Shown: positions 1 to 64,000, counted from the first letter of the stretch. The stretch is 64,000 bases of DNA from Chlorokybus atmophyticus (GCA_009103225.1 RHPI01002503.1:256931-320930), one strand, 5' to 3'. A program made the numbers and translations. Notes: a model not told the origin generated them from the letters alone.

Positions 1-1162
1 GGGGGGGCAACATGCTTCCTGTGATGGGTGCGCATTGGACGCAGAAAGCTCACCTCGCTGAGTGAGGCGACATTCTTCTCAAAGGTTGCTGGGGCCTGCT
101 GTGTGGCAAGGCAACTGACTGTGAGATGCAGCGGTTTTGATTGAACGCGTGTATGAACTTGATCAGTATGGGGGTGCGAGTCAATGGCAAGCCACTGATG
201 GCAGCTGCCTTTCAAACCAGACAACAGCCTACTCTTTGGTCAAAAAACATACGATGCATAACTAACACCATCGCTGATTCGTCCAGAAACAATGGCGAGG
301 CTTTCGTTTAAAGCTTTGAGAACTCGTAGTCATTTTGCAATCGCGAGATAGATGATGGCAAGTCTGTGGTGCCCAACCTGGCCTCCCACTGATCGTCTCC
401 CTATGAACCCCGTCTGCACCGCAGCGGGACTCCCCATCCAACCTCCAGCCGCCATCCCGCCAATCAGCTCAGCACTTTGCACTACACCTACATGGCCACC
501 GCCGCCACACACCTCGCCCACAACAATAGCAACGCCACTGCCGATGACACCGATCCACTTTCAAGATGCTGTGACTCGTGATCCGGTTTGATCGACCGGA
601 AACAGGCCTTGTCGTCGACGTTGGCATCATTGTCGGTGTCGGTGTCGGTGTCGGCGTAGGCGGGCATGGCGGCCACCGTGGCGGCGAGCGCTTGCTTGCT
701 GCAGCAGCGGCCTGCTGTGATAGGGTTGAGGAGGTGCGAGAGGAGGAAGGAGGATAGGGCGTGCGGAAGGGGTGGAGTGCGGGTGCATGCGGCGGTGCGC
801 TGTTCGGCGCCAGGTGAGTGGAGCGGTCGAGGGGAAGCACTGTGTGTTTGATGTAGTGCATGCATGCAACCAAGAATTGTTTGGTTGGCATGGCCATAAC
901 ATTGGTGTTCCATTGTTCTGAGATATTGTGCACTTCTGGTGGTTTGAGAGTTGTGGAGTATGCGTCACCGCTCTACACGAAATTTGTGCTGCATGCAGTC
1001 AGTTGTTGAGTTGCATGCTGACCATCGCTGCATATTCCTCGTTCTGGTAAAGGCTGATCCCTCACCACAGTACCTCATCTTCCTTTAGCGCAGACCAGTC
1101 CGTCCATTGATGTCCAAGCTATTCTTACTGAACACGACACAGACAGAAACACTCATACGCAG

Positions 1163-2027
1163 GTGCAAGCAGCAGCTCCGACCACCATCAGCATGATTGT
1201 ACCCCAACTTCTTCAATCGCACGCAACGCAGCAACTGCCGGCATCAGTCTCGCAGCAGCTCTGCTCCTAACCTGCTGCTCCCCAACAGCCGGTACGCGCG
1301 ATACTGTCACTGTTATTACCTGCAACCTTGCACCAAGACTCTTTCGCAGAGTGTCTTCTATTGCTGAAGAAGTGTTTGGCATGCAGCATGGGCTGAGGGC
1401 GCTTCATCCACGCCTGCAGCATCGTTTACCAGAAGCTGCGCGGGCTGTCATGCGGCTGGCGGCAACATTGTGCAGGCGGTAAGGGTAGTTGACTGTCTAC
1501 AACTCAGATGTCTATCATGCCACACTTAGCGATTGACAATGCGCGTGGACTCTTGCTCTCACTGATGTTCATTGACTGGCAGGGCAAATCTTTGCGGATT
1601 GGCGACATGCAGAGGTGAGTGCGGTGATTGACTGAAACAGACATGGCTCGCGGCTGCTGAGCGCAAGGCCCTGTCTTAACTGTGATATAATCATGGGTGT
1701 AGGAACGGGATGACCACCGTTGACGATGTTTACAAGATCATCTATGCGGGAAAGGGCAAGATGCCGGTAAGCATGGTTCTGATGCAACAGCTTGACACGT
1801 ACTTATCGGGTGCACACGACAACTTCCCACCTTTTTTCTTTTTAGTATTGATGAAGCCATGCAACCTTGCCACACAACCAGACTGATGTTTGCTGTTTGC
1901 GTAGGGTTACGGCACAGAATGCAAACCTCGAGGACAGTGCACTTTTGGACCCAGGTTATCAGACGAAGATATAACTGCTTTGGCGAACTATGTCATTGAG
2001 AACGCCAACAGCGGTTGGACTCAATAA
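1163..2027 (+). CDS. PETJ: Cytochrome c6A (thylakoid lumen), spliced; first exon not located
   Basis: Manual splicing of GT-AG exons 1163-1291, 1387-1478, 1583-1614, 1703-1766 and 1905-2027 keeps frame. Product: ...ATAGISLAAALLLTCCSPTAAWA/EGASSTPAASFTRSCAGCHAAGGNIVQAGKSLRIGDMQRNGMTTVDDVYKIIYAGKGKMPGYGTECKPRGQCTFGPRLSDEDITALANYVIENANSGWTQ*. It has a CxxCH haem motif, the axial Met (GKMP), the c6A two-Cys loop (CKPRGQC) and a lumen signal with an AxA site. Confidence 0.93.
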
Positions 2028-5000
2028 CACGTGGATGACACCAGACTCCCTGCTAGGTAGCTTAGGTAGCCGTTGTAGTATTCTTTGAAAGCATGTTCTA
2101 GGGAGGTGCAATGCAACAAAGGCATTGTGATGTGTTCATGCAGCACATCTGCCCTGTAAGCTGACTGGTCTGCAAGGTTTACCGCCATGACAAACATGGG
2201 AACTTCAAACCCAGCACGTAGGATCCTTGTCGGCGAATATGGCAGATGAGTTCTGATGCGAAAACTGCTACCACCTTGTCGACACAGCATTCAGCAGGGT
2301 TGTGTGCAAAGCAGCAACTGTACACCTGTGTTTGACATGCGAAAAGCGCTGACAAACAACGTAGATCTGCAGCCAAGCCTCCAGGGGTGTGAAGCAACCA
2401 TGATGGTGCTTGCCAGCAGAGGGAGCGCCAGTGCCACTGAGACCCTCGAGGAGTGAGGCGGTTGGCGGCACTGGCGACAGTGACTGGACGTGGACGTGGG
2501 CATAGTGTGGCAATGTGAGGCTGTGAGTGCGTGACTGACGGCGTCGGTGTGCAAGCACGTGAGTGAATGGGTGTGTGTGCGTGTGCGTGTGCGCGTTTGA
2601 GGGCGAGGGTGAGTGGCATGGTTGGTGGCCACACGAGCGTGGGGTGCAAGTCACCTGACGGGCTGAGTCTGCTAGCATGGTGTGACGCTAAACCCCGGGT
2701 GACCAGTGTGCAAGCTGTGGGCACGATGTGCCAGACTTATTGTCAGGAACCACCCCAGTTGTACATCTACATATGGCCTTGGCGTCAGGCAACATGCAGC
2801 AAGCATCTTGTACACTGGCAGGCATGCACGAGTTTTAGTGACATATGCACATAAATGGCATTGCCACTACAGTTCCTTCATGATGGTTTCTGGCACGTTG
2901 TTCACGAGACTGGAAAACAAGATACCACCTGAAAAATGAGTGTTTGACTGGCAGCCAGACGAGTGTGGGCGAGGTTGGGTTGAAGGTGCACGCTGCCACT
3001 GAGTTTCTGTAGTGCGGTTTGCATTGAAGGCACCAGCAGTTGGTCATTGCTACAATCACAGAATTGCTAAACAAGCGTAGCACAATCTCGCAGCAGTGCG
3101 CACATGGCCTTGCTATTCACCCACAGTCCCAGCGGCATTGTCCAGCTGGATGACAAACCTATGTTTGACTCTATTGTCGGGTCTTTTTGGATGTCCGTGC
3201 AAGCAGGCCGCTGAGGTATGTGGACCAGGACCTGGTGTGGGTGTGGCTGCCGGCTTGGGCGTCTGGTAAATGGACGTTTCCTTCTGTGCTGTTTGCAGGG
3301 TCTGGTAAGCCGTCACTTTGAAGCTGCTTGTCATTGGAAAAGCTCTCTGTACGGTGCCGCTTCCCTGAAATTTCCGGGCTGCGTGGAAAAGAGATGGCAT
3401 GCGAAGTGATGTCAGCCTCGTTCTGCTGTGGCAACTCTTGTTCCTGTTGCCATACACACATGCCGTGCAGTTAGCCTGCATCTGCACTGCATGCATCTTT
3501 GCAGTTCAGCAACCGTTGAGCTTCACCAGTAGCACCAAATTATGCCTTGCACTTGAACACTCTTTGGTTTTACAAACGGATAACAGAACTTGAGGTGAGC
3601 ACGTACGAGCCAACAATCAACCGCATATGTTAGCTGCATCGGTGCACCTGTTGCATTGTGTGAGTTGGGGACGGTGGTTCTAGAGCAAGCTGGTTGACAG
3701 GAGCGTTCTGTTGCCTGCAGATGCCAGCGTGTATATTAATACTTGACCGCAATGGCAGTTGCCACCACAGTCAGCAGAGATGCACAGAACATACTGATAT
3801 TGCCATCGATAGCACGGTTGAGGTGGGCCATGCGCTGTAAAAGGTGCCTTGATGGCGTAGCACACAAAGGAGGGAGCGTTGCCCATGAGAACCATCTGGC
3901 CTGGGCCCCACTGCACAACTTTCGTTTCTCCTTCATCCTTCACAGAGCGCTACACTGTTACACACAATCACAAGCAGCAAGTGCGTACTAGCATTGCAGC
4001 ATGTGCTTGACCAACTTCAGACGTCACTCAACACATACTGCAATCAAGAATGAACATGTCGCGTGCACGCTGCACACACACAGGGGCCAAGTATGTGTAG
4101 CAAGCTGCGAACCCGATAAGTACCTCCAGCGAAAACGTAAGGCTGCTAACTCGAACAGGCCTTGAGCTCAGATTGCTGATGCTGTAGGTCACAAGCCAGT
4201 GTGGCTCCGGATGCAAGCAGAGTCTGTTTCGGACTGCCAACTCCACTTCCACCTTCTGGTCAGCACTCTCGTTTGACTTGCCAGGCGACTGCAGTGCTGT
4301 GAAGACCGTGGTGGTGAAGGTATCAATTCGGGTCTCCCTTGGCAGTGATAAGGGCGCATGCGTTGGTGTGTTGCAATGGCCAGCTTGAGGTGAAGGTATC
4401 AATTCGGCAGCGCCGTCACCAAATGACTGCGAGCAGGAGTCTTGAGCGCCCTCTAGCGGTGTTAGTGCAAGGGTATTTGTGGCACTAGGTATTGGCTCAG
4501 GGCCAAACACCGTCTGCATGCGCAGCAAGGAAGAGCGTCCTGCTGATGGGCTTTCAACCATGTCCGCAGATTTTGTTGCAAACAATTCCCTGTGACAAGC
4601 AGGTACATGTAGGCAGGCCGGTTCGCTCGACAGAAACCCAAATGTGTCTTGTGGCGTATGAGCTTTGCGTGTACTGTCCACACCTGCTAAGAACGTCAGA
4701 AGCACGCATGACATCGTGGCAGCCATGCACGCATATGTGCGTTTGACAATGCGTGTCTCTTGCAAAGCACCCCAGCCAAGAGTTCCTGACCAGATCTTGG
4801 TCAAGAACTCTTAGCTGGACATTGTGCAGCATATTCAGCACCTGCAACTATTGCACGGTGCATTGGACCACTATTTGCAGAAGCCTCCCATTCAGCGCTC
4901 TCCCTGTGCTGGCCCAGCAATTGCTGTGTTGCAGTGACCATTGGTCCAAGTGCCGCATCGGTGCCTGGCAGTGAAGGATTGCATGCAGCAGGCCGTCCTA

Positions 5001-8000
5001 CAACGTCCACTTGTGCAGGCGCTGATGTACTCAAACGAGCTTCAACAGGAACCGTCCTACCATCAACTCCGGTGTGTTCTGCTGCCATTGAACACAGCTT
5101 TTTACTTGCCTCGTCGGAAGTCGTCATGGTAGTGTGTTCTCTGCTTGCCATGTGCGATGGCGCATAATGTCGGCGCTGCAGGCTGAGGCAGCGTCGGACT
5201 GAGGTTGTAGTTGTGTGCTGTGAGGAGACAGGGCTGAGCAGCTGGATTTGCTCAGAAGACGGCGACTCTGCCGTATACATCTCTGCGAGTGCCAGGCGGC
5301 TTCCTGACATCTGCTGTGCCGAGACTTCTGGCACAGCGCATGAGGGCGCATCGTCATTACAGCGCTGTAGATTTGGGGTTGGCACCGGGACAACCAAGTT
5401 GTGAGGGCCAGGCTGAACTGCGATTGACGCAGAGGGTGCAGCTCTTGGGTCTGCTGTGCCACAACCGCCAACCAGGTCGGCGCATGCAGCGGTGGTGATC
5501 TCCCTTGGTGGTGAAAAGGGCGCATGCGTTAGTGTGTTGCAATGGCCAGCTTCAGATGAAGGTCTTGACTCGGTAGCGCCGCCACCGAGTGACTGCGAGC
5601 TGGAGTCTTGAGCGACCTCTAGCTGTGTTGGCGCAATAGGTGCAAGGGTGGCAGTGGGTGCTGGCTGAGAGCCAAACACCGTCTGCATGCGCAGCAAGGA
5701 AGAGCGTCCTGCTGACGGGCTTTCGGACAAATTCTCAGATTCTGCTGCAAACAGTTCCCTGTGACAAGCAGGTACATGTAGGCAGGCCGGTTCACTCGAT
5801 GGAAATCCAAATGTGTCTTGTAGCGTATGAGCTTGGCGTGTACTGTTCACACCTGCTAAGAACATTAGAGGCACACCTGACATCGTGGCAGTCATGCACG
5901 CTAGCTGCATATGTGCGTTTTGCAATGCGTGTCTCTTGCAAAGCACTCCAAGAGTTCCTAACCAGATCTTGGTCAAGAACTCTTGACTGGACATTGTGCA
6001 GCATATGCACTTGCAACTAGAGACTGGTGCATTGGACTGCTTGTGTACTTTGCTAAATCCAGAACGAAAGCGGTGGAAACAGAAACCACTAGTGGTGCTT
6101 CTCACCTGTAATTGCAAGCATGGCTTGTGTGCATTGGACGATGGCGTGCATGACTGGGGACTCCCCGGAATACATACTTGAAAGACTGGCGCTGGGTGAA
6201 GCAACTGCATCCAGGCATGAACACCAAAAAAGCAAACACCAGTCAACCACGTACCCGGTACACGCACTATTGAGTGTCTGATGTTGCATAATGTACCTTT
6301 GTCACTCTGGCATGGTGTCCCAGACGGCTCGAGAGCTTGCAGCTTGCTATCACTTGCCGTCTCAGCATTGGTGGACAAACTATGCAGTGAAGCAGATTTC
6401 TATGAGTTATCGTACATGGAGCTGCATGACTGATTGATGCAGTCGCATCAGGATGCAAGGCCTTAACCAAACCATGAACCTCTGCGCCGGGGGGGGGCTG
6501 AGGTTCTCAGGGTGAAATTTGTTGCTTGCAACAATGCGGCTCTGCTGAGTCAGCAGTAGCTTCATCTCCACCGGCGGTAGTGCTTCGGAAGCACTGCTGC
6601 CTGGCAACAGGGGACGCACGCTGCTGTCCATCTCCAGCTCGCACGCGGCCGCATGGGTTTGCAGGACTTCATCTGCAATGCGCTGAAGCGCTTGTAAGGT
6701 GTTTATGCCTTGTGCCACGCCAGGAGAGTGCCTGCAGATTAACGTGTTGCATACACTTTATGGGTGCTTTTTGAGCTTGCAAGTGAATGTTGATTGGTAA
6801 AGTGCTTGGTATGTCAAGACTATCAGGTCTTAAACATCGTATGATGCAACAGTTCGTTATACTGCAACACTGCTGGTGCTACGTAGGTACCAGAGTTTGA
6901 CGAGGCTATTGGTCAATGCAGCATCTACGCGGTGCTCCATGCGTTCAGCAGTTGCTGCATCTGTCAAATGGTCAGTCAGTTAGCGTGGTGGGATGCTGTA
7001 CACTGGACAAGGTCAGTCATGCCTAACAACGGCATACACCTTGCTGGCTGAAGTGCAGGCGCAGCTTAGTTGCTAGGTCGCGGCGCAGATTGTATAGCAA
7101 AGGCAGCACGACAGTGCACAGCTCTTGAATAGACATGCATGTCTGTAGCAGCGCAACGTAGCCACCTGTTGATGTGCTTTGAGTACGTTTGCTGTACACG
7201 TTTTCCAGTCAGCGCATCATGCTACCCCAAGAGTTTGTCGACAAGCCACTTACAACCTGTGGGATCAGCCATCTGTGACATTTCATGCAGCTGCTTTGTC
7301 GTCGCCTCCACATGTGTCATGATCCTAGGAAACGAAGTAGTAATGAGTAGCATTAGGTAGCGATTCACGATTGACTGCATCACTGGAGAGCAAGGGTATG
7401 GAAGCGCATCTGCTTCATAAACATGGCCGGTTGCACACCAACAACATAGACATAACAGACCCTACCCTTTGGATGCTGTTGGGAAAGGGTCTCTGTGTGG
7501 CGCTGTCCACACCAAGTCCTGCATGCTGATCAAAGCAAGCGGAAGTGTCAAGTGCAGTGTCACGTTGGTGGTGGTGTTCAGCAAATATGGTCTGTAGCGT
7601 CCTTACAGCTGAAACTCCTGCGACATGGCTGTGGCCAACTTTGAGGATGCATCCTGCCAGCAACAAGCTTGTCTGTTGTGGTGCTTTAGCATGGACACAC
7701 CTATGCAGTGCAGTGCACAGCGCATTGGCAGCTGCTAACTAGCTGTACATGTCAGTTTGCATGCACTAGCGTGTGCAACAGCTTGCCAAAGAGAACAAGC
7801 AGTTGGTCCTGGCTAGACCCAACACCGAAAGCCAAGCAAAAGAGTAAACACTGGCTAACTGGCATGCGTGTTCGCCAGCACAATTCGCCATATTTGAATG
7901 TTCATGGCATAACTGTTAGAAATTGTCAAGGGTCGCAGCTGACAAAAACTGACCCGAGAGCCAAAATTTACCTGCACTTGCTCGGCGGCCTCCTTCCGGA

Positions 8001-8300
8001 TGTCCTGCAACTGGCTAGCAGCGACGGCGGTGTGCTGCTGCACTTCCACGGCCATCACAAGCGGCTTGATTGGCTGCTCAGCAACGGAGCACCATGCAGG
8101 TCACAGCAATACTGGTGGTCCACAGGAGAAGGCAAGCCTCTGTGGTACTCAACCACAACTTCAAGTCGTCTGCAATGAAACACTGATAGCCGACTGCAAA
8201 GCAACTCCTCGACGGACCAGGCCAGCTGGCAGCTCAAGTTGTTGCTGCACCAGCCGCAAGTTCCCGCTTTGAGCAACAGGCGAAGCGGAGCAGTTCACAC
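2021..8300 (-). CDS. Probable multi-exon gene of unknown function; boundaries uncertain
   Basis: Several minus-strand open stretches with protein-like composition and splice-like borders (2021-2290, 3113-3496, 4028-4804, 4801-6378, 7970-8100). No recognisable domain. Confidence 0.3.
4330..6038. repeat. Diverged ~540-bp direct duplication (about 4330-4870 and 5500-6038)
   Basis: Colinear matches, e.g. aagggcgcatgcgtt(g/a)gtgtgttgcaatggccagctt at 4350 and 5516, and ccctgtgacaagcaggtacatgtaggcaggccggttc near 4588 and 5757. Both copies translate as ...SSEPACLHVPACHRELFA...SPSAGRSSLLRMQTVFG on the minus strand. Confidence 0.9.
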
Positions 8301-9477
8301 CCGTGCAAGCTGCAAGCTTACACAGAGAAACACCGCTGCAGAGAAGCTAAGTCGCAGCACACGGCTTCTCGGCTCGGACGGTAAGGCAGGAGTGTCGAGC
8401 TGACGCTGAAGCAATACCGATGGTGAAGGAATGGTCTTGTTGCCGCCGCTCACCTGCCAGCAGCTGTCACGTCCAGAACGCTGCCCACTGCGCGCACAGC
8501 TTGCCGTATGTATGACATGTGTAAGTGGGACCCAAGCTTGCGAGCGCCACTCACTGCACTGCTAAACGGGCTCCTCCTTGCATGGCGCCATGATGGGTCC
8601 TATGTGAAGTCAGCAGTTGGACACGGAAATTGTTGGTTGTGAAAGAATGGTGGTTGTGACTCGCGTCAGCGTTGCAGCTTGGCAAGGCCCTTCGGCCTAC
8701 CAAGGTGAACAAGCCACAGCCTTCTCATCTTGTCAACTTGGCTAAGAAGAATTTGTGTTGAAAACTTTACGTGCGTTCATTCATTGCACATTGTGTATCT
8801 TAACCAAGCTATATACCCACGTGTCACCTATACACAACATGCATAGTTCCTGCAAAGATTTTATTTTTCGCCACGAGGTCGAACTGTTGCAATTTCCATC
8901 AAGCAATATATGATTGAGACTTATCAATACGCGTTATTGCATGCGCAATAAATGCACATGCAATAATATCATGAAATATCATGTATGATATACGCATGTA
9001 TAACAGCATTAACACCGGTATCTTTGATGTAACAAGGCCAACAATAAATGATATGTATTTCACAAGTGTATATGTGATACAAATAATATTACAATTGTCC
9101 TGATTGTCTACCGCCACGTTTAATGGAAATTGACACGTGCAATAGGACACGTAAGACATTATGCATGATATACACGTATGCGTGTAATGATGTTATACAT
9201 CAGCATCAACCGTAAAACGTACAAAAACATACATTAATAAGTACATATATTAAATGGATAGCATTGCATCATCATCGCTATTGAACCCGACATTTGCTAT
9301 GAATCATACCTTACACAAACTTAAGCTACACGAGTATTCATAATGATAAAACATCAGGTCTCACATCTTAGTACTAAAAGAAGCCGATGAGTTAAAACAA
9401 GGGTAAACAGTACATGTTAATTCATATACCGTATTATTTATCCCAATACATCCCCCGGGTTTCACATAGTCCCCCCC

Positions 9478-10078
9478 NNNNNNNNNNNNNNNNNNNNNNN
9501 NNNNNNNNNNNNNNNNNNNNNNNNNNNNNNNNNNNNNNNNNNNNNNNNNNNNNNNNNNNNNNNNNNNNNNNNNNNNNNNNNNNNNNNNNNNNNNNNNNNN
9601 NNNNNNNNNNNNNNNNNNNNNNNNNNNNNNNNNNNNNNNNNNNNNNNNNNNNNNNNNNNNNNNNNNNNNNNNNNNNNNNNNNNNNNNNNNNNNNNNNNNN
9701 NNNNNNNNNNNNNNNNNNNNNNNNNNNNNNNNNNNNNNNNNNNNNNNNNNNNNNNNNNNNNNNNNNNNNNNNNNNNNNNNNNNNNNNNNNNNNNNNNNNN
9801 NNNNNNNNNNNNNNNNNNNNNNNNNNNNNNNNNNNNNNNNNNNNNNNNNNNNNNNNNNNNNNNNNNNNNNNNNNNNNNNNNNNNNNNNNNNNNNNNNNNN
9901 NNNNNNNNNNNNNNNNNNNNNNNNNNNNNNNNNNNNNNNNNNNNNNNNNNNNNNNNNNNNNNNNNNNNNNNNNNNNNNNNNNNNNNNNNNNNNNNNNNNN
10001 NNNNNNNNNNNNNNNNNNNNNNNNNNNNNNNNNNNNNNNNNNNNNNNNNNNNNNNNNNNNNNNNNNNNNNNNNNNNNG
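9478..10078. other. Assembly gap (N run) flanked by C and G runs
   Basis: Ns in the sequence. Confidence 1.
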
Positions 10079-11099
10079 GGGGGACGCTATAGGGTTGAGG
10101 GGACTGTGACGAGGGCAGCACAGTCATCGTCCAGCAACGTCATCTGCCTCCGATGACGTATTCAAGCTGACCACTGACTCAACGGCATTGAGTCATTGGC
10201 ATTGACGCGCTTGGGTCGCGCTGGTAATAGCAACCTGTAGATGACTGCCGAGCAGTGGCGCTGTTTCGGCTGTTGACCATGTTTAATGACGCAGTAACTA
10301 TAGCGTGTATTCAATTAGCATTAAATGGTAGAGTGGATAGTTTGAACAAGGGTGAGTAGTGGCGGTATGTCTTTGGGGTATAGGGCATGCCAAAAACGCG
10401 GCCGTTTTAACCACTAACTGTGCTGCAATTGCACCGAATCCCTAGCGATTTTGGGTCGCCGTTGGTAAGCAGTTGCCGCTGAGATAGTTTTCAGCATCTT
10501 TTACGCATCCCTGCAATGATTGGCCATTTCGCTGCCTTTTTCAGCAACGGCTGTTGTCACCGTTGCGATACCATTAGATCAATCTCAAGCGTGACCAAAT
10601 GGTGGCTTAACAATGCGATATTTCGTTTGATTGAATCTTAACGTAAAGGTGATTTAGCTTAGCATCATCTTGATGGTTGTAACCTCGGCATTACTTATTG
10701 AATATCGTAGCACGTATCGTGGCGTGAACGTTACGTTGATTACTAAGTTCCTTAAACCTTAAAACACTTCACTGCAGGTTGCTAACCATATTGCACCATA
10801 TTGCACCATATGTATTCATATCGCAACATATTGCAACACACCAAAGATATTGTGCATGTAGATTTGCATCAGTGCACGCCCTAATTGCTGGACTGTGCCG
10901 AGATGGTTCTTTTGGATGGCGACAAATGCCAGGGCGGTTGATATGTTCCAGTTGGTATCAGGGTTAGGGTTAGCAACAACTTTCGTCATCCGCTATGACT
11001 TACGAGCAACACTGCGATTTGTCTCAGCATTGCGAATTGTGGGACGCCTGCGATGATATGCTTTCCTGTTGGTAAGATGCACAACGAAAGTTTGTCACA

Positions 11100-13280
11100 C
11101 GAATGCAATGCTGTTTCTTTGTGCGGGCATGTACAGTTTTACTCTCCTGCTGCTACTTATCGTCCAATGTATCGACAATCATTACCCACTGTTGCACCAT
11201 ATGATTTGGCTAATGTCTTTATGTCCCATTAGACCAAGTGTGATAGTGAATACTACCAATGCCATCGATGTAGTTACGGGTCGGAGCGTTCCAGTTACAT
11301 TGTGTTACACAGCGCAGTGTACATTTGCAAGTTGTTGGAGGCACATCTCATGGTAGTGCAGATGTTGTCCCTTGTCAACACGTCCATGGCGCTTTGCGAC
11401 TTATGTAATTCATACAGTTTCACTTCTGGCCAAGTTCAGCAGTTGAATATGATTAACGGTCCGTTTGAAACTTGGGATGAGTTTACACATCAGAACCAAC
11501 GTGCCATCTTGTTGCTGAAGTTGTTGAGCGAGCTATTATTGTCAACACTCTTGTTTAGTAATATTAGACCTTGGCAGAACAACCATTTGGTTTTAACGGC
11601 ATTCCCACTGTCGGTTCATCTACTATTCGTAGCATTGTGTCTCGTGCACAGAATCGCAATCCTTTAAACGTTGGTGGTGAATCAGCATACACATACGTTT
11701 TAACCACTTTGTTGCCATTTCCTTCGCGCAGCACAGTTGAAGTCACAGTGGACACCATGTTGCGCGTTGGATATATGTCGCTGCGTGAGCCTTGTGTTCA
11801 TCTTCTAATACACATGGATACAGGTGGTGCGTACAACATTCCTGGTTTAAATGTTGAGTCTGCTCTGTTCTCCATGTTGTTTCCGCACAATCATGGGTTC
11901 TTTGATGGTAACGTGTATAGCAGACTGTCAGATTATATCAAGTTCCGTCTTACACAATCGTTCTCAATTTCACATTGTACAAGCCTTAATTGCTGTTGAT
12001 GTACCAAATCCTTCAATCACTTCTCACAGTCAGAAAGTGCCGCGAAGTTGCTGTGAACGCTGATATTGAAAAGTTCCTCAACAACGACCTACTGCCACAA
12101 TTAACGATACCATAAAAAACGCTGTAAAATTTTGTGTCCGTAATGACATCATTGGGTCTCCGAGTTGGCATCGACAAAAGTTGAGTGAGCTGCTGTGTCT
12201 AATTGAGCATTGGGGTATGCCTCATCTCTTTGTCACCATGATTGCAGATGAAGTGTCCGGTACCAAATTCCCTGAGATCATAAATGTGCAGAATGTTCTC
12301 CACAATGTCTCCACGCAACTTAGCTGGCGTGTTGCCCCTGTGGAGTGCGCACGTTTGTTTCATCATCGATTTAGCACCTTCTTTGAAGAATATATCATGC
12401 AAAAGGATATTCTTGGACGTGTGATGACTAAGTTATTAGGTATGAACACAACACCGTGGATCTTTGCATGCACATGCTATGTTGTGGGTACACCCCAATG
12501 ATGTTGAACGGGTTTGCAGTGAAATCACTGCGTTTATCCCCGGGGATTTTGACCATGCAAATTAGCAAATAATTGTACCAACCAATTCCAAACTGCGAGT
12601 CCTTTATGAATATGTTGTATGCAAGCAGATGCACAAATGTTCTGATGTTGGTAGTGGCCGCAGAGCATTTCACAACAAGTGCGACATGGGCTTTTCGTAT
12701 CCCGGACAACCACATCGTCGACCTCAGTTCAACACAAAAACGCGCAGGTACAATTATTACAGACCACGCACTTGTGATCGCAATGTTGTTCCCACACATC
12801 CAGTGTAGGGAGCTTATTGTAATGTGTTGCAAGTCACTGACAGTCATTGGAGCAAGTATTTAGTTAAGTACACAACTAAAATAGAACCTTGTGGCACTGT
12901 TGATGATACATTAGACACCAATGCACTCGGTTCGCAAGGATTGACTGTTAACGAATTGCGCATATTGAACACAATCTACTTGTCCAAACCCATGCTCCAG
13001 CTGAAGCTGCCTTGATATATTTGGATATCCCATCATGCAAATGTCGTCCAATATTGATTAATGTAATATATGTTGACACGCGTTTGCCTAACAATCGTTC
13101 TCGTATAGTGAACAGTCGTGCACGGACAGTAATTGTGCATCCCATTCATCGTTATTGTGTCAGGCCTGACGAGGTAGAAAGAGTAACAATGTACAACTAT
13201 TTGCGACAGTATATGCACCAAGATGGAGGCACTGTTCCACATAACACTGTGCGTACTTTAAGAGACAGACTGAATGCATT
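11100..13280 (+). pseudogene. Helitron RepHel, HUH Rep portion (stops and frameshifts)
   Basis: LFSMLFPHNHGFF; GSPSWHRQKLSELLCLIEHWGMPHLFVT (motif 1); HRGSLHAHAMLW near 12452-12487 (HUH motif 2); KYLVKYTTKIEP near 12852-12887 (motif 3). Confidence 0.88.
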
Positions 13281-13950
13281 TGTGACGGTGCTCGTGCCTT
13301 GCTACCTGTGAGTTGGTCCAATCCACAACCCTCTCACCAAGGCACAGTATTCACACCGGAACCTTGTCCCCTCTGCCAAGCACACACACGCGCCCCGCCA
13401 CTCGTGTACGCATGCGCATGCGCTCGAAGCTACACACTGACTTGTGTAGCGCCTTGGATCGTCACACAAGCAAGCACACACCAGTGGCCACACGCTAGCA
13501 ACCCCTGCTAACCACCACCAAGCTTGCACACCAGAAACTAGGGAGCTAAAGGTTGTATTGCAAATTGTAGAATGTCACTATACCTACCAGTCTGCACATG
13601 CTACTGTCTAGACGATTCTAGCGCTAGACGAATCTAGAAGCTAAGATATATATTGCAGAATCTTGTAGTACACTTCTAGACCTTTCCAACGCACCAAAGA
13701 TCTCCTAATTTGCTGCTCATATGGTCAAGTTATACTACTTGGCGCCAGGCCCTTCCAGAAATCTGGTCGAGCCCTTCTCGACTGGCCCTCCGTTTTCTGG
13801 CACCTTCCGGACTGGTCTTGGGGCCCCGGTCGATATCCGCGGCAGACTCATAACTCGCCGATATCCGCCACAAGTCATAAAAAACATGTACCTTACAAAT
13901 AAGGCCTAAAACGGCCATGAAAATCACAAAATTTGGCCTTGACTGTTACA
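13281..13950 (-). repeat. Element A 3' LTR (670 bp)
   Basis: Near-identical to 24558-25057 plus 37001-37174; TG...CA ends. Confidence 0.95.
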
Positions 13951-13963
13951 CTCCTCCCCCCCC
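13951..13963 (-). promoter_or_regulatory. Element A polypurine tract
   Basis: Minus strand GGGGGGGGAGGAG abuts the LTR. Confidence 0.85.
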
Positions 13964-16604
13964 AGGTGAGCTTCGTCCTCGAAGCTCGCGAGGTTGTCGT
14001 CGAGCAAGATAGGCACGCACAACGTCTTGAGCATTAGTCAAGTGTGCCTCTGGCTCCCAGGATGCTTCATGCAACGGATAGCCCTTCCATTTCACTAAGA
14101 ACTTGCGTACGCCATGCACAAACTTCTCACCAAGGATGTCTTCTACCTCCCACTCTGGTTTACCGTCCGTGCCAACTTCGGGGGGCGGCCTTTCTGGCGG
14201 TTGTCTTCGATATGCTTTCAGAAGGGAGACGTGAAAAACGGGGTGCACACGCATGGTGTCGGGTAGCTCCAGCTTGTACGCCACGTCCGAGACAACTTTG
14301 CTGACCTTAAATGGTCCCAACCAGCGTTCATTCAGCTTGCAAACTCCCGTACGCACCTGTACGTGCTTCGCGGAGAGTAACACAATGTCGCCTTCTTGAA
14401 ACGTGAGGTGTCGGCGATGCGCGTCCGCGTACTGCTTCTGCCGATTTTGTGCCACCAATAGCGCCTCCCTCGCTGCCTTATTTATGTCCGCGCACTTTGT
14501 ACGGAAGTCATTGGTTGCCTCCACACGCACGTCATGTCGTCGCGGTGTCCATGCCGTCAATGGTGTCAATGGATGTTGCCCGTAGTTCATAAGGAAGGGA
14601 GTGACACCTGTGCTTGCATTGTGGTGGTTGTTGATCGCAAACTTCATCAACTCAAGCAGCTCCGCCCAATTGCCTTGTCGCGCGTTAACGTAGCAACGCA
14701 GCATGTCCTCAATCACACGGTTGGCCTGCTCCGTTTGCCCATCAGTTTGCGGGTGGAATGCCGTGCTAAACTTCAGTGTGGTACCAAGTGCACCATGCAG
14801 CGCCTCCCAAAACTTACTTGTAAAGCGCGGGTCGCGATCACTCACAATGCTTCGTGGTAATCCATGAGAGCGAAACACATGCTTCACGAACAAGCGTGCT
14901 GCCTCCGGTGCCGTGCAAGACTCACTACACGGTGCCAAGCGTACCATTTTGCTGGTTTTGTCGACGAACACAAGTATAGCGTCGTACCCTTCTTTTGTAT
15001 TTGGTAGCCCCGTGATAAAGTCCATGGTAACTTGCTCCCACTTGGATAATGGCACAGGGAGAGGTTGCAGGTCCCCACCTGGCTTTTGGTTGCTTGCCTT
15101 CACCCTTTGGCATGCGTCGCACAACGCCACGTAGTCGCGCACATCGCGATGCATCTCTCGCCAGTAAAAACGCTGTTTTAAGCTTGCCAAAGTCCTTTCC
15201 AACCCTTGGTGACCAGCAATGGGCACGTCATGAGCTTCCTTCAGCAACTTCACGCGGATATGCGCGATGTTGGGGATGTACAAGCGCCCGTGGTGCCACA
15301 GCAGCCCGTCGCGCATTGACCAATGCCCACTTGTGTCCGTAGCTGCATTTTCCAGCTCTTGCAACACTTTCATACCCTCCGTGTCTTCACGAAGCACTTG
15401 TCGAATCTGGTCGGTCCACTCGGGCTGCACTTGAGCCAGGGCCTCAATTGCATTAAGCCGGCTCAGCGCGTCAGCAACACCATTTGACGTATCGGGCTTG
15501 TACTTGATATCGAAGTCAAAAAGTTGAAAGAACTCAAGCCATCGAGCTTGTCTGCGACTCAGATGAGGTTGTGTTTGTAAGTACCTCAGTGGAGAGTGAT
15601 CCGTCTCAAGCACGAACTATTTGCCTTCTAGAAAACAACGCCATTATCGTAGTGCCATGACTTGCGCTAAAAGTTCCTTCTCGTGCACGGGGTAATTCAG
15701 CTCCGCACCACTCATCTTCTTGCTGTCGAATGCTACTGGTTGAAGGCCGTTGCCATGGTCTTGCTGCAAAACAGCTCCTACGGCTGTGTCGGACGCGTCG
15801 CAAGCCAAAGTAAATGTCTTTTCCATGTCGGGGTGAGCCAGGACTAGTGCCTTCGTCAGCGCCTTCTTCAACGCAGCAAATGCATGTTCCTCTGTTGCTG
15901 ACCAGCTCCAAGGCTTTCCCTTCTTGAGTAAGGCAGTTAAGGGAGCAGCTATGCGCGAAAACCCTATGATAAACTTGCGATAATACCCCGCAAGGCCTAA
16001 AAAGGACATCACCTCCTTTACGCTGGTTTGGGAAGCCCACTCGCGCACCACCTGCACTTTGTTGGGGTCCGGCTTGATGCCTTCATGCGACACGATGTGG
16101 CCTAGGTACTCCACCTCTCGAAGCAAGAATTTGCACTTTTGTAGCTGGGCGTACAACTTGTGTTCGCGCAAACGCTGCAACACGCGCCGTAGAAGTGCCA
16201 CGTGCTCCTCCTTTGTTTTCGCGTACACCAAAATGTCGTCGAGGTACACGAGGATTCCCTTACCAATCAAGTCAGCAAAAACGCTGTTCATAAGCGTTTG
16301 AAATGTTGCCGGTGCATTCGTAAGTCCGAAGGACATGACCAACCACTCGTAGTGCCCATAACGTGTGTTAAATGCTGTTTTCTCCACATCCTCGGGCGCG
16401 ATGCGGAATTGGTAATAACCTCCAGCAAGTTCAAGTGTTGTGAAGTATTGCGCACCTTGCAATTGCTCCAGCAACTCGTCGATACGTGGGAGTGGAAAGC
16501 AATTCCTCTTCGTGATGTTGTTGAGAGCTCGGTAGTCGACGCACATGCGCAAGCTCCCGTTTTTCTTTCGTACAAACAAAATAGGTGCACCATAGGGGGA
16601 CTTA
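13951..16604 (-). pseudogene. pol: Element A pol: RT, RNase H, integrase, chromodomain; protease and RT N-terminus missing
   Basis: [41 protein letters not shown], integrase D-D-E (TMDF / SDRD / QTEQ), chromodomain WEVEDIL...FLVKWKGY...SWEP. Frameshift near 15620-15645. Confidence 0.93.
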
Positions 16605-16822
16605 CTAGTTGACGCGACGATCACGGCGAGGGTTGCCATCCAGTGTTGGCCTTTGCGTGCTTCGTTTGGGACATCCGTATGCCAAATGCTCCGTTGACCC
16701 ACAGGCATAACACTTGCGCACACCTTTACCTCTTTCACCACGTCCACCGTGCTTCGCCTCAATTCCATGCGTGTGTATGGCACCCACCTCCATTGGTGCA
16801 GGCCCAGAGTCAGCTCCACCTC
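16605..16822 (-). pseudogene. gag: Element A gag C-terminus with zinc knuckle
   Basis: CYACGSTEHLAYGC (CCHC). Rejoins 23699 as ...TLANGG|GADSGPAPMEV... when element B is removed. Confidence 0.88.
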
Positions 16823-17159
16823 TGTAACAGTGTGCTACCTCCATGGAGGTTCCCCGCCCTTATTTAGGATTAAATAAGGGTCCCAACGGGATTATACAGC
16901 CTATTAAGCCATATTAGGGCCGTTAACTTATGTTAAGGCCCTAATGTAGTGTTACTTATCTGTAACACTGATATCGACATGAGACATGAGTCTCATGTCG
17001 ATATCAGCCGCATGGCGGCGCTGCTAACGCAGCGACCGCCATAGCCAGGGGATCTTCTGCTTCGGCACTTCCCCGTGGCGGCGGCGGCGTGGGCGTGGTG
17101 GCTGGTGGTGGTGTTGGGGTAGGGGATTAAAGGGAGGAGGGAGGCACCCCTCTCTTACA
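16823..17159 (+). repeat. Element B 5' LTR (337 bp, hairpin-rich)
   Basis: Matches 23350-23693. Confidence 0.95.
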
Positions 17160-17160
17160 T

Positions 17161-17172
17161 TGGTATCGAAGC
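17161..17172 (+). promoter_or_regulatory. Element B primer-binding site (tRNA-iMet-like)
   Basis: TGGTATCGAAGC directly after the LTR, close to canonical TGGTATCAGAGC. Confidence 0.8.
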
Positions 17173-17329
17173 GCGGGCGGCGAGGGGCTTGTGGGAGAGG
17201 CGGCGGCAGGCGGCAGCGACTGCGGCGGCAGGCGGCAGCACTAACCAGCGGCGGCAGGCGGCAGCGACTGCGGCGGCGGCAACTAGCAGCCGCTACCCAC
17301 TAGGGTGGGTAGTGGTAGTTGTTAGCTAG

Positions 17330-17361
<32 letters not shown>

Positions 17362-18062
17362 ATAATAGTTATAATTGCTGCTGGTGCTTAGCCTAGCTTA
17401 GCCTGGTTTTGCTTGCCTTGCCCTGCCTTGCCTAGCCAGGCTTGTTAGCTTGCGTGAAGGGGAGGCGGCCACTTAGGCAGCCCCCCCCCCCCAGCATTGC
17501 ATGCTCAGCACATCACTTGTAATCACATTATAATGTGATAACATACTGTGCTCGTGCTTATGTGCTTGCCACCACGTGGATTCGTGGTGGTGTAAAGGGT
17601 GTGAAATTGTATCACAAGTCCAACCCTTGTGAGGCAGTCCGGTGGCAACATCGGCTGCCGTTACCGCCAGTCAGTGCGGTGAGGCCGCCAGAGTCACTCT
17701 GTGCGGCCGATATCAAACTCACAACTCACAACTCGCTGATATCGGCCTGTAGGGTTGATTCAACGAGATTTTTGCACCCTGTGTGTCAATTACAATTGTG
17801 GGTTGAGCTGAGTTGTACAAAGTGAAAACTTTGACAAGTTGTAACTTGTGAACCGCCGCGTGGATTCGCGTGCGGTTTGTTTTAACTTGAGTGTCTAGTT
17901 GAAAGGTGTGTGGAGAGCTCTTGTTTGAGCTGAATACTCCACGTTAAGCACTTGAAACTTGACGAGACAAAATCTATGGATTTTGACACTTTTGCAGTGC
18001 ACAACTTGGGTGTTTTGTGCACTTGCACACTTCTACTATTGACGGCTTGTATTCTTGGGCAG

Positions 18063-21000
18063 ATGTCTTACCAAGGAGGGGATGATGTGGAGAAGTCCAC
18101 ATCATATGAGCCATCGAGTGAAGAGGAAGTGAACTACTCTGATACGAGTGAAAGCTATAAGCTTACTGACAGTGAGAAGGAAGGAGCTAAGCAAGACATC
18201 GAAGCTTCTCCCAACCAGTCTTCTCAGAGTGCACCAGTGGACACTCACAGTGTCATTGGCGGGGCCATTGAGAAGTATGCAGAAGAGCGTAAAGCTCTGC
18301 TTGCTGCCCACCCTCGGCTTCGTTAGGAAACGTGGGAAGCATGGGCGCAGACGGTTCGTGATGGCTATGAGACAAACTTTGCCACACTCCCTCGTGCAAC
18401 CAAGGAGATAATGATCCGCATGCTCGAACATGAGCTGACGAACAACATCCCGCCACTCGTGCGAGGTGATCCAAAGGTGGCAGCTATCATGGCCGTATAC
18501 GATAAGCCGCTCCCTTACCAAGGCAAGTGAATGGCGTTTGAGGCTTTGGCCAACTTGGGAGTGGAAACCTCACAGCGTTGCAAGGATGTGTTCTGGTACT
18601 TGGGACCTAACTTGGAAGACAAGTTGACTGGCCGAGTGCAGTTGACGGCACGCCTCGATGCCATGCAGGCTGAGTTGGTGGCGCTGCGCCAACAGGTGGC
18701 AGGTGCTACTTCGGCAGCTGGGGCATCAGCAGGTCTGCCGGTGACAGCTCTGAACAAGCCTGAGAAGTTCAAGCCTAACGGCAGCGTCAGCATTCATGAC
18801 TGGGTGGTCACTGTCGAGAACTACTTGACGGCACTCAAGCGCTCGGTTAATGAGCACATTGCTGTTGCTGAGTTGCTCATGCCATCCGATGCTCTCGCCG
18901 AATGGGCAAGGCAGACAGAAGATGGTGCTGCCAAGACAGTGGAGGCACTTTTCCAGTTCCTGATGGAACGCTATGATGGCATGGACCCGGCTACTCAGGC
19001 TCGCAACAAGCTCAGCAAGTTGCGCCAGAATGGTCGGGCGGCCTCAACCTATCTGCAGGATTTTTAGGCATTGGTGGGTCGTGCGAACAGCGGCCTCATG
19101 CCCATGGACAAGGCCGAGCAGTTTGAGTTGTACAAGCGCGGCTTGGATGCGCGTGTGCGTGATCAGCTGCAGTACAACACAGCAACGGGACTTCCTTGGG
19201 TTCCAGAGGACTTGGCCAAGCTGCAGAAGCTGAGCGTGTACCTGTACAATGATGACACGACGGTGCAAGACAAGTCACATGTGGCAGTTTCGGCCAAGCC
19301 GCCGGGGGTGGGAGGAAAGCGTTTCTCTCATCCGAGTGCACACCTGGCAAAGAAGGCGAAGACATTTGGTGCTTCTACCAGTGGCGCACCTGCTGGTGGT
19401 AGCATGCCACATCGCAAAGAACTGCCCAACTAAGGGGAAGGGCAAGGGCAAGAAGGTCGAATAGGATTACGCCGTGACTGATGTAGGAGTGGTTGATAAC
19501 CAGTTGCTTGTACTAGTGGCAAACTGGTTTGATGAGCTGTCCCAAGTGCATGTAATGACGCATGCATGGCAAGCACATAACAAATTGCCACTTTTTGATG
19601 TTGAAAAGGTGGAAGAGAATGCTTGTGTGTTGGTACATGTGGAGTTTAACATGCTTACCGATGTGTTGCACACTTTGACCAAGTTGCAAAGTAAGCACAG
19701 AACCTTAAGTGTGGTAGTGATGGTGCCTAAATATCATGGCCCATGGTTAAAACACACTCGAGGGGGAACTGTGTTGAAGCAATTTAGCAAGCGTGAAACT
19801 GGGACAATGCGATTGTCAGCAATTTTACTCAACCCTCGCATTAGTCACGGACTCTTGGCAACATTTCAAGGACGGGTAGTACCTCTGTTGTGGACATTCA
19901 GTGGCACAATGGAAAGGGTAAATAGTTCGTTCTTGATTGACACTGGTGCAACACACAATTTCGTTGAGAACAATGGGTTGTGCGCAACAAGATAGCGTGT
20001 AAACCCTCTGCATTTTCAGCTGCCGGTGCGGGGGGTGCGTTGCCAGTGAAAGGGGAAATACAAATGAAAATAAAGATTGGTAATTATCATGCCACTCTTA
20101 CTTTCATAGTGGTATCCATCGACATATCAGGTGTTGATGTGGTATTAGGACAGGTATGGCAGGAGAATGTCAAAATGACATTGGATACTGGGGCACGCTT
20201 GTGCACATTAAAGAAAGGTCGTAAGCGTGTAACATTGTCTGTGAAAGGGTCACATAGCTCGAACCACAAGCAGCCCGACCCAGCGCTACTCACTGCACTG
20301 CAAGTGAAACGTGCGTTGCGCAAAAACACACCGGCTCCTCTGGTACACTTGACGTCGTCGGACAACTTTGTGCCGGGAAATACAGAAGGTGTTGCAGACA
20401 TCATTGAGAAATATCAAGATGTGTTCTCAGATGAGTTGCCAGGCTTACCTCCTGATCGAGGTGTCAGACACACAATACCACTTATTCCTGATAGTGAGCC
20501 TCCGTTTCGGCCTATATATAGGCTGAGCCCCCAAGAAAGGGAAGAAATGGAAACTCAAATCAAAGAGTTATTGGAAAAGGGATTAATTGAACCCAGTTCT
20601 TCACCCTTTGGCGCGCCCATCTTGTTTGTGATGAAAAAGAATGGAAAGCTGCGCATGTGTGTGGATTACCGTGCTTTGAACAAGATCACGGTAAAGAATC
20701 GATACCCGTTGCCCCGGATTGATGATGTGTTTGATAAACTGTCGGGAAATGCGTACTTTAGTACGTTGGACTTGACAAGTGGGTATCATCAAATCCGGAT
20801 TCATCCTTCTGATGTTTACAAAACAGCATTTAGAACACCTTCAGGCCAGTATCATTACAAAGTGTTACCTTTTGGATTGACTAATGCGCCTGCAGTGTTT
20901 CAGAAGGAATGAATAAGATTTTTGGTGGCATACTTGGCAAGTATGTTATGGTTTACTTGGATGACATCATTGTCTTTAGTGAAACCAAGGAAGAGCATAA

Positions 21001-23227
21001 GCCGCACTTGAAAACAGTGTTCGCCTTGCTGCGTACACATCGCTTGTTTGCCAACTTGTCAAAGTCTGACTTTTGCAAGACAGAGTTGCCATTCTTAAGG
21101 CATATTGTGAGTGGTGCGGGTGTAAAACCTGACCCTCGCAAAGTGCAAATGGTAAAAGATTGGCCTCAACCTAAGAATATCCATCAATTGCGATCATTCT
21201 TGGGGTTGGCAAACTACTTTCGCAAGTTTATGATGGGGTACTCTACAGTTGTGGTGCCTTTGACAAAACTATTACGAAAAGATGCCCCATTCTCTTGGAC
21301 AGCAACACAAGAAGCTGCTATGCAACAAGTGAAGCTGGCTTTGACTTCGGCACCAGTATTGGCATTGCCAAATTGGGATAAACACTTCACTGTGATTTGC
21401 GATGCCTCCACCCTTGGGTGTGGTGCAGTATTGCTACAGGATGGCCGACCATGTGCTTATGAGAGTAGGAAATTCATCCCAGCAGAGGTGAACTACACTA
21501 CCACTGAGCAAGAATTGCTTGGTATAGTGCATGCTCTTGAAACATGGTGATGTTATGGAGGGAGTTTAGTTCACAGTGGTGACTGATCACAACCCGTTGG
21601 CGTACTTCTCAACACAGCTAAACTTGTCGCGTAGGCAGGCTCGCTGGAATAAGTTCTTGTCGCGATTTACCTTTGAATGGGTATACCGGCCGGGCAAGAC
21701 TAATGTGGCAGATCCTCTGAGTCGCTGTCCGTCATTGTTGGCAGTTATGCATGCGCAGTTGCTTGCAACGCAGGGTTCATTGCCTCTTAATGATGAGTTT
21801 GTGCAAGCTGTTTTACAGGGGTATGCATTAGACCCATGGTTCTCTGTACAACAGAATGTACAACAGCTTGACAAACGAGACAACTTGTATTATACGCCAG
21901 CTTGGTGATACCTGACCATGCTGGGTTGCGCATAAAATGCATAGCTGAAGTACACGATCCACCGTATGCTTGGCACTTTGGCGGTCGCAAGACTACTAAT
22001 GCAGCGCAACAGTTGTACTGGTGGTGGTCATCGTAGCCTGTTGACGTGAAGCATTATGTTGACGCGTGTGACAAATGTCAGCGTGACAAGCCGTTACGTC
22101 AGAAACCCGCTGGGTTGCTGCGACTTTTGCCTGTTCCTGATGGCAAGTGGGAAAGTGTGAGTATGGACTTAAATACTGAGCTCCCAGAGACAGCATTAGG
22201 GCACACTGCGGTTGCAGTTTTTGTGAAACGTTTAACAAAAATGGTTCACATTGTCCCTTGCCGCACGAAAATAGGCTCCCGTAAATTAGCGATGATTTTT
22301 GTCGCCTCTGTGTTTAAGTTACATGGCTTGCCTCGTAACTTCGTGTCTGATCGCGATCCGCGATTTGTAGCTCAGTTCTAGAAGTCGCTATGCAGCTTCT
22401 TATATATTCAGCAGAATATGAGCACAGCTTACCATCCATAGACGGATGGTCAGACAGAGCGCGCCAATCAAGTGTTTGAGGAAACCATCCGGCATTATGT
22501 CAGTCCAAACCAATCTGATTGGGATGTTTATCTCCCAATGGCTGAGTTCGCGATTAACAATGCATGGCAAGAGAGTGTGCAGGAAATTCCATTTTTCTTA
22601 AATTATGGAGTGCATCCACTAAGTCCTGCAAACACTACATTGCCCGCTACCGACATAACTCGCGTACTCGCAGCGCGCGAGATGGCTTCGGCCATGCAGG
22701 ATAGGTTAGCGTTGGCAAAGGACTGTTTGCGCGCAGCGCAGGACAGACAAAAAGCCCATGCTGATGCGCATCGCAGAGAGGCCAACTACGATGTGGGCTG
22801 TTCGGTGCTTCTCAGCACCAAAAACATATCCATCAAGGGAGTGGGTACCCGCAAGTTTTTCCCTCGCTGGATAGGCCCGTTTAAAGTGATTGATCGGGTC
22901 GGCACTCACGCGTATCGTTTGGACTTGCCAAAATCGATACGTATTCACAATGTGTTTCATGTGAGTGTACTTAAACCGTACCGTTTTAACGGTCGGGTTC
23001 AACCTCCTCCACCCCCCGTTGCAGTGGATGGCGACGATACTTTTGAGTATGAAGTGAAAGCAATCCTGAGTCATCGTAAGCCTCGACGCGGACGCGCGCC
23101 GTCTTACTTGGTAAAATGGAAAGGGTATGGTGTTGAACACAATACATGGGAGCCCGAAAGGAATCTTACCAACTGCCAGGAGATTCTTCGGGGGTACTGG
23201 AGTACTGTGTCCACACGCGGACGGTAA
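18063..23227 (+). pseudogene. Element B gag-pol (Gag, extra domain, protease, RT, RNase H, integrase, chromodomain) with many stops and frameshifts
   Basis: KPEKFKPNGSVSIHDWV (gag), FLIDTGATHNFV (protease), YLDD, ICDAS, integrase core SDRDPRF, chromodomain YEVKAIL...YLVKWKGYG...TWEP. In-frame stops at 18324, 18528 and 19065. Confidence 0.92.
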
Positions 23228-23349
23228 AAGGGTGCTGGCGGACATCTTTACCGCTTCGGCCCTGATTCTCTTACTACTTTCGTTTCTTTACTCGTGGTGG
23301 GGCTTTGCTAACCCTTCAATGAGGACATTGAAACCTAAGTGGGGGGGAA

Positions 23350-23693
23350 TGTAACGGTGTGCTACCTCCATAGAGGTTCCCCGCCCTTATTTAGGATTAA
23401 ATAAGGGTCCCAACGAGATTATACAGCCTATTAAGCCATATTAGGGCCGTTAACTTATGTTAAGGCCTTAATATCGTGTTAGTTATCTGTAACACTGATA
23501 TCGACAATCGACATGAGACTCATGTCTCATGTCGATATCAGCCGCATGGCGGCGCTGCTAACGCAGCGCCCGCCATAGCCAAGGGATCTTCTGCTTCGGC
23601 AGTTCCCCCTGGCGGCGGCGTCGTGGGCGTGGTGGCTGGTGGTGGTGTTGGGGTAGGGGATTAAAGGGAGGAGGGAGGCACCCCTCTCTTACA
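23350..23693 (+). repeat. Element B 3' LTR (344 bp)
   Basis: Matches the 5' LTR with substitutions and a 7-bp duplication. Confidence 0.95.
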
Positions 23694-23698
23694 ACCTC

Positions 23699-24490
23699 CA
23701 TTAGCAAGTGTTAAACTTGGTTCTCCTCGTCTCCATGCATGTTGAAAGCCTCCCCGGGGCTGATCACCATGCCTTTGCCTCCAGTCAGTGTTTCTTGTGG
23801 TGGACTTAAAGTACAACGCGTCGAGACGCTCCGCGATGCTTATAGCCTCCGCGAGTGTCTTCAAGTCCCGTAGCTCCACTTCTTTACGGCCCCAAGGTTT
23901 TAACCCACGTGTATACCTGTCCAGCTGCTCCTCCTCGGTCATATTGGGTATGGACATCACCAATCACTGAAACGCGGCCGTGTACGCCATCACCGACCCC
24001 ATTTGCACAAGGGCTGCAAGTTTGCGCGTGCGGCCTTCACGCTCTCAACGCGAACATATTGATGCCTGACCTCCAGTGCCAACTCTTCCATGGTGGTCAA
24101 TGGTAGCGCCAACCCGTTTGCAACACGCGTACATCGATGCCTCCACCACACAAGTGCCGCACCTTCAAGCAATGTCGCTGCAACCTCCACATGCAGATGC
24201 GTGGGCACCTCCGTGAGCTTCAACCAAGACGATACCTGAAAAATCCATTCATCCACTGCATCTCCATCACGTTGACCCCTGAATGGCTTGGGCTTTGGCA
24301 CCTTCACATGCATGCGCGAGCTTGATGCCATGGGAATTTGTACACGCGCCATCGCATGCTCATACGCCTCGCGTTGTGCTTGTGCCGCCGCTTGCGTGTG
24401 ATGAAGCTCTTCTCTTAATGCTAAGATGGCAGCTTGAAGCTCTTCCATGCGAGCATCCTCCATCTCCACTAACACACTGCACTCCGCTTC
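23699..24490 (-). pseudogene. gag: Element A gag, N-terminal and capsid part (frameshifted)
   Basis: VPKPKPFRGQRDGDAVDEWIFQV...LLEGAALVWW; ...EEEQLDRYTRGLKP...KTLAEAISIAERLD. Confidence 0.88.
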
Positions 24491-24543
24491 CAAATGAAAA
24501 TTGTAAACGCCCACACACTTCCGCTCTCACCTTCGTAAACCGC

Positions 24544-24555
24544 GCTCCGATACCA
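24544..24555 (-). promoter_or_regulatory. Element A primer-binding site (tRNA-iMet)
   Basis: Minus strand TGGTATCGGAGC, 2 nt from the LTR end. Confidence 0.85.
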
Positions 24556-24557
24556 GT

Positions 24558-25057
24558 TGTGACGGTGCTTGTGCCTTGCTACCTGTGAGTTGGTCCAATC
24601 CACAACCCTCTCACCAAGGCACAGTATTCACACCGGAACCTTGTCCCCTCTGCCAAGCACACACACGCGCCTCGCCACTCGCGTACGCACGCGCATGCGC
24701 TCGAAGCTACACACCGACTTGTGTAGCGCCTTGGATCGTCACACAAACAAGCACACACCAGTGGCCATACGCTAGCAACCCCTGCTAACCACCACCAAGC
24801 TTGCACACCAGAAACTAGGGAGCTAAAGGTTGTATTGCAAATTGTAGAATGTCACTTTATACCTACCAGTCTGCACATGCTACTGTCTAGACCATTCTAG
24901 CGCTAGACGGAACTAGAAGCTAAGATGTATATTGCAGAACCTTGTAGTACACTTCTAGACCTTTCCAACGCACCAAAGATCTCCTAAACCTTGCTGCTCA
25001 TATGGTCAAGTTATACTACTTGGCGCCAGGCCCTTCCAAAAATCTGGTCGAGCCCTT
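24558..25057 (-). repeat. Element A 5' LTR, part left of the element C insertion
   Basis: Matches 13281-~13777; resumes at 37001. Confidence 0.94.
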
Positions 25058-25661
25058 TGTCATGCCTATCGCCCCGGCATGCCAGTCGTCATCGGGCATG
25101 CCTACAGCGAGACCCTCACCCGGCTTACCAGCATGGCAACCCGCGTGCGCCTCTGACCAGTAGCTAGGTCATGTCCCTAGAGTAGTTCGTGACCATAGCC
25201 TGCATAGGCACCGCGCGTAGCTGTGCAGTTGTGAGTTCAGTTATAAGTCCGGTTCTATATCGAGGGGGCATTTCCTGTGGAAATAGCCTCGATATGACCG
25301 TTAGCTTATGTTCCGGACATTCATGAGTTGACTTGTATAAGTAAGCACAGTGTTCACCGGATCAGCTGGTGACACTGTAAGTGAGAAAGCTAAGAGCTTG
25401 TGAAGCGACTTGAACTACGAACACACCGTCCTGGTTCCCAAGAATCCCCTCACCGTGTGAGAGCCTGTGCATGTTCTTGTGCACTGTGCTTGTTCTTGCT
25501 GTGAGCTTTGTGTACTTGGTCGCGGTGTGCTTGTTGGCATCAGTCAGGGCATAGCATCCACGTGTTGCTTGCTCATTCACCTCACTTAACAGTGTAATCC
25601 CTCTCCCACTCACGCAAAGAACTGTGTAAACAGCACTACCTATAGTAGTGGCTTGTTGACT
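25058..25661 (+). repeat. Element C repeat A1 (604 bp)
   Basis: Near-identical to 35329-35932 and 36164-36767. TATA-like TATAAG at 25336. Confidence 0.95.
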
Positions 25662-25673
25662 TACAGTGTCACC
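25659..25673 (+). promoter_or_regulatory. Putative self-priming primer-binding site of element C
   Basis: ACTTACAGTGTCACC is the exact reverse complement of GGTGACACTGTAAGT at 25368-25382. No TGG-type tRNA PBS is present. Confidence 0.7.
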
Positions 25674-28600
25674 CTCTTTGCTCAAGTGAGTGTAGTTGCA
25701 AGCTGTACATCAGCATCGCAATCTGAAGTTGTACACATCACAGTGCAGTGTTGTCACCGTCATCGCATAGCGCGCACAAGTGCTAGTGTGTTGGGTGATA
25801 GCAGCGCTGGAGATCCCATTGTAGAACACAAACACTCTACCCTTCATTCCACTTTCACCATCGCACCAGCTGTATGAGCAGGCCCACCCCGTTCTCCCCA
25901 ATAGACGAGGGTGACCTCAGCAGTTGGAGCCCAACCACCAACCTCACCTACGAGCGGACCAGTGACGGGAGCATCGACCGCAGCAGCAGAGTCTCGCGCT
26001 CCATCTCCGGCTTCACCCCGCTTCACTCTACTCCTCGTCATCAAGCTTCTCCACTATCATCGGACAGCGACGACAACGAGATGGAGTCTTCCAGTTCAAC
26101 CACATCCCTGCGCTTCTCCGGACGTGCCGGCACCACCTCGCTGGATGAGTTCATCATCAAGTTCCACTCCAAGATGCGGCAGCAAGCTCTGAAGAACAAA
26201 GACTGGTCAGATGAGATCTCTTTCCACATTGCTGCTCAGTATCTTGATTATGAAGCACACGATGTCTGGAAGTCCGTTGCTGAACTGCATCGAGTAGACG
26301 GCTATGGCGAGCTTGCCAGCACCATAGCATCTGCATCGCTGCACCGTCCAACAGGTGTCGTTCCACCTGCCACTTCAGTTGCAGTAACAGGCTTGTCCAT
26401 AGCTGCAGCTCTCAAGCAGGCAGAGGAGGAGGAACCGGAGTTGGTACTTATCAACTTGACCCCTGCAGAAGTTGAGTCCAAGGAGGCCACACGTCGAGTC
26501 CGCATCCTTGATCGTTCTGCCGTCATCATTGAGGAACAAAGAGCTGCACAGCCAGCGGCAGCCGCAGAGTGGGGTACTCCTCTACCTCCGGCAACACCTG
26601 GCTCTCGTGCGGGAGGCAGTACCTTCACCCTCGGGTCAGTAGCACTGCGCGCACCAGCCATCTCTGTAGGTGCAGCCATCTCTGATTCGCCACTCAAGGA
26701 CCTGTACGCTGCCCTGCGCCGCACCTTCCCTCCTCAGACCACCAGCAAGGTTGAGGAGCTGAGACGCTTCCGACGCAAGCCCAATGAGGATCCCCTCCGC
26801 TTGTACTCCAGACTGGAAGGTCTGCTGAAGGACACTGACTACAGGATTGTCACTGAGGAGGCTGCTGCAGTGATATACGTCAATGAGTTGGATGCTGCTC
26901 AAAGCGAGTCGACACGCCTGACTCTGAACTACAGCAGGCCCCTTGGCTACACCCTCAAGGAAGCTTTCGAGACTGCACAAGCCATTCATAAGCGCGCAGT
27001 GTATGAGAAAGCGGTGCTGGACACCAACCGCAGTGCCTCACGGCCTATGGCAGGCACAAGTGCAGAGCCTCTTCGGCGGGACCGCAGCCGGGAGTCGCAA
27101 GGCATCCATTACAAGGATAAACGGTCAGCTCATGCTGCCCTTGTGGCTCCAGTGCTGTGCCACCGGTGTGGTCGACATGGCCACTACCAAAAGGAGTGCA
27201 CCGAAGATTACGGCAACCTTGTGTGCGACCACTGCCACAAGACGGGACACTTGGAGACAGTATGCTGGCTCAAGTTCCCTGAGCTGCGGCCCCCTATTGG
27301 CTACAACAACAGCAACAACGCTGTTGGCTACCGCGGCCACAACAACCACAACAACAACGGGGGCTACAACAACAGCAACCATGCTGGCGGCCACAACAAC
27401 AGCAACAACGCTGGTGGTCGCAACAACGGCAACAACGCTGGTGGCCACAACCCCAACAACAACAGCAACGCTAACGCCCGCAAGGAAGAAGCTGGCTATA
27501 GGGGGAAAAACCGCCCTCCACAGCACAAAGGACTTGAGGGACGTCCTCGCGCTGGAGCTGCTGCTGTCAAGGCACCAACCAATCCACCGGATATCGACCA
27601 AGTGGCAGCCCTGATGGCGCGCGTGGCATAGCTGGAGGAAAACAAGGAGCATGACTATCAAGCCTGCTATGCTGCTAGGTGGGCATTGATGGCACCAAAA
27701 CGGGACAGGGACACTCCCACGCCGTCACGCGTACAACCATCCAGACGGGCGCGCAGGGAGGCTGGCGCGTCGTCAACAGCGGCATTGTCGGACGCCACAA
27801 GTGGTGCTGCCTCGGCAGCCACAACCACCGCTGGGACGACGCCGTCGACGACACCGTCGGCATCCACACCGACTACGACAGCAGGTGTCAACACTCTTGG
27901 CACCACGCTGTTCCCAGTGACGGAGAGCACCCACGCCGCAGCAACCATGGTCGTTGGGTTCGTAAGTGGTGAATCCACCACTCCTGCCTCCATCGGAGCG
28001 ACCACATCAACCGTACCTGCTGCCACCCTCACAGCTGCCACTTCAGTGACGACGACTGCGGCAGGTGCCACCACCATCGCCTCCAGTAGTGCTGCCATGC
28101 CCACCGCACCACTTCCTGAAAGCTGGACGGCACCGCCACCAGCATTGGACGTCACACAACAAGTGCCACGCGGGCCGCAAGCAGAACGCGCCTGGGCATC
28201 GATTCTACGCAACGTGGAGCCCACCACTATTGCGTACGGACCAGGGGGGCAACGCACCACGCGCGTGGCACGCGATGATCGCATCTTGCCCCTACCACCG
28301 CCAGAATACCACACGCTGCCGGAACCCACACAACAGCAGCTGGAGGATGAAATCCTCGCCGGCACTGCACCAGAGATGAGGGATCGTCTGTTCGGGGTCA
28401 CCTATCGCCGACCTGCGGTGTTGGAACTGGCCATCCAGTTGTTCATGGCATTACATGCACAGTTGCAGGACGCACCCAGTCAATCGCGACAGCCCATGCC
28501 CGCTCAACGGATCGACTTCGAGCCTTCGACACTGGACCCACTCGGCCTCCGGCGACAAAAACACCAAGACCTCGTGGTCACGATGTCTGACATAGCGCTG

Positions 28601-30763
28601 GGCGCTGATCCCGCTCTCCGGGGGCTCACTCCAGGCAGTCGTCAAGAGCGTTTCTCTGCACTCGAACAGGCCCATCGGTATCGCATGGACCAAGCTGCCC
28701 AAGTGGACGCGCGCCGACAAGCATACGAAGCAGCACACGCCGTTATCGTGCCAACCGTAGCACCAGCACATGTTGCCAGCGCCTCCACGGCGCCGACCAC
28801 AGCACACGCCACGGCGCTCGCCATCGAACAGGCGGGACACGCAACTGTTGCAGACCAAGCGAGGGCGTTGGCGCAACAATTGAGGGGAGTAATCGCCCCG
28901 CTGCTGCCTCCTTTGGTCGAAGACATGCCTGAGGATCAACGCGATGCAGGGCGAGGGTACCTCACCTCGCAAGGGGACACCACACAACGAGGAGGAGCTG
29001 GTATGGTGGGGGAGCAACAACTCCGTACCGCACTCATCCGGCAAGCAGTCATGTTGCACAGGCCTGAGGGCAACACATTAAGACAGATGATGGGGATGCA
29101 AGAGGGCAGCGCCGCGCGAGCTCGTCTCGTGACATGGCTCGTTGCCAATCACCCTGCTGTCCCCCTGTTTGCCTTTGGCAACCGAGCATCATGGTTGGGG
29201 GCATTCGTTCGTTCGCTGCGACAAGCATACGACGAGGCTGCCACCACAGCCCCGGACACGCTGGAGGGAGTGCAAGAGGCAATGCTGCGGCTGCCAGGGG
29301 TGGAAGCCGCACGGCAACGGCGGCGCATCGCCATTGCTCATGAGCTACACGCACAGCAGACTGACCTCCAGCGCACCCTACGCGCTCGCGCCATGACCGT
29401 GCTCGATGTGGGAGTGGTACAAGGAAGGTGGGATGCCTACATGGCAGGGATCTTGCGAGTCCCCACCATCACTCACGACATGCGGCGACAGCTACTACGC
29501 GCCGTATACCTGCAGCCCATGCCTCAATATCATCATTGGACCGACACGGACACCGAGCCCACGGCCACGTGGGAGGGGACATTGGTCAGAGAAGCGGCTC
29601 ATGCTGTGCGATGGACGTACGCCGCGGAGCAAGCTGAACGCGAGGCAGGCCCACAAACACCGGGTCCGCCGGGGTTTCCTCCACAGCCATTGGGTACACC
29701 CGCGGGCATGATTCCATCTTCGCAGAGGCGGCATCCACCTGCGCCGCCACCACAACCAGCGCCGGAACCTCCAGCACCGAGGCCCCCCCGTGTCTACCAA
29801 CCACCACGACAAGGTCGGTTCGGCAGAGGGAGAGGGCAAGGAGGGGGTTCTCCGGACCCAGCAGGCAGAGGAGCTCTGGCTGCCATGCGCTCAGCATCTC
29901 CAGCTGAGGCAATTGAGTCAGAGGAACAGACACCTCGCATGAAGAGGCTGCGTATCGACGCCAACGCTGCCATGGTGGCCAACCAAGGCAAGCACGTTAC
30001 CATCAACGGTCTGGCACCCAAGCGGGTAATGTTGGACACCGGAGCACAGCCTGTCATCATCGGGCGCTTCCTCGCGCGGTCCCTAGGCATAACCAGTTCC
30101 GACTTGGTGCCTTGCCCGTACGTGTTGGACACTGCCACAGGTAGCCGAGATAAGGTGATGGGAGTCACCAGGGAGGCCTTTTGCATTCGGTTGACAGGGC
30201 TGGACCCAACCCACACGACCGAGATCGTCCAGCAATGTGTGGTCACCAATGCCGGCTCCTTCGACTTTCTGCTTGGGCAGGATTTCAACTTCCCTGTGGG
30301 CATGGGCCTCGACTGCTGGACAGAACGAGTGTGGTTTCGGCCACATTGGGATGAGGACGACGGAGAGGTACAGGGCTTCCTGCCTCTCGAGTTGGTCTCG
30401 CGCACGCGCGCCCAACGCAAAGTGGCTGCCATGGCCACACGCAGACACGCCCGCACCCGGAAGGCTGTAATGGCCATATACGACGGTGCTCGGACGCAAG
30501 TCGCTGCTGGTGCCACAACCCCGTGTCAAACCGGCGACCCCTCTCCCATCCCGTACAACGAGGAGCAGGAGGATGCCACCGTGGAAGTAGCATTACAAGA
30601 CCCAGCTGAACGGCGCTGGCGCGCACAGGTGGACGCACACATCTTGCTCAGCCACCCACTGATCACCACGCGCTTCCCCAACTACCGAAGCCACGTCAAG
30701 GTGCAGGACCACCATATGGTGGCCACCGGAGTGGTGGAATTCCACACCTTTCGCAGGCAACAG

Positions 30764-31740
30764 GGCATTACAGTGTTGGAGCTGTTTGGAAGCATTGGCA
30801 GTGGTCTTGCTGCAATCCTCTACACGGGCGTGAAGGTTACCAAATACTATTACTGCGACCCAGACCCACACGCGTAAACGGGCCTCAAGCACCACCTACG
30901 CCAACTGCACACCAGGTATCCACGGCAACTACCCCTCTCGGCGTTGCAAGGCAGCCTCAAAGCGTTGCCACAGGACATCCGGCTGATCACTGAAGATCAC
31001 CTACTGTCCCTCGGCAACGTCGACCTGTTAATAGCTGGATGGGAATGCCAAGGGCACTCCAGGGCAGGCAAGGGACAAGGCCTCGATAACCCTCGCTCCA
31101 GATTGTTCTGGGAGCTGATGAGGATCATCCACCTCCTGCAACACCACCAGATCTCCAAACCCCTGGGGTACGTCATCGAAAATGTGCATTCAGAAGACGA
31201 CAAGCGTCCGCACGTGGCCTCCAGCTACCGACAAGTTTGCTCCATTTTGGGGCACCCACTCAAGGTGAACGCGGCACGACATGGCTCGCGCGCACATCGT
31301 GTACGTGCCAAATGGACGAACTTGGCCACCGTGGAGGAGCTCATGACCGCCGAATACACGCGCAGCGCCCGGCCGCGCAACCTGCTGGTCGACGACATCC
31401 TTGACCCCGGCCGCACAGCACAACCTGTCCTGCATCATGACCACCACCATTTCTACCAGTGCAATCAGCCTGGTCAGCCCCGTCGCGCACTCCCCACATT
31501 GGTGTCCTACCCGGGCTCCTACGCCTTTCGGAACAATGGTGACGGGATGGTATTTGATGCGGCCACCAACACGCTGGAAGAACCCAACGCACGCGAACGT
31601 GAACGCGCCATGGGATTCTTCCCCAACAGCATCACAGGTTCATCGCTGACGGACAATCAGCAATGCCAGCTGCTTGGGCGCGCCATGGACCAGAACAGCA
31701 TGGTATGGCTGCTGGAGCTGAGCTTCGCGTTGCAGGACCG
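30764..31740 (+). CDS. C5 cytosine-DNA methyltransferase domain within the element C polyprotein, between protease and RT
   Basis: Motif I VLELFGSIGSG; IV DLLIAGWECQGHS (catalytic Cys); VI YVIENV; VIII HRVRAKWTNL; IX ERERAMGF; X LLGRAMD. Confidence 0.88.
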
Positions 31741-34700
31741 CCACGTGTCCTTCGAGGATCTCGAACACTTGGCTGGGGGGTGGGCTGATCGCGTAGCCGA
31801 CACCAAGGCAGCTCACACAGCTCTCGAGGTGGTCCACATGGAGGAGCAAGCGGCAGTGACAGTGGAGGACATTCCTGTGGTTGCCAATGCAACCTCCTGG
31901 GACCATGCCATTTGCATTGGCCCGGTGGCCACGGAAGACACTCGAGAGAAGCTGGAGGCTCTCCTCGATAAATGGAGGAGCCAATTCAGCTTCAATGTGA
32001 AGGAATTGGGTACATGTTCGGTGTACCAGATGAACATCGAGCTAGTGGACACTGAGCCGGTGTTCCGGCGACAATACAGGCTCTCCAAGTTGGAAGAAGA
32101 CTTGGTGGAACAGAGATGTAAGGCACTGCTGGATGCAGGCCTTATCGAAGAGTCCACATCGGACTTCGCAGCAGCAACCGTCATGCCCCTGAAGAAGGAT
32201 TCAGCGGGCAACTGGACAGAGCGACGCATGTGTGGCGACTACCGTCCCCTCAACAACAAGACCAAGCAAGACCGGTACCCCATGCCCACAGCAGAGGGTA
32301 TTTTTGATGATGTAGGAGACTGCACAGTCTTCAGCATCCTGGACATGCGTCAGGGGTACAACCAGATCGCCATCAAGGACGAGGACAAACACAAGACCTC
32401 CTTCTGGGGCAACCGCCAGTTGTACCAATGGAAGGTAATGCCGTTCGGGCTGAAGAATGCCCCCGCCAAGTTTCAACGCGTCATGGACAAGGCCTTGAAG
32501 GGGTTGGACTGCGCGCGGTGCTACATCGATGACATCCTCATCTTCAGCCGCAGCAACGAGGAGCATCTTCAGCACATCGAAGCGGTGCTGGAACGACTCA
32601 AGGGAGTGGGGATGACCGTACACCCCGACAAGTGTACCTTCTTCACCCACAAGGTGCCGTACTTAGGGCACATGATTGTGCCCCATGGTGTGTATGTGCA
32701 GCAGGCAAAAGTAGAGGCTCTGGCAGCTATCCCTGCCCCGACAGACCTCACGCGCCTGCGCGCTTTCTTGGGACTTGCCAACTATTATCGCCGATTCGTG
32801 AAGGACTTCGCGAAGATCGCAAGGCCCCTCAACGAGCTACTGAAAAAGGAGGTGGAGTTCGCGTGGAAGGAGCCGCAACAGCAGGCCTTCGAGGAGCTGA
32901 AGAGCAGACTCACCAGCGCTCCCATCCTTCAACGTCCGGACTACGCCAAGCCTTTCATCCTTCACACCGACTGGAGCAAGCTGGGGATGGGAGCGGTGCT
33001 GGTGCAGCACGATGAGAACAAGAAGGAGCGGGTGGTGTCATACGCCAGCCGAAGCAACAACAGCGCCGAGGCCAACTACAGCAGCTACGAAGGGGAGTGC
33101 CTCGCTGCAGTGTGGGCCATCTCCTTCTTCCGACCTTTCCTCTTTGGTCGACAGTTCCAACTGATCACCGATCATCAGCCCCTCAAGTGGCTGATGACCA
33201 ACCAACATCTGACAGGGAAACTTGCTCGATGGGCCCTGCTGTTACAGGAATACGACTTCGAGATTGACCACCGCGCTGGCCTCACCAACCAAGACGCCGA
33301 TGGCCTCAGTCGCAACCCCCACCTCAGCACCAACGACGCAACTGGAGCGCGGCATGAGCTCATCCCAGCAGCAACAGTTCCCACCATGGCAGCCATGTTT
33401 GCTGCTGCCGCGTTGCGCTCAGGGCGCAAGACCAACACCTCAACCTCAGCAGTGGTAGAGGAGATTCCTGCCCTTGAGTCTACCGACCCTGCGGCAATCA
33501 CACCCTTGGGAGACGCCCACGCCGCCGACGTTGACGTCGATGACACAGAGCCGGCGTCCACTGACACCAGGCAGGACATATGGCACGACAAGCCATCACT
33601 CTCCTTTCTTCAACGTGGCCATCTCCCCTCTGGCATGAGCGCTCGAGAGAAGGACCGGGTCAACCAACGCACCCGTCACTATCGCTGGGCAGGTGACAAG
33701 CTGTATCGCCGCTTCCACGGCGAAGACAAGGAAGTGCCGACACCAGTCACGCGCAAGGACATCATCGCTTCCCTCCACACTGAGCTTGGACACTTTGGTG
33801 TCAAGCGCACAGTCAGTCTAGTGAGAGCACAGTATTGGTGGTATGGATTAACAAAACAGGTGCAAAGGTTCGTCAGTCACTGCCAGCAGTGTGACATGGT
33901 GCGCGCCAGCCTCAACACGCGTAGCGCCACCTTGCACCCACTCCCCATCTCCGGTCTCTTTTACCGATGGGGACTCGACATCTTGGGGGACTTGGCACCC
34001 TCAGCACGTGGCAACCGTTACATATTGGTCATGATTGAGTACTTCTCCAAATGGGTGGAGCTGGTGCCATTACCCGACAAGAGCAGCAGGGGGGTGTCTC
34101 AAGCCTTCCTCTCTTACGTTGTCAGCCGCTTTGGCAGCTGCGCCGAGGTCATCACCGACCAAGGTACTGAGTTCAGAGGGGAATTCGACACCCTCTTGGA
34201 CAAATGTTACATCGACCACCGCCGTACCTCGCGTGATCACCCTCAAGCCGACGGCCTCGCCGAGCGGACGGTACAGACCATCAAGAAGGCACTCCGCAAA
34301 TACGTGTTGGAGTACAAGAAGGACACTTGGGATGACCACCTACCATGGGTGGCCCTTGGGTATCGGTTGTCAAAACAGGCAGCTCTGAGGGAGTACAGCC
34401 CGTACTACCTGTTGTTTGGGCGGCCACCATTGCTCCCCTTCCGTGCGCAACAGGAGGTGGATCGCGTCGTGAACAACCTCGACGACCCTGACTGGATGCA
34501 CCACGACATCACCACGCGCGCCGCACTTTTCGAGCGCACCGTCCCCATGGCCTTCAACAATCTGCGCATCGCGCAGCATCGCGACACGCTGCGCTACGAG
34601 CGCGTACGTAGCGGCTTTTACAAGGAGCGCCAACGGCGATTCCAAGCGGGGGAACCTTGCCTATCGCATGGCAGCCACCAAAGACACACTTGACACCTCC

Positions 34701-34874
34701 GTAAGCCGCACCGTCTACAAGGTACTCAAAGTGTACCCCACAGGGGTGCTGGACCTCCTTGGTCAAAACGGAGAAAGGTTGAAGGACAACATGGTGAACT
34801 GTGCGCCATGTCACCTCCCTTACGTAGCTGGCTTCGGGCGTATCCAGCACCCTCGTCCTGCGCGCAGCACCCGC

Positions 34875-35015
34875 TGTGAACACTGCGGCAGCGCCGGCGA
34901 CGACGCACTTATGATGCTCTGCGATGGCTGCAACAAAGGCCTGCATTGCTACTGCCTGGAGCCACCTTTGGACACGATACCTATGGAAGAATATTGGTGC
35001 GACGACTGCCGTACC
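34875..35015 (+). CDS. PHD finger at the integrase C-terminus of element C
   Basis: CEHCGSAGDDALMMLCDGCNKGLHCYCLEPPLDTIPMEEYWCDDC, a C4HC3 pattern. Confidence 0.92.
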
Positions 35016-35076
35016 AACGGCCCTCCTCACTTGCGCTAGCAGCTGAGCTCTGGAGCTGGAACCTTCCCCAGAGCCC

Positions 35077-35084
35077 AGGGGGGG
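35077..35084 (+). promoter_or_regulatory. Putative polypurine tract of element C
   Basis: AGGGGGGG directly before repeat B1, about 40 bp after the pol stop. Confidence 0.6.
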
Positions 35085-36996
35085 TGGCTTGTTGACTCTG
35101 TATGCTACGGCACAGCATGTTCTTAGGGAAAACACCGACTCCATCTGCCCGTACTACCCAGCAGCAGCACCCCAGCTGCACGAAGCACTTGTCACCATGA
35201 GGGTGGAGGTCATCTTTCTGTTCTTGCTACGCGTCACCCAGGTGGCGCAGCAGCATGTCCAGCACAGTATGGCTGTCCATGCAGCTGTCCGAGACAGCGT
35301 GACCCTCGACTCCCCTCGACCCGACAGCTGTCATGCCTATCGCCCAAGCATGCCAGTCGTCATCGGGCATGCCTACAGCGAGACCCTCGCCCGGCTTACC
35401 AGCATGGCAACCCGCGCGCGCCTCTGACCAGTAGCTAGGTCATGTCCCTAGAGTAGTTCGTGACCATAGCCTGCATAGGCACCGCGCGTAGCTGTGCAGT
35501 TGTGAGTTCAGTTATAAGTCCGGTTCTATATCGAGTGGGCATTTCCTGTGGAAATAGCCTCGATATGACCGTTAGCTTATGTTCTGGACAGTCATGAGTT
35601 GACTTGTATAAGTAGGCACAGTGTTCACCGGATCAGCTGGTGACACTGTAAGTGAGAAAGCTAAGAGCTTGTGAAGCGACTTGAACTACGAACACACCGT
35701 CCTGGTTCCCAAGAATCCCCTCACCGTGTGAGAGCCTGTGCATGTTCTTGTGCACTGTGCTTGTTCTTGCTGTGAGCTTTGTGTACTTGGTCGCGGTGTG
35801 CTTGTTGGCATCAGTCAGGGCATAGCATCCACGTGTTGCTTGCTCATTCACCTCACTTAACAGTGTAATCCCTCTCCCACTCACGCAAAGAACTGTGTAA
35901 ACAGCACTACCTATAGTAGTGGCTTGTTGACTTTGTATGCTACAACACAACATGTTCTTAGGGAAAACACCGACTCCATCTGCCTGTACTACCCAGCAGC
36001 AGCACCCCAGCTGCACGAAGCACTTGTTACCATGAGGGGGGAGGTCATCTTTCTGTTCTTGCTACGCGTCACCCAGGTGGCGCAGCAGCATGTCCAGCAC
36101 AATATGGCTGTCCATGCAGCTGTCCGAGACAGCGTGACCCTCGACTCCCCTCGACCCGACAGCTGTCATGCCTATCGCCCCAGCATGCCAGTCGTCATCG
36201 GGCATGCCTACAGCGAGACCCTCGCCCGGCTTACCAGCATGGCAACCCGCGTGCGCCTCTGACCAGTAGCTAGGTCATGTCCCTAGAGTAGTTCGTGACC
36301 ATAGCCTGCATAGGCACCGCGCGTAGCTGTGCAGTTGTGAATTCAGTTATAAGTCCGGTTCTATATCGAGGGGGCATTTCCTGTGGAAATAGCCTCGATA
36401 TGACCGTTAGCTTATGTTCTGGACGGTCATGAGTTGGCTTGTATAAGTAAGCACAGTGTTCACCGGATCAGCTGGTGACACTGTAAGTGAGAAAGCTAAG
36501 AGCTTGTGAAGCGACTTGAACTACGAACACACCGTCCTGGTTCCCAAGAATCCCCTCACCGTGTGAGAGCCTGTGCATGTTCTTGTGCACTGTGCTTGTT
36601 CTTGCTGTGAGCTTTGTGTACTTGGTCGCGGTGTGCTTGTTGGCATCAGTCAGGGCATAGCATCCACGTGTTGCTTGCTCATTCACCTCACTTAACAGTG
36701 TAATCCCTCTCCCACTCACGCAAAGAACTGTGTAAACAGCACTACCTATAGTAGTGGCTTGTTGACTTTGTATGCTACAACACAACATGTTCTTAGGGAA
36801 AACACCGACTCCATCTGCCTGTACTACCCAGCAGCAGCACCCCAGCTGCACGAAGCACTTGTCACCATGAGGGGGGAGGTCATCTTTCTGTTCTTGCTAC
36901 GCGTCACCCAGGTGGCGCAGCAGCATGTCCAGCACAATATGGCTGTCCATGCAGCTGTCCAAGACAGCGTGACCCTCGACTCCCCTCGACCCGACA
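35085..36996 (+). repeat. Element C 3' repeat array B1-A2-B2-A3-B3 (period 835 bp)
   Basis: B (242 bp): 35085-35326, 35920-36161, 36755-36996. A (604 bp): 35329-35932, 36164-36767. B|A joints read CCGACA-GC-TGTCATG; A|B joints overlap in TGGCTTGTTGACT. Confidence 0.95.
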
Positions 36997-37000
36997 CCTT

Positions 37001-37174
37001 CTCGACTGGCCCTTCGTTTTCTGGCACCTTCCGGACTGGTCTTGGGGCCCCGGTCGATATCCGCGGTTGACTCATAACTCGCCGATATCCGCCACAAGTC
37101 ATTAAAAACATGTACCTTCCAAATAAGGCCTAAAACAGCCATGAAAATCACAAAATTTGGCCTTGACTGTTACA
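37001..37174 (-). repeat. Element A 5' LTR, remaining part
   Basis: Matches ~13778-13950. Confidence 0.94.
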
Positions 37175-37179
37175 GCATT

Positions 37180-38830
37180 TGTGTATCAGTTAGCTGTCCC
37201 GCGCATCATCACATTTACGGATTACCACCTGTACACAACATTGAGGGGTTTTGTTTCAATTTACTTCTTCAGCGGGTTACTTTTCGTTCTGAAGTTGATT
37301 TGATTTCTTTGAACAACCAATCACGCACTTACTATGAAGAATGTGTGTTGCGGTATTCTATTAACAACACAAACCGCGGTTTGCTGACACATGTCACGCG
37401 CTATGCCGAACGTCATGTATACAATGATGTTAAGATTTACCATATGATGAACGCCATAATGCAGACCACTGATAATGCTATTAATGCCTTGTCTATGGCT
37501 GCAGCTGGTGCGACAGACAGCCAAACTGCACCAGAACCTTCCACGCAATATCCAACAGCAACATCATCCAATCCTGCATCTCCAGCTTCAACTGTGACAA
37601 CGGACTCAGATGTATCAGCGCCGATGTTTCAAGGTACTTTGAAAGTTGAGGAGTTTGCGTTTGCGAACAATTTCTCTTTGACCAGCCAGCAAGAATGCAC
37701 CGCAAGTAGTATCATTGCAGCACCGGTTGGTCTACATGTAATATCTGGTTGTCCAGGAGCAGGCGAAACATTTTTGTCCAAATTTATCACTCACAAGTTG
37801 CGCGTTGCTGGGATACCTGTATTACTCAGTGCTACAACTGGCGCTGCGGCTCTGCGGCTTTGCGGCTTAGCTCATCTGCTTCAACTATACATTCCAACTT
37901 CGCAATACCTGTCGATGGTCAGCAACTCCGGTTTGTAACTGCTATGGATGATGCTTACAAATTGTTACATCATTGTCGAGTGTTTATTATTGACGAGTTT
38001 TCCATGATGACATCGCGGTTGTTTGACTTGGTGATGCTGCGCTTACAGCACGTTCATGGATCAGAATTTCTACAAACATCGGCATTGTATTGGTTTGTGA
38101 CCACAAGCAACTGCCATCAGTTTGTGGACACAAAGTCCAAGACACATCGCAGGTTTGCCACAAATGCCATATTTTTGCATCACAGAGGTGGCCATTACGT
38201 AGGCAACATTTTCTCTGTTTCAGTGCGTCATGCTTCAGACCCTCTATTTGCTCAATTCTTGATTTAGATTCGTTCTGGCATACCCAGTTCAACAGAGATA
38301 GCAGATGCGTTAGGTTGCTGTCTGGTCTCTTCGGAGTACTTATAGCAGGTACCAAGTGATGCAACCATATTGTGTTCACATGTACAAGACACACTAGCTT
38401 TCAATAGCATGATTGTAAGACAACGTTTGGCAGTTGATGCCATTGTGCCAATACATATTACTTCTAATGCAGTGAACGTGCCCGAACTGTACGACTGGAT
38501 TCACAAGCGCAAGTTCAACTTATCTTTAGTTGCCAAGGGAGCAAAGGTGTTGGTTTTAGAAAACGTTTCACTGCAAGATGGTGTAGCCAATGGGTCTTTG
38601 GGAACAGTGACGCAGTTCAGATACTACAAAGGTAATGTGAGCAGTATACAAGTTACATCTGATCACTTAGCAGAATCCATGTGGATGCGCCGAACAATAC
38701 AGCAAACAACAACGTCTCAAGGCAAAACGTACTACTTTATTATCCACATGCAAAAAGCTTTTGCTCTCGGATTGTAGTATGTGGCGTTGTCGTGTGTGAC
38801 AAACAGGGCCTATTTGGTACGGTTGACGCG
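37180..38830 (+). pseudogene. Helitron RepHel, linker and Pif1 helicase portion
   Basis: GCPGAGET (decayed Walker A), LSATTGAAA, STIHSNFAIP, FIIDEFSM, GAKVLVLENVSLQDGVANGSLG, YVALS. Frameshifts and stops. Confidence 0.9.
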
Positions 38831-38939
38831 TTTGCCGCGCCCTGAAGAGATGACGCCCGTTCCTGGGGACTAACGTTGGTAACCGATAAGTCCAGTCAGT
38901 GTTGCGCAATGGTGTGACATAAATTGCATCATTTTGGCG

Positions 38940-39170
38940 ATATGATACAATGTTGCGCAACGTTGTTTGATATCGACGCATATCGCATGATGTTTGAGCA
39001 TGTGTGATCAATGTCGCACAACATTGCACTATATGGTTCCAAGTTGGACGATATTGCTTTAGGCGACATAGTACGATGTTGCGCAACGTTGTTTAGTATC
39101 AACGCATATCGCATGATGTTTGAGCATGTATGAACGATGTTGCACAACATTGCGCTATGGTTCCATGTTC
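38940..39170. repeat. Degenerate ~126-bp tandem duplication downstream of the helicase
   Basis: atgttgcgcaacgttgttt...cgcatatcgcatgatgtttgagcatgt at ~38950 and ~39076. Confidence 0.8.
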
Positions 39171-39587
39171 GACGATATTGGACCATGTCGCGGAACATGA
39201 ACTGCATCTCATGACCAAACTGTACACATTGTACGGTTTGATGACATGGTACATTCAGTTGATTGCCGTATCGCCCGTCATCCAACCATGCTTTGTATGC
39301 AATCATCTCCTCCATCCCATCATCTCTTTTCACCAATTGCATCGCGGCATGGCTTAGCACGTGGTGCTCTGCCGACGCAGACCCTTTTCCTTGCCACGCA
39401 GATATACATTGGCAGTATATCTAACGCTGCTATAAATGTACACCAGATGAAACGTCAAGTCGCAGGGCACTGTGCATACATGCCTGTCGCATCACCTGCC
39501 CATCGTCGGAAATTGTCACCTCAGCCAGACGCAGGTAACAACGTGGCTCAGTTTGCCTTTGTTTAATCTCGAAGTCTGTGAGTCAAC

Positions 39588-40720
39588 ATGTCGGCGAGCG
39601 TTACATTGACGATGCACCTGGTTGACAGCATGGACTTTGACGGAAAAGATCTATTCAAGAGGCTCCACGCTCAAATTTTCAATGACGAACCTGGCTCTAG
39701 GCGTCCACATACCAGTAGCTCTGAAGGTGATGCGCCTGGTCGTCCGCTGACAGCAAAACAACTGGTAGCATGTGACTCAACAGGAAGCACTCTCCACAAG
39801 CTGAAGGGGCTATTCACCAAGCCAGACGCCGATAAGTTAATTCGCCCTGCCAAAGAGAGAGCTCAAGAGTTTCGCATAAACCACGGGGACTCCATTGCAA
39901 CTGGTAAGAGGCGGTAAATGTACAATTATACACTGTGGTGCATGTGTTAACTGATGCATGTATGTGCAGGAACATGGATCTACTACCTCAAAATGCTCGG
40001 CATCGACATTTATGATGACCTGCAGCGCCAAGTAGCTTACAAGCTGTGGGACACTCTGATGCGCAAGGACAACCCGAATTTTCCTGATAATGCAGAGCCA
40101 ATTTACGCTAATTAGGTGTGTATCAATGTGACACTTGGTCATTGGCCAAAGCACCTGTAGTTAATAGATGTTTGACAGGTGTTCGAGCTGGTGCACGTTT
40201 GCAAAGTTTGCAACTGGGAGACAGCGCGTTTCATGTCGCAAGGAAAGGCAGAAAAAATCATTGAGCAGATCAACAAAGCAGACCCAAGGGAAGCTCCAGT
40301 TGTAAATGTTGCTGCCAATGAGGTGTGTTGTTATCCAAGTTGATGATGGGATTACTGTGCTTGCCAAGATTAGTCGCGATGACATGAGAATGCTATGGTT
40401 GCGTAGCAGAGTTCCAACAGCAATGGGCACATCAAGCCAGAACCCATGCAGTCACTCCATCTATTATTACACTTCTGTTTTTGCATTGGCTCCCTTGCTT
40501 CTTATCCTTTACCCGTTGTCTGTTTGCTTGCTTCTACTTCGCTACGCATGTATGTCACCATTGTTTAACATCAATCTCAGATGTGTACTGCAGCGTTCAT
40601 AGTAACATTGTTATTTGCAGGTAAAGGATGAGGTCTAGATGATCCTGCGATCCTCGGCAACAAAAAACAGCATCAATGCCAACACCAACATCAGGGCCTC
40701 TGCACGTACCTCAAAAAGCG
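39588..40720 (+). pseudogene. Spliced gene of unknown function inside the Helitron (premature stops)
   Basis: Exon-like segments with GT-AG borders: MSASVTLTMHL...GDSIAT | GTWIYYLKMLGIDIYDDLQRQVAYKLWDTL... | VFELVHVCKVCNWETARF... Confidence 0.5.
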
Positions 40721-40739
40721 TGCGCAACCCATAAACACA

Positions 40740-41093
40740 GGTGCGAAGTTTACCTACAAGTTGACGCATGTGGCAACACAGAAAGTATATATCGGTCAAA
40801 GTAGCCACCCAGGTCGACGTTATAAGGAACATCGTAAACACCCGCCTTGGAAAATGTGGCCTGACTTAGATAGCAATAAATCTTTTGAAGAGCAAGTGCA
40901 GTTGGAAGTTTTAGATGAAGGACATTGCAAGGCGCGAATAGATTGGTTAGAAGCTAGGTATATCGCCCAATACGACTCTCGTGGGTGCAAAGGTTACAAT
41001 ATGGACGAAGGCAACCCAGCAAGGTTCAAAGCATTTTGGGCGCGCCGACGTAGTGGTAGCGGTTTTGGCAATAAAAACAAGAAAACAGAGTGA
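40740..41093 (+). CDS. GIY-YIG endonuclease
   Basis: FTYKLT...KVYIGQS...RRYKEH...LEARYIAQYDS...GYN covers the GIY-YIG motif, catalytic Arg and Glu, and the terminal Asn. Confidence 0.85.
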   Translation, partial: GAKFTYKLTHVATQKVYIGQSSHPGRRYKEHRKHPPWKMWPDLDSNKSFEEQVQLEVLDEGHCKARIDWLEARYIAQYDSRGCKGYNMDEGNPARFKAFWARRRSGSGFGNKNKKTE

Positions 41094-41277
41094 AACTGGC
41101 TATTATTTGTGTGGGATTTACCACGTGTGTTGGACAATTTGTGCGACACCATGCTTTGGTGTCGATATGATACAGGTGGGTGCATATTGGTGGTGTAACT
41201 GTGTTGCTGTAACTATATAGATGTACGTATGCTGTGGTGTTTAGTGCAAGTGTATTATCTCAGCGACGTAAAGTGAC

Positions 41278-44256
41278 CGGTTCCGTCATATTAACTGAGG
41301 TTATGTCACATTTTAACTGAACTCTTTCAACAAGGAACTCACGACATGTCATGCGACATCGCACCATACCAAGCCATATCATACTGTATGGTGTCACAGC
41401 GATCGATATGCCAGCATATGATGTCATATGGCGTGATATGGCAGAATGTCGCTCGACGTCGCTGGACATCGTGAGTTCCCTGTGCATTATGTTAACACAG
41501 TTCAGGTTAAATATCCGTATGCCTGTCGACGTGACACAATATGTGCGGCCATGTGTTGTTGTACAAGCAAGTTCTATAACAACATAACTATACAGGTAAT
41601 AACAGAGCATAAGATTATTCAATTGACAAACTTGACATATGCATCGACAAGGGCAAAACGTGTTTCATGAAATACAGGTCTACTCAGGGGGAGGTGGCTG
41701 CGAAGGCCCAGCGCCAGCAGCACCGGTATTGTGTGTATCAACATCCTCATCGTCGTCACTGCTGCTCAGTGCATATACAGGGAAATCGGGGAGCGCTGCA
41801 CCACGTGGTGGGCGATGCATAAAAATAAGTTGAAAGCAACGGCAGAAAGGACACTCAACTTGAGGGTGAAATCCTGCGCGCAGCTTCTTCAAGCACTGAC
41901 GGCACAGTGTAGCTCCGCAACATGGCATTGGTAGCAACACTTCCACTGGCTTCTGCTCGCAGCCGCATGTGTTATCTTCACTGTCTACCACGCGATTGCC
42001 CTTGTAGTCCTGGCGCACATGTTGCTGCATTTCTTCGGTTGTTGCTGCTTCACGCAGCAACGGGGCAACTGTGCAGAGGTAGGTACAAAGCTTCTCCCAG
42101 AGTGTTTGGTATAGTTGCAGTTGCTGCTGCCTTTTAACATCTCTGCGATTGAGGAGCGAAACCTGGTACACCAACCAGTGAACACCAAAATGTTGCATTT
42201 GTTAATAATTGTCATAATTGTAATTGTTCAGTACCTGTCCGTCAAGGTCGATCTCTTTCAACATGTATTTTGCCAAGCTGTCCAACTCCTTTCTAGTGAC
42301 TTTCAGCTCCAGCTGGAAGCTCTTGAACTGCACGCCATTGGGTTTAACAACGCGCTCACGAAATCGCCAGTTTGCCGTTTGAAAACGCAGGACGCTTGTC
42401 AACTCAGAGGTCTACAACAGCAAGTCAGTTGCTGTAAAATCTAACAGTGCAGGAACACACCTATTTTTTCTCCGCTGCAATTGTCTGGTTGGCTTTCCCA
42501 ATCTAGCATTGCAGACGCGCCAATTTTGCATCGTTACGCTCATTGTGTTGCTGCAACTGTGTGGCCTTGCGCTGAGCTTCTGTCAGCTGCTTGCGTAAAC
42601 CCACGATGCTTGCTGCGTCTGCGTTTTTGACGCTTTTTGTCAATTTGACGTGCTCAGCATGCTCTTCGAGTAATGCACGCTCTAGGTCAGCAGAGTTCTG
42701 CAGCAGCATGGCCTGCACGCAGACCATTGAGTTCACTGATCATTTTCAACAGCTTTGCAGCGATCTGGTGATCAAGATGTGTCTGGTTTTGGCATAGCTG
42801 TTTTGCTTGCTTCAGGTTGCGCTCGCGAAGGACTGTGTTCTCGTCAACCAGTTTGAAATCTGCAAACAATGCCATCAATGGTGTGTGTCAAAACAATGGC
42901 ACAATTTCCCTTACTTTCGTTTTATAGAACGTCGAACGTCGTTTTGTACTTCACGAAGCAGGTTGGCACTGAAGGTGTCGATAGCAGCACGCATAAGATC
43001 AGGTGTAAATTGGTGAGTTGGCAAACGCGGCATTGCTTCCCATGTGTTCATATAGTTCACATGATCAGGTTGAAACCTCTGCAACGATAACATTGATCAC
43101 CTGTTTCAGCGTCAGTGACATGAGAAGTGGTGGGAGTATCAGGCGCCATGGACAACATTCCTACGGCGCTTAGACGGAGTCACACGAGAACCTGTTAAGA
43201 TACATGCACTGAATGAAACTGTTAATGTCACCACGAAGCAGTTACGTACCTGTTGGCATCGTCAAGGCACTGGCATTGGTGTCTTCGATGAGGTTAGGAT
43301 CGTGTAAGATTTCAACAGGGTACAGAACATCATGCAGGGACGGTGGCAGGGGGGTTGTTTGCTGCAAAGGCCACGTTCCAGCAATTGGCATAAAGGCACC
43401 CATAGTAGGATTGAAGTTGTGTTGTGCCACTGCAGCCCGACCCTAAGTGGCAACAAGTACATAAACATGATTGCAATCCCATATAAGTCCGTCCAATGTG
43501 CCATCATGCAGACAGCAACATGCACTCCAAGTATGTTGACAGTGACATTGCACATTGTTAAACTCCCAAGCTGTGGAGCAGTTTCCTATCTGACCCGTGC
43601 ACAACAATGCATGCCACCATGCAGGACTCAACGGATCCAACCAGTACTTCAGCAAGTCGTCATTGTTGGCGTGTTAATGCATTGAAGGCGTCCTTGTGGA
43701 TACCGCTAGTAAGGTGAGATCTGAAGTTTTGCACTCCCACTCTGGCGATCCAGCCTCTGTGTATGCCTGTAAAGTTGCAGCCGTAGATGCAACGGACGAA
43801 GTAATTTTCGAAGGTGGCAACACGCCGAGAACCCGCCATGGACCTGATTAAGAAGGCGACGCAATGCACCAACGAAACAACGCGGCGGCTACGCTCGACA
43901 ATCTTGGCGTCGTTGCCGTCGATGAGCTTGCATGCGACTTGGTTTCCGAGCCGTGGTAGTCATCGAACATATCGCCTGGGCGCGTACGATAACCCATCAT
44001 ACGCAGAACACATTACGCACGAACCATAGTTTGACTTGAACTCTGTTAACATGCCGCACAGGGAACTCACGATGTCCAGCGACGCCGCGCCATATCACGT
44101 CATATGACATCATATGCCATATGCATGTCGATCGCCGTGACACCATATACTATGATATGGCTTGCTATGGTGCGATGTCGCATGACATGTCGTGAGTTCC
44201 TTATTGAAAGAGTTCAGTTAAAATGTGACATAACCTCAGTTAATACGACGGAACCG
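41278..44256. repeat. ~230-bp inverted repeats (41278-41510 and 44031-44256) bracketing a ~2.5-kb gene cassette
   Basis: cggttccgtcatattaactgaggttatgtcacattttaactgaactctttcaa... is matched in reverse by ...ttgaaagagttcagttaaaatgtgacataacctcagttaatacgacggaaccg. Confidence 0.9.
41680..43430 (-). CDS. Spliced coiled-coil + RING-finger protein (putative E3 ligase) carried in the Helitron; possibly decayed
   Basis: Last exon CGCEQKPVEVLLPMPCCGATLCRQCLKKL...ECPFCR plus acidic tail; coiled-coil exons at 42.2-42.9 kb; first exon MAQHNFNP...MPT|gtacg. Confidence 0.65.
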
Positions 44257-44288
44257 AAAATAATTGTTTTGTGACCTGAACTGAAGCG

Positions 44289-44700
44289 CATTGCACACAT
44301 GATACTATATGTGTGATATCCATCCATATGCTGTTGAGCATATTGCGCCATATAATGCCGTATGCTAGCACATCAAACGATATTTTATCAAGTGACGCCA
44401 TATGCTGTGCTGCAGTGTCGCGCTACGTCGCGTCCGTCGCTCCTTGTATGCCTGTTGTGGCGGTGAGATGGCGTGTGATCATTAACGTCGCTGAGTTAAT
44501 AGAGTTCAGGTCACATTGCACGCATGATACCATATATGTAATATCCATCCATATGCTTTTGAGCATATCGCGCCATATAATCCGGTATACTAGCACATCA
44601 AACGATATTATATCAAGTGACGCCATATGCTGAGCTGCAATGTCGCGCTACGACCCATCCGTCGCTGCTTGGATGCCGGTTGTAGCGGTGACATGGCGTG
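44289..44700. repeat. Two diverged ~190-bp tandem copies (period about 222 bp)
   Basis: cattgcac(a/g)catgata...atatccatccatatgct...ctagcacatcaaacgatatt...atcaagtgacgccatatgctg at ~44290 and ~44514. Confidence 0.85.
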
Positions 44701-45231
44701 TGGCAGGCCTCAGCCTGCACTGACGGATTGTACTGACAATTTTTGTGTGGTGACTCACTGGTGACAGCCGCCCGCATCGCGCCCAATCAGCCGCACCGCT
44801 AGTTAAGCGGCATGTTAACAAGTTTTGGGCCGCGCGTGATGTGGGCCACAGGTGTGGGCCACATGATGTGGCTCATAACAATAATGTCATGTTTTTATTC
44901 TGCGATGATATAATAGGACAAAATGTACATGGCGTATTTTATTGCATACAACATCAATACTCACATGCTACACGGTATGACATGTTCATAAGTCGAGTAA
45001 AATAGACATATTTATATTGGGTATTGTCATTACAATGATAACTACGACAAGCACATATATACCATACCTTATCTTATCAAGTCATACACGATGATAGGCC
45101 ATCCAATTGACATGTACACATATACACTAACAAGATATCCTATAATATCAACACAGTCCCCCTTAAGGAGGATACGAAAAGGGAAATGAGACTGTAATAT
45201 TAAAACACAGTCCCCTCCTCGATTTTACTTT

Positions 45232-45293
45232 GGGGGGGGGGGGGGGGGNNNNNNNNNNNNNNNNNNNNNNNNNNNNNNNNNNNNNNNNNNNNN

Positions 45294-45361
<68 letters not shown>
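45232..45361. other. Poly-G run with an assembly gap (N 45249-45293)
   Basis: Seen directly. Confidence 0.95.
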
Positions 45362-46633
45362 CGGGGGGGCGCCTGTATTGAGGTAAATACGGTAAACATA
45401 TATATACTAATATGCATTCAAGATGCATTATATGCTTCACGTATGTTGTGTGTTATTGGTTGAAATGGTCTATTGCGTTGCATTACGGGCTTTAATTGGG
45501 CGTACTTTATTTTGTCTTTACCCCATTTCTACACCCAATGTGTCCCTCACACATGCATTGCATATGTATAAAACACACGATGCAAAAGATGCGTATGCAA
45601 CAGATGTTGCATACGCATCTTACATGTACACACACATATACACATACATATATGTATATACACGTGTGTATTTGATCATACTATCCAAAGCATCAAGTAT
45701 AAGTAGCTACGCATATAAACATGCTCTATGTGATCTATTTATGTAACACACACTTATATATGCATATATGCATAGGGTATCATCCAAGGGGCCAACCACA
45801 CCAGCTGTCACAACAACAAGCAGAACAAGAACTAACAACACACAAACCATGTGCTAAGCTAGGATATTAGGGGTTAGGGGCTGGTGCTACGTGCTTGCAA
45901 TGGTAGAACAGCAGCAGGCAAGCAGGTAGCAGCAGCAGCATGTATGAGATCCCAGCCAAATATTGCGCGTTGCAGTGGCTTCTCATCTGTATGCTGTGCC
46001 TTAGCTGTTGGCTTGCAAGTGTGCACACTGTCGCATTTTGTGACTCTGTAAGTATATGGTATGCACACAGGAACCGACACATCGATGTGTAATCGCGCTG
46101 CAATGCTAGACAGGCAATGTTATTGCGTATTACACTTTCGCATACAACACGCATTTCTGAACAAGCCTTCATGATCTGTAGGGCACAATGCTGCGACCAT
46201 AAAGCTTGCACATGAACCATTCTTATGTTGATGATATTCATCGGACATCGGTTTACATAGAAAAGTGGTTGATGTCAACATCAAAACTTTTGTTGTCGAT
46301 GTGGAGACATTTGTATACTGGAACCTAAGCCGCAAGCATGATGATAGCAGTAGAGGGCGAACTTCCCTCAGCAGGGCAAATCAGTGACACAGCGCCTAGC
46401 ACATAAGACTAGATTGGCAAAGCAAGTATATCAGCAATACCGCGTAGCATACAATCTATAGCGATCCCACTACACAGGTTGCTGCGCTAATCGAAGAATG
46501 GCCAAGCAGCTACGGTAAAGCAATCGCCAAACTAATCAGCAAATAATGCATGCATACCTGCTCTGCAAATCTGCTACCAACACAAAGACAGCGCTGAGTT
46601 GCACCTGCAGTTGGTTTGCACATGAATGGCACT

Positions 46634-49600
46634 CTAGGACCGCTTGCATGGCTCCACACCCCAAATCTCCTCGGCATACTGCTTGATTGTCCGATCGCTG
46701 CTGAACTTGCCAGATCCGGCTGTGTTCATGATGCTCATGCGGGTCCACCTGGCCTGGTCAACATATGCCCTGTCCACTTCTGCCTGCGCCTCCAAGTAGC
46801 TCGCGAAGTCATTGGCTACCAGGTAGTAGTCACCTCCGTAACCCTCCACGGCCTCCGCGATTGGTGAAAGATATTCCTGCCAGCCGAAGAACCCTGTGCG
46901 GATCATGTCAACAACCTGCAGGAAGCGTCCATCCGGGCGGTAGTTCATGCGCTCAGCCCGCGCCTTAGGCACGTCATGTGCGAGCAACCCAAAGATGAAC
47001 TGCACACAGATCCTAATGTGAGCGCACAGTCTCGGCAAGGATGCCGATCATACATGGACCATTCAGGCACAGGCATACCATGTTCTCCTCTCCAACCTCC
47101 TGCGCAATCTCCACATTTGCTCCATCCATGGTGCCAATGATCAATGAGCCATTCATGGCGAACTTCATGTTGCTCGTTCCTGAGGCCTCCGTGCCAGCTG
47201 TGGAGATGTGTTGCGATAGCTCCGTGGCCGGGATGATGGTTTCCGCCAGCGACACGTTGTAATCGGGTAGGAAGAACTGTGAGCATAGCGTGTGAGCCAC
47301 ACAAACACAGACATCATGCCAGTCAAATACTGCTTAACTCAACCAACAACTCACGAGCTTGAGGAGGTCGCCAACATCAGGATCATTGTTGATCTTCTCC
47401 CCTACAGAACAGACCAGCTTGATAATCCTCTTGGCCATGTCATACCCGGGTGCCGCTTTGCCTCCAATGACGACCACGCGAGGCACAACCTTCTTCCTTT
47501 CTTCAGGACTCATGCTCTGAGCAACAGATCTGGGTGAGCCCGACCTGAAGCAGTGCTCTACGGCAGGCTCAATGCTTGCTTTACAGAGGATGCGGCATGT
47601 AACACAAGGCTCACCTTGATCTGAGTGTACCGGTAGATCACACTGAGGACGTTCAGCAGCTGCCGCTTGTACTCATGGATGCGCTTGACTTGGACGTCAA
47701 ACAAAGCATTCGCATTGACCTGGTGCAGCAATTGTTAATCTTCAACTATGACAAGGGTGAAAGTGTGCAACACCAGCATTACACTTCCGTCATCCCAACT
47801 GTGCCAGGCGAACACCAACACATTGAGCACTAAAACTCAACGAGTGCATGCTAACGCTTCACAAGTGGCAAATGTGAAGGCTGACCGTTTGGCCTGTGAG
47901 CCGCTTGATGACAGCTGCGAGTTTGATCTTGTTTTCATTCTTGATTGCCCGCCACTCAGCCTGCAACTCCGGGTTGTCTGCATGCTCGCGCAGGCCTGCC
48001 AGCAGGTCCAGCTCTGTAATCCACTTCTCTGTTCCCAGCCACTTGGAGATGATTTCGCGCAGCCCTGGGTTACAGAAGGCCAGCCATCTCCGCTGCATGC
48101 ACCAAATGTTGCTATGAGCAGGTGCACCTCTGGACAGGACCTACAGCTTTACATAGCTATCGACGGGCCAACCTGTGTGACACCATTGGTCTTGTTCTGG
48201 AACTTCTCGGGCCACAGCTCATAGAAGTCCTGTGAGCATGTACACATGAGATTGCCTGTAGTAGCTCTGGTCTCGACCGTACTTGCAACTTCAGTACCTT
48301 GAAGACAGCTGCCTTCAGAATGTCCGTATGGATTGCTGCGACGCCATTGACGGCACGAGATGCGACCAGTGCCAAATGCGCCATACGCACTTGCTTGGGT
48401 TCTCCCTCCTCTATGATGGACATGCTCGACATCCTGGCAAAGTCGTCGCCAAACTTCGCCTTGATAGCGTCCAAGAAGCGCTGGTTGATGTCGTACACAA
48501 TCTGGATGTGGCGCGGCAGCAACCGCTCAAAGAGAGGAAGCGGCCACTTCTCAAGAGCCTCAGGCAGCACAGTATGGTTGGTGAAAGAGAAAACCTGCAT
48601 AATTTTTACTGTCTGTAATCAGATTATACGTAAATGTGCACACACATGGGGAACATAGATACACATATAAATGCCACCCACCCAACGCACTTGCAGTTTT
48701 ATGCACAACTAACCTTGGTTGTCAATTTCCAAGACTGCGTCCATCCCAACCCCTCCTCATCCATCAACAGGCGCATCAGCTCTGGTACCCCAATGGTTGG
48801 GTGCGTGTCGTTCAGCTGCAGTGCGACCTGTTTGCAAAACGGGTCAGCGTGTTGTGCAAGAAGAAAAACATGAAGATCACAACGGCAAGCAATAAACCTG
48901 TCAAGTGCACGCAAGCTTACCTTTTCTCCAAAGAGATCCCAGACCTCCTTGCCCTTGGTGACATCGTGAACATCCTTGAAACGACGAATGATATCCTGCA
49001 GTGTAGCTGATACGAAGAAGTACTGCTGCCGCAACCGCAGCTCCTTGCCCTGGAACGTGCGGTCATCGGGATACAGGACACTGCTGATGGTTTCAGCGCG
49101 CTGCTTGTTCAAGATGGCAGCAATGTAATCTCCGGTGTTGAATGATTCCTAAACAACACAGGACGTTGGCAACCACTAACCACCTCGTCGTAGCAAATTG
49201 TGCCATCGACGGTCAGAGCTTCAGAGGCATAACTGCAGTACCAGATCAAATTCACCACTGGGTTTTGCGCCCCACAGTCGAAGGTTGATGGTGTTCTCAG
49301 TGTCGAACCCTGGAATAGGGTTGTCGTAAGCCACTGCCATGACCTGCACACGCAGGCACAATGAATACGCGCCCTAGAAGCAAGTACAATGATGCACAGC
49401 TGCATAAGGCAGACGTACTGTTTCTGCAGGATTCCAGGTAAATTTCAGCTTGCCATTTTCTGAAGCGCTTGACACATGGCCGTAGAACTGCACATAGCAA
49501 GACATGCATGATCATTTATTATCAGCTGTAAACTGCACACAGCATCATGAATGCACATGCGTAGTATCCACGGTTGCGAGACTTGATTGCATGCTCCGAC

Positions 49601-51551
49601 AGCTGAATATTCTCTCCTGAATGAGACGAAATAGTCTCGTATAGTACTTGGCCAGAAACGACGGAGAGGGTCCGGAGACCAGGGGGGGGGGGACTGGCAC
49701 TTACCTTGACAGGGTACGAGATGTTGGGGCGTTCGATTTCCCAAGGGTTGCCAAACGTCAGCCAGTAATCAGGCTGTTCATGCTGGAAGCCATCTTTAAG
49801 TGTCTGCCTGAACATCCCGTACTGATAGCGGATGCCATACCTATTGAAAACATGCACAAGGTATGACAATAAGGGTGCTGATAGCATTGTGCAGCACATG
49901 CTGCACTGATAGCACACTTCACTATGTACATTGCCACACAACATGCTCACCCCCATGCTGGATAGTTGAGTGTTGCCAGCGAATCCAAGAAACAGGCAGC
50001 CAACCGTCCAAGGCCTCCGTTTCCAAGTGCAGCATCGCGCTCCTGCAGGCAGTGACAACCAGCAGATTGGGCCATGACATTTACAACCAGATTGTACGAA
50101 ACACGGACATTATGACGCTACCAACACTTGACCCAGCTAGGAAGGACACTCAAGAACGAAACTGACAGCGCAGTCACCTGCTCGGCAATGCTCTCTAGGT
50201 TGTAGCCAAGCTGGGCAAGAGCTTCATCATACTGCTCTTTGACGGAGAGGTTGTACAGGCAGTTGAGCAAAGAGCGGCCTGCACCCAACTTTGTCAAGTT
50301 CATTTTTTCCCAAGTTCACAAAAACGAACAAAACTACATTTGACCAGAAGGTTCTTGTGTACCCATCAGAAACTCCATAGACAGATAGTACACCCGCTTG
50401 GGATCCTGGTCGCGAAAGTACTGCTGTGTATCGTTCCAGCTCTCAATCAAGCGATCCCGTACGCTGTGAGCTGTGGCCTGCAATACAATTGCGATTTGAG
50501 AACCTGTGAAAACACGCTTTTTCAAAACACCCAGCGCAAGCGACGTACCTGGTAAGCCTCAAAATCGTCAAACTTATAACGCGACCTTGCAATCGTGTAC
50601 TCAACATGATTAACAATGCTCTCTTGAATGGAGAGCACATCATTCTTGATGTACGTGCCCATGAGATGATACAGCAGATCGGTCTTGCGTTGAGCAGTGT
50701 CACCCTGCTCGCGAACTTCATCAAAGATCTTGGAGGTTGGCCTTTTCTTCATCGCTACTGCGGTAGGCCTGTCGGCCCCAAGGACCGCCTCGAGGTATTC
50801 CCTGACGTTATTGATGTCATCCTTGTCGTCAAGCTTGCGACCTTGAGAGTCAGTGACGTAGAACACGTCCTTGGCAATGCCATCATCTGTGGAAACCACA
50901 GCGCGAACAACGTCGATGCCGAGCGTGTGGAAAGTGGAGTTGATAGTCTGCACAGCAAGTGTGTGCATTAGCAGTTGAAATCACACGATTATACGGCAAT
51001 TGCAATTTACAGCGACGACTGCAGTATGCAGTAGCGGAATGCATGTACACTAAGCTGCAAGGGTTTCAACCATAGTCGGTGCAACCAACGCATGCATCGA
51101 CGACACAGTCACGCACAGGAAAAGGCCATGGGAACAACCGGAGGCTTACATGCAGAAGGCGAGGCTTGTTGTCTGTCTCGATGCTGATGACGGTGAACTT
51201 GGCATCCGATTCGTTATCCAAAGCCACCTTCACGACGTTCTTCTTTGGAGCCTGTGCAGCCACCGCATTGACGACATTGGAGGCGCGGCTGCGGCTGCCT
51301 GAGGACTTGGGAGTGCTGCTGAAATTGGACTTGGGAGCTTCAGCACGGACAGTGCCAGGCAGCCCTACGCTGCTGCTGCTGCTGCTGCTGCTGCTCGCCC
51401 CTCTCCTGGACCGCAGCAGCTCCGCCACACCCTCCCCCCTCGGCGCCCTGAGCACACCGGCCGAACGAGGCGCCGGTCTGCTAATGCTGCTGCTGGCGCT
51501 GCTGCTACAGCAGCCCACTGAGGGCGCAACCCTGGCCGCCAATGCCTCCAT
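46634..51551 (-). CDS. Plastid-targeted alpha-glucan (starch/glycogen) phosphorylase with an N-terminal ACT domain; multi-exon
   Basis: Ser/Ala/Arg-rich transit peptide ([11 protein letters not shown]...); ACT-like [22 protein letters not shown]...DVFYVTD; GT35 motifs [86 protein letters not shown]. Confidence 0.95.
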
Positions 51552-52200
51552 GGCTGACGAGGGCCTCCACAAACGAACCCGCCAAGAACCACACCACTGA
51601 CACTGTCGCCGCCGCCGCAGAGCACAAACCCTATCCTACCTGTGCCCTTGCCAACTGTGTTGGGTCAATCATGCACGGCTCAATGCACGGCACTGCCGTC
51701 ACACTCTGTCTGCGCTTTACAGCTGGCGCACCAGCAGTGTCATAGAATGCATTGTTGCTTAACGAACTCCGTAAGAATATCTTTACCGTCAGCAGCTGAC
51801 CCCTTGTTTTTTTTCAGGGGGATTCCGTCCCCAGCGCTTGAAACGCAATTTGGCACCTTTTTGCGCGTCCCTTTCCGACGCGTAAGAACACATCAATGCA
51901 GGAACGTCGCATTGTTCGTGTAGGATGGCAAGGCCGAACGCTCTGTTTTTGAGGATTTGGGCAAACTGTTTTGGGGCAGCGACAGAGATGCCAGCCCTGT
52001 CTATGTACGGAACGTACAGTGTCGAGATGCGTTAGTCCGGCCTCAACTTCCCGTGTACTTGCCCACACTTCACATCACAAAAGAATCCACAATATGTTGA
52101 TACGTTACACAATGGTTTATTTAGCTTTGGCCGTTATCAAGATTCTTCGGTTGAGTATCATTCAAGGAAGTCTTACTCAAGCAGCTAGCAAGTCTCCCCC

Positions 52201-52310
52201 NNNNNNNNNNNNNNNNNNNNNNNNNNNNNNNNNNNNNNNNNNNNNNNNNNNNNNNNNNNNNNNNNNNNNNNNNNNNNNNNNNNNNNNNNNNNNNNNNNNN
52301 NNNNNNNNNN
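52201..52310. other. Assembly gap flanked by C runs
   Basis: Ns in the sequence. Confidence 1.
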
Positions 52311-52329
52311 CCCCCCCCCCCCCCCCCCC

Positions 52330-53250
52330 CGCCCGCCTATGTGGGAACTTAACGAGACAGTAGTGTCTGGGGAAGTCACGCACGGAGGAACGGTTGGTAT
52401 TACGGTTATTGCATCACAGAGCACGACCAAGGTCTTCACTGAGCACTTGTTGCATACCTTGCTGTAGTTTGTGTGTGCTAATTTGTTTGTGCAGACATCA
52501 CATGATAAGTTGCACAGGCAATGCACTGGTATTTCAATGAATAAAAATAGTGCAGGAGTGTATTTGGCAAACCACAACTTGTTGGCATATGAGCTCAGGT
52601 AGCTGCCGCATTTGAATCTACTAGTGGACAGACTGCTCCTCTTTAAAGGTTTTCTCAACAATGAGGCTCACTGTGTACTCGAGATCGTTGATGACGTGGT
52701 GGTTGCCGCACTGTCTGAGTTTGCGCGTGATGTACTTGTCCGATACAGCTTGGGTGGTGGCATTTACCCTCAGCATATGCTCACGTTGTCACAGATAGCA
52801 TTGAGCACAACTGTACTATTCTTGGACATGTTAATCTTTCAGACCACCAAACATGGCATCTGCACGCGCGTGTATGAAAAACTGCGTTAGCCCGTGTATC
52901 AGGCAGTGCCCATGATAAGAGCACCATATCCACTCTTGGATATAGCCACCATCACCAAGCTTAACTTGGTGGTGTCCCGTTATGCGCGCTTCACACACTT
53001 GTGCACATTTAGACCGCATTTTAATAGGAGATGCATAGGCTCATCAGGACCATGTGTGGCTACGGTTACAAGAAGCGTTGGGCAGGCTCCAAGCTAGAAT
53101 AGTAAGGCACACTGGTGACATCTATGATGTGACGCCCTTGCACTTGTACTTGTATGCTGGTGGTCAGAGCCAGCGAGGACATCAATGGATGAAGAGAGCT
53201 GCCCATTCCGCGGAGATTGTGGACGGGTGGAAAGGGTGGGTAAGTGTGGC
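52330..53250 (+). mobile_element. Decayed Penelope-like element reverse-transcriptase fragment
   Basis: One frame with stops: HRQCTGISMNKNSAGVYLANHNLLAYE (cf. Q..GIPMG.N.AP..ANL.L..YE), IVDD (cf. YIDD), GIYPQHMLTL, VLFLDMLI...ICTRVYEK, LVVSRYARFTHLCT (thumb). Confidence 0.72.
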
Positions 53251-56200
53251 TTGGTAAGATCCATCGCCGCTGCTGCACCACTAGCGGCTCACGTTGAACA
53301 GTTCGCGGGGTTGATGTGATGTGGGGTTGACGTGTGGGAGGGGCGGCAGAGCACACATCACATCACTGCACATCATCGCACTTGTTTTGCCGTTCGCTCC
53401 TTCCTTGCTGCGCCACTACCGCTTCTCACCTTCGCCTACTGCATGTGCTTCACAAGTTGGTTAACATTGGTTGGCTGCTGCCTCCTGCTGCTCGGCACTT
53501 GCATTGCACATATTGCACATATGGCACTTAGTGTGGTACCACCTACCGGTGTATGATAGGTGGTGAAGGCCCCGGGTATTATAATTGTGCTGTGGTGTTG
53601 GTGGTTTGTGCTTGTGCTTGTGTGCTAGCTACTTGCAAATGAGCGCGTTTGTGGAATGACTACGATGCATACCATATGTATGCTTGTGTGCGCGCATGTG
53701 ATTGCCATGTGAGGCAACCTATGTATGGGGCTCCAAGCGTGGCAGCTTCTTATATCATATCATATCATATCATAATGATTGCCAGCTAATGTCGATAGAT
53801 GCTTACCGCTCAACATTACCCTGCCCCCGAATGTGCGGCGCCCAATCCGCTACAGGCTTCAAGAGACCCGCAAATTGGTCAATTCCAGCAGTGTGGGGCA
53901 ATGTACATTGCTCCCGAGGAAGTGTGTTCGACATGTGGGTCAAGACTACTATTCCCATGGGGCAACTCCCCGCCCTCGCCCTATGGGGGGAGGTGGTGGA
54001 GTGACACTGACATGTGCATGATGATGATGATCATCTCTAGAGGGCTAAATGGAAGGGTTCCGAATGTATGCAATACGAATGTACGATTTTGCTAGACACG
54101 GCACATTCCAAGGTATAATAATGGTCATGCTTAGCTTAGATGGCAATAAATGCCAGCACAGACAACGCACACATATGTGGGCACTTAAACACACGCGCTG
54201 CATTGACGCTTTAGATGTATGTACACACGCATAGGGTATAGCACATGGGCCACGAGCAATAGTGTAACAAGCAGCAAGGCACACGCATGCGTAGGCACTT
54301 GCACACACGCACACACGCCCATGTGAGCAGGTACTAACTGAATGCATGCTTGTATGTCTAACGGGGCGGGCTAGCATTGGTATAGTGTAGCAAGCAGCCA
54401 TAGAACTAGCCCGGTGGTTAAATTTGATGTGTAAAGCGTGTGTATGCTTGTGCTGATGCATGCCATTCGCATTGTCCACATGCATGCTGCCACCGTACCA
54501 TACCCCTTATATACACACGCAAGCATTGGTGCGCACACACGCAACTTGGAACAACCCCTCCACCCAACTACTACACCATAGCAACACCGCTCATGTAAGC
54601 TGTAGGTGTACTGCTGTTTGCACACATGCTGTGCACACAATAACGTAGCATCCTATCGGTAATTCACAAGCTTGCTTTCATGTTGATAGAGTAAATCACG
54701 GCCAAGGTCATTGATACTGTTTGCATGATACTCATAGGAGAATCTCCATAAACAATTTCGTATTTTACCTTGATGCTTGACTATGTGCATGTAATGTGTC
54801 AGCTTGTATTCCCAATCTCTACATTTCACCATAAAGCCAAAGAGAGCTTCACTTTTTCTTCATGCAAATGTGCGTGTGCAAAGCACATCAAGCCCCATCA
54901 ACATAGCAGCAATGGGATTGAGACTTCTACAGAGATTTGGGGCATATGCGTATGTGTGCGCACAGGCGTGTACTCTAGTGTCCGCGCGCGCGCGCGCGTG
55001 CGCCGTGCTACCTGCGTGTGTTGTGCGTGTGACAGTCAGTAACTTGGCGTGCATGCGAGCAGACGATAATTGCAGCTGAATGTGCACACATGCGCATGCA
55101 TACACATATGTATAACATCATAAATGTGATGGTTGTATAACGGAGAAAGAGAACACGATTGTGAATGAGAATAAGCATGGGGAATGTTCGTCCATGATTG
55201 CTTATGCCTGCTTATGTGACTGCGCGCGCGTGTGTGTGTGTGCGTGCATGGGCTGTGTGCAGACCTGGCAGTAGCTGGGTGTATTTGATGTTTAGTTTGT
55301 TCAGTGCGTTCAGGCGACAGCACCTGTTTTTCTTGACCAGACCCCAGCCCAGGTCCTTGCCAACCTGCCATCAGAAACTGCAGAAGCGCAAGGGCGAGCA
55401 GCATGCGATTGCGGGGTTGTTGAGGCCATAAAGCCTCGACTCGGGGACGAGCACGTGCGTCATCGTTGTAACCAGAAAGATGCACATGCCGTGCCAGAGC
55501 AGAGCTGAGAAGCACTTGCGGAGTCGCCAGCACGTACAGACCCACTCTCAACAGAAACGCCTCCTCCACCCACGCCAACAGTGCCCGCAAAAGGCGAGCC
55601 ACGACCACGTCAGGAGTAAATCTGCACTGGTGGTGGTGATATCCCACTCCAATGCAAGACATTGGCATGTACAGCAGTGAGCTGCCAACCGCAACCAGTG
55701 TGTAGTAGCGTCGCAAAAACAAGGCAACCTCACGCTGCGCACCTATACTCAACACCAATGGCGATGCTGCACATGACGTATGTGCCAAACGCCATGCATG
55801 CAAGGTACAAGTCCGGCGCATTGATATCGTAGAGTGGCGGCTTGTACGGTGAACCGCCAGCCTACTTGCTCCGGCACCCTTGTCCATGACCCCTACTGCA
55901 TGCACGTCAAGGCTCATCAGCCACACTGCATGCAACAGTTACGCGCTCACCTTGCCAACAAACACAGCCACAACAACATGCAATAGCGTGTTGCGTGTTG
56001 TGGCAACAGAGTCCTACTGCAAGCAACAGTGAACCCCATCTCCCCCGCTTACTCTATGGGGGAAAGGGCATAGGAGTATGTTCAGTCCCATCCCCCCGAT
56101 GCGCATCCCGCTAAACATCCCCGGGAAAGGATCAACACCGCCAACCAATGAGCTGGGGCCAGGCGGGGTGGGATGCACATGCCTGTAGCCCATCTGGACT

Positions 56201-56718
56201 GGATATGCACGAAAGAATGGTGGCAATGCTTAACGTAGGCCTATGTGGCTGTGAGATGCAGTGTTCAGTCCTTGTAGTGTCTGTCTTTCTATTTTGGTGG
56301 TCGTGCAATCCTCCGTCAACTGATGCACCTCCCGAAGTTGGCCAGGGGAGGGGTACAGTATAGTGCAAAGGTGCATGCGAGAAAGGGTGCACCGCAAAGA
56401 GGCTGTTGCCCGCTCCGCAGTCTGGTTTCCAATTCCCTTTTTGCTCCGCGATTTTGTGACTGCGACGATATCTGCATTGAGAGAGACAGATATCCAGCTC
56501 GCTTTGGGTGGACATCACGTGCACGCTTAGTGCCACGTGGCGCAATTCAACAGCCCGCAACACGTCCGAAGCTTAGTAAGGGCGGCGTTTAGGGCAACAA
56601 GTTGCCAACAACATGCCTCTGTGTTCACGCATTTGCGTGTAGGAAGTAGTAGTAGTAGGAGGCGGAGGCGGAGGCGGCGGTGTTGCACCTTATGGCGGAA
56701 GGGGGCGTGGTTGGTGTC

Positions 56719-58830
56719 ATGAACACGTGGCAGGAGCTCCCGCAGGACTGCCTGCTGCGCGTGCTGGCCACCGCTGGCGCCCGCGCCAGCGCCGCCAGCC
56801 TGGCTGTATGCAGGTAGGCGGGAGCGAGTTAGTCGCAAACAGGTGTGACTGGACTGGGACTGGAAGTGTAAGAAGTAATCAAGCCCATGCTTGCCGACTG
56901 GCTATGGCTATGGCCTCTGCTGGTGTTGACAGATTCAGCACTAGAAGCGATTTTGGGTGCTAGAGTCACTTCTCAACTTTGTCTGTCGCAGATATTGGAG
57001 GCAGGTTGCCGAAAGCGAGGACCTGTGGAGGCAGTTTTGCAAAGAAGATTATATTGAGATATTACCGCCGACAGACGAAAGGTGAAGTCGACAACGCAAA
57101 GCCGTCTGAACCGGAACAGACACAAACGCACGCATATACACAAACGTGCCTGCACAGAGCATGCATGCAAGTACATATGCGCATGCACACGCACACGCAC
57201 ATGCACGCACGCACGCACGCACGCACGTGCATGCATGCGTGCTCTTGTACACACACGCACACACGCGCACACGCGCACACGCGCAGACCTGAACTCACCC
57301 CACACACTCCTCACCGCTCAGCTTCCGCGCCCGGTACGCGCGTGCCGCAGAGCTCGACGCCAACCTCCAGCACGGGCGATTCGTATCCAGCCGCTACGAC
57401 TTGAGCGCGCCCTGCGACGGCCGCTGGCTGCTGGCACATTCTGCGGGAGGCTTCGGGGCGATCACTCGCGGGACTCAACCGAAAGCCATATGGTGGGGAA
57501 AAGCCCTCATAGTAAGTGTGTGTGCGTGTGTGTCATGGGCCACATATATCATGCCTTACAACTACCACGCGCATGGCACACACAGTACACACGCGCACGC
57601 GCATGCACACACACGCACGCACGTACGCACGCACGCACACATACAGCACATGCACGCGTGTGAAGCCCTTTCCTGCGCAGGCATTGGATGAGAAGGTGTC
57701 GCCTGCGCACATCGTCACCTACACCGACAAGTGGCTCGTGCTCGCTCGCACGGGTTGGTTGCTCGTTTACGAGTTCCGTGCGGGTCAGCTGATGAGCGAC
57801 ATGGTGCTTCCCTTCAACGCCACTCTGCAGCACGCGGAGGTGCGCGGTGACACCCTCGCATACGTGCTTCACGCCGGGACAACACTCATCAACAACGTGG
57901 TCTCGCTGCCGTACGTGACGAGTATTCGCACGTGGCAATGGCCGTGGCCGACACACATGCTCGCAGCAGTGCGCCAGTTCAGATACTTTGTCGCACATGA
58001 TAGTGATGATGATGTCCACAACCACAAGTTGGAGGTGGCGTACTTCTACCCTCACACCTCTGCCGAGGCCGTGAACGAGGTGACTGTTGTAAATGTTGCC
58101 AACGGCGACGAGACGGTGTTTGCGTGGGAGAAGTACGCCCCTCACGACAGAGTGCTCACTCTGGAGTTGCAAGAGACTCGTCTCATCGTCGTCAACACCA
58201 AACGCTTGAGAGTGTTTGACAAGGCCTCCGGCACGTGCTTGCAAGAGGTGAGACCCCTTGGCAGAGTTGTTGCGTGTACGAACTAGAAGCCAACATGGTG
58301 CATCACTCTGGTAGGTGCAACTGGGAGAGGTGAGAGAGCCCTTGCTAAAGGTGTTTCAACACATGATGAGCGACCCCGTCATCAAGCACATAGGCGCCAG
58401 CTGGCATCCGAACCGGGACAGAGTGCTAGTGAGCATGCCTTCTGGAGCAGTGCTGTGGGACTGGCGACGAGGCATGGTCAAGTACTTTGTGCGCAAGAGC
58501 AACAACAACACGACGATCATCGCGCAAGACAACGCACCCGCTCCCTCTTGGCTTCCCGCACCCTTGCATGTGTCCTCCACGGCACCACAGCGTGTGCATC
58601 TACACGATGCGCGCATTGTTCTATACGATGGCAAAGGCAACAGGTTCTTGCGAGTGGTTGACTTTGTGCGTGGGCCGAGCGTGCATAAAGGAGATGGTGA
58701 AGGAGAGGAGGAAGAAGAGGAGGGTGTGAATGGCGGGTTGATGGCGATATTGGCTTCGGCCGTGAGGCAGGTCACGGAGCAGGTGATGTCCACGGCGCAA
58801 CAGGTGCTGGCTAGGCGAGGCATGTCGTAG
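56719..58830 (+). CDS. F-box protein with a beta-strand-rich (propeller-like) C-terminus; 5 exons
   Basis: Exons 56719-56813, 56992-57081, 57322-57510, 57681-58247 and ~58315-58830 give MNTWQELPQDCLLRVL...SLAVCRYWRQVAESEDLWRQFC (F-box). Confidence 0.85.
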
Positions 58831-59576
58831 TTGTTGTGTATGAAAAGTGATATTAACCATTGCCAGCGACTGGTACATAGCAGGTATATGCGGTTGGTAC
58901 TACATTCTACTAGTGCTAGCAAATGGAGGTGGTGTACTGCAAAGCTGCGGTTGAGGTTTGCTACATATTGCAAAGTCAGTTTGTGGGTATCAGTGGGATG
59001 TTCAGCACAGACGGTGCTTAGCACATAAGAAACGACGCGATGCATGCTGAGCTACCTTCACGCATTACCTCGCTCGATGTCTGCGTCGGATGCAGATGTA
59101 TCATGTGAGTTGCTGGCAAAAGGCACCTTGCCAGCTGTTTTTGAACATCGCACTTGCACGAGTAGACAACCATCACATAGAAGCACACATGGGTGCGGTC
59201 AGTGGTGCGCATTGCGGCAAAAGCTTGGCAAGATGTGTAAAGATACCACAAGCGGAAAGTCCCGAGCAGGTCCTAAGCCAGCCCCTCAGGCATCAGCGCA
59301 CATTGGCATGCTGGGCAACGCGAGTGAAAGCGTGCTGCAAAGTACCGCACCACACCGCGCCGCACAAGCAACATCACAAGCAAGACCTGTTACTCACAAC
59401 CTCAATGTCACAACCGCATTGCACTCTATGTACAGTTCAATGTGGCCATTGCCGCTGAAGTGTATGCAAACAAGCCAACACGCTTTGCGCCCGGCTACGA
59501 AGCATTTTTCAAGAGTTGCATGGCTGTTTGATCAGTATGAACAACTTAAGGAGATCAGTCAGTCAGAGGCAAGCGC

Positions 59577-61230
59577 TCAAGGTTTCCACCCATGCTGCAC
59601 TGCTACGCGCTGAAACGCCTCTCGGGCCTCGCATAAGCTGTACTCACGGCTGCTGGCGACATTCCGCCGAGCATTGCCCTCAACAAGAATGCGGGTCTTT
59701 CCGAACAGGATAGTGAAGGTCTGCTACTCGTGGATGCTGATGATTGTCTTTGAAACGTTGGGACACCCGCACAAATGGTGTTTCTCGTGCTTGGGCGTTG
59801 TCCGTCTCATCTACGGAACCGCCCTAAGAAGAGCAAGCTTTGTGCAGCTCGTCCCCACCCACTGACCTTGTCGCATAGCGCGCGCCTGCACTGTTGGCAT
59901 TGCCACTCGAGAACCTGCAAGTGTGTGCTGGCGAAGACAAACAGATGGCTGGATTGCCTTTAGCCGGGGCCAACGCTTGAGAGCCGTCACGAAGTCAGCC
60001 GCCATCACACGCTGGGGTGTTGAGATGGCAATTTGCCGCTGGCATGCCATGCCGTTATGGAGATGAGTAATAACCATCTCCAAGCCCGAAGGCCGCCCCT
60101 GTGGGTAGCCAAACTTCTATCTCTTGATGTTGCTTGCAGAGCTTGGCAAGCTCCATTTGATCGGTGACGTTGACGGTGACGCAATCCCCGCACAGCACCG
60201 GCAACAGCTCCTTATTTGGAAGATGTTGTGCTGAAGGGACCTTGTCGTTCACAGACATTGTGCGTCAAGTTTACGATGACAGAGCGTATGGCAATAGAAA
60301 AAACACATGTTTGACCTTACATTCAGCACTGTGTATGCACAAGCTAGTAGGGCAACTGGCAGTGGCGTACCTTATAACCGCTAGCTTTCTTGCCAACTTC
60401 TTTGTAGTAGTAGAACATGAAGTGTGCGTCACTAACGCACACTTCATGTTCTACTACTTCCACAGTCACCGCGCGAAATTGAAAGACGGCTACAACATCA
60501 ACGTCCACAAACTGCATGTACAACAGCAAATGTTGCAATTGGGCTGTATATATAGAGCTCAATGTTTTGTTGACGTACTTGTAAATACTTTGAGCGCAAC
60601 ATATATGCCTGTTCGCACCTGATCGCTTGCGTCGTGGTCCCCGCGCTCCTTCAACTAGGCCACAGCGCGTACTGCGGCTTCATTTTCCTCTATATGTGAC
60701 TCGCATGTCGTGAAGCTCTGAATGTTCTGGACCTGCAATCGGATCGGATTGATGCACCAATCTACAAAAACTGTGGGAAGCCCTTGATTGACGCAAACAC
60801 TACAGAGCTTCTCACATGCTGGACAAACCAGTTGTCTTAACCGACCATGACATATGTGCCCTCGTCATGCAAGTCTACCAAGGGCAGAAATACGACATCG
60901 ATCTTTGACTCGAAGTCATGCAAATCATCCGGCATGTCCTTCAGCGGAATAAGTGCGAAGCCTCCAACATGGGCAATAAGCTGTTGTAATTGCACACGAC
61001 AAAACAATAAGTGATTGGCAATAAGTTGCTGCAATGACCATGAGCGCAACCAATGCAGTCCAGTACGCATGATGCCAAGCATACCGCTGTTAAGTTTGCC
61101 TACCTTAAGCTGCAGCGCCTTCACTCGTCGAAACTCTTGTCCGGCTCAGGGACGTACACCTTGATCTTGGTGTAAATCTTCTCCGGAGATGCACTCTTGC
61201 TGCGTACAGGTGTTGGGCCAAGGCGATGCA
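59577..61230 (-). pseudogene. Degenerate paralogue of the UBE2Q-like gene
   Basis: Last exon ...SREYSLCEAREAFQRVAVQHGWKP* versus SGREYSLAEAQEAFQRVAAQHGWQA* at 63408; relic TPFVRVSQRF versus PPFVRVVSPRF; upstream exons have stops. The 5' extent is uncertain. Confidence 0.6.
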
Positions 61231-61305
61231 TCCTTGTGCTTCTGCAGAGAGAGAGAGAGAGCGGGTGGGTGGGTGGGGGGGGGGCAGCGAATGCAGCTGA
61301 AGCAN

Positions 61306-61726
<421 letters not shown>

Positions 61727-62369
61727 CAAAACGGCCCGACCAACGTCCTTACGTGTTGCCGCGCGCACCGTTGCCTCCCGTTTTAGCGGCCCTGGCCTCC
61801 GGCCTGCAGTGCCCAACAGCCCTTACCGGGCTCCAAGCGACCTCCCACCTCCTCCCCTAAACTCTCCCGCCGCCGCCGCCGCCACCGGCGAGAGACCTGC
61901 GAACCATTGCCGGTGCTGATCTGATCTCAACTTGGCTCTGCCCTCTGCCCTCTGCCCTCGCGCATCGCAGCGGCGGCGGTGGCGGTGGAGCTGTCGCCGG
62001 TGCCTACCGCTACGTGGCTGAAGCTCAACATGAAGGCGGTGTCAGTGGTGTAAGTCACAGGTAACTAACTTCAAGGTCCGCAGGAGAGTATGATCTGGAG
62101 ACATAGAGAGGCGTTGCGTGTCCCCCGCAGGTCGGATGGGAGTGTCATGCATGCTAGTGTGATTTACAGTTGACAGTAGCGCCGGCGAGGAGTGCCCAAT
62201 CACATTGCATGCCCCGGTAGAGTCTACCTTTGTTAGGCACCGTCGCTGTCGTCGTCGCTTTGGTCGTTGTGTTTGGGTGGCTGCTATGCTACGTACAGCG
62301 CTGCATACACCCATGTGCATTTGCATGTAGACTTTGGATGCTACGTACAGCAATCTCTGCTTTGTACTG

Positions 62370-62700
62370 ACCAAGCATGCTGCGTGCACAGTCTTGATGG
62401 CGAAGGAAACAGGTTCTTCGCGCGTGGTGGACTTCGTGCGCAAAGGAGAGCAGGGAGACAAAGCATGCGACTGGCGACTGGTTTCGGCTGTGCGGCAGGC
62501 GATGCAGTAGGTGATATCCACAGCGCAGCACGCGTTCTCTCGGCGACACATGTCTTTGTAGCTGTATGTATACAGGCAAAGCTACTATGTGTAACATTAC
62601 ACAAGCAGCAATTGCCAGCGCGACTGGCACGTAGCAGGTATGTGACTGGTACCACTGTCTACTAGTGCTAGCAGATGGAGTTGGTGCACATGCTGCATTC
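62370..62700 (+). pseudogene. Remnant copy of the F-box gene 3' end and 3' UTR
   Basis: gatggcgaaggaaacaggttcttcgcgcgtggtggacttcgtgcg versus gatggcaaaggcaacaggttcttgcgagtggttgactttgtgcg at 58627; ctactagtgctagca(g/a)atggag in both copies. Confidence 0.7.
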
Positions 62701-63407
62701 AGCAGTGCAAACTTGGTCTTTCAACAACGATGTCAGGGGCTTGCTTACATGACAATGCACGAAACATGCATTATGACTAGCTGCTTTCATGCAAGACCAC
62801 AGCTAGTGCATGCTGCAGTGCTGTGACACAATGCAGCCGTATGCCAAGGGTGCACTGTGTCTGCAACACAAACACAGACACTGCCTTGCTGGATTTATCG
62901 CAGTGTTTGCTTGGCATAGCAGATAAAATCAGTTGCTGGCAAAGGAAACGTGCGAGTTGTTCGTGGTTCGGTTGCATTGTGGCTCTTATTATAGTTTTGG
63001 CATCAATTGCAAAGTTGCACAAGCACGCAAGCTTTTCAAGCAGGTTGTTAGCCAGCCTCTCGTGCATGAAAGCATGCACAGCATCATGTTGCGCAACAGG
63101 AGCAAGAGATGCAGCACTGGTAGGTGCCGTCCCACACGCATGGGCATTGTGAATAAACACATGTATTGGCAGAGTAGTTATTCGCAGTCTAGTCTGCAGT
63201 CCGGCATGCTAATATCTGTACAGCGGCGTACTGCCATTTTCTTACGGTCATGCCGTTTAACTGTATACAGTTAGCAAGCCAACACTTCTTCCGCCAGGGC
63301 TATGGAAGCAACAAGAATTAGAGGTAAACTGAAGGTGAGATGATAGATCATGGTGGTATAAACATTATGAACAACCTGGGGCAAAAGCGAGAACCAATGG
63401 CAAGCGC

Positions 63408-63949
63408 TTAAGCTTGCCACCCATGCTGCGCTGCAACGCGCTGGAATGCCTCCTGGGCCTCAGCCAAGCTGTACTCACGGCCGCTGGTGGTATCTAGCCG
63501 GGCGCCGCCCTCCACAAGGTGCGAGTGAATCTGCAACAGGCAGTCAAGAAGAACAAGCAAGTCCAAATTGAACAACTGATGAAGTGGTACTGACAGACAG
63601 GGTCACCCCCAAGGTTCTTGTTGAGCTGACCTCCACAAGCAGGTTCTCCAAACTCATGGCGGGTGTCCAGCCCGTGCGAGTCAAGGACTCCATGCAAATG
63701 CTGCCTCCAACAGTAACATGACCAGTCCGAAACCTGCGTAATATGCCTCCAGTTGTATGCCATTGAGTAAGACTTGAAAGCAACATACAAAGAGCTGCAG
63801 AACCGCCACCCCGCCAGCACAGAGCAGCCGCAAGGTTCTGCATTTGTAATGGTGTGACTGTACTACCTGAAACGCGGGGACACCACCCGGACGAATGGTG
63901 GTTCGAATGGGAAGTCGTTCGGGAAGCGCAGCTCAAGAACTACACCCGC
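63408..63949 (-). CDS. UBE2Q: Ubiquitin-conjugating enzyme E2, UBE2Q family (last three exons; 5' part lies beyond the window)
   Basis: Exons 63867-63949, 63631-63733 and 63408-63530: AGVVLELRFPNDFPFEPPFVRVVSPRFRFRTGHVTVGGSICMESLTRTGWTPAMSLENLLVEIHSHLVEGGARLD...AAQHGWQA*, with the catalytic Cys. Confidence 0.9.
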
Positions 63950-64000
63950 CTACAAACACCCAGCGCCGTCAAGAGAACAGCAAGTTGGGAGCGTTTTACC

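Follow-up and report, generated by a model that had tools for sequence, protein, structure and literature searches.

A defective Gypsy-DNMT3-type retrotransposon of Chlorokybus atmophyticus integrated in permuted form, probably by way of joined cDNA ends

The window analysed here, a 64,000-nucleotide stretch of Chlorokybus atmophyticus DNA, contains a Ty3/gypsy retrotransposon in which, to judge from the sequence, the ends made by reverse transcription differ in place from the ends used for integration. In the textbook scheme, LTR retroelements insert linear cDNA by its free ends, and circular forms are regarded as by-products. Here, the integrase probably acts not on free ends but on a palindrome inside the LTR, after the two cDNA ends have been joined. 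We read the element as a defective copy of the 'Gypsy-DNMT3' type that integrates in permuted form; this assignment, taken together with the joined-end explanation (most simply a 2-LTR circle), is our best reading and the one we favour, if with considerable reserve. The initial sequence-only reading knew of no such hybrid strategy in Ty3/gypsy elements, but the repeat layout had been noted for KnitGypsy-Dnmt3 in 2018 (PMC5890265, Fig. 4c legend). That legend leaves the mechanism aside.

The element occupies positions 25058-36996 as a single 11,939-bp insertion with the layout A-internal-B-A-B-A-B (all features given here lie on the + strand). Self-BLAST of the window delineated three copies of repeat A (25058-25662, 35329-35933 and 36164-36768; 605 bp, 98.7-98.8% identical) and three of repeat B (~35084-35326, ~35919-36161 and ~36754-36996; 242-243 bp, 96.7-99.2% identical), with no B copy 5' of the first A. 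The element begins with TGTCATGCC at 25058 and finishes with CCGACA at 36996, so that its ends read TGTC...GACA, and it is flanked by CCTT at 25054-25057 and at 36997-37000. An uninterrupted paralogous copy of the target, lying in the same window at 13277-13950, has a single CCTT (13773-13776). Positions 13277-13776 of this empty site match the left flank and 13773-13950 the right flank at ~96% identity, with exactly one CCTT common to both matches; therefore, the whole 11,939 bp represents one insertion with a real 4-bp target-site duplication. Self-BLAST and the empty site thus confirm the split-repeat layout, termini and duplication described in the sequence-only reading. Other transposons make up most of the remainder of the window.

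The period of the array is 835 bp and not 848 bp, the length originally assigned to the LTR, since the last 14-15 nt of A, (G)TGGCTTGTTGACT(T), are also the first of B. B1 (35085-35326) and B3 (36755-36996) both end in CCGACA, which in B3 forms the right integrase end, the left one being the start of A1. B2 (35920-36161) overlaps the end of A2 by the shared TGGCTTGTTGACT, which constitutes the A|B joint. These A|B joints are not blunt, successive LTRs overlapping by 10-14 nt. At the B|A joint, a 2-nt spacer gives rise to a perfect palindrome, GACAGCTGTC; GACA-GC-TGTC is found at 35323-35332 and again at 36158-36167, and is the putative recognition and cleavage site of the integrase. B1 has seven private differences from B2, which is identical to B3, while A1, A2 and A3 are equidistant, with 3-4 private substitutions in each. 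The third unit of the array occurs in the window copy only and is a secondary feature.

The extent of the LTR follows from the priming sites. Directly 5' of B1 lies a G7 run (35078-35084), the presumed plus-strand primer (polypurine) tract, and the end of A1 carries a self-priming, Tf1-like primer-binding site (25659-25673). All 15 nt of the latter are perfectly complementary to GGTGACACTGTAAGT (25368-25382), the likely transcript 5' end and self-primer, located 31 nt past a TATA-like box (25337-25342); the best complement among 200 shuffles was 10 nt. The site is paired with the self-primer in both the MFE and the centroid folds (z = -2.6). The transcript start is placed solely by its TATA spacing, and the poly(A) site is likewise a prediction. 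The self-priming complement also spans 15 nt in L001, L024 and L028, and in L006 it is 45 nt exact, within a 76-nt perfect inverted repeat; it always begins ~30 nt past a TATA box and pairs in MFE folds. The primer site is best read as one of the self-priming type and not as a tRNA site. A G6-G9 run also directly precedes the first B in L001, L002, L005, L006, L010 and moss-type copies, and there is neither a purine tract 5' of A nor a primer complement 3' of B.

Because the G7 tract adjoins the start of B and the self-priming site adjoins the end of A, the reverse-transcribed LTR should be B+A (B.GC.A), in ordinary linear cDNA. A1 would thus comprise the 3' part of U3, R and U5, with the transcript start inside, and B1 the 5' part of U3. 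In the window, the LTR so defined has the same TGGCTTGTTG at both termini, or 13-14 nt counting the first primer-site bases. The integrated ends (TGTCATGCC..., ...CGACA) sit back to back inside this LTR, as the palindrome GACA.GC.TGTC, which looks like the junction of a 2-LTR circle. The arrangement of priming sites, the B+A composition of the LTR and the internal position of the integrated ends are as first proposed.

The element encodes gag, protease, cytosine methyltransferase, RT, RNase H, an HHCC/DDE integrase and a PHD finger. A gag-like ORF with a CCHC zinc knuckle (25874-27631, in-frame stop at 27629-27631) includes an Asn-rich repeat (27299-27476) and is followed in the same frame by pol part 1 (27632-30877), which contains an Ala/Thr/Pro-rich stretch of ~770-788 aa with no family match, an aspartic protease (~29996-30286) and, after it, motif I of the methyltransferase (LFGSIGSG). 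Pol part 2 (30878-34693) starts with the remainder of the C5 cytosine methyltransferase and continues with RT (~32219-32677), RNase H (~32864-33253) and the HHCC finger (~33749-33907) and DDE core (~33965-34240) of the integrase. A domain match identifies the PHD finger in an ORF (34668-35039) whose frame differs from that of the integrase; in relatives, the two are fused. The window copy is broken, both by this frame difference and by the in-frame stop (30875-30877) that ends pol part 1 inside the methyltransferase domain. The methyltransferase was assigned to the C5 class by profile (PF00145, E = 2e-10, with motif I upstream of the matched region), and PF00145 is also found in relatives.

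The Pfam order is PR-RT-RNase H-IN, with RT, RNase H and integrase of gypsy type, and the homologs are gypsy polyproteins. The integrase matches Integrase_H2C2 and rve, and its best PDB matches are PFV integrase and the Ty3 Gag-Pol chain of the Ty3 intasome (7q5b). In the alignment with PFV integrase, D, D and E are conserved at the motif positions (in PFV presumably D128, D185 and E221), with D..D-35-E spacing. The DDE/HHCC Ty3/gypsy integrase recognized at the outset is thus borne out, and no tyrosine recombinase was detected, as a profile search of the sense ORFs, the 788-aa region and six antisense ORFs gave no Phage_integrase match; a very divergent one may lie beyond the reach of such a search. 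Like Ty3/gypsy elements, which have TG...CA termini and 4-6 bp target-site duplications, the element has both, but it does not have two complete identical LTRs with outer ends set by the PPT and PBS. Its 5' end is A only, its 3' end is B-A-B(-A-B), and the outer ends of the PPT/PBS-defined B+A unit are internal.

The permuted layout is a family trait and not a one-off event. The closest proteins in our search are 47-54% identical to the window element, with no named Klebsormidium nitens protein among the matches. The layout, palindrome, G tract and 4-bp duplications are common to relatives that come from metagenomes and one NCBI assembly and have 40-54% protein identity. The A...B-A-B layout is present in the independent elements L001, L006, L008, L024, L031, L033, L040, L045 and L048, and the partial contigs L002, L005 and L010 read G tract-B-CGACA.GC.TGTC-A. 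Perfect 4-bp duplications flank six copies, namely the window element and five relatives (CCTT, GGTC, TATA, TTTA, ATAA and AACC). Independent relatives therefore agree with the prediction that other copies would start with TGTCATG, end with CGACA, have 4-bp duplications and read A...B-A-B. The RT phylogeny suggested along with that prediction, a quick tree with weak deep nodes, places all six verified split elements in one clade (SH-aLRT 96), apart from the chromoviruses and with three ordinary-LTR relatives outside.

The two kinds of joint behave differently across copies. Of 18 copies, 10 show length variation at the A|B joint and none at the B|A palindrome. The A|B variants include changes of -3 to +1 nt, +19 nt and one of ~130 nt that contains the G tract, and the joint of L006 is clean and blunt. 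On sequence grounds, this variation fits imprecise joining of cDNA ends. No fixed or position-specific differences between B1 and B2 exist across the 18 copies (in L006 the two are exactly identical), and therefore both are remade from one template in each cycle.

How might such copies arise? Under the joined-end explanation, the outer cDNA ends, that is, the U5 end with 0-4 nt of the primer site and the U3 start, would be joined, most simply into a 2-LTR circle. The DDE integrase would then nick the palindrome of the LTR adjoining the primer site, 3' of each CA, generating CA-3'OH ends recessed by a 2-nt 5' overhang, as in normal processing, and would insert these CA-3'OH ends into the target with a 4-bp stagger. 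The expected product, A-internal-B-A-B, would stay able to replicate, as A1 holds the promoter and transcript start and B1-A2 supplies a complete U3-R. The circle in this scheme is read from integrated copies throughout. A symmetric 2-LTR circle with two identical palindromes should give A-B-A-internal-B equally often, but this mirror form was found at 0 of 14 loci with a visible 5' side, versus ~10 with A-internal-B-A-B; its absence points to a directional step. Moreover, ~14 loci ending in internal-B without a following A-B call for either a second route, by way of a 1-LTR circle or a double cut, or B/B recombination at a later time, and the joint overlaps, B1 private differences and equidistant A units of the window copy are not predicted by a simple joined-end model. 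Thus, of the joined cDNA circle first proposed, the joining is supported, in that the A|B joint behaves as imprecisely joined cDNA ends; the closed 2-LTR circle is not, given the missing mirror form and the fact that a palindrome cut in linear cDNA followed by repair joining yields the same product. That an entire clade of DDE-integrase retrotransposons, found in the genomes of streptophytes and green algae, has shifted its integrase site away from the cDNA termini and into a palindrome within the LTR, making joined-end (2-LTR circle) DNA the obligatory productive intermediate, is a broader proposal that we hold with as much doubt as conviction.

Such repair joining might follow integration. 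The integrase would cut the left-LTR palindrome in linear cDNA and insert the new CA ends (the B end and the A start), and host end-joining would then ligate the outer ends (the A end and the B start), by then a chromosomal break, with no circle involved. This order of events, which we regard as unlikely but deserving of attention, would likewise yield A-internal-B-A-B, with its 4-bp duplication and an imprecise A|B joint. In standard retroviral plus-strand synthesis, the left LTR is converted to double-stranded form well ahead of the right one; if, as we infer, the same applies here, it could explain the asymmetry of the products. However, a chromosome break at every transposition would be costly, we know of no precedent for integrating first and joining later, and both the 10-14 nt overlaps in the window and the blunt L006 joint fit joining before integration equally well. 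The directional outcome would also be accounted for, with A-internal-B-A-B as the sole form seen, if the reverse transcriptase itself made the joined form: the plus strand would switch, as in hepadnaviruses, from the 5' end to the 3' end of the minus strand, recopy B and stop or be cut at the first palindrome, leaving an open circle whose left palindrome is the sole usable site. The 13-14 nt terminal redundancy in the window (TGGCTTGTTG) would guide the switch, but it is absent from L006, with its blunt joint, and from moss-type copies, and the +19 nt and ~130 nt joints resemble end-joining of aberrant ends, which leaves this version more doubtful still.

The canonical TGTC...GACA termini, along with the seven sites at which B1 differs from B2/B3 in the window copy, would suit a true LTR of the form A+B (TG...CA), with unusual primers at the B end and A start producing a linear A-internal-B-A-B cDNA, or with B1 and B2 inherited separately through read-through RNA, as has been proposed for PAT-like elements. 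Yet the conserved G tract and self-primer site flank the B start and A end, not the A start and B end, and neither the 18-copy comparison nor the identity of B1 and B2 in L006 is in line with separate inheritance; we find an A+B LTR very improbable. Least credible of all is that an ordinary LTR element was rearranged once or was mis-assembled. Tandem repeats are indeed prone to mis-assembly, and the third unit is peculiar to the window copy, but the layout recurs in independent assemblies and lineages, in each case flanked by a duplication of its own, each of the three A units carries its own substitutions, and the empty-site paralog exists. Recurrence in independent elements refutes an artefactual A...B-A-B layout, and the number of units (two or three) is still revisable.

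If the joined-end route is true, a retroviral-type integrase can take an internal palindrome as its normal substrate, and the split-repeat layout becomes decoupled from tyrosine recombinases, affecting transposon classification and detection; LTR finders will miss or mis-annotate split-repeat elements. Joined-end (2-LTR circle) DNA is a dead end in retroviruses, and cleavage of the circle junction is a matter of debate for HIV and foamy viruses. The present elements would provide a tractable system for such cleavage, as their sites are short and defined and one non-autonomous copy has moved recently. They would also be a natural example of the abandoned circle-junction model (the older Panganiban-Temin model) and a DDE version of what DIRS/PAT elements do. 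The difference between ends made by reverse transcription and ends used in integration extends to a whole clade, whose members have roughly 40-54% protein identity to the window element.

With PAT-like, Ngaro and DIRS elements, the window element shares split direct repeats, A1-internal-B1-A2-B2, a permutation expected from a joined or circular intermediate opened within the repeat. Those elements have a tyrosine recombinase, no DDE integrase and no target duplication. In contrast, the window element has a DDE/HHCC integrase, TG...CA ends and a 4-bp duplication that is evident from the empty site and recurs in relatives. PFV and HIV-1 integrases cleave the palindromic LTR-LTR junction of 2-LTR circles (Delelis et al. 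2005, PMC1180852; 2007, PMC1905944), and there, as in our proposal, a DDE integrase nicks after both CA of an abutted-end palindrome, giving two processed ends at once. However, the retroviral palindrome arises where the outer LTR ends are ligated, and the circle route plays no more than an accessory part in retroviruses, whereas in the window element the LTR itself contains the palindrome, the ligation joint (A|B) would lie elsewhere and the permuted product would be the only propagating form. As in Tf1/sushi elements and plant Tcn1 (for self-priming, see PMC6317226), the primer site probably complements the element's own transcript start (in the window, as placed by TATA spacing) and not a tRNA. 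The complement is longer than in Tf1/sushi (15 nt in the window and at least 45 nt exact in L006), and, unlike Tf1/sushi, the window element has a PHD finger instead of a chromodomain and falls in a clade apart from the chromoviruses. The closest parallel in description is KnitGypsy-Dnmt3 of Klebsormidium nitens, reported to combine the repeat structure of DIRS elements with a Gypsy domain composition (de Mendoza et al. 2018, PMC5890265, Fig. 4c legend) in a paper that does not treat its ends, duplications, primer sites or mechanism; its group was named 'streptophyte Gypsy-DNMT3' in a 2026 preprint (10.64898/2026.05.21.726589). Compared by description, both elements have a cytosine methyltransferase inside a Gypsy pol and DIRS-like terminal repeats.

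The Ty3/gypsy insertion at 25058-36996 begins with a single repeat A and ends in an array in which A alternates with a shorter repeat B, in the order A-internal-B-A-B-A-B. Self-comparison of 24000-38500 delimits three copies of A (605 bp; A1-A3 at 25058-25662, 35329-35933 and 36164-36768; 98.7-98.8% identical) and three of B (243 bp; B1-B3 at 35084-35326, 35919-36161 and 36754-36996), B being absent 5′ of A1. The element starts with TGTCATGCC, ends with CCGACA and is flanked on both sides by CCTT. An uninterrupted paralog of the target lies in the same window, 13277-13776 matching the left flank and 13773-13950 the right flank at ~96% identity. The two matches share one CCTT, and therefore the entire 11.9 kb arrived as one insertion and the 4-bp duplication is genuine. 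The split repeats described in the sequence-only reading were thus borne out, together with the CCTT duplication, by the self-comparison and the paralog. Two details had to be revised: the repeat period, put at 848 bp, is 835 bp, A ending in the same 14-15 nt with which B begins; and each B|A joint contains a 2-nt spacer, with which it forms a perfect palindrome, GACAGCTGTC. No further copies of the split element were found within the window.

The element sits in a repeat also found beside a chromovirus-type Ty3/gypsy copy at 13949-16834 on the minus strand. This copy and another at 19968-23224 on the plus strand flank the region, and both encode RT, RNase H, integrase, SH3_Tf2-1 and a chromodomain. 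The other long ORFs in the window represent fragments of chromoviruses and helicases; the one directly after the insertion (37078-37935, plus strand) has weak AAA_30 and PIF1-helicase matches and may be a Helitron-like fragment. Elsewhere, 61306-61722 is a perfect tandem array of ~417 bp with 100% self-matches at 6-bp offset steps (the unit being 6 bp or a divisor of 6), and 8001-10200 is AT-rich (GC 34%). All six phases are open at 9364-10153, which points to low-complexity, stop-free sequence.

The signals for reverse transcription do not coincide with the integrated ends. A G7 run (35078-35084) immediately precedes B1, and at the end of A1 positions 25659-25673 form a perfect 15-nt complement of 25368-25382, the best match in shuffled sequence being 10 nt (n=200). 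The latter segment begins 31 nt downstream of a TATA-like box, so that 25368 is a candidate transcript start; in RNA starting there, the two segments are paired in both MFE and centroid folds. Judged by sequence, this self-complement has the look of Tf1-type self-priming (PMC6317226). In the moss-type copies, one group among the relatives, the self-primer complement likewise begins ~30 nt after TATAAAAGG. The TGG following A had suggested a tRNA-type primer site, which we rejected because the conserved signal is the self-complement. With the G7 run before B1 and the putative self-primer site at the end of A1, the LTR defined by reverse transcription should begin where B starts and finish where A ends; the integrated ends consequently lie inside this LTR, at the palindrome.

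The coding content is that of a Ty3/gypsy element with additional domains. Gag, with a CCHC knuckle, and pol share one frame, and pol comprises a ~770-aa region, aspartic protease, C5 cytosine methyltransferase, RT, RNase H, the integrase HHCC finger and the DDE core. Neither the ~770-aa region nor the antisense ORFs gave a family match, and no tyrosine recombinase was found in profile searches of either strand of the element. The integrase and its PFV counterpart align across the conserved catalytic motif positions, which we take to be D128, D185 and E221 of the latter; a Ty3 intasome chain was also matched. The DDE core is followed by a PHD finger, fused to the integrase in relatives and out of the integrase frame here. 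The gag C-terminal end carries a 27-bp periodic Asn/Gly-rich repeat (GYNNSNN-like; 27299-27476). ORF reading places an in-frame stop at the gag end (27629-27631), possibly a natural one. Another (30875-30877) directly follows motif I (LFGSIGSG), and thus interrupts the methyltransferase domain. The earlier account of the window copy is amended accordingly: this stop and the displaced PHD finger mark it as damaged.

The nearest proteins are mostly metagenomic and only 47-54% identical, with the same domains. We surveyed the contigs surrounding them together with 80 loci that a metagenome scan had yielded, and the split layout, predicted to recur in other copies, was indeed found there repeatedly. 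In L001 the order is A, internal, G8 tract, B, joint, A, B, the ends are TGTCATGCC...CACGACA and the duplication is GGTC; the full layout is also present in L008, L024, L031, L033, L040, L045 and L048. In L002, L005 (NCBI assembly) and L010, a G tract, B, the palindrome and A follow one another up to the contig end; the contigs of L002, L003, L004 and L005 stop within the repeats, so that no more than the 3′ half could be read in them. The 4-bp duplications are perfect in the window element, L001, L006, L008, L033 and L045, match at three of four positions in L031 and are absent in two old copies. A quick tree of RT-RNase H groups the six verified split elements, without exception, in one 17-row clade (SH-aLRT 96), and the three ordinary-LTR relatives fall outside it. 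L006 (9457-14866; 5.4 kb) has 100% identical repeats, a TATA duplication, the joint GACA.GC.TGTC, a blunt A|B joint and, beside A, a 76-nt perfect inverted complement (9599-9674 versus 9842-9917). Its protein runs from the end of RNase H into methyltransferase and integrase, with no gag, PR or RT. Such truncation identifies a deletion derivative, and by its identical repeats and duplication it was evidently mobilised in trans very recently.

We set aside a Haematococcus locus (L087), rearranged with inverted duplications and unreadable in layout, and L088 and L089, cyclic assembly paths with only a doubtful palindrome. The contig ends of L010, L088 and L089 overlap exactly by 123, 121 and 55 bp; these overlaps are repeat-caused cyclic assembly paths and no evidence for circular DNA. 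A PPR-DYW editing-factor gene (17244-18536) adjoins the element in L001, and many related loci derive from the same few JGI samples; these contigs probably represent nuclear DNA of plants (bryophyte-like) in host-associated metagenomes.

The most economical reading is that ordinary cDNA with a B+A LTR would be made and its outer ends joined together. The DDE integrase would then nick the internal palindrome on the 3′ side of each CA, giving CA-3′OH ends with 2-nt overhangs, and insert these ends with a 4-bp stagger. The permuted copy would stay functional, taking promoter, R and U5 from A1 and U3-R from B1-A2. This chemistry has precedent in the integrases of PFV and HIV-1, which are able to cleave a palindromic junction between two LTRs (PMC1180852, PMC1905944).

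Comparison of the two joints agrees with such a scheme. The B|A palindrome has constant length in 18 of 18 independent copies and changes by transitions only, predominantly in CHG or CG contexts. The A|B joint, in which the U5 end is followed by 0-4 nt of primer site and then by the U3 start, is of variable length, with 10 of the 18 copies affected: variants range from -3 to +1 nt, keep two G of the primer tract, carry a 19-nt insert (L044, 9145-9165) or have A and B separated by ~130 nt of internal sequence, G tract included (L011, 10592-11210). Retroviral 2-LTR junctions vary in the same manner. This variation and make-up indicate that the A|B joint is formed afresh at each insertion, by imprecise joining of two cDNA ends. 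B1 and B2 show no position-specific differences across copies and are identical in L006, so both appear copied from one template per cycle, as expected of LTR halves. Separate inheritance of B1 and B2, as in a PAT-like model, was rejected, there being no diagnostic sites in 18 copies; nearest-neighbour analysis was uninformative, the copies being old and star-like. Of the interpretation in the sequence-only reading, permuted integration by a DDE integrase is well supported; the circular intermediate we only infer, and rivals to it remain live.

A closed 2-LTR circle would contain two equivalent palindromes, and cutting at the other one would yield A-B-A-internal-B. This mirror product is absent: a single A stands at the 5′ side in 14 of 14 loci where that side is visible, ~10 of them with B-A-B at the 3′ side. 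Possibly, double-stranded DNA forms in the left LTR well before it does in the right. The intermediate might instead be an open circle arising from template switching, or the integrase might cut linear cDNA, the outer ends being joined after insertion. A further ~14 independent loci terminate in internal-B followed by unrelated flank, one of them (L070) with the near-duplication AGAT/AGAC; such copies may stem from a 1-LTR circle, a double cut or subsequent recombination between B copies.

The window copy poses a difficulty of its own. Its RT-defined LTR begins and ends with identical TGGCTTGTTG, meaning that successive LTRs overlap rather than abut. A1, A2 and A3 are equidistant (4, 4 and 3 private changes), and B1 has seven private differences from B2, itself identical to B3; six of the seven are CG or CHG transitions at which B1 retains the unmutated G or C. 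A simple LTR model does not explain these B1 differences together with equidistant A copies. Nor does unequal crossing-over account for the third unit, A2 and A3 being no closer to each other than either is to A1. Microhomology-mediated joining, gene conversion or the involvement of a second cDNA could each have produced the pattern.

The sequence-only reading knew of no such hybrid strategy in Ty3/gypsy elements. The layout itself had already been reported: De Mendoza et al. 2018 (PMC5890265) described KnitGypsy-Dnmt3 in Klebsormidium nitens, and their Fig. 4c legend gives its repeats as arranged DIRS-like and its domains as Gypsy. That paper gives no ends, duplications, primer sites or mechanism for it. 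In the literature searched, we found no later use of the name, a 2026 preprint (10.64898/2026.05.21.726589) merely citing the family, and nothing beyond KnitGypsy-Dnmt3 that combines split direct repeats with a gypsy integrase. KnitGypsy-Dnmt3 and the window element have in common a DIRS-like repeat arrangement with Gypsy domains; within the same literature, the internal palindromic site, the target duplications and putative self-priming in these split elements, the variable A|B joints, the spread of the layout across a clade and its asymmetry, with no A-B-A-internal-B, appear to be new.
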